39,807 nucleotides of DNA. Source: Fonticula-like sp. SCN 57-25. Taxonomy: Eukaryota. The position numbers and the translations under genes are program-made. Location: the NCBI GenBank assembly GCA_001724245.1, contig MEDX01000030.1, positions 1 to 39,807 of the forward strand, read 5' to 3'. This document shows positions 1-39,807 of this stretch, piece by piece; positions within the stretch are counted from its first letter, which is position 1, and the number at the start of each line of letters is the position of its first letter. Below the pieces are notes generated by a model. That model had not been told where the DNA came from. It worked only from the letters and a program-made list of their open reading frames with translations, and did not search any database.

Positions 1-3000
1 CCCGAGCACGAAGTCAATGCCCTCAAGCTGCTCAACATGGGCTTTCAAACATTCTCGACGGCCGACAAGAACGTTCTTGCGCACAATTTCATGCGGCTCG
101 GTTTTGTACAAGCCTCGGTGCGCGCTCTCGAACTCGGCCTCGGAACCATCGATTCGGTCGACAAGCACGGTGACACTCCGCTTCACATTGCCGTCGCGAA
201 CGAGGACACGGCCGGCGTGCTGGCGCTCCTCCGCTTCCTTACCATGCAGTCGCTCCACATCAAAAACTCGTCGGGGGTGACGGCGCGCAACGCCATTCTT
301 GCGTCCAAGAAGGCGCGCAGCACGCTTTCTACGATTGAAAAGACGTTGCAGGAGCGGGAGGCGAACGAGCAGGAGCTCAAGAAGCAGGCTGCGGCCGCGG
401 CGGCCGCGACGTCCAAGGCAAAGAAGGAGAAGGCGCTTGAGCTGGATGACGCCGAGGAAGACTTGAAAAAGCTTACCCAAGCGGCGCGCGTCAAGCGCAT
501 CGAGCAGCTGCTTTCCACGCTCTCTGGCAAGCCCGTAGATGCGCCCCTCCCCTTTGAGGTCCGCGGTCAGCCCGCCGAAAAGGCGCGCGACGCGCCGGGC
601 GCCCCACAGAGCTTGCCGTCGCTGACCAAGTTTGACCGCGGCATCAATGACCAGCTTGTTCGGAACGCTGATTTGGAGAACGCGCCGTGGACGGTGATGA
701 TGCCTCGATGCGTGTGGCAGCTGCACATGAAGATGCACGTCGGCCTGCGCCAGCCCATCATCAGCACGCTGACGCGCCTCGCGGCCGGCCAGTGGAACGC
801 CCAGCAGGACCGTTTGCTGGATCCACTCGATGAGCACTTTAAGGGCGTGCGGCTCTACCGGACGCCCGTGGTCCAGGACGTTGACCTCATCTGGGAGGTG
901 CTCGTGCGTTACCTGCCCGACCGCCACGCGTACAGCGACACAATCGTGGCGTGGGGCATTGCGCCCTCGGACCCCTCGTATCTGGAAAACCACCTTGCGT
1001 GGGCCGCGCATACGATTGGGCGCCGCTCGCCGCTCGCGCGCAGCATGAAGCTGAGCACGCTCGCATCGTACGACCTGTCGTCGTCGCTGACTGTGTTTAC
1101 GCCTCGCGTGTACAAGCCGAGCGACTTTGTGGACGGCTCGCTGCCCGACACGATCAAGGTCTACTATCCGATTGGCGACGGGCGCTACGCTCACCCGCGG
1201 ATGCTCCCAATGTACAACGTGGACAAGGCGTTTGTGCGCTCGTTCCTGGAAGGACTTGTGAATGTCGACTTTCCTATCTGCTTGTCAGAGGATGCCGACG
1301 TGTTCCCCACGGGCGGCGACTCGTCCGCCATCATCCTTCTCGGCCGTTCGGGCACCGGTAAGACGACCGTCACGATTGAACACATGTGGCGCGAGTACTG
1401 CCAGCACTGGTCGCCCGTCGGCAGCCGCATCGAGCGCGTCAGCCGTTCTGGCGCGCGTGGCCCGTTGCACCAGGTGTTTATCACGGCCAACCCGATCCTG
1501 CGCTCCGAGGTCCGCAAGTCGTTCCGCTCGCTTCAACGCGGCGCGGGCTTCAAGGTGCCAAAGGACGACTCGCACGCCATCACGGACCTGCGCTACGTGC
1601 CCGACGCGGCGTTCCCGCTCTTCCTCACGGCGCGCGAATGGCTCCTGCTCGTTGACGGCACGCTGACAAAGCCCTTTTTCACGGCCGCCGAGCGCACCGC
1701 TAGCGCTCACTCGAACACCTGGCACGAGGAGCGCCGCATGCTTTTCGAGATCCCGGACCTCGAGGTGGATGGTGGCGATGATGACGCGGAAGAAGCCGGC
1801 GCTGACGGCGCACAGGGGGCGGCGGGCGCGCAGGCTGGCGGCGGCGCGCGGCCGCGTCGCGAGGTCAATTACAGCTACTTTGCTGACGTGATGTGGCCGC
1901 GGCTCAACTCGGCCGGGCAGTACCCGTACCACCCGTCGCTCGTGTTCACCGAGATCTTTTCGTTCATCAAGGGGTCTGCCGAGAGCATGGAGCTGCCGCA
2001 AGGCCGCCTCCGCCTCGCAGACTACACGCAGATGGGCAAGAAGCGGAGCCCCAACTTTGCCGGCAACCGCGACCTCATTTACGAGATCTACCTCAAGTAT
2101 GAAAAGCTAAAGACGGAGCTGCACTGCTTTGACATTATGGACGCTGTGTTTTACATTTACCGCCAGCTCAAGGAGTCGGAAACGGGCTACGTCGGCGTGC
2201 CTGTCCACGCCATGTACCACGACGAGGTGCAAGACTTTACCCAGGCGGAGCTCATGCTCGGCTTTCTGGTCTCGTCCGACATCAACGGCATCTTTTGCTC
2301 GGGCGACACGTCGCAGACCATCGCGCGCGGCATCTCGTTCCGGTTCGCCGACCTGCGCTCCCTCTTCCACCTGCAGCAGGACATTCAAAAGGTGGTTGTC
2401 GCAAAGCACCGCCACCAGCTGCCGCCCTTTTCGGTCCCCAAGATCTGCAACCTGACCATTAACTACCGCACGCACTCGCGCATTCTGCAGGCGGCCTCGT
2501 CGGTCGTTGATATGCTGCACGCGCACTTTCCGTACGCGGTGGACAAGATGGAGCCCGACGTCGGCTGCTTTGACGGCCCCATCCCGGTCCTCTTTGAGAC
2601 GAACTCGCCCAGCGAGCTCGCCCTCCTCATGCACGGCGACAACCTGGCGGCTGAGGGCGTCACCGTCGAGCTCGACATGGGCGCCCAGCAGGTCGTCATT
2701 GTGCGCTCGCACGAGGCCAAGCTGCGCCTGCCCGACGACCTCCGCTCGGCGCTCGTCCTGACCGTCTTTGAGTGCAAGGGCCTCGAGTTTGACGACGTCT
2801 TTTTGTACAACTTTTTCTCGGACTCGCCCGCCGGCAACGAGTGGCGCGTCGTCACGTCGTACCTCGAAAAGGAAAAGTCGCGGTTGGTGCGCCAGGGCAT
2901 GACGCCGCTCCGCACGTCACAGCGGCAGCACGCGCGCCCGCTAAAGTTTGACGAGCGCGCGCACGCTTTGCTCGGCGAGGAGCTTAAGCAGCTCTACACC

Positions 3001-6000
3001 GCCATGACGCGTGCTCGCCGCCGCCTCTTTTTCTTTGACGAAAACGAGGAGAAGCGACTCCCGATGTTTGACTTTTTCCACCGGACGCAGCTCGCAAACG
3101 TCGTCAGCAGCGCGGTGCTGCGCGGCAGCTCGGTGCAGGTGGACGTGCTTGGGCTCATCTTGCCGTCGTCGCGCGACGAGTGGGCCGCGCGCGGCGACAT
3201 GCTGTTTGAGAACGGCGTCTTTAGCGTCGCCGCCGAGTGCTACCGCAAGAGCGGCGACCGCGAGTCGCTGCGCGTCGCGTCGGCATTTGCATCGGCCATG
3301 GCGGCAAAGCGGCTGCCGGCAGGGCAGGAGCGCCGCGACCTCTTTTTGGCGGCCGCCGACGGCTTTTTGCGGTCGCAGCGGTACGCCGACGCGAGCAGGT
3401 GCCTCTATTCGGCGGGGCAGTACACGAGCGCCGCCGAGCTGTTTATGATGCTCGAGCTGCCCCTCGAAGTCGCTCGCTGCTTTGAAAAGAGCGGCGATCG
3501 CCTTCAGGCGGCAGAGTATTTCGTCAAGGCGGGCAAGATCAACCGCGCGCTGCAGCTCTACCGCGACATGGGACACCACCACCGCTGCCTGCCGCTCATC
3601 GACAAGTACGCAATTACCATTTATTGAAAATGTTCAAGGGCTAACTGAGGGGATAGGCACCCGGATCTGAAGCTGACGGCGGCCGTCCGGAACGCGTACG
3701 CCATGCGGGCAGCGCTCTACTTTCACAAGGCGGGCAATGTTGAGGGCCTCCAGGATGCCATTACGCACGCGGACGACCTCGATTCGATCACAGCTTTCCT
3801 GCAGAAGTACAAGTACAACGAGGTGCGTGTCTGGTCAAATAGATCGAATGCGAAACTAACGATCTTTCTGTATCTTTCTCTAGCACTTGGCTGCTGTTCT
3901 CAACTCGCGCGGGCGAGTGACGGAGGCCGCCATGCTTCTTGTCGAGTCTGGCAGGTACGCCGACGCCGGCCTCCTGCTTCAGTCCAAGGGAGGCTTTGAC
4001 GCGACCGTGCTGCGGTACTTTGAGCGCAACGCAGAGTCGTCGGACGGCGCAGAGGCCGAGCTGTACTTTAGCAAGGCGCTCGACGCGGTGCGCGCGCTCG
4101 GCGCAAAGGGCGAGTACGACGCGGCGCGGCTCAAAATCTTTATTGCCGCGGCGGCCGCCGAGCGTGATCAGGACATGCCGAAGCTGCGCAAGGAGGCCAC
4201 GGCGTTTTTCAGCCAGCGCCAGTCTGCGTTCGGCATGGCGGCGGTCGAGCTGCTCAATATCCAGGCCGATGACGCCGCTCTGGTTGGAAAGCACGCGCTA
4301 CAAGGTATGTCCCATTGAATATTGCTTGAGTTGTGGCATGATTTTTTTTCTATGGATTGTCGCTTGATTTATCATGTATATTCTGGGCTCATTCAACTAT
4401 CATAGCACTCGCTCGCTCTCGCGACGCGGCCAAGCTGCTTCGCGCGCTGATCCACTATGCGAGCATTCCGCCGTCCCGCATCGACGACTCCCAAATCACT
4501 GACGAGGCCGAAAAGTACTGCGGCCTGCTCGTGCAGACGACGCGTGCGTCGGCCGTCCGCCTCATGGACAAGCTGAACGTTCGCATGCTTCGCATGAAGG
4601 CGGCCGGCGAGGAAAGCCTCCTTTCAAAGGCGCGCAATAGCGACAAGGTGCGTTGGAATACATCTGTTCACGAATCTGATATATGTTTTTCAGCTTTTGA
4701 TCTCGCTGGATGTTGGCGTCAAGCTGATGGGCCGCTCGCTCATGCTGACTGTCGACGAGCTTGTACACGCCGTCCTTTCTGGCCTGTCTAATCAGACGCC
4801 GCTCGCCGACGTCGTGCAGGCCGCCAGCGCCGCCCTGTACGCGCAGTACATCCACACGAGCTTTGTGCCGTACTATCAAACCCCGTCGGATGTCGCGCAG
4901 CCGTCCAATGACGCGCAGACTGCCGCCGCGCTCGACCGCCTGGTGGCGCAGCCCGGTGCGATGCCGTTGCCGGCGTCGGTCCGCCATGCGCTCAGCGTGC
5001 GCGCCCTGTCGGCCTGGCTCAGCCCGGCGACCGAGACGCACGCGCAGACGTACAGCGACATTGTCGCGGTGCGGCGGCGTCTCGCGCATGCCAACGAAAT
5101 GTGGCGGCTCCCGGCGCTGCTCCACCGACAGGGCCGCCAGTTTGGCATCCTCCCGGCGCAGCTTCCGCCCGTCCAAGGTACGCATTTTCGAGGTTTTGAA
5201 TGTTATATCTAAAGATTTATGTGCTTGTTTTAGTGCGGACGCTGCGCCCCAAGCCGACTGTTGTTGTGCGCCGCCACCGCGCCGGCTTTGTGCGCGTTCG
5301 CGCGTCGCCGCAGCGCACCGCGGCCGAGATTCTGTTCCGGCGCCGCGTTGGCCTTGGGAGCGACAGCGAGGATAGCGACGAAGAGTACGACATTCATGCG
5401 CCCGACGCCGACCCGCTGTCGTACCTCGAGACGCTTATTGAGGACCCCAACGCGCCCGACGAGTACGACGTGACGTACGAGTACCCGCCCGCGCGCGTCG
5501 AACCTGCGCTGCCCAGCGGTCTCTTCTGGCACGGCCGGCGCGCCGTGACGGTGCACCACCTGCTGCAGTACCCGCGGTGGCGCGGCGACGCGCCCGTCAC
5601 GGTCGCACAGGCGCTGTCGGCGGCAGCCCATCGCGCGGCGGCCGACGGTTCGGCTGCGGCAATCCCGCTGCTCCGCGTGGCCGCCACCACCCTGCTGTGC
5701 TACATCAGCAACATGAACGACGTGTATCTCCCGCAGTCGCTGCTCGACCTCACACGCGAGTTTGACGTGGCGCCGCCGCCGTCGCTCGTCGTGGGCGCCA
5801 TGGCACGCCAGGATAGCCTTATGCAGGTGCTGCGCGCGCTCGTGGACGCGTTCGTACGCGTCGGTGCGACGGTCAGGTCTGGAGAGTGGCGCGCGCCGTT
5901 CATCGCGCTCACGGCAGTTTTGCTCGTCAATCACTTTGTAAACGACCTCTTTGACGCTGAGCAGGCGACCAGTCTGCGCGCCATTCTCGTCCACGTGGGT

Positions 6001-7206
6001 AGTGTCCCTCAGGTGCGCCGGTTTCTTACAATTTTCTTGCTTCAACTGACAAATTTTCTCTTTCTTTGTTGGTGTACAGCGCGCCTTTTCCAATGTGACG
6101 CGCTTCACGGACGCCCTGCCGCAGCTCCCGTCCGCCGAGCCGCTTGGCCACGTGGCTGTCAGCGGCGGTCGCTACGTTCTCCAAAAGGCCGGGGCTGTCC
6201 TCAAAATGTGCGTCTCTTTGTTCTTTATATGGTGTTGCTGACTGTAACAAAGGCCGCACTTTGCTCCGTTGGAAGGCAAACTGCCCAAGCCTGAAATCAC
6301 CGCTTCGCCGTCTTTGCCGCCCGTCGAGCCCGAGGAAGCGAGCCATCTGCTCCACTGTGTCCTGTACATGCAGCACCGCTTCCGCAACCGCCGCCGCCGC
6401 CGCGCCGTTGCCGTCATTGAGCGCCTCGTTCGCCGCTGGCTCGCCCGCCGCGCGTCTGCTCGCCAGCAGGCGCTAGCCGTTCTCGGTGACGGCCAGCCGT
6501 CGCTTCTCGAGCGCCGTGTGCTCTTTTTGCTTGTGCCCGGCGACGCGCGCGCGTGCGAGTACTGCAAGGTGTCGCTCAATGAGACAACATACAGTCAGCA
6601 CTTTAGCACGATGAGCCACGCGCTCAAGGCAATGAACGCCAAGACGTACGCCGAGGCGTACCTCTACAGCGTGTCGCCGACGCTCGAGGCGCTCGACCAG
6701 GTGAGCGAGATGATCAAGGAGGCGGCGCTGATTGGCGAGGCGGAGGCGCCGCAGAGCGTCAAGCTGCTCAATGACGTCAGCGCGAGCCGCTCGGCGATTT
6801 GGGAACAGGTGGAGGCCGTCGAGAGGGACCCAAAGGCAAACTGGACGTTTACCGACGAGCTGCAGAAGCAGATCAATGCCGCGTCACAGCTGCTTGCAAA
6901 GGCCGAGCGGTGGATCGACGACATGCGCGCGCTCGCTGCACGCAAGGCTGCTCCGTACGCGCTTCACTCACTTTTTCATGTGGTTTCTCATCTAAACATC
7001 TTTGCTTTTCTAGGGTGACGGACGACCGCGAGGTGACCGAGGTCATTGAGGATGTCGGGTGGTCGCTCAAGCGGGCGGGAACGGCGTCGCAGCAGCGCAG
7101 GCGCAGAAGGCAGCGCCGCGCAGAGTCGGCGACGGCAAAGGTCGCCGATGCTGCGGCCGCGTTCGCTGCGGCTGCCGCTGGCGGTGCAAACCAGCCTGCA
7201 AAGTGA
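1..7206 (+). CDS. TRANK1: TRANK1/LBA1-like protein: ankyrin repeats, RelE-like segment, UvrD-like SF1 helicase, TPRs, IQ-like motif and C2H2 finger (5' end probably outside window)
   Basis: Ankyrin motif HGDTPLHIAV; Walker A LGRSGTGKTT; Walker B HDEVQDFTQAEL; NYRTH; VLTVFECKGLEFDDVFLYNFF; KQLYTAMTRARRRL; TPR-like AAECYRKSG repeats; CEYC-x11-H-x5-H near the C-terminus. Frame is open from base 1. Frame-consistent introns at 3606-3656, 3823-3883, 4305-4405, 4648-4693, 5178-5233, 6013-6079, 6208-6252 (AAG acceptor) and 6955-7013; stop ends at 7206. Confidence 0.85.
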
Positions 7207-7471
7207 TGTTGTAGTGATATGAGTCAATAGTGCAATGTATAGTGGTAAGAATGGTCAAATTCGACATTTATCATAGCTGGAACGCCCTTTGCAATTGCCA
7301 CCATTTCGCATGCAGCATCGCTGCGCGGCCATAGCTGAATACGGTGACATGGGATCTATATGGATCTGTGTCTATCACAACATTGGCGGTGTTTATTCAT
7401 AAACAGCTCAATAGAAGAAGGAAAAGGGGAAACAGCAGAGAGAACAGTGAAAGTACATAAGAATGTGAATG

Positions 7472-8828
7472 TTATTGCGCGATCGTTGCAGTTGGCGACG
7501 GCGACGGCGATGCGGCCAATGACTCGCTCGATCTCCCCCGACTCGAGTACGACTGCTGAAACTTGACGACGCGGCCTTCCAGCTCCGCTATCCGCTGCAA
7601 ACATTCCGACTCGCTTCCCGTCGGCGTCTTGCTCCGCTCATTCTCTTCAAACTCGTCATACTGGCGGCCGCCCTGCGTCAAATCGCGCCGACTCCTGCGA
7701 AGGTACTGCAGCATTGCCCGGGTCCGCTTGAGCATGTCCGCTACCGTCATGTCCTTGTGGAACGCGCGGCCGCGACTCGACGTCCGCCGCGTGTCGCGAC
7801 GGAAAACAGCACGCTCAGCCGCCGGAGATCCGTCCGGGGACTCGTCCTGCGAATACCCGCCATCGTCATAGCGACGGCCACGTGGTGAAAAGTCGTCGGG
7901 GGCATCGTCGGTGGCATCGCGTGCGCGGCGCGAGCTCTCCTTACGGGATCGGTCGCGCGACGCCGACCCGCCGGACGCCGAAGCAAAGGAGGGCGACGGC
8001 GCCAAGGAGTCCTGGGCGCGGCCATCATCCCGCCGGGATTTCCCATTGACGGCGGCCGAAAAGGAGGGCGTCGACGGCATGCTCGATGCGACGCCGGCGC
8101 CATTGACAGCGCGACGCGAGGAAGAGGCCGCGGCAGAGTCGCCACCGGCAAGCTCGGCAGATTCGGGCGCCAGCATCCCGGCTTCGAGCTTGACGGAAGA
8201 AACATCGGGGTCGGTGATCTCGGAAATCAGGCTATTCATCGTGGTGCGCTTCTTGGGAGTAGGCTGCAGGGGAAAATCGCGCAAGCACGCACATGGTGAG
8301 CAAAACGAAAAAGAAAAGGAAAGAAAGGCGAGCGGCCGTACCTCGGAGAGCCCAGCTGCGGAAGCCTGCCGCTTTTTAAGACTAAAAAAGCAGGGACAAA
8401 AGGTTGGCGCGAAAATCATTGTGGTGAAAATGGAGCACGTACTTTGCCAATAGCCTCTCGTGGTTTTGTGGGGCGCATAGCTCGCACAAATACTCGTTCG
8501 GGAGTCGACTCGGGTTCAGCTGCATGCACGGGACATGCTGCCAGACGTCGCATTTGTCGCACTGCACCATCATGACATCGAGATTGACCGCTATTCAAAC
8601 ACGAAAAAGAGTCAGCCTTCCGGCGCCAAGGCAACTAATTCTGCGCACCTTGCTTCTTGCATACACACCGCGTGACGTCCTCTTGCGGCTGATCCTTCCG
8701 CGATGCTGACGGCCGAGGGCGCCTGCTCCGGCTACCCGACCTCGTGTCGTCGGCTGCGATGGCAAGGGAACGAAAAAGGGACAGAAATGATTAGCGGCAA
8801 CAGCCTAATACGCTCTCAACGTACCCAT
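7472..8828 (-). CDS. CTI6: PHD-finger protein, Cti6-like (Rpd3L/Sin3 HDAC-associated)
   Basis: First coding exon is 4 nt (ATGG, 8828-8825). Introns at 8754-8824, 8591-8648, 8382-8442 and 8264-8341. Spliced product reads MADD...EDVTRCVCKKQAVNLDVMMVQCDKCDVWQHVPCM...YLCELCAP (PHD). KKRTTMNS and C-terminal DMLKRTRAMLQYL...VVKFQQSY resemble Cti6 motifs. Confidence 0.7.
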
Positions 8829-9615
8829 AAAGTCTCAAAAAACGCTCTCGCTCAATAAGAGGGCACAAAAGCAAATGACGGAAAGGCAATCACGATTCCG
8901 AAAGTGGGTCAGCGTGAATGCCGCGCGTGATCACACAGGAGCAGAAAGACAACACAACAACAAGCGAGAGCAAAGACCGCTCGTCAACACACTCTGCGAC
9001 ACTCACGTGCACACGACGCCGCTTATCTCACCGCGTCGTCCGGCCGATTCGCGCAGTGTTCCCCTCTAGAGGCAGCGCCAAACACACAAGTGCACTCGGT
9101 GCTCAGCCGGACACAAAAGAGCAAGGAGTTCGAATGACCAATCGGAAACGCCCGTGCAAAGTGGATTGTTTCAAATCAGGCAGTTGGATCAGTTGTGACA
9201 GCCCTGCGACATGGCGGCAACGCAAGGTTCGAGCGGCAACAGAGAAGAAGGCGCATAAACAGCAGAGTGTTTCTGTGGCAAGCAGACGTACTTGTGGTCT
9301 GGTAGCAATGTATACTGTGCTCATATATTTATTTTGAAAGTGACCTACATCAATTCCAATGCAGACCGAACGATAGCACATATCTGCGTGTCTTTGCAGG
9401 GGTTGACGCCAAGGCCGACACTCGAGTCACCAGCCAAATAAAGCAGCATTTGGCTGGAAATACCACAATGCGGGAAAGGAGGCACTGGAAGATACTGGCC
9501 AAGCGATCGTGTGAGCATCCTGTCTGGCGGCGGCGTCATTCAAGCTCCCTTGATGCCTATTGGCCGAGAGCCCGATTGATGCATTCGGATTGGTCGCCTC
9601 GCGTCGCTGCCCTCC

Positions 9616-10134
9616 ATGGCGGAGAAGAAGTCCAACTATCAGTTCCGGCAGAACCTGCAAATGGTGATGCCGGTGCCTGACTTTCTCAAGAAAGTCACGG
9701 GAGCGATGAAGGAAGAAAAGCGCGAAGTCGATGAAGAACGCGCTGCGCGGATCGCTGCGCTCCGCGAGCAGGGAGAGCAGGATGACGAGGCACCGCAGGT
9801 TGTGGTGCTAAAGTCGGGCGATCTCACCGAGGAAGAAGCCGCGGCTCTTTCAAAGCAAGGGTACAAGGAAACGAATACTTTGAAGCCCGCCTTTGGAAAC
9901 CGATCCCTGAAGGCGCGCAAAGACGGGAAAAAGGGCGACGACGTCGTCTATCAGCCTCCGCCATCAAGTGGCAGCAGCGGATCAGGACTGAATGCATCTA
10001 CCAAGACCGCAAGCATCGGCGCCCCGCGGCCGGCGAAGCGCGCGGCAGATACTGAAGGCGATGCCCAGAAGGGCGACCGCAAGAAGCTGCAGGTGAAGAA
10101 CAAGGCCGTGCTTTCCTTTGCTGACGATATGTGA
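9616..10134 (+). CDS. KIAA1143/DUF4604-family small protein
   Basis: Intronless 172-aa ORF with VPDFL, DEAPQVVVLKSGDLTEEE and terminal VKNKAVLSFADD, all typical of the KIAA1143 family. Confidence 0.8.
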   Translation: MAEKKSNYQFRQNLQMVMPVPDFLKKVTGAMKEEKREVDEERAARIAALREQGEQDDEAPQVVVLKSGDLTEEEAAALSKQGYKETNTLKPAFGNRSLKARKDGKKGDDVVYQPPPSSGSSGSGLNASTKTASIGAPRPAKRAADTEGDAQKGDRKKLQVKNKAVLSFADDM

Positions 10135-10346
10135 GGAGGAGAATTGCGTGTATTTTGTTGTACTATAGTCTTGTTTTAATAAATGGCAATAATATTGAGC
10201 CTAATGTGTCTACTGTTTACTGTGTACACTGTTCATGAATGCGCCTACATTTCAACAACGAAACGCTCGTTTCCCTTCAGTTTTGCCGCGAATCAGTGAA
10301 ATCAGACGATCAGATACAATCAGAACTGGAGCTGTTACCTGCAAGC

Positions 10347-10780
10347 ATGTCGGTACGTAGGTAGCGCAGCGGGAGCGGCCGCTAACCCCACGCAGGACCG
10401 GCGGCTTAATACATACCAGAGGCCTCGAGCGGTTGTGTCGAAAATGCGGCACGCGTGGCTAGAGCCAGCCATGTCGCCTCGTACGTCTCATTGCTGTGTC
10501 CTTGCTCCGCTCACGTTGATGCAGCGGATTTCGTCGTGGTGGATCCGGACGAGCAGCTCCCCGTCAAGAACGACGGTACCAACTCGTTCCTCCTTTGAAT
10601 GTGTCTAACTATTGCGTTTTTGTAGATTTGACGCTCAAATTTGGCGAGCGGCCGGTGGAGCCCGAGACGTGGAAGGATCTCGCGCTGGACAACTATGCTG
10701 CCCCGCCCAACGAGAGCATACCGCGCATGCCCGAGCTGTACAACAAATTCGATCTCCAGTCGGCCCTTCGTATTCTATAA
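10347..10780 (+). CDS. ANAPC13: Anaphase-promoting complex subunit 13 (Apc13/Swm1-like), 98 aa, 4 exons
   Basis: Exons 10347-10352, 10396-10480, 10525-10575 and 10626-10780 splice in frame via GTACGT..CTAAC..CAG type introns. Product is MSDRRLNTYQRPRAVVSKMRHAWLEPAMSPPDFVVVDPDEQLP...EPETWKDLALDNY. The W-x-D-L-x-L motif and the upstream W...P.D..V....LP motif match Apc13. Confidence 0.75.
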
Positions 10781-10860
10781 TAGTATATATATCATTCATT
10801 CTAATTGTACATCATGTATCAAAATAATAGCCAAACATTTATAATACTGCACCAACGCCG

Positions 10861-12250
10861 CTACTGCAGCAGATCATCGGTAAGGCTCTTCCCGGGCTTG
10901 GGCGTTGCGGTAGGCGCACTCGACGGCGTCGCGCCCGCAGACTTCACCGGCGTCGACAGCGCCGAGCGCGGTACAATCCTCGGCGTCGTGCTGTAGCTCG
11001 CGCGCAGCTGCGAGTCGCCCCGGAACGATGGGCTCATCCTCACGAACGGCGACGAACCACCCACCCGCGCCAGCAGCGGCGACGCGGCGCCATGCGCACT
11101 CCTAAGCGGCGTCGCGGCGCGTTTCCTTAGCCGCTTTGTCGCGTCGTCGGACAGTTTCTGCGCAATCTTGTCCCGCTCGGTCTCCGCCGGCAGCTTGTAG
11201 ATAAAGTCGTTCGGGCGGGGCGTCATGGACGGGTCGAGCGCCAGCGGCGTCCCTTCAATGTCGCCCCACGTCATCATCGGCGTCGCGTCCACGCCGGGCA
11301 CCAGAGTCGGCGTCCCGGGGACGTAGCTGCGCAGCGAGTCGTCGCGCGTCGGGGAGGCGCCGCGAATGTGGCCGTAGGGCGTCATCTACGCAGACGTGTC
11401 AGCAAACAAAACACTCCCAAAAAGAACCGCAAACAAAGAGGAAAGACGTACTGATGCGGGAATATCGTTGCGCAATACGCCTGATTGGCCGAGCATGTGG
11501 TAAACGCTGCTGGGCTGCGCGGGCTCCGCCTCCTTGGCAGCCGGCGCCGCGAAGCGCGTGTTCTCGTACTTTGCGATCGGCTGCTCGTCCCGCGCCTTGA
11601 TTTGCTCGGAAAGCGTCATGGGCGCGCCGTCCACCGGGTACATGAGCAGATTCCGCGTCTTGTGAGGCCATGAAAGTACCTGGCCTTTCTCCTCCGCGGC
11701 AAGTAACCTGAGACAACGTGTCAGCACGCGTTGGAAGACTCTAATGTCGTACCTCGTCTCAGTTTCGTATAACCAGGGAAACTTTTTCCTGTGAAGGGCA
11801 TTCAGGCGCTCCTGTAGGTCGTCAAAGGACGCATTGTCCTCGCTTGTGTATGTATTAAGAAACGCGTCGACCGACATGTTTGTGTGGATGCCGCTCCCGG
11901 GCGGAGGCGGAGCTAGCACTGAAACCATGTGAGCACGATGATATCAAGTATAGGGTCAACGCACTTTGCCCCGCAGCTTCTCTTTTCGTCGGAGGCGTCT
12001 CGCCTCCCGTTTGCCGAGGCGTCGGCCATGACATCGGTAGGTTTTGCGGCGTCCGCGCAAGCGCAAGCATCGGGTTCTGCAGCGCCTCCAAATACGCGCG
12101 CTGCGCCTTGAGCCTGGGAAGATGAGGGAAGAAATCGCGCTGGATGATATACTCGAGCGCCGACGTGAACGCGTCCTCTTCGAGCACCACTCGCCCCCTG
12201 CTAGTGGGGGGCCCTGGCAGCGCTGCCTTGGACCCGCTCGCTGACGACAT
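10861..12250 (-). CDS. ESS2: Splicing factor ESS2/DGCR14 (nuclear protein Es2)
   Basis: Motifs VLEEDAFTSALEYIIQRDFFP, SVDAFLNTYTSEDNASF and PMMTWGDIEGTPL. ATG at 12250; three GT-AG introns (middle one 11708-11752). Confidence 0.92.
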
Positions 12251-12307
12251 CACCACGACCGGCGCTAAATGGAAATGTTGACGGTAACGCTGACACATCT
12301 TTTCATC

Positions 12308-14028
12308 ATGTCGGAGACCGAGGTGGAGGCGGCCGAGTGCGTTGCCCGCGGTGTGCCTGACTGATCCGCTAACGAGTTGCCTTCTAGTGTCATTCGGCTG
12401 CTTCAGCAGTTTCTGAAGGAGAACCACCTCACTTCGACGCTAAAAGCGCTACAGGAGGAGACGAATGTTATGCTCAATTCGGTTGACAATGTAGAGAGCA
12501 TCGTGTCGGACGTAAACAACGGGCGGTGGGACGTGGTGCTGCAGACCATTTCGCAGCTTCGCCTCCCCGAGCGCAAGCTGATGGACCTCTACGAGCAGCT
12601 TACCATTGAGCTTATTGAGCAGCGCGAATTGAACGCTGCGCGCAGCGTGCTCCGCCAGACCGAGCCGATGCAGGCCATGAAGGCGCGCAACCTGGATCGC
12701 TTTCTTCACCTCGAGCAGCTCGTCGGGCGCACCTTTTTTGACCCGCGCGAGGCGTACCCCGAAGGCTCGAGCAAAGAAAAGCGGCGAGCGGCGATCGCCG
12801 AATGTGCGTATTTACCATTTGAAGCCTACTTTTCTAACGATTCGATCTCCAGCCCTGGCGAGCGAGGTCGCCGTGATCCCGCCCTCGCGGCTCATGACGC
12901 TCATCCACCAGGCGCTGCGCTGGCAGCAGTACCAGGGTCTTTTGCCCATCGGCGGCCCGTACGACATTTTGCGCGGCACCGCGTCGAGCGTCGCGTCGCA
13001 GGAGGACGTCTACCCGACGACGCTCATGTTCACAGTCAGCTTTGGGAAATCGCACGCGGAATGCGCGCGGTTCTCGCCCGACGGGCACTTTTTGGTCACT
13101 GGCTCCATCGACGGCCTCATCGAGGTGCGCAGCGCGCTCACCGGCAAGCTCCGCAGCGACCTCGCCTTCCAGGAAATGGTACGGAAACGCAGCTTTGCCT
13201 TTATCGGATCTGACGCCCATGCAGGAAGAGTACATGATGATGGACACTGCTGTGACTGCGCTCGCGTTCAGCCGCGACAGCGAAATGATCGCGTCTGGCT
13301 CGCACGACGGCTCGATCAGCCTGTGGAAGGTTCAGACGGGCTCGCTGGTCCGCAGCATCCCCAAGGCGCACGCGCAGGGCGTCACTTCGCTGTGCTTTTC
13401 GCGCGACGGCTCGCAGATCCTCTCTGCCTCGTTCGACACGACCGTGCGCATGTACGGTCTAAAGTCGGGCAAGGTGATGCGCGAATTCCGCGGGCACACT
13501 TCGTTTGTGAATGATGTTTCGTTTTCTGTGGACGGCTCGCGGGTCATTTCGGCCTCGTCGGACGGCACGGTGCGCGTGTGGGACGCGCGCTCGAGCGAGT
13601 GCCTCGCGGCGCTGCGGCCCCGCCACGGCGCGAGCGACACGGCCACGGTCGCCGCGCCGTCGGTGAGCGCCGCCATCGCGCTCCCGCGCAACCCAGAGCA
13701 CCTGCTCGTCGTCGACCGCACAAACGAGCTCTCGGTCATGTCGACGCGCGGGCAGGCGCTGGCTACCCTCGCCGCCACAAACCCCGACAGCAGCGTCGTC
13801 GACGCGCACTTTTTGGCCGCCGCCGTGTCGTTCCGCGGGCAGTACGCCTTTGCGGCCGCAGAGGACAACAAGCTGTACTGCTTCAACCTCGAGACGAACA
13901 AGCTGGACTTTGTGCTGCCGGTGCACACGACAAAGGAGATTGTGGGCGTCACGGCGCACCCGCACATGCCTCTCGTCGTCACGTACAGCACGGACGGGAC
14001 GCTGCGCGCGTGGAAGGCCGCGGCGTGA
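12308..14028 (+). CDS. SMU1: WD40-repeat spliceosomal protein SMU1 (LisH/CTLH + WD40)
   Basis: Spliced N-terminus [22 protein letters not shown]; motifs [16 protein letters not shown] and [12 protein letters not shown]. Introns at 12337-12387, 12804-12852 and 13179-13224. Confidence 0.95.
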
Positions 14029-14155
14029 GCATTTTGTACCGATACGGATACAGCAATATGGCGTATCATCATTGAACTGTAGAATACGAAAAATGAAAAA
14101 AGAGTCATCATGAACAAAAGCACAACACGAATATTGTCTACAACGGCGCTAGCCA

Positions 14156-15518
14156 TTACTTTCTTGGCTTGCCGCTCGGCTTGCCGCCCTTTGAGCCCTT
14201 TGAGCCCTTGCCCTTGAAGCCGGGGCCCTTGTCCTTGGGTCCGCTCTTGCCGCTCTTGGTCTTTGGGCTCGTGCTCTTGCCGCGCGCGCCCGTCTTTTTC
14301 GAGGCCTGGCGAGCAGCAATATTCTCCTCGCGCTTCTTGACGGCGCGCGCCTGCTGCTCCTTGAGGTCCCGCTGGCGGTCGCCCCACTGTGTCGTGCTCT
14401 TCTTCTTCTCCTGCTCCTTGCGCTTCACCGCCTTCTTGAGCATTTTCGTGTCGTCCTTGACCTTTTCGCCGCGGGCGCGGGCAAGCACGCTCTCCCAGTC
14501 CATCTTTTCCTCAATGCGCGTCGCCTATTCAAATAGAGTTAGAAACGCTAAAAGTATCATTTACCTTGTTCGCACCTTGTCCGCGTCCTTGAGCTTGATC
14601 GTCTCGAGGCGGCGCTTCTTGGCCTCGAGCTGCTCGAGCGCCTGCCGGGGGTCCGACGAGAGCGCCTTGCGCTTCTTGACCGCGCTGCCGTCAAACTGAC
14701 CGCCATTGGCGAGATCAAACTTGTTAAAGGTGACCTGCTCGCCGGCCTCGTACGACTGCGGGGCCGACTCGGGGGCGGCGGCGGCGAACGCCGGCGCGCG
14801 ATCCGGCGCGACAGACGAGTTGCCAGTCTTCTTTGGCTTGTTTTTCGTTTTTGTCCTACGCTCCATAACGTCCTTGCGCGTCATTTCCTCCGCCTTGCGG
14901 TTCGCACGGAACTTCTCCATGCGCTGATCGAGGCGACCGCGCAGCTCCTCGAGACTCGCCTGCTTCGTATCAAAGACAAGATCGGGGATGCTCGCCGCGC
15001 CCTCCATGGCGCCATCGGCAGCCTCCTCGTCATCGTCGCTCGCCTCCTCGTCGGCTTCCTCGCGCTTGCGCTTCTGCCGCAGCTCCTCGACCGTCGGCGC
15101 GGCATTGGGATCAAGCTGCAAGTGGGTTAGATCTGCAACACGATCGGGGATCGAGGCGCACCTTGGCCTTCTTGATGGCCTTGCGCTCCTTCTTCGAGAG
15201 ACTCTTGATGTCAGACTTTGGTGCCGCGCCCTTGGCGTTCTTTACAAAACGACGCTGGCGCCAGTCCATCTCCGCCTCCGCCTCGGTCTTTCCGACGTAC
15301 ATGTCGGACGGGATCATGCGGAGCATCGTGTCAAAGAACGACGCATGCTCCTTCAATTGCTTCATCTCGTCCACCGCCTCAACGGGCTGGGCCGCCGCCT
15401 TTCCTGCCTGCTTCTTGCCCTTCTGCTTCGGGGTAGCCGGCGCGGAAGCGGCCGCCGGCGTGGGCGTATCGGCCGCGCCCGCCGACTCCGCTGACATGCG
15501 CCGCTGCTTACGAGCCAT
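14156..15518 (-). CDS. SURF6: SURF6/Rrp14 nucleolar ribosome-biogenesis protein
   Basis: Rrp14 N-terminal motif HASFFDTMLRMIPSDMY...KAKLDP. SURF6 C-terminal motifs WESVLARARGEKVKDDTKMLKKAVKRKEQEKKKS..QW..R, KREENIAAR and PGFKG. Introns at 15116-15161 and 14525-14575. Confidence 0.9.
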
Positions 15519-15633
15519 GAGGTGCTGTCCACGTGGATTCTGTCAAGATTGCAGATTGTTTTACTGATGTTGAGCGGTTGATTCTCACAGTATCTAACGT
15601 CGCAGCCGTCGCTTTGAACCTTTGGCTTGCGCG

Positions 15634-15992
15634 ATGCTGGCACGGTCGACCGCGGTGGCCCGCCTGGCCGCGCAGGGCGCGCGTCGTACGTCACCTGCCT
15701 GCTTCAATTAGCCCTTCTTTTGTCTCATGCTTTCTTATTTCCTGTAGATTATCAGCGGAATGTGCACCCGCAGCCCTTTGAGCAGACGCTTGTCCTGACG
15801 AACGGCGCCACCGTCAAGGTGCGCACGACGGTGCCCAAGCGCACCCTGCTGCTCGAAATGGACAGCTTTAAGCACGAGCTCGGTAACCCGAACCTGATCC
15901 CCGAAAAGGGCAGCGAGCTGAGCGCGACGGAGCTGCAGGCAAAGAACGCCGTCAAGTCTCGCTTCATCACGCGCGTCAAGGCGTCGTCATGA
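15634..15992 (+). CDS. Mitochondrial ribosomal protein bL31m-like, 98 aa
   Basis: Exons 15634-15685 and 15748-15992. Arg/Ala-rich presequence-like MLARSTAVARLAAQGARHY, then VHPQPFEQTLVLTNGATVKVRTTVPKRTLLLEMDSFKH, matching the L31 pattern HP...V.L.DG.T..VRTT.P......D...H. Confidence 0.7.
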
Positions 15993-16166
15993 GCATCGGC
16001 ATCGCGCTTTTTTGCTCATTGTAAAGGACACTGGAGGTGTTGTCCAACATTGTACATAGCATAATTTTTATTGAATGAACCACTACATACAGACATTATT
16101 TGGTTTTTGAGTCCTAAAGCTCAGGGCGCTGCCCATTATGCGTCATAGTTTGTTTCTTCCTCTGCC

Positions 16167-19100
16167 ATGGCTGCGGATGACAAGTTCCACTTTGCGATCG
16201 ACCGCGGCGGCACGTTCACCGATGTCTTTGCCGAGCTGCCCACCGAGTACGGCGGCGGCCGTCGCGTGTTCAAGCTGCTGTCCTCGGACAAGGCGTATGC
16301 CGACGCCCCTACCGAGGGCATCCGCCGCATCTTGTCTGACGTGACGGGGATCCCGCACCCGCGCGGGGTGCCCCTCGACACGAGCCGCATCGGCAGCATT
16401 CGCATGGGCACCACTGTTGCGACGAACGCGCTGCTTGAGCGCAAGGGAGAGCGCTTTGCGCTGGTTGTGACAAAGGGGTTCGCCGACCTGCTGCAAATTG
16501 GTAATCAGAGCCGCCCCAAGATCTTTGATCTCCGCATCACTGTCCCCTCCGTCATCTACGAGCGGGTCGTCACTATCGATGAGCGCGTCATCCTGCTCCC
16601 TCCCTCTGCGGACGACTCTGTGCCCGCGGACTGTGTAAAGGTATCGACGGGCGACTATGTCCGCGTCGAGCAGGCGCCTGATCTCGATGCCGTCCGCGCG
16701 TCGCTCGCCACCGTGTACGATGCCGGCATCCGCAACCTCGCTGTTCTCTGCCTGCACTCGTATCTCTTTCCCGTGCACGAGGAGGCGATTGGCCGTGTCG
16801 CGCAGTCGATGGGCTTTGAGCACGTCACGCTGTCGTCCCACGCGATGCCGATGGTCAAGGCGGTCCCGCGCGGCTTCACTGCCTGCGCCGACGCGTACCT
16901 GACGCCCGCCATCCGCCGCTACGTCGACGGCTTCCGCTCCGGCTTTGACAGCGGCCTCAGCCGCGTCCCCGTGCTCTTTATGCAGTCGGACGGCGGTCTC
17001 ACGAGCGTCGACAAGTTCAGCGGCTTCAAGGCTATCCTCTCGGGACCGGCTGGCGGCGTTGTTGGCTTTGCCCTGACGACATACGGCGCCCAGTCGGGCA
17101 ACGGTGCGCCTACTTGTTTCTTGTTACTTTTAACTAACCGAGCGCGTAGCGGCCGTTGTTGGCTTTGATATGGGCGGGACGTCAACGGACGTGTCGCGCT
17201 ACGCTGGCCACTTTGAGCACGTCTTTGAGACGACGACGGCCGGCGTGACGATCCAGGCGCCGCAGATGGACGTGAACACGGTGGCGGCCGGCGGCGGCTC
17301 GCGCCTCTTCTTCCGCTCGGGCATGTTTGTTGTTGGCCCCGAGTCGGCGGGCGCGACGCCCGGCCCTGTGTGCTACCGCAAGGGCGGCCTGCTCGCCGTC
17401 ACCGACGCCAACCTCATGCTCGGCAGGCTCGTGCCAGAGTACTTTCCGCACATCTTTGGCCCGAACGAGAACGAGGCGCTCGATGCGCAGGCGACAGAGG
17501 AAGCTTTCCAGGAGCTCGCGCGGTCAGTGAACGAGTACACGAGCCAGCACGGCGCAGCGCCTCTCTCGCTCGACGAGATCGCCAGTGGGTTCATCGACGT
17601 CGCCAACGAGGCAATGTGCAGGCCTATTCGCGAGCTCACGCAGGCGCGTGGATACGACACAAAGAACCATGTGCTAGCTTGCTTTGGAGGCGCCGGCGCG
17701 CAGCACGGTGCGCATTGACCAGAGAAATGCCTCTTTTTACTAAACATCGGATTCTTTACCTATTCCTTTGTTCTATTTTCTTTTTCTTTCCTATCTATCA
17801 GCGTGCGCGATTGCGCGTTCCCTCGGCATGCGCAAGATCTTTGTGCACCGCTTCTCGCCGATCCTTTCCGCCTACGGAATTGCCCTTGCGGACGTGGTGC
17901 AGGAAGCGCAGGAGCCCAGCTCGACAGAGTTTACCCCCGCCGCCCTGCCGGCACTCAAGGAGCGCCTCGCCGCGCTCGAGCAGCGGTGCCGCGGCGAACT
18001 CGCGGCGCAGGGCTTCACGCCTGACCGTATTCACGTGGATCGTACGATATTGCCTTTCCTCTTCTTTGCTGACCGACAGCAATAGACTTTTTGAATCTGC
18101 GCTACGAAGGCACCGACTTTGCCATCATGACGCGCGCCGACGGCTCTGAGGACGGCGGATATTCAGCGTCCTTTTTGGAGCAGTACCGGCGCGAGTTTGG
18201 CTTTACGCTGCAGGGCCGCCGCATCTTTGTTGATGATATCCGCGTGCGCGGCGCTGGGCGGTCGCGGCGCGCCGCCACGAATCCCAACAGCGGCGTTCAG
18301 CGCGCATCGTCGGGCGTCGCGACGCCGCTGGCCACCAAGAGCGTTTACTTTACTGGCGGGCGGCGCCCCACGGACGTCTATATGGTCAAAGGTACGACAA
18401 AAATGACGTTTGGTTGATATTTTCTTTTGTACTTATTGTTGTTTGCCTGTAGATTTGCCGCAGTCTGTTGTCGTCAAGGGCCCTGCGATCTTGATTGATG
18501 ACTATGCGACTGTTGTCGTTGAGCCGAACGCGTCCGCCTGCGTCGTTGATGAAGGCGACATTATGATCACGCTGGACACTGTTGACAATTCATTGGACGC
18601 TGACGCCGCATCGCTTGCCGTTGCGGACCCGATCATGCTCTCCATCTTTTCGCACCGCTTCATGAGCATTGCCGAGCAGATGGGACGCACGCTGCAGCGC
18701 ACATCCATCTCGACCAACATCAAGGAGCGCCTCGACTTTTCGTGCGCGCTGTTCGCCCCCGACGGCGGCCTTGTTGCGAACGCGCCGCACATCCCTGTTC
18801 ATCTTGGCGCGATGCAGGAAGCGGTTCGCTACCAGCTTCGCACGGCTTCCGAAGGCCTTGTGGACGGTGACGTGCTCGTGTCCAACCACCCGCACGCCGG
18901 CGGTAGCCACCTGCCCGACATCACTGTCATGACGCCCGTCTTTAGCGACGGCAAGATTGTCTTTTTCGTGGCGAGTCGCGGCCACCACGCCGACATTGGC
19001 GGCATCTCGCCCGGCTCGATGCCGCCGCTGTCCAAGGAGCTCTACCAGGAGGGCGCCGCGATCAAGTCGTTCAAACTCGTGAGCGGCGGTGAGTTCCAGA

Positions 19101-20429
19101 CGCAGGGCATCACCGACCTTCTCAACAGCCCTGCTGTGCACCCCGGCTGCTCCGGGACGCGCAACCTGTCCGACAACCTCTCGGACTTGCGCGCGCAGGT
19201 GGCAGCAAACCACCGCGGCATCCAGCTCGTGCGCGAGCTCATCGAGGCGTACTCGCTCCCGGTCGTGCACGCGTACATGCAGCACATCCAGCGCAACGCA
19301 GAGGTGGCCGTGCGCGACCTCCTGCGGCAGGTGTGCGCAGAGAGGGGCACGACAGAGCTGTTTGGACGCGACTACATGGACGACGGGACGCCGATTCAGC
19401 TCCGCGTGACGATCGACCCCGAGCAGGGGAGCGCCGAGTTTGACTTTGAGGGGACGGGGCTGCAGGTGTACGGAAACTGTAACGCGCCGCCGGCCGTTAC
19501 GTACTCGGCAATCATATATTGCTTGAGGTGTATGGTGCAGCGCGAAGTGCCGCTCAACCAGGGGTGCCTCGCGCCAATCACGGTGAAGATCCCGCAAGGG
19601 TCGATTCTGAATCCGTCAGAGGATGCGGCGGTCGTCGGCGGGAACGTCCTCACAAGCCAGCGCGTCACGGACGTCATCCTGAAAAGTGCGCTGGGTTTTA
19701 TGGATTATTGGTCTTTTTGGCATGTCATCTTGCTATATTGGACACTTTATGCTATCGACGTGTGCCAATTTTGACTTGTTCCATGTCATCTTCTTACCCC
19801 AATTTTTTCCACTATCTAACTATCTTTCCTTAGCGTTCAAGGCGTGCGCCGCCTCGCAAGGCTGCATGAACAACCTCACCTTTGGCGACGACACATTCGG
19901 CTACTACGAGACGATTGCCGGCGGCGCCGGCGCCGGACCCTCGTGGCACGGCCGCTCGGGCGTCCACACGCACATGACCAACACGCGCATCACCGACCCC
20001 GAGATCCTCGAGCGCCGCTACCCTGTCGTCCTGCGGCAGTTCAGCCTGCGCGCCGGGTCGGGCGGCGCCGGCCGCTTCCGGGGCGGCGACGGCGTCGTGC
20101 GCGACATCGAGTTCCGCCGCCCGCTGCGCGTGTCGATCCTTTCGGAGCGGCGCGCGCGGCAGCCGTTCGGGCTCGAGGGTGGAGGGGACGCCATGGCGGG
20201 CGCAAACTACCTCACGAGGGCGCGCGACGGGCGGACAATCAGCCTCGGCGGCAAGAACACGGTCAGCGTCGAGGCGGGTGACATGCTGTCCATCAGGTCG
20301 CCGGGAGGAGGAGGGTTTGGCGCGCAGGGGGGGGCGCGGGGGGAGGAGGAGGAGGAGAGGCAGGCCGAGGCGGAGGCAAGGGCCGCGGGGAGCTTGCACG
20401 AGTTTAAGAGGATTCAAGAGTCGGCGTAA
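16167..20429 (+). CDS. OPLAH: ATP-dependent 5-oxoprolinase (fused hydantoinase A/B)
   Basis: Motifs [66 protein letters not shown] and [20 protein letters not shown]. Introns at 17104-17149, 17708-17801, 18042-18085, 18392-18452 and 19686-19833. Confidence 0.97.
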
Positions 20430-20579
20430 ATGCAGACATTGGGCGGCGAAATAAGCGCCGGATTTGCACATTTTTCTGTAGTTTTTACTGGCTAGTTCAT
20501 TCTGAGTTCATTCATTCAATATTATACAGTCACACATCAATACAATTATAGACGAAATACAGTGAAAATTTGGCAAATA

Positions 20580-21299
20580 CTACTGAGCGGCAAGGCGGTG
20601 CGCCTCCATGAGTTGCTTGTAGGGCTCTGCGAGCGCGTCAACGTCAATGTCATCAACCTATGCGAAATATCATGAGACAAATATTGGCATAAAGGCTGTT
20701 TATCGTACCGCGCAAGAGCCGAATTCCGGGTCTGTTGGCGAGTGTATGTGCTTTCGCTGAAGCTTGCGGCGGAACCCGTCGAAAAAGGTCACAGAGTACA
20801 ATTGCTGGATGCATATCAATGAGCCGATCAAAGAAAAGGCAACGCAACGCAAATGGCGCACTTTGGCTTCATTGATCTCGTGAACTATGGCGGGGCTGTA
20901 GCGATGCGAGCTAAGGAAATAGGCCAGTACGCAGTCGCCGACCTCGATCGATTTCCTGGGAAAGCAGGCATGAGAACAAGAAAACGGCCCGGCTCACCCG
21001 TACGAGGCGTCGGGGGCAGCCAAACTCTCGGCCGTGGCTGATGCGCCGTCGGTCGACAGAGGCGTGGTGTCAGTGGCATCGAGGAGCCTCTCTGTCACAG
21101 TCCTCTTGCGGGTTACCCGCTCCTCAACCTCATCGACCACGACGCGATAGCCGCCTGTGCAGATCCGTCAGAGACCAAGCAAAGCACCAAGTGGATATGT
21201 ACCATTAGCCAAAGGCTCCTTTGTTGTCGTGTGTCGGATAGGCCTGCATTCCTCTTCGCTTGTTGTCAGGCTTATGCGGCGCGACTTTCGGGCGGCCAT
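20580..21299 (-). CDS. Small Tudor/Royal-family-like domain protein, 173 aa, 5 exons
   Basis: Exons 21299-21203, 21154-20998, 20955-20862, 20804-20709 and 20657-20580 join in frame through four canonical 42-57 nt GT-AG introns. Product contains IEVGDCVLAYFLSSHRYSPAIVHEINEAKQLYSVTFFDGFRRKLQRKHI, a Tudor-like beta-barrel pattern. Confidence 0.75.
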
Positions 21300-21520
21300 C
21301 GCGCAACAATTGTGAAATCCGCGCAAATTTTGGCGCGAACCGATATGATGACTCACTGGTTGAGTTGGACTGCAGCGACTGGAGATGCACAACGCACAGC
21401 CGACAAGCGTGTCAGCATTGTGTCAGCATTGTGTCGACAAAAATGCTAGCGATACTATGCTTTGCCTGGCGTGAGCCCTAAATTCAAGTCTGATTGCTCG
21501 TAGCCATCGCCCGTCTCGCC

Positions 21521-24037
21521 ATGAGCACCATGGACTTACGGCCTTTTAACGACTACGACTACGTATTGAAGCTGCTACCCGGTCGCCTGGCGCTCGCGAC
21601 AGACTCTGATATGGAGAATGCGATATTGGACGAGGCGAGGAGGGATCCACGGGTGAGAGAGGAGATCGCTGGTTTGGAAGAGAACATATTGGCCTTGGCG
21701 CGGGCCATGGCTAGGTCGGTGGCGGCTGAGAAAGCGGCGACGGTGGCTGAGGAAGCGGCGATGTTGGCTGAGGAAGAGGTGAGGGTGGCTGAAGAAGAGG
21801 CGAAAGTGACAAAGGAGGGGGAGAGTCCGGCTGTGGAAAAGGTTGGAGTGGCTGAAGAAAAGGCGAGAGTGGCTGAGGAAGAGTCGAGAGTGGCTGAGGA
21901 AGAGTCGAGAGTGGTTGAGGATTTTGAAAAGGTGATAGAGGCGGGGAGAAAGTGGCAAAGGGCGGACGAAGAGGCGAGAGTGGCGGACGAAAAGTCGAGA
22001 GTGGCGGACGAAAAGGCGAGAGTGGCGGAGGAAGTGGCGAGACCGTTTGTGGAAAAGGCGAGAGCGGGTGAGGAAGAGCTGACAGTGGACGCGCTGATGG
22101 TGAGAATAGTGGCGTCAGAGGCGAGATTGGCTGCGGAAAAGGCGGTAACGGCGGCGGAAAAGGCGGGATCAGCTGCGGCAAAGGCGAGAATAGCGGCGGC
22201 AGAGACGGGAACAGCTGCGGCAGAGGCGAGATTAGCTGCGGAAAAGGCGAGAACAGTTGCTATACGGTTGGGCAAAGCTGCTTTAAGGGTTGCGGAGGCG
22301 AGAACAGCTGCGACAGAGGCGAGAACAGCTGCGACAGAGGCGAGAACAGCTGTGTCGGAGGCGCGCAATGCTTTGTTTGATGCGATGCGAGCTGTGGACA
22401 GTCGTAGCTGTCCTCGACTGGTTGAAGAAGGCTTCTTCCCTCTTGGGTCGTTGTCGGACGTTCCTTATTCGCCTAAAGCAAACGATTCTGCCCCGAAACC
22501 GAATCGTGGATTCCTCAAGCGCTGCGCATTTGATGCCTCTGTTTTCGTTCAAACAGACGTCGTCAGTCCCTCCAAGGGGTGGATCGCCGATTCCCATGTC
22601 ATGAGGCACGAACTAAGTTTTACCCTTTCGCTTGTTTTGAGATCGCTTCTGGAATGCGTGAATCTCAAGCCGTTTGACGTGGGTTACGACCAGTCGCGCG
22701 AGCTGCTGGAATTCCTCGGAGGCGGTGCTTGCGACGATCCGGCGCAGACATCATACTACGAAGCAGTGCGAGACCCCAGGCACGATTGGCAGTCGGCCCC
22801 CGGATATTTATTCCACTTTAACGACAGGCCACTTGCCTGCGTAGAGGTCAAGTATCCCCGCTCACGCAACCCCGTTGCCGCCCTGCAGGACAGCAGAGTG
22901 CTGCGCAAGGTAAGCGACTATATGAAGGTGGTTTATTTGTTGAGCGGCGTGGAGGCGCAGTTTGCCATTTTGACGGACTATAAGGTAATGATATTTCTCT
23001 GGACAGAGGAGGCGAACGAGCTTGCTGGGGCGGAATTGGCGTTTACGCGCAAGCGGCTGGAGAGCTGGGTGTCGGCTGCTGCTCGACTCCATCCCAAGAC
23101 CCTGCTTGACGTGTACCCAGAGATCATGACGCCCAGACCCGATGAACCGAAATTGGAGGCAGGCGGGCCCGCGCGCCCGAGCTGTGATGTGAAAGAGGCG
23201 CTCAGCAGGTTTGACGTGGGCAACTTGTACGTGTCAGAGCCCTATTATATGGAGGGGAAGCCCGATTCGGTCTCGATGCTGTACTCTGTGCTCTTCAAGG
23301 CTATGCTCGGCTTTCTCTCGCCGAATGTCGTCTTTGAGGACGGCGGCCAGTATGACCTGCAACCGGTGAACGATGAGCCCAGCGATGTTTCGTCTGCTCC
23401 TTTGGGCCGCGCTATGAGTGACCGTCAGTTCCTGCAGTTGTCCACGGTGCGGCCGCCGCGGATGCAGTGGGCGCCGACGCCCGACGCGTCAGACTATGCA
23501 AACTTGATGGACCCACAGACGACCGACTTTAATATTCTAAAGCTTTTTAGGGCGGGTGCAGACGGTCGGGCGGCGCTGGCGTTCAGCAAGGGAGAAGATG
23601 GCAGGACCACGATTTGCGTGCTAAAGATGATGCGCAATGGCAGATACGCGGCCGCCGTCGAGGTGGAGCGCTGGAATCATCTGTACAGCGACGTCTGGCC
23701 GAGAACGAATCCCGCTTTTGCTGTGAACCTTATGGGTCTGGGCGATGAAAAGACGATCGCGGCGGTTGCATTGCCGTACGTTGGCTTGGTGAACTATGAG
23801 ACGACCTGGAAAATGCCCGAGTTTAGGGAGGCCCTGGATGCTGCCATCGAGGATATGGCGCGCAAGGGCTTCCTCCATGATGACCTGTGCAGTCGGCACG
23901 TAGGGTATGTTTACCGTAACAAGGTGATGCGCGTCGTCTTGATTGATTTGACGCGCATGAAGGAGGTCGATTCCGAGGACGAGAGCAAGGTCGCGGAAGC
24001 GATATGTGACATGCGCGAGCAGCTGTCTTTAAAATGA
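21521..24037 (+). CDS. Coiled-coil + PD-(D/E)xK REase-like + kinase-like protein (Crinkler-type architecture), 838 aa from ATG 21521; possible upstream exon 21443-21470
   Basis: Single long ORF. N-terminal heptad repeats; REase-fold pattern APGYLF...PLACVEVKYP...DYM...FAILTDYKVMIFLW; kinase-like motifs RAGADGRA / CVLKM / EVERW / FLHDDLCSRHVG / VVLIDL. Confidence 0.65.
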   Translation: MSTMDLRPFNDYDYVLKLLPGRLALATDSDMENAILDEARRDPRVREEIAGLEENILALARAMARSVAAEKAATVAEEAAMLAEEEVRVAEEEAKVTKEGESPAVEKVGVAEEKARVAEEESRVAEEESRVVEDFEKVIEAGRKWQRADEEARVADEKSRVADEKARVAEEVARPFVEKARAGEEELTVDALMVRIVASEARLAAEKAVTAAEKAGSAAAKARIAAAETGTAAAEARLAAEKARTVAIRLGKAALRVAEARTAATEARTAATEARTAVSEARNALFDAMRAVDSRSCPRLVEEGFFPLGSLSDVPYSPKANDSAPKPNRGFLKRCAFDASVFVQTDVVSPSKGWIADSHVMRHELSFTLSLVLRSLLECVNLKPFDVGYDQSRELLEFLGGGACDDPAQTSYYEAVRDPRHDWQSAPGYLFHFNDRPLACVEVKYPRSRNPVAALQDSRVLRKVSDYMKVVYLLSGVEAQFAILTDYKVMIFLWTEEANELAGAELAFTRKRLESWVSAAARLHPKTLLDVYPEIMTPRPDEPKLEAGGPARPSCDVKEALSRFDVGNLYVSEPYYMEGKPDSVSMLYSVLFKAMLGFLSPNVVFEDGGQYDLQPVNDEPSDVSSAPLGRAMSDRQFLQLSTVRPPRMQWAPTPDASDYANLMDPQTTDFNILKLFRAGADGRAALAFSKGEDGRTTICVLKMMRNGRYAAAVEVERWNHLYSDVWPRTNPAFAVNLMGLGDEKTIAAVALPYVGLVNYETTWKMPEFREALDAAIEDMARKGFLHDDLCSRHVGYVYRNKVMRVVLIDLTRMKEVDSEDESKVAEAICDMREQLSLK
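21743..22370 (+). repeat. Degenerate 21-nt coding tandem repeats (heptads xRVAEEx / ARTAATE)
   Basis: Exact CGAGAGTGGCTGAGGAAGAGT copies at 21864-21884 and 21885-21905. Exact GAGGCGAGAACAGCTGCGACA copies at 22295-22315 and 22316-22336. Many diverged copies lie around them. Confidence 0.9.
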
Positions 24038-24286
24038 GCTGCACCGCCTATGAAACGCTTTTCAAACGTGCACCGTGCCATGGCACGGCATTATTTTTAT
24101 CATTGATGTAATATTTTCATGAGACGCAGATAAGAGTTAATATATGAAAAAACTGTATTTCAAAAAAGAAAATGTGTACAATACATGTGAACGACACAAT
24201 TGACCTCAACTACATGAATGAAAAAAAAAGCAGCAACAATAGAGACTGCACAAAATGCTTTCTGACGTTATGGGGGTTGGGCATGA

Positions 24287-26842
24287 TTAACCGCGAGTTG
24301 CCTTCAAATGCAGGCCTTGAATAACAGAAATTAAGGAACGGAGGTCCGAGTCGGCGGCCAGACGCAGCGGACGGGTAGCGCGGAGCATGGCGTCGTAGGC
24401 GTTCATTTGGGCCGACATTGAGTTCTTGTTGCCGGTGCGGTACCAGTATACCTCCTCGGTGAGGCGCTCGACAACAATGTTCTCGTTCAGGGCGGCGCGC
24501 ATATGGAACTCCCAGTCTTCGGCGCCGAGGCGGTCGGTGGAGAACCCGTGCAGCATGTCGAACGACTCGCGGCGCGCCAAAAAGGTGGGCCCGCCAAAGA
24601 CGTTGACGAGGGCGCCCGCAGCAATGGGACCGCCCGGCACCGTCCACATCTCGTGCCGCTCGGGGTCCTGCAGCGGCGACTGAGAGCGGAAGTACACGGC
24701 TCCCGTCATCACAATGTCGGCGTCGGTGTGGCAGCCCACGCGCAGCAATGTGCTGATCGCCTTTGGCATGAGCATATCATCGGCGTCCAGGAAGAGAATC
24801 CAGCTGCCCTTGGACTTGGCCGCGCCCTGGTTACGAGAGTCGCCCAGGTAGGTGTTGGTCGGCTTGCGCAGAACCGTGATCTTGAGCGGTGAGACGCGCT
24901 GCTCAACCTCGTCGAGCAGCTGCGCTTGGCTCTCGGTTTCGCTAAAGTCGTCCACAATGATAATCTCGACGTTGGGGTAGTCCTGCTCCTCGACGCTCTG
25001 AATGGCGTCTAGCAGAACCGGTCCGGAGCGGAACGAGGTAATGATGACAGAGATGAGCGGGCACTCGCAGTTGCTGGTGCGCGCCAGGTGCTTGCGGACC
25101 TGCGGCGCGGTCGACGAGCGCGCGCGGAGCCACTTGTGCTGGTCGAGCGCGGACGACACGCGGATCGGGCTTGGCAGCTCGGCGCCGGTGGGCAGCAGGC
25201 TCAGATCGGAGCGCTGGCCAACCTTGACGGCAAGCTCAAACAGCGAAGCGAGTGCGTCGGGCGCCTTCATGAGGGCGTCGGCGGGGCGCGGGAGCACGGC
25301 GCGGGAGCCGCCCTCGGTGAGGAGGTGCGCCAGCGTCTTGGCGAGCGCGTAGCCGTTGGGCTCGATGAGAACGTGCGCTTGGTCCGCGGGGTGGATGAGC
25401 TCAACGGTGCCGCCGACGGCGGTGGCGATGAACGGAATGCACGCCGTGAGCATCTCGAGGACGACATTCGGGCAATTCTCCATGGTTGAAGGCGAAACAG
25501 CAAGGCCGCGGTGGTTGCGGAGGTACTGCTGGGCGGCCTCGGGTGACTCGGCAGAAAGGATGGTCACGACTGTCTTCGGCCAGCGAACGAGTCGGCTGTT
25601 GATGTACACGTCGCCCGTTGGGCCGTCGAACGAGACGGGCTTGACGCGCGCCAGGAAGGTGACGCGAGCCGGCACCTGCGACGGGGGGAGCATCTCGTAG
25701 AGCTTGTCAATGGCATCGCAGAAAATGTCAATACCCTTGAAAAAGTCGGTCTTGCCAAAGAACACGATTTCCTCAAACGGAAGCGCGGTGCCGTAGGGGC
25801 AAGCGTCGAGGCGGCCCATGCGAGGAACCTGCGCGTCTTCTCCGTTCGGCTTGAGCGTCGGCGAAGGGATGGACGCGGTGTTGGGGAGGTTGGGAATGAC
25901 GTAGACGCTTTCCGGCATGACCCAGCCAGCATCGTTGACATAGTCGGCGATGAAGGTCGACGGAGCCAGCACAATGTCACCATAGCGGACGCTCTGGCGC
26001 TCGGTCCAATCGGCGATGAGATCGTTGTGCGACTGCGGCAGGTTCTTCTGGTTGTTGAGCGCCCACAAGTGCGGTCCGTGAAGAACGGGCATGAGCGTGA
26101 CGGCAGAGAAGGCCTCACCCTGGTGCTTGGCGCGCGCAACGTCAAACCCGACACCCATCCACTCGTGGTAGACGAGCGTGTCGCAGAGAGGCTCGTGCAG
26201 CCGCATCCACTCGTACAAATGGCGACTGTAGGTCTGATAACGAGGACCGTGGATGCGGGGATCGCGACGATGGCGCACCATGCAGATGCCGTCAACGTGG
26301 ATCGACCGGTTGCGCTCCCTCATAAAGGTCTCGTTGTCGACGATGAAGGGATCAAGAAAGATGACGCGAACAAAGTGGCCCTCCTTGCGGAGGAAACGAG
26401 CCAAAAGCCGTGTCGACGTGCCGATTCCGCCAGAGGCCAAGCCAACATATTCCGTCGTTGCGAGGCAAATGTTGCCGCGGTTCTCGGCAGCCGGCGGCAG
26501 ATTCGCGCAAAACGGATCGTACACTAGGCCATTGAACTCGAGGTCGTCCGGCGGCAACATATACTGCGAAAGCTCGGTGCTCTGTGGTTTTGACTTGTCG
26601 ACCTTGCCTTTTCCATCAGCACCCGCGCTCGCCTTGCAGTTTGAAACTGGCCGACGGATGTTATCGCGGCGCTGCTGCTCGCGATGCAACTCGACCGTGC
26701 GATCCACGACGGCCCGCTGCGCCACAAAAACCGACTGAACCTCAGTCTGCACTTCTGCTTCTCGAGGAACCGTCAGGTACGTGAGCAGCAGCAGAGCCAA
26801 GGTAAGCAAGAGAAGCCGCTTCGGCCTCCTTACACCCAGCAT
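24287..26842 (-). CDS. Bifunctional glycosyltransferase (GT-B/GT4 + GT-A/GT2) with N-terminal type II membrane anchor, 851 aa, intronless
   Basis: Anchor RRPKRLLLLTLALLLLTYLTV. GT4 motifs GGIGT, FFGKTDFFKG and PSTMENCPNVVLEML...ATAVGGTVELI. GT2 motifs ISVIITSFR...QDYPNVEIIIVDD, RNQG...WILFLDADD and EDWEFH. Confidence 0.85.
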   Translation of the reverse strand: MLGVRRPKRLLLLTLALLLLTYLTVPREAEVQTEVQSVFVAQRAVVDRTVELHREQQRRDNIRRPVSNCKASAGADGKGKVDKSKPQSTELSQYMLPPDDLEFNGLVYDPFCANLPPAAENRGNICLATTEYVGLASGGIGTSTRLLARFLRKEGHFVRVIFLDPFIVDNETFMRERNRSIHVDGICMVRHRRDPRIHGPRYQTYSRHLYEWMRLHEPLCDTLVYHEWMGVGFDVARAKHQGEAFSAVTLMPVLHGPHLWALNNQKNLPQSHNDLIADWTERQSVRYGDIVLAPSTFIADYVNDAGWVMPESVYVIPNLPNTASIPSPTLKPNGEDAQVPRMGRLDACPYGTALPFEEIVFFGKTDFFKGIDIFCDAIDKLYEMLPPSQVPARVTFLARVKPVSFDGPTGDVYINSRLVRWPKTVVTILSAESPEAAQQYLRNHRGLAVSPSTMENCPNVVLEMLTACIPFIATAVGGTVELIHPADQAHVLIEPNGYALAKTLAHLLTEGGSRAVLPRPADALMKAPDALASLFELAVKVGQRSDLSLLPTGAELPSPIRVSSALDQHKWLRARSSTAPQVRKHLARTSNCECPLISVIITSFRSGPVLLDAIQSVEEQDYPNVEIIIVDDFSETESQAQLLDEVEQRVSPLKITVLRKPTNTYLGDSRNQGAAKSKGSWILFLDADDMLMPKAISTLLRVGCHTDADIVMTGAVYFRSQSPLQDPERHEMWTVPGGPIAAGALVNVFGGPTFLARRESFDMLHGFSTDRLGAEDWEFHMRAALNENIVVERLTEEVYWYRTGNKNSMSAQMNAYDAMLRATRPLRLAADSDLRSLISVIQGLHLKATRG

Positions 26843-26928
26843 CGTTGCGTGCGTCCGCAAAAAGAATCTAGACGCCCACGTGGATAGACGAGCTCTTCAG
26901 AAATGCACGCTAAAATTAAAAATACCTC

Positions 26929-26961
26929 ATCACGTGACCAAATAAACCCTTGTCACGTGAT
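26929..26961. promoter_or_regulatory. Paired inverted extended E-boxes (RTCACGTGAY) in the divergent GT/methyltransferase promoter
   Basis: ATCACGTGAC at 26929-26938 and its exact reverse complement GTCACGTGAT at 26952-26961; a further CCACGTGG near 26876-26883. Confidence 0.55.
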
Positions 26962-27026
26962 TGTTTTGCGATCGTCCTTCATCGAGTCGATTCGACGCTG
27001 TGTTAATCATCCGGACGCTGTCCGCG

Positions 27027-27954
27027 ATGCTGAGCAGCACGGCAGTCCGTTCAGGTGGCAAGGGGGCTGCCGTCCAGGGTGGTACGTGGACTGGAGGCGA
27101 GGCGCGGGACCTTTTTGTCGCGCAGAGCGGCGCGTACCGCGACTTTCGTCCGGTGTACCCTGCCGCACTCTACGAAGCGATCAAGGGGTATGCCTCGATA
27201 AAAAATGGCGCGAAACAGGAGCTTGTGGTCGATGTCGGGTGCGGATCGGGCCAAGCGACAGTCCCGCTGTCCCAGCTGTACGAAAGAGTGATTGCATTTG
27301 ATGCGTCCGCGGAGCAGGTCAGAGAGGCACCCGCCCTGCCCAATGTTGCATACAAGATTGGCGCCGGCGAGGAGATTGACAGCATTGTGGGCGGTGATGA
27401 TCATGCGCACGTGGACTTGATCACGGTGGCGCAGGCGCTTCACTGGGTCGACGTGTCCCGCTTTTACCCAGCCGCCGCCAAGGTTTTGCGGCCTTCAACA
27501 GGCGTGGTACGCCATCCCTTTGGACCATCGTGATGGCCGGCCGCTGACGTTCCACTAGCTTGCCACGTGGGGCTACCAGACAAACACTTTTCCGGGGCGC
27601 AATGACGCCGTGGCGGTCCTGGACGAGCTTTACAATGGCGTACTGGGCCCGTACTGGTCGCCTCGCCGGCACCTGCTCGAGAACGAATACGCGGGACTCG
27701 AGCCAACGGGACCAGACTTTGTGGATGTCGAGCGAGCCCGCCTCAAGATGCAGGCCTCAATGTCATTCGGCCACTATATTGGATACCTTCGGTCGTGGTC
27801 CGCGTACCAGACGTACCTCAAGAAGCACCCTGACCGCGCAGATCCCATCGACGAGTGGATGCCGAGGCTGCGCGAGGCGCTGCAGGTTAAGGATGACACG
27901 GAATCTGTGCTGATCGAGTGGCCGCTTTTCCTTATCCTCTCTCGTCGCTCTTAA
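27027..27954 (+). CDS. Class I SAM-dependent small-molecule methyltransferase (Crg1/Tmt1-like)
   Basis: Motifs YRDFRPVYP, motif I VVDVGCGSGQAT, DLITVAQALHWVD and GYLRSWSAYQ. Intron 27507-27558 joins ...STGV|LATWGY. Confidence 0.85.
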
Positions 27955-28372
27955 TGTAGTGTTTTCGTACAGTATTCATGACCGGTTCCCATGCGGATAG
28001 AGAATATTTAAAAGTCTGACTTTTGTGTACTTGTAGTGAATGTAGTATTTACCCAGTGTTAGGTTTGTAATTCTGAATGCATAATACAATACAAAATATC
28101 ACAGTATCCTTGTCTTCAGGCATTCGTGTCTAGTACTATTTTCCTATATGTTTATTTCCTTTGGAGTTTATACGTTGTATTGGTGTGTCGCGTTGTCGTT
28201 GATCTACCCAGAGGATACCCTCACGGGCAGTGTACCAACCCCGCCGAAAGGGTAGTTTTCACAGCCTTTCTGTTTTGATCTCGCGACTGCGTAGCGCGAC
28301 CACTCGCCATTGTGCAATAGGCGGTGACGCGACTCTATGCAGCCTCTTCAAAGTGCACGTCGAATCGCGCGC

Positions 28373-28447
28373 GCGCGAAAGGTCATGACGAAAAAATCGT
28401 GCAAAATTGTGGGATGCACCTTGAAACTGTTAGGATTTGGCGGGAAA
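28373..28447 (-). promoter_or_regulatory. Two E2F-consensus (TTTSSCGC) sites upstream of RMI1
   Basis: GCGCGAAA at 28373-28380 and TTGGCGGGAAA at 28437-28447, within about 100 bp of the RMI1 ATG. Confidence 0.45.
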
Positions 28448-28476
28448 CCGGTGGTGCGCTCGGTGCGGTTCCAACG

Positions 28477-30333
28477 ATGGCGGCCGCGGCGGAGGTTCGC
28501 CCGTTTCTGGAGCGGCAAGGCGCGCGCCCACGGCTAGAATGGCTTGACGCTAGACTTGCGCAGGGTTGGCATCAGGCCGAGGGGGATCAGATCAGGTTAC
28601 CATTCGGGGGTGGCGCTGCCCCGGCGACGCCGGCCGGACAGGCGTGGGCGGCGCTCGTCCATGCCGACATTGCCGAGTCGTCTCTGCCTGTTCTTCAGGC
28701 GAGCTTATTGGCGCCCGGGCGGAACCGCCTTGTCGGAATGTATTTATTAGAGTTGCGCGACGTGAGGGATGTTGCGTCATCCTGCTTGGCGCAGTTGGAG
28801 CGCGCAGAAATGAGCGGGAAAAATGAAGGTGCGCCACCCTTGAGGAATCCCTGGTAGCGGGCGACTGACGCTAGCACGGCGTTTTTATAGAACAATGGCT
28901 CGACGCACTGGCGGGCGATGACGACGACAATGCGGATGATCAGCCTGGCAGCGGAGGAAACCAGGGAAAGAACAGCAAAAAAGGCCCACCAGCACCGCGG
29001 TTCCGTGCCCGACGCGCCCTGCGACTCACACTCTCCGACGGCGTGAGTACCGTCAGCGCTTTTGAAGATTCGCCAATTCCCGAGCTGAACGTGTCGCTTC
29101 CTGTCGGCACCAAAGTGCGCTATTTCCCATTTTCCCGCCCATTTTAAACAATTTTCGCGCAGATTTGCCTTCGCGACTGCGACGTGTGCAACGGCGTCAT
29201 CTTTCTGGGGCCCGCCAACGTGAGCGTCCTTGGCGGCGCCCGCCCAGACTGGGAAGAACTTTATGGCGACTTTCCTTCGCGCCTTCGCCGCGCTCTGCAG
29301 TACATTTTCACTTGATGCCAAGTCGCTTTACTGACCTTTTGCTAGGGACCTGCCAAACAAGGACGCGCCATCGGAAGCACCGGCGGCAGCCCCCAAGAAG
29401 CGGGCCCCGCGCGAGCCGAAAGAGCAGCCACCAGCAAAGGCGGCTCGCGTAAAGAAGGCGCCGGTGGAAAGGGCGGCGCCGGTGGAAAGGGCGGCGCCTG
29501 CGGTGCCACCGCCCGCGCCACCACGAGCAGCGCCAGCGGATGCTGCACTGGGAGGGCTGCAGGACAGCGACTTTGATGACGACTTTGACGATGACGACCT
29601 CTTGCTTGGCCGCGTGCCGGCGCGCCGTCCGCCCGCTCGCGCGCAGCCGCCGGCGCAGCCGACCCCGCCGGAACCTGCTCGCTCACAGGCAACCCCGCCG
29701 CACGCTGTGCCGACACCGCCGGTGACCCTCTCGCCGGTGCACTCGCCGGCTGTGGCGGCACCCGCTTCGACGCCGCGACTGCCCGCTCTGTCACAGCTTC
29801 CGGCCAGGAGCGCGGCCGCGGCGGCGCCTCCGTCGACCAACTGGGGCGTGCACCGGCTCGCCGACATTGCCGAGCGGCCGCCGGCCTTTCCGGTCAACGT
29901 CAAGGTGCGCCCATTCTTTAATATTCATTTTTCTAACCGCGCTGCTTGATAGGCCGTTGTTGTCACCTGCATTGGCCGCATGCAACTGGACCACGCCGCT
30001 TTCTCCTTCCAGGCTGTCATATCGGACGGCTCGGCCGCCCTGCAGGTCCTCTTTTCCACCCCCGTGGTGACCGAGATGATGGGCGTCGACCCCCTCGCCT
30101 ATGCCGCGCTGCCAAAGGAAGGAAAGGCGCAGGCCCGCGCTAGCCTGATGAACGTCATTCTGCGTAAGGAAGCGATTTTCCTGCTCGACTGCAGCAAGCA
30201 GGGCAGCGCCATTCCCGAGATCCGCAGTCACCGGTCCCTCTCGGTGAGCGACGCCCACACGCAGGCGGGCGTGCTCGCGGCCTTTATGGCCGACAGGCTC
30301 GACGCCCTGCCGCCCAACCCATTCCCCGTGTAA
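28477..30333 (+). CDS. RMI1: RecQ-mediated genome instability protein 1 (OB folds; BTR complex)
   Basis: Spliced RRALRLTLSDGVSTVSAFEDSPIPELNVSLPVGTK|ICL...GVIFLGPANVSVLGG matches the RMI1 N-terminal OB fold; C-terminal FQAVISDGSA..V.F....EMMG matches RMI1_C. Introns at 28829-28890, 29115-29162, 29300-29345 and 29905-29952. Confidence 0.88.
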
Positions 30334-30401
30334 ATTCAGTGTGTTTTATTGTACAATCAGGGCTGACCCTAATGAATTCTATGATTTTATTACATTGGAC
30401 C

Positions 30402-31443
30402 TTACGCACGGCCGTCTCTGTGCTCGCGATGTCGGTGATGCTCGCGATGGTCCCTCGACCTGTACGACGCGGGCGAGCGGCTGCGGTGCCGACGGTCGTC
30501 CCGCGAGCGGTCCCGTCGGCGTTCCCTCGACCTGCTGCGTCGGCGAGAGCGGCTGCGTCGGCGATCCCTCGAGCGGCTGCGGCTGCGTCGGCGGCCGTCG
30601 TGGCCATCAGACCTTTCCCGACGCCCGCCATGGCCATCGGGCCTTTGCTCCGCCTTGTCCGACTCTTCCTGCTGACGCATTCGCATAAGGCGCTGAAAGT
30701 CGCTCGTTGCGCCCTGGATAATGTAGCGGAAGATGACGGTGGGGGTGCGGTTCAGGAAGCCGCTGCCGCGCTTGCGATAAGACTCGCGACGGCGCTTGAT
30801 GTCCTGCTCTTCGCGCTGTATCCTCTGCGCATCCTCTTCCTGGCGCTTGACTGAAAGAGTGGTGTGAGAACGAAAAGTGGGGGAGAAGAAACGTACGGCG
30901 GGCCAGCCGCAGATCTCGCAGGGGTGCGTCCAGAGAGGTGTCTATCTTGAAAGGCGGGGCGGGGAGTTGAGCGCGTGCCTGCTCGAATATGTGGCGGTCC
31001 CGCTCGTAATCAACTGAATAGTCGCTCTGGGGTGGCAGAAAAGGGACCCGCAACTACAACGCAAATGTCAGTCACGACCAGTATGGCTCCCGTCATCGCA
31101 CCGTGATCACGTTCCCGCCACTCGCGGCCGGACGCGGTTCCGCGGCATCCTCGGGCACAATCCGAAGCGACACAATATGCGGAGCGCTCTTGTGAGCAAA
31201 AAAGCTACTTACGCTCTTATTTGGCTGCGCCGGCCTCGGCGTGTCGGGCGATCCGCGCATCCTTGCCTCGCACCGTTGCACATGTCTCGCCAGCGACCGT
31301 CGAGGGACGCGATGCTCCCTGTTCCACGGACAGGGGACCTGCTCCTCAGCTTCGAGTGCATCGACGGTCTTGTTGAGCGCACTCAGTGCCTCGTCTAAGC
31401 GAGCACGTTGTGCTCGGATAAACTCGCGCAGCTCGCTCGTCAT
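30402..31443 (-). CDS. SNRNP48: U11/U12 snRNP 48 kDa protein (CHHC zinc finger, RS-rich tail)
   Basis: CHHC finger VPCPWNREHRVPRRSLARHVQRC and DIKRRRESYR (human DYKRRRQSYR). Introns at 31054-31101 and 30851-30896; RS-rich C-terminus. Confidence 0.8.
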
Positions 31444-31529
31444 TGTCACCTCGGCATGCGTTTCACTTGCGCTGTCCTGATCTGCTGACGCGCACTTTGC
31501 TGACTCACCATCTCTGTTGTGTCACCGAA

Positions 31530-32831
31530 ATGCGGGCAGCCTTAGAATCCGTGAGGACCGCAGTGTCGAGCTCGCTTTCGGCGCTTCGCCGGCCACGGCG
31601 GCAGGCTGACATTGGACTTTTAATTAAATGCGCGGTGCAGTTGCGGGATGTTGTCCAGGCATTGGAAACGCTTCAGCCGACCCCCGCCAACCAAGAGCGC
31701 GGCGCTGCCCTGATCGAGCAGCTGCGCGAGCGCCAAAAGGCCGTCCTGGACGCCATCGAGCTCGTCGGTACGTGTGGCGCTGTATTTCTGTGTATGTGCT
31801 AACAAAAGACAATAGGCCAGCGGCTATCGAAAGTTGGCGCGAGATTGCGCGGCGTGCTCCCCCTGGACCGGACGTATCGGCTAAAGTTTGAGGCGCGCTC
31901 GCTTGTTGCGTACACGACATTCCCTGGTACGCCCCGCAAGTCTGAGTGTTCCTTCTTTTAATATTTATGTAGCTTCTGTGTTTTACGCGTGCGAGGCCGT
32001 CTATCTTGGCGGGAATGTTGATGGCGTCGACCCTGAGCCCCTTCGTCCTCCCGCCGCCTCCCTCCGCGCCGGCTTCCAGTGCATCGTGCAGCTCTCCGTC
32101 CATATGTCGACGCTTTCCCTTGACACGTCGATATCGACGGCCCGCATGCGTCTCTGCCGCACAATTCTTGCTTTCGACCGCGACTGGGCCGCCTTTGAGT
32201 GGGCGTACCTGAGCCAGATCGCCCCCCGCCACCCTTCCACAGTGACTGACGAGCTCGTGCGGCTCACTTGCCTCCTGTCGCACCTCCTGCTGGAGGTGCA
32301 GGAGAAAAAGTGGGCGACGCCGGACGAGGTCGCGGCGTGCGACCCGCGCATCCTGGTGGGTGTCCTGCGGCTCGCCGTGCTGCAGGCGTTCATCGACAGC
32401 GACGTCGAGGACGTGTTTGCGTATGCGCAGGCCGAGGCGACCGACGGGGACGCGTGGGGGTCGCTGAGAAGGGCGATGAGGGACGTGCGGCCTGGGCAGC
32501 GGGACACGCTCCGCAAGGCGCTCTGCAGCCCGCTCGGGAGCGCCGAGCTCGACGACGTCGTGCCGTCGGCCAGCGACAATGTCGACCTCGCCGACGTCGC
32601 CGCGGCGGTAGCCGGCGCTGACGACGTCATGGCGGCCGCCGCGGCCATGCCCGACGCGCTGCACGTGGCCTTTAAGCACTGCTGCAGTGTTGCCGACGTG
32701 CGCTGGCTTTTGCTATTGGTGGCGTGGTCTAACGTTGTTTCTAGGGGATTGTTGGACGGGGGAGATTTGCTGTGGACGTTTCCGAAGCGCTGAAAACTGC
32801 GTTCAAATTGGCCAGCAGCGGCAATTCATGA
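31530..32831 (+). CDS. LST2/ZFYVE28 N-terminal-domain homolog without FYVE, 386 aa
   Basis: Introns at 31768-31815, 31927-31972 and 32698-32744. Product includes RTYRLKF, FYACEAV, EPLRPPAASL, AFDRDWAAFEWAYL, DPRILVGVLRLAV and CSVAD...ALKTAF, paralleling LST2 (FDVLFAEFELSYV, EPALMFSIPRLAI, ISGVADQL). Confidence 0.7.
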
Positions 32832-32968
32832 TTGTTGACAAGGCATTTTAACCGCTTTTTGATTGTCTAAATTGTTTGTCGATAGTGTTTTGTTCGTATT
32901 TGCTGTTGTTATAGTAAGTTTGTATGAGTACATGTACAGAGATGATCATCAATATTTACAAAACAATT

Positions 32969-33850
32969 CTACTTGCCGCCGTCGCTCGGCTGGTCGTCCT
33001 CTGACTCTGACGACGCCGATCCCGACGCACTCGGAACACGCTCCGGCACGATCGTAAAGTCTTCTAGCTCGTTCAGGCCCACTGCGTAGAATACCGGGAA
33101 CTCGACGACCATGGTGTTTGCCAGCGCGCTCTCGATTGTCCGCTCGGCCGGCTGCTCGTACCGGACGTACGACGGCGGCCCCGCCTCTGGCGAGCGCGCC
33201 ATGACGCACAGCTGATCCGCCCCTGCTATAATGTATCTGTGCAGGCGCACTCGCGCCGGAGCCTCTGGCTCGAGCGAAGTGAACAGTGCCGCGAGGCAGT
33301 CCTTTAAAGACGTGTCGTCCTGCACGCCGTCCACGCACAGTCGCACATCGCACGTCGGGAAAACCCACTCAACGCGCCACCGGATCTTTCCTTCGCGCGT
33401 GCTATAAAACGATGTGTTGCTCTTGTGCCGCGACATCCCCGCCGGCATCAGCTGCAGCGAGATGCGGCGATTGGACGCCTGGCGGTGCAGCTGACGGAAT
33501 CGAGGGGCAAGCTTGGCGGCGACGCTCGCGCCCGCCTTGCCGGCAGGGGGCGCGTGGCGCTGCGCATTGTCCGTCAAACGCGCCGCGTCCTCCAGAAAGC
33601 CGATATCTGCGATCCCGCTCAGTGACGTGTTGTAGAACCGCGTGGGCGTACCGCTCATGAGGTTCACGTCCGTGTAGTCATGGACGCCGACAAACGCCGT
33701 CCGCGGACGGCGGCCGTCGCATCCCGTCTTGGCCTTGTGCGCCTTTACGCACGCTAGCGAGCACGTCACCTGCTGGCAGCCCGGGCACCGGTACTTCCAC
33801 GGCGCCGTCGTGCAGACGCTGCACAGCGCCGCCGCCGTCGAGGTCGCCAT
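32969..33850 (-). CDS. ZNHIT6: Box C/D snoRNP assembly factor Bcd1/ZNHIT6 (zf-HIT)
   Basis: CSVC...KYRCPGC..VTCSLACVKAHK..TGCDGRR, NLMS|DIGFLE, MPAGMSRHKSN.S, WRVEW and VVEFPVF. One 45-nt intron at 33607-33651; ATG at 33850. Confidence 0.9.
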   Translation of the reverse strand: MATSTAAALCSVCTTAPWKYRCPGCQQVTCSLACVKAHKAKTGCDGRRPRTAFVGVHDYTDVNLMSGTPTRFYNTSLSGIADIGFLEDAARLTDNAQRHAPPAGKAGASVAAKLAPRFRQLHRQASNRRISLQLMPAGMSRHKSNTSFYSTREGKIRWRVEWVFPTCDVRLCVDGVQDDTSLKDCLAALFTSLEPEAPARVRLHRYIIAGADQLCVMARSPEAGPPSYVRYEQPAERTIESALANTMVVEFPVFYAVGLNELEDFTIVPERVPSASGSASSESEDDQPSDGGK

Positions 33851-33980
33851 GACGCGTGCAATCTGCAAACTGAAATGCGCCGTCAGCATCGGAAAAATTG
33901 CAAGCGATGACTGAACGCGAGACGGCAAGGGGCAAGGATGACGCGCCATCATTTGCGACAAGGCGCCTCCCGCGTCGACC

Positions 33981-36900
33981 ATGGCGGACGCGGACGCTGC
34001 GGCAAGGCCCGTGGCCGTGACCGTAGAAGAGCCGACGTCGAGCGGAAAGCCCCGCATCATTGCTAAATTCCAACGATTGTTTCGACGCACCACCTCGGAT
34101 GCCAAGCTGTCGGGTGCCTCGACGGGCAGCGGCACATCGATGCAGGTGGGTGGCATTGCGCGTCTCGCGAATGCGGGCATCAACACTGGCGGCGGTATAG
34201 CTGCTCCCGTTCCGTTGGCGCTCGAGGCCGGCGGGATCGCCACGGTTGAACCCACTGCCGCTGCGTCGACTGCCGCCCCCACTGGCCTGCTGCTCCCGAT
34301 GGCGACGCTCCCTATGGCACGCGCAGCCGGCGGTGCGTTTGGCTCCTTCCTATTCCAGCTGCGCGTCTCTGTCGCGGCGATCAACAGCCGCCACGCGCGC
34401 GGAACGATGACCACGCCCGCTATATACCTCATCCGCGTCCAGTACGGCAACACGCCGTTCACCTGGATCATCCGCCGCCGCCTGCGCGACTTCATGCAGC
34501 TGCACTCGCGCCTTCGCCTGCTCCAGATCAAGCGCGCCCAGGGCCGCCTGCCGCACTTTCCGCGCCTCTTGGACCTCCCCGGCATGGACACCCACGCCGC
34601 ACGCGAGCACGCAGCCTACACCGAAAATATTGCCGAGGACGACGCCCGCATTGCCGCACAGCCTATGACCTTTCACGGCCCCTCTTCGCCGTCCCCCGGC
34701 GCCGCGCATGACCGTCGCGGGCAGATTGCGCCGCCCGAAGTGGACCGCCTGACCGTGGATCTGTGCACGTACCTGACCGAGCTGCTGCACGGCCAGCTGT
34801 GCGAAAAGGCGCGCCGTCTGCTGTGCGAGTTTCTCGAGTGCAGCAGCGCCTCTTTCAATCCGCTATTTGGCCCCAAGGGAAAGGAAATGTTTGTTTATGT
34901 CTGCCACACGCGCAGCCGCAACCCGCTCGCGCCGTTGCTTCGCCGCATCCAGGAGACATTCCGCCTTCGGCTTCGCGAGTTTGACCCGGCCGTGCGCCGC
35001 GCCCGCCGCCGCTGGCTCGTCGTCCGCTCCAACTGCGTCGTTCTCTTTGACTCTCTGGACGCGTCGACGCCGTCGCGCGTCATCCTCGTTGACCGCACCT
35101 TTGACGTACTGACCGGCCGCAAGGCGACCAAGAGCAGCAAGGGCGTCATCGTGCGCTCCCTGTCTGCGCCCAACGGCTCGCTGCGCCTCCAGACGATCCA
35201 CACGTCGAGCGCGCGCGAGCTTGCACTTCACCTTCAGGCCCTAAAGGCGAGCCTGTGGGCGAGCCAGCACCGCTTTGACAGCTTTTTCCCGCAGCGCGAA
35301 AAGACACGCGTCGTGGCGCACGTCGACGGCGCGGCCTACTTTGACGCCGTGGCGGACGCGCTCGAGTCGGCGCAGCGGACCATCTTTATCGCCGACTGGT
35401 GGCTGTCGCCCGAGCTTTACCTGAAGCGCCCGCCGAGCAGAAACCACGAGTGGCGGCTGGACCGCGTGCTGCGCCGCAAGGCCGCGCAGGGCGTGCGCAT
35501 CTTTGTCCTGCTCTACAAGGAATTTCCCAATTCAATGATTGTCGAGAGCCTTTACGCAAAGCGGACGCTGCAGGCGCTTCACCCGACAAACGTGCTCGTG
35601 CAGCGCCACCCGGACCACGTCGCGCCGTCGGGGACGCTCTACTGGGCGCACCACGAAAAGATTGTCGCCATCGACAGCGAGCGCGCATTTATCGGCGGAA
35701 TCGACCTCTGCTTTGGGCGGTACGACACGACGGCGCACAACGTGTCGGATATCCACGCAAGAATGTTTCCGGGAAAGGACTATTCCAACCCGTACGTCAA
35801 GGACTTTTTCGAGCTCGAGCAGTACGACCGCGACGGCGTGGATAGGCTCGCGGTGGCGCGCATGCCGTGGCACGACGTCGGGATGGAGATGACGGGCGCG
35901 GCGGCGAGCGATGTCGCGAGGCACTTTGTCGAAAGATGGAATTACATCAAGACATCAAAGGGTACGATGGTGATGAAAATAGTAGGGAAAATGTATATAG
36001 ATATATGGGACTGGTCTAGATGATAAAACATGTCATGATTGTGTACAGTTTGTGTCCTTTTCCTTTTGTTCATGCGCACACTTTTATGCTACATAATTGC
36101 TGACACCGCCCTTAGCCGAGCAGGACCCCTCGATCCCCTTCCTCGAGCCCGAAGCGAGCGTCGATGACCGCTACCCTCCCCCCTCCCCTCCCCCCTCTGA
36201 CGCCGCTCAGCGCCCCATGGGCACGAGCAATGTCCAGATTGTGCGCTCCGCCGGCCGCTGGTCGAGCGACGACGACGTCATCGACAGCTCGCTCTACAAG
36301 GCGTACATTGAGGCGATCCGCGGCGCCGAGCACTTTATCTACATTGAGAACCAGTTTTTCGTATCGAATGCCGTCGGTCCCTCGTCGGACGCCGCCGCTC
36401 TGCCGGTCCGCAACGCGATCGCCGCCGCACTTGTCGAGCGCATTGCGCGCGCGCACGCCGAACAGCGCCGCTTCCGCGTCATTGTCGTGCTTCCCCTCAA
36501 GCCAGCCTTTGCCGGCGACATTAGCGAAGCAGGTGCGAGCGCGTCGCTGCGCATCATTCTCCGCCAACAGTCGCTCTGCATTGGCCTTGGGCCGCAGTCG
36601 CTCCTCGGGCAGCTCAAGACGCGCGGCATCGACCCCGACGAGTACATTTGCTTTGTCGGGCTGCGCTCGTGGGGCCTGCTCGCCGATAGGGCGCCAGCGG
36701 GGTTCGGCGACGTGTGCATGTTTTGCGGGCAGCCGTGCGGGGCGGCGTGCCGCACGCTCATGGAGGAGAGGGCGGACATGCCGGACATTGAGGTGGAGCA
36801 TGTCGTCGACGCAAAGGAGGCGACAGACGATGCAGCACAAAATCAGGTTGAATCTCAGCAGGACGTGCAGCAGGACGTGCAGCAGAATGACACGCAAGTT

Positions 36901-37938
36901 GAGCAGGAAGTTGAGCAGGAAGTTGAGGAGGAAGTCACTCAGGAGTCTGTAGCTTCTCAGCCGCAGCAGCAGCAAGCAGTTCCGGAACATCAGCAGCAAC
37001 AGCAGCAGCAAGCAGTTCCGGAACATCAACAGCAACAGCATGATCAGCAAAAAGTACAGCAGCAGGAGCATCAGCAGCACAAGCATCATCTTTTCCATCA
37101 TCATGAGCATCAGCAGCAGGAGCATCAGCAGCATAAGCATCATTTACTTCATCATCACCATGAGCAGGAACAGCAGCCTCAGGCAGTTCCCCAGCAACAG
37201 CCAGTTCCCCAGCAGCCTCAGACTACACAATCTGCTCCTCAGTTGGCGCCGACGCCCGCCCCCCTTGGCGCCGTCACCGACATCCACTCGATGCTGACCG
37301 TGGCGACGCTCGCCGCCGGCACAGCCGCCGCGCCCGCCGCCCCCCTTCCTCCCTCCGCCCCCGGCGTGCCCGTGAGCGAGATTGTGTACGTGCACACCAA
37401 GCTTATGATTGTGGACGACCGTCTCGTCATCATGGGCTCTGCCAACATCAATGACCGCAGCATGCACGGCGGGCGCGACTCTGAGATCGCCGCCGTCATC
37501 GAGGACGAGGACATGGTCGAGAGCGTGCTCGATGGGCAGCCAGTGCGCGTCGGGCGCTTTGCGTACGACTTGCGCATGCGGCTCTTTGCAGAGCATCTCG
37601 GAATCCCGCTGAGAAAGGCGCGAAAGCGGCTCCAGGACCCCGTCAGCGACCGCGTCTTTCGGAAAAGGTGGCGGGAATACGCGGAAAGCAACTCGCGCAT
37701 CTTTCGAGACGTGTTCAACAGCTTGCCGGACAAGAACCTGCGCACGTGGGAGCAGTACAAGCAGCGCGTGGCGCAGCCCGTCATGGCGGTGACCGACCCG
37801 GGCGAGGCGATCAGGAGGCTGGGGGGGGTCAGGGGGCACGTCGTCGAGATGGACGTCGAGTTTTTGTGCGATGAGGATCTGATGTCGCTGCCGGCTACGG
37901 CGCCGGAAAACTTTTTGCCGCTAAAGGTGTTTATCTAA
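33981..37938 (+). CDS. PLD1: PX-PH phospholipase D (PLD1/Spo14 type)
   Basis: PX (W.I.RR..DF..LH) and PH domains; IADWWLSPELYL; HKD1 WAHHEKIVAID; RMPWHDV; FIYIENQFF; HKD2 YVHTKLMIVDD..GSANINDRS. Intron at 35962-36115. Confidence 0.95.
36835..37245 (+). repeat. Gln/His/Glu-rich low-complexity coding repeat inside PLD
   Basis: CAG/CAT-rich tract with duplicated units: CAGCAGGACGTG x2, GAGCAGGAAGTT x2, QQQAVPEH x2 and QQEHQQHKHH x2. Confidence 0.9.
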
Positions 37939-38172
37939 ACGCGCGCAGCAAGACAATATTTGGCAAATGAAAACGAAAAGGAAGACGTGTAGCAATGTCG
38001 ATGGCATCGACCATGTGTAGCAACGACCATCTGTAGCAATGATGTGTAGCAATGAACCATGGATATGACCGTAGTAGTGACCGTGTGTAGCAATATCAAT
38101 ATATGTGTTTTTATTCACGCCAGTTATACCAAAAGCTGCACTTGTTGTGTAAAGTGGGCCGAGTTATGCGCG

Positions 38173-38230
38173 AAAATGCCTTCCGTTCATATCTGTCATG
38201 AAAAATACCTTCCGTTCATATCTATCATGA
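38173..38230. repeat. 29-nt tandem duplication
   Basis: AAAATRCCTTCCGTTCATATCTRTCATGA at 38173-38201 and 38202-38230 (27/29 identical). Confidence 0.9.
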
Positions 38231-38287
38231 TCATGTCAGCATTCATCAAATGCTGACAAGACCTGCCAAGACCAAGACCAACCCAAG

Positions 38288-39251
38288 ATGTTCGGGAGGG
38301 CAGCAATGATCTGCGGTGCGGACGCGCAGACGCTCGCCGGCAACAGCACCACTCTCCGCACAGGCTGGCATAGCCCTCAATTGGTACATAACGCCATTCT
38401 GTGCGCCGGCGTCGGCGTGTCTGCGGCCGTGGAACGCAACGAGCGCGTCGCCTACATCCACGATGCCGATTGCACGACAGACAAGTGGCGCAAGCAAGAT
38501 CTCGACAAGGACGTGACGCTGCCCATCCTCGACGCCTTTTTCGACAGAGATAATCAGCTGCACGTTTGCGATTCCGCCGGCAAAGTGTGGCCGCCGACGG
38601 CCGAGGAGGCGATCGCCAACCCGTACGCCGGCCCGAACCACTTTGACGTGCGATCGGACGGCAGCGTGTGGTCGTGGGGCGAGAACGCGCACGGCCAGCT
38701 CGGCCACGGCGACCTCGTCCCAATTGACAAGGCATCACCGAAACGAATCGATCTCTTCTGGAAGGGCGGCATGTCGGTAGAGCACGTCGTCAGCAGCAAG
38801 TGGAACACGATTTTTTGGACGTCGGCTGGCAAGCTGTACTGCTGCGGCGCAGACGTCGGCGGGCACGGCCAGACGGGCGCCATCATAGAAGGGCTCAACA
38901 CGGCGACGCCAATGCTCATAGACTTTGGCGCGGCAGGGATCGACACAAAAGCACGCGACATGACGATCACGGCCGTGCAGTGCGGCATCGCGCACACGGT
39001 CGTGCGGGCCGGACAATCGCTCATCGGATGGGGATCAAGTACGAATTCAAATTCACTTTTAAGCTGTATTGTGTGGCTAATGGTACGTGTGCGTAGATGA
39101 GCATGGGCAACTGGGCGTGGATCGCTGCCCATCATTGCGTCCGTTTTTGCTGCCTGGGCCGTCCCATAACAGCCCCGCGTACGGCGTCGCGTGTGGCAGG
39201 TGGCACACAGTCGCTCTTTTTGAAACGAATTTTGAAGAGTTTGAAGAGTAA
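38288..39251 (+). CDS. RCC1-repeat protein (RCCD1-like)
   Basis: DGSVWSWGENAHGQLGHG and VQCGIAHTVV. Intron 39039-39096 gives GWGSNEHGQLG...VACGRWHT. Start codon could be 38288 or 38306. Confidence 0.75.
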
Positions 39252-39504
39252 CAAATACGTTTATGAGTGTAAAAGTGTGTATAAAGATTTGCAAACATGC
39301 ATGAAAAATATGACAATGTACGTGAATATAATTTGAAGTGACCTTTACGTGTGTGACCTATACAGATAAACACTGTGTCAAAGTGATAAATATAATGCAA
39401 AGTGTATGCAAAAGTAATCATTATGCAAATTTGATGTATCCCCAAATATGTCCATTTGATCCAATTTGATTAAACACTGAATAATACAACAAAATAACAA
39501 AATT

Positions 39505-39807
39505 CTAATCATTCTTTTTAGCCGTCGACTCTTTCCTCCTCCTATTCTTCACGTCACGCAGCGCCGCCGCCACAATAGGCACAAGCAGCGGCACAAACAG
39601 CGGCACATACACCGCGTACCGCTGGTCCTCTGGAAAGTACTCTTGCGCCATCAGAGATGGGTGGAAAAAGGCGCGGTCGGCGGTCGAGGCGGCGCCGCGC
39701 GCGGAGAGGACGCTCAGGGAAAGGTCGCCGGCGGCGGACGCGCGGCGGGCGGCGGCAATGTGGGAAATCGTCTCAAGGATGAGAGACGAAATGGTGGGGG
39801 AGACGGG
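39505..39807 (-). CDS. PIGS: GPI transamidase subunit PIG-S/Gpi17, 3' end (partial)
   Basis: The reverse strand reads ADRAFFHPSLMAQEYFPEDQRYAVYVPLFVPLLVP (PIG-S motif AFF.P.L....YFP.DQ..A.Y.PLF.P) and ends KKND*, a KKxx ER-retrieval signal. Not in the ORF track. Confidence 0.9.
   Translation of the reverse strand, partial: PVSPTISSLILETISHIAAARRASAAGDLSLSVLSARGAASTADRAFFHPSLMAQEYFPEDQRYAVYVPLFVPLLVPIVAAALRDVKNRRRKESTAKKND

Follow-up and report, generated by a model that had tools for sequence, protein, structure and literature searches.

What kind of protein is encoded by an open reading frame (ORF) that places a long array of short repeats in front of a nuclease-like fold and a kinase-like fold, and what could such a protein do for the organism that carries it? 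The question is raised by an ORF in the window analysed here, the stretch of 39,807 nucleotides that makes up contig MEDX01000030.1 of Fonticula-like sp. SCN 57-25 (assembly GCA_001724245.1), for which the initial annotation had proposed a Crinkler-like effector. The reading favoured here, with a probability of roughly 0.55, is that of an intracellular nuclease-kinase conflict protein of the Pfam family DUF5898 which, in this copy, would be nuclease-dead and kinase-active.

The reading frame and its surroundings

The ORF, P0001 (21521..24037, forward strand), is open from the ATG at 21521 to the stop codon at 24035-24037 and encodes 838 amino acids. Because residues 298-838 are colinear in BLASTP with P0003, a homologue of 689 residues, no intron is needed, as had been noted from the sequence. 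That an intronless gene is out of the ordinary in this region, which had also been suggested, could not be maintained: a UvrD-like ORF (1196 residues) and a glycosyltransferase ORF (851 residues) in the window are each a single long frame too, and a 5-oxoprolinase, spread over several ORF pieces, is the sole multi-piece gene confirmed there. The nearest named homologues of this 5-oxoprolinase, with 62-74% identity, come from animals as well as from chytrids and other early-diverging fungi. The deviant codon usage pointed out previously is real, with a GC3 of 0.652 against 0.70-0.84 in ten other long ORFs and with AGA and AGG accounting for 52% of the arginine codons, or 33% when the repeats are set aside, as compared with 1-10% in three ORFs nearby.

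An intronless gene with different arginine codons and a GC3 below that of its neighbours could have been acquired from a pandoravirus-like giant virus and be now resident in the host, a proposal that concerns origin only and fits any function. Indeed, the best three matches in BFVD are pandoravirus DUF5898 proteins in which both domains are covered (E 1.5e-16 to 5.5e-12). On the other hand, the ORF is a single gene amid ordinary, host-like genes; no transposon and no other viral genes were seen among its neighbours in the window, and no flanking direct or inverted repeats pointing to the insertion of a mobile element were found around it. Its nearest named relative in a tree that carries no support values and includes no viral sequence is, moreover, a Capsaspora protein. 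A viral origin is regarded as improbable.

Repeat header, nuclease-like domain and kinase-like domain

The three modules recognized in the initial annotation, namely the repeats, the nuclease fold and the kinase fold, were each recovered, and the motifs on which they had been based (ACVEVKYP, DYM, FAILTDY..IFLW, GADG, VLK, HDDLCSRH and LIDL) are all present. They are preceded by an N-terminal leader (residues 1-64; 21521..21712, forward strand) that belongs to no known family, has no hydrophobic stretch resembling a signal peptide and carries four nonsynonymous changes relative to the contigs of runs X1-X3. Across the 838 residues of the whole protein, neither a signal-peptide-like nor a transmembrane segment was found.

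The repeat header (residues 65-295; 21713..22405, forward strand) consists of 231 residues in 33 rows of seven, with a 21-nucleotide phase that remains constant throughout; the heptads had been correctly identified, but their extent, put at about 210 residues, is slightly greater. Tandem Repeats Finder delimits arrays of period 21 at 21736-22075 (15.9 copies), 22119-22260 (6.8 copies) and 22295-22363 (3.3 copies, 93% matches), and two neighbouring RTAATEA units have the same DNA sequence. These in-phase repeats support the view, already put forward, that the header grew by duplication of 21-nucleotide units. Enriched in alanine, glutamate, valine and arginine, the header may form a coiled coil, and the helix of about 230 residues produced by the duplications would act as an oligomerization or spacer module. 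Its length differs between copies, from approximately residue 65 to 295 here and from 60 to 135 in P0003, and charged or alanine-rich headers of a like kind are present in nine of 79 relatives. A 661-residue member of the P0003 cluster differs solely in its later start and has an equal number of repeats. The repeat region is covered by fragmented contigs, in which neither an insertion nor a deletion was reported. The segment that leads from the header to the nuclease fold (residues 296-345; 22406..22555, forward strand) is poorly conserved, is modelled with low confidence and has a divergent second haplotype in run X2.

Using an alignment of 80 family sequences, AlphaFold yielded a model (pLDDT 80.4, pTM 0.79) that is confident in the nuclease and kinase domains, which appear to pack together; a prediction for residues 300-838 from the single sequence (pLDDT 31.9) was useless. 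When PDB sequences were searched with the full-length protein, phmmer returned only a designed four-helix bundle (E 0.13).

Both the fold matches and the family alignment assign the middle domain (residues 346-500; 22556..23020, forward strand) to the PD-(D/E)xK, or restriction-endonuclease-like, superfamily, and the predicted restriction-endonuclease fold, with its alpha-beta-beta-beta-alpha-beta core, is supported by the model. Its best VIA-align match is the nuclease domain of BpuSI (3s1s_A residues 6-170; Z 12.1, r.m.s.d. 3.0, 151 residues aligned), in an alignment that ranks first in the wide search, ahead of all kinases, and covers model residues 17-271. Pfam HSDR_N matches 14 of the 80 family members, and HSDR_N and HSDR_N_2 are the best secondary Pfam match of the family, with two members exceeding the curated cut-offs. 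Nothing above noise was retrieved with PADLOC and NCBIfam, in which PD_DExK (13.9 bits) and hsdR (18.2 bits) appeared in single relatives. While BpuSI, a type IIG enzyme whose nuclease domain is N-terminal, and HsdR provide the best structural and secondary Pfam matches, respectively, they are prokaryotic restriction enzymes equipped with methylase or motor modules, whereas the domain studied here is joined to a kinase and is missing an aspartate.

As read from the alignment, the catalytic signature of the superfamily is incomplete in this protein, with three of its five residues lost, a feature that the initial annotation had overlooked. The (D/E)xK half of the motif is kept as E442-V-K444 (codons 442-444; 22844..22852, forward strand). 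The helix-1 glutamate is replaced by R362; the metal-binding aspartate of strand 2, found in 66 of the 80 family members, is deleted or replaced at P427-G428 (codons 427-428; 22799..22804, forward strand), where BLASTP leaves a one-residue gap opposite D260 of P0003; and the glutamine of QxxxY is replaced by K463, the tyrosine being kept. Another aspartate, D434, sits in the hairpin between strands 2 and 3 of the domain. The signature consequently reads R/P/E/K/K here, in place of the E/D/E/K/Q that is full in 51 of the 80 members and retained at all five positions in P0003; GQxxDY is found in 66 of the 80. Substitution of the D..ExK triad has occurred in 16 of the 80 members, ten of which keep the full kinase signature. 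Against a family nuclease HMM built without either protein, the scores of this protein (50.0 bits) and of P0003 (55.1 bits) are about equal, from which it follows that the loss is residue-specific and does not reflect a general decay. The substitutions suggest that the domain is probably nuclease-dead here. PD-(D/E)xK enzymes are nevertheless able to relocate catalytic residues, and action through relocated residues would be conceivable.

A bridge (residues 501-633; 23021..23419, forward strand) connects the two folded domains and contains a disordered loop and a conserved helix (residues 582-599, with the family consensus LxxxLxSVxxKM) that is modelled against the nuclease domain; a cysteine cluster is missing from it. 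The remaining residues (634-838; 23420..24034, forward strand) form a minimal protein-kinase-like domain in which DUF5898 (PF19250) is matched at residues 677-796 with 44.8 bits, above the gathering threshold of 28.9; no other Pfam family was matched at E<=1 in the whole protein. The Pfam model, of about 109 positions, extends over the N-lobe of the kinase as far as and including the catalytic loop, with the nuclease domain and the helical headers lying outside it, and carries no functional description. A protein-kinase-like fold, as had been surmised, is supported by matches of the family profile to CaMK1G (E 4.6e-6) and CK2 alpha' (E 8e-6), aligned from the glycine loop to the DFG-equivalent, by Foldseek against the PDB, with kinases throughout the matches listed (best E 1.2e-5), and by VIA-align, with OspG (Z 10.4) followed by YabT, Rio2 and NleH1 (Z 10.2 each). 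OspG/NleH, RIO1/RIO2 and Bud32 share the fold and have a likewise truncated C-lobe (Z 9.2-10.4, about 150-170 residues aligned), but are only 11-17% identical and in no case fused to a PD-(D/E)xK domain. Pfam Kdo matches 13 of the 80 family members.

The glycine loop (G679-A-D-G682), K702, E714, the catalytic loop H786-D-D788-L-x-x-R-H793 and D809 are all present, and the corresponding signature G/K/E/D/H/D is full in 65 of the 80 members, this protein included. The chain terminates 29 residues past the metal-binding aspartate D809, leaving no room for an activation segment or a large C-lobe. Judged by these residues, the kinase is probably active in this copy. Overall, an HsdR/BpuSI-like PD-(D/E)xK domain would pack on a minimal kinase of the RIO/OspG/Kdo-like type.

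The degenerate nuclease signature, with three residues out of five gone, could also denote a decaying paralogue that has lost its function and drifts after duplication, its frame being open by chance. The branch of this protein, longer than that of P0003 in the tree, and the atypical codon usage would agree with decay, as would the variant sites in the ORF, of which 19 out of 21 are nonsynonymous, a 19:2 ratio that is near the expectation for unconstrained change and derives from low-depth contigs without a control gene. Drift would not, however, readily account for a 2.5-kb frame that is still open, for the retention of all six kinase signature residues or for a score of 123 bits against a kinase HMM built without this protein, which exceeds the 114 bits of P0003; nor would it be expected to leave both domains confidently modelled and the ORF sequence identical in several samples. 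Functionless decay is considered unlikely, albeit less so than a viral origin.

The DUF5898 family and a co-occurring paralogue

DUF5898 was matched in all 80 sequences of the family alignment. The family is rare: a search of 1.84 billion proteins yielded only 113 representatives at E<=1e-3. Members with a named source are from Capsaspora, at several loci, the choanoflagellate Salpingoeca punica, the chytrids Rhizophlyctis and Hyaloraphidium, and Balamuthia; pandoravirus DUF5898 proteins match it over 403-594 alignment columns. It is patchy and occurs in multiple copies, deep paralogues being seen in Capsaspora and, apparently, in the organism studied here; the conserved, single-copy orthologue that would have counted against the initial annotation is not what was found. 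In the literature searched, the name DUF5898 was found only as a list entry, in the available text of PMC9758233, whose methods include it among the Pfam families of the PKinase clan; a search for Spok beyond Ascomycota, or for nuclease-kinase proteins of pandoraviruses or Capsaspora, found nothing relevant.

The paralogue P0003, which is 41% identical to this protein, occurs in the same samples: a P0003-type contig was found beside this gene in runs X1 and X2, with a depth in X1 of 12.4 versus 15.8. Their co-occurrence in metagenomes suggests that the two genes share a genome. A word-indexed homology search returned the protein itself only and, with the family profile, itself and P0003 only. 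One locus, L001, was retrieved in a metagenome scan; its 700 aligned nucleotides are identical to positions 23774-24473 of the window and therefore add no new allele. Among the listed sequencing runs that carry the sequence none is recorded as RNA, which has no bearing on expression.

RIO- and Bud32-type minimal kinases have core cellular roles, and their presence among the structural matches raises the possibility of an ordinary cellular enzyme, active for example in DNA repair or signalling, in which a DNA-binding module of nuclease fold targets a kinase or ATPase and no conflict is involved. Such an enzyme would be at home among housekeeping neighbours that bear no signs of mobile elements, and would be in keeping with an order of the ORF and its downstream gene that is identical in a second assembly. 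The extreme rarity and patchiness of the family, its multiple copies and deep paralogues, its members in pandoraviruses and the repeated loss of nuclease residues are all at odds with a housekeeping role, and purifying selection is not visible in the variants observed in the low-depth contigs. An ordinary enzyme is held to be a doubtful candidate, with odds well below those of the conflict protein proposed here.

Likeness to Crinkler and Spok proteins and a possible role in conflict

According to the available text of PMC5289972, roughly one CR C-terminus in six combines a restriction-endonuclease (REase) domain with a kinase, the header of some CR proteins is an unrelated domain of alpha-helical type, and CRN effectors were first identified in oomycetes. 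As in the Crinkler proteins so described, such as CRN8 of Phytophthora, a REase-fold domain is fused here to a kinase, the former being a proposed toxin and the latter its regulator, and the header modules are variable. A translocated effector of the Crinkler/CR type, delivered into the cells of a different organism, in which the kinase controls a REase toxin and a coiled coil takes the place of the ubiquitin-like header, would also be consistent with a family that is patchy and lineage-expanded. However, neither a ubiquitin-like header nor the LxLFLAK and HVLVxxP motifs are present, the N-terminus being instead a heptad-repeat helix, although the CR domains were compared by description only; a further Pfam match and a signal-peptide-like segment are equally absent, which leaves the label of effector without support. 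Furthermore, the nuclease motif is degenerate in this copy, and the named members of the family belong to Capsaspora, Salpingoeca punica, two chytrids, Balamuthia and pandoraviruses rather than to oomycetes. A Crinkler-type effector, the reading originally advanced, is now thought to have only a slight chance of being correct.

The closest described architecture is that of the Spok spore-killer proteins rather than Crinkler, a likeness of architecture drawn from published descriptions. The Spok proteins in question are SPOK1-4 of Podospora/Fusarium (InterPro IPR052396, as named in the accessible part of PMC12693581), in which, as outlined in PMC6660238, a coiled coil with a repeat of variable length precedes an HsdR-like PD-(D/E)XK domain with QxxxY that kills and a Kdo/ELK-like kinase that confers resistance. 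Killing is stated to act via DNA damage in the available portion of PMC9972908, and the nuclease-kinase architecture is said in that of PMC12693581 to join Spok, CRN8 and Medea. To the extent that these texts describe Spok, its modules follow one another as they do here, from a repeat-encoded N-terminal header through a PD-(D/E)XK nuclease to a C-terminal kinase; HsdR is the best nuclease match, as with HSDR_N in the present family, and QxxxY is shared with the family at large; the kinase is nearer to Kdo/ELK than to classical protein kinases, as with the Kdo matches reported above, and stops soon after its catalytic region; and the genes are intronless, multi-copy and fast-diverging.

On the other hand, the cysteine/histidine cluster C-x3-C-x13-C-x5-H-x7-H described upstream of the Spok kinase is missing here, where a pattern search of the protein found no CxxC-type pair and C555 is the sole cysteine between the domains. 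The header, of about 230 residues, compares with about 40 residues in the Spok description; the family is spread over holozoans, chytrids, an amoebozoan and pandoraviruses, whereas Spok belongs to Ascomycota; and in this copy the nuclease signature has lost three of its five residues, with the lysine and the tyrosine kept and the glutamine changed to lysine. Among the Pfam models searched, no Spok-named family was matched by the protein or its aligned relatives, and no sequence homology is demonstrated; an Atlas feature score of 0.84 links the protein to a SPOK2_N-bearing cluster of Ascomycota, a score classed by the tool as no more than a lead.

If Spok and CRN8-type proteins are taken as a guide, the nuclease of the family at large may be a DNA-damaging weapon that the kinase controls or neutralizes, in which case these genes would serve genomic conflict, in the manner of toxin/antidote genes, and not housekeeping. 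The low number and scattered distribution of the family members, the P0003-type contig that accompanies this gene, the atypical codon usage and the 19 nonsynonymous sites among 21 would accord with such behaviour. In the conflict protein favoured here, the pseudo-nuclease would retain its fold and may bind DNA, and the kinase would provide the control or antidote activity, perhaps against the nuclease-intact paralogue P0003. A more specific version, in which DUF5898 constitutes a Spok-like class of selfish genes, each a toxin and antidote in one protein, that extends beyond Ascomycota into filastereans, choanoflagellates, chytrids, amoebae and pandoraviruses, and this locus is an antidote-only member, with an expanded oligomerizing header, that guards against P0003, is tentative and, taken as a whole, rather unlikely.

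The nuclease-kinase architecture underlies the Spok killers and is reported for a common type of Crinkler C-terminus, of which CRN8 is the studied case. With the present analysis, DUF5898, an uncharacterized Pfam family, gains a two-domain anatomy and a confident model, and its range now extends from single-celled animal relatives and early fungi to an amoeba and giant viruses. The occurrence in the same samples of an intact nuclease of the P0003 type and of a disarmed copy amounts to a natural experiment on what the kinase may guard against. If the toxin/antidote logic is true, single-gene drive-like elements would be far older and more widespread than the Spok genes of ascomycetes; and if the Spok-like reading is true, the broken D..ExK triad of about one-fifth of the members (16 of 80) would represent the repeated disarmament of killers.

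Domain architecture and predicted fold

The open frame extending from an ATG at 21521 to a stop codon at 24037 on the forward strand encodes 838 residues, with DUF5898 (PF19250) as its sole Pfam match (aa 677–796; 44.8 bits, cut-off 28.9), a family named among those of the Pfam PKinase clan in the methods of one paper (PMC9758233). Residues 330–838 were modelled with AlphaFold, supplying a family alignment of 80 sequences, namely this region of the target and 79 relatives (mostly of at least 340 residues, after removal of short fragments and of two long, atypical hits). The mean pLDDT was 80.4 with a pTM of 0.79, compared with a pLDDT of 31.9 without an alignment. A VIA-align search of 48,161 PDB representatives ranked first BpuSI, a type IIG enzyme, by its nuclease domain (3s1s_A residues 6–170; Z 12.1, r.m.s.d. 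3.0, 151 aligned), which matched model residues 17–271 (target aa 346–600) and was followed by the minimal kinases OspG (10.4), YabT, Rio2 and NleH1 (10.2 each), Rio1 (10.1) and Bud32 (9.2). Every Foldseek match among those listed from the PDB was a kinase (best E-value 1.2e-5), and the family profile matched CaMK1G (4.6e-6) and CK2 alpha' (8e-6) from the Gly loop via HxDL to the DFG equivalent. The three modules and both folds proposed in the initial annotation are upheld. Since the kinase ends 29 residues past the metal-binding Asp, it lacks the activation segment and most of the C-lobe, a truncation also seen in OspG, NleH and the RIO kinases. Given the high pTM of the model, its nuclease and kinase domains probably pack in a defined arrangement.

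The header preceding the nuclease had been described as built by 21-nt duplications, in agreement with three period-21 arrays delineated by Tandem Repeats Finder at 21736–22075 (15.9 copies), 22119–22260 (6.8 copies) and 22295–22363 (3.3 copies, 93% matches). Residues 65–295 keep one 21-nt phase when laid out in rows of seven, and two neighbouring RTAATEA units are identical in DNA. One heptad position is Ala, Val or Leu in 91% of cases and the position three residues on is hydrophobic in 61%, mostly Ala; this pattern, together with the scarcity of Pro (two) and Gly (seven) in these 231 residues, makes a long helix likely, for which the Ala-rich core would be compatible with a classical coiled coil, an Alacoil-type pairing or a single charged helix. 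The header is shorter in the closest relative, the 689-residue paralogue P0003 (about aa 60–135), and the region preceding the nuclease, 361 residues long in the target, ranges from 0 to 317 (median 80) in the other 79 aligned members, nine of which have a similar charged/Ala-rich stretch there.

The DUF5898 family and its active sites

An exhaustive phmmer search of 1.84 billion representatives with aa 300–838 yielded 113 proteins at E ≤ 1e-3, including the record of the query itself; P0003 was the closest relative (E-value 1e-100), the remainder being approximately 25–43% identical. An organism or transcriptome label accompanied eight of the 30 clusters looked up and was missing from 22; the named members are Capsaspora owczarzaki (several loci: CAOG_03664/009697, CAOG_06486 and CAOG_02834), Salpingoeca punica, Rhizophlyctis rosea, Hyaloraphidium curvatum and Balamuthia mandrillaris. 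In BFVD the model is matched best by three DUF5898 proteins, from Pandoravirus japonicus, P. macleodensis and P. inopinatum (E-values 1.5e-16, 1.7e-15 and 5.5e-12; entries A0A811BR09, A0A2U7UEV6 and A0A0B5JBF6), with alignments of 403–594 columns that take in both domains, and the family is therefore common to eukaryotes and giant viruses of amoebae. At E ≤ 0.01, all 80 aligned members match DUF5898, 14 HSDR_N, 13 Kdo, two VRR_NUC and one HSDR_N_2, and in two an HsdR-type model exceeds its curated cut-off.

The active sites of the target and of the family were read from the alignment. The nuclease consensus comprises a Glu in helix 1, 'rpD' at strand 2, 'EVK' at strand 3 and 'GQxxDY', which is the QxxxY motif found in HsdR. 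The complete E/D/E/K/Q signature is present in 51 of the 80 members, with Glu replacing Gln in six more, and all five residues are kept in P0003; the corresponding positions of the target are R362, P427/G428, E442, K444 and K463, and BLASTP places a one-residue gap in the target opposite Asp260 of P0003. The kinase signature is complete in the target (G682, K702, E714, D788, H793 and D809), one of 65 members for which this holds. Catalytic residues can migrate within the PD-(D/E)xK superfamily. Scored against family HMMs built without either protein, the target and P0003 reached 50.0 and 55.1 bits for the nuclease domain, and 123.2 and 113.9 bits for the kinase domain; the proximity of the nuclease scores indicates a loss confined to catalytic positions, with no general decay. 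The target copy has an intact kinase joined to a probably dead nuclease. The D..ExK triad is substituted in 16 of the 80 members, ten of which retain the full kinase signature, so that loss of the nuclease site with retention of the kinase is recurrent in the family.

Genomic setting and sequence variation

Deviating codon usage, previously noted for this gene, was confirmed: GC3 is 0.652, against 0.70–0.84 in ten other long open reading frames, and AGA and AGG together supply 52% of the codons for Arg, or 33% once the repeats are set aside, compared with 1–10% in three neighbours. The gene is indeed intronless, but its supposed distinctness among intron-rich genes did not hold, since the genes for a UvrD-like protein (1196 residues) and a glycosyltransferase (851 residues) are also single open frames; the 5-oxoprolinase gene (16167–20429, forward strand) is the sole neighbour confirmed as split, with at least three pieces (Hydant_A_N/Hydantoinase_A, Hydantoinase_B 1–340 and 348–518). 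The neighbours are ordinary eukaryotic genes, encoding a UvrD-like helicase, a WD40 protein, 5-oxoprolinase, a GT4+GT2 glycosyltransferase, BCD1/zf-HIT, phospholipase D and RCC1. No flanking repeats were found around the gene in the window, and a second assembly has an identical 3' end followed by the same downstream gene. The nearest named 5-oxoprolinases (62–74% identical) are spread over chytrids, further early-diverging fungi and animals, so the source can be placed no more finely than opisthokont-like.

Several further features of the window were recorded. At 21409–21435, some 90 nt ahead of the start codon, the 11-nt unit GTGTCAGCATT is repeated perfectly in tandem (2.5 copies). The intronless GT4+GT2 fusion (24287–26842, reverse strand), convergent with the target gene, has a host-like GC3 of 0.79, yet all its nearest listed Atlas clusters by features and by structure are 97–100% bacterial; it may be an old bacterial acquisition. 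Two long frames on opposite strands, 32969–34585 (reverse) and 33981–36023 (forward), overlap by about 600 nt, with BCD1/zf-HIT on one and a phospholipase D motif on the other, and one of the overlapping parts is probably non-coding. The UvrD-like frame (37–3627, forward strand) matches the helicase C-terminal region, and the remainder has no Pfam family at E ≤ 1e-4.

The source is a metagenome-derived eukaryote, with 95% of sampled words present in one run and 20–41% in eight others. Contigs from four metagenome runs (X1–X4) were compared with the window. A 4473-nt contig of X1 (depth 12.4, against 15.8 for the target gene) matches just 23660–23704 (VEVERWNHLYSDVWP), the sole stretch conserved in DNA with the paralogue's contig; its loose ends, also found in X2, read as P0003, and at least two family members therefore co-occur in these samples, presumably within one genome. 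Around 23660–23704 a third variant, more divergent, is found in X3 and X4, so that the samples may contain three members. Of 23 listed differences, 21 fall within the target frame, 19 of them nonsynonymous (in low-depth contigs and without a control gene), and four N-terminal ones are common to X1, X2 and X3. As roughly three quarters of random changes would be nonsynonymous, the tally points to an absence of visible purifying selection, not to positive selection. The P0003 cluster holds four nearly identical members with four variable residues. X2 also contains two forms of 22375–22601, where the header gives way to the middle region: one equals the window exactly, and the other, with 16 differences in 227 nt (ten of the 11 listed being nonsynonymous), may represent a different allele or a closely related paralogue.

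Comparison with Spok and Crinkler proteins

The spore-killer Spok proteins of ascomycetes are described as having an N-terminal coiled coil matching a variable-length nucleotide repeat, a domain with unknown function, a PD-(D/E)XK domain with HsdR as the best HHpred hit and a QxxxY motif, a Cys/His cluster and a kinase closer to Kdo-type kinases (PMC6660238). Mutation of the nuclease Lys abolishes killing, and mutation of the kinase Asp renders the protein toxic, an effect rescued by the wild type; DNA damage is involved in killing in E. coli and yeast (PMC9972908). The target has the same module order, a likeness in described architecture, and its family shares the secondary affinities to HsdR and Kdo; a sequence-pattern check found no Cys/His cluster in the target, unlike Spok. 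An Atlas feature score of 0.84 links it to a SPOK2_N cluster, a value that the tool grades as a lead only.

The initial annotation had preferred a Crinkler-like effector. A nuclease–kinase pair forms about one-sixth of Crinkler-type C-termini, and some Crinkler-type headers are α-helical, according to a review (PMC5289972); a 2025 paper citing Zhang et al. (2016) considers the architecture widespread and ties together Spok, CRN8 and Medea (PMC12693581). A motif check of the target protein found no Crinkler header motifs, nor was a signal-peptide-like segment found in it, and the effector label is not established. Better supported by the comparisons, from which we infer its function, is an intracellular nuclease–kinase conflict protein of Spok-like architecture, belonging to the uncharacterized DUF5898 family and present in the same samples as a paralogue of the P0003 type with an intact nuclease.
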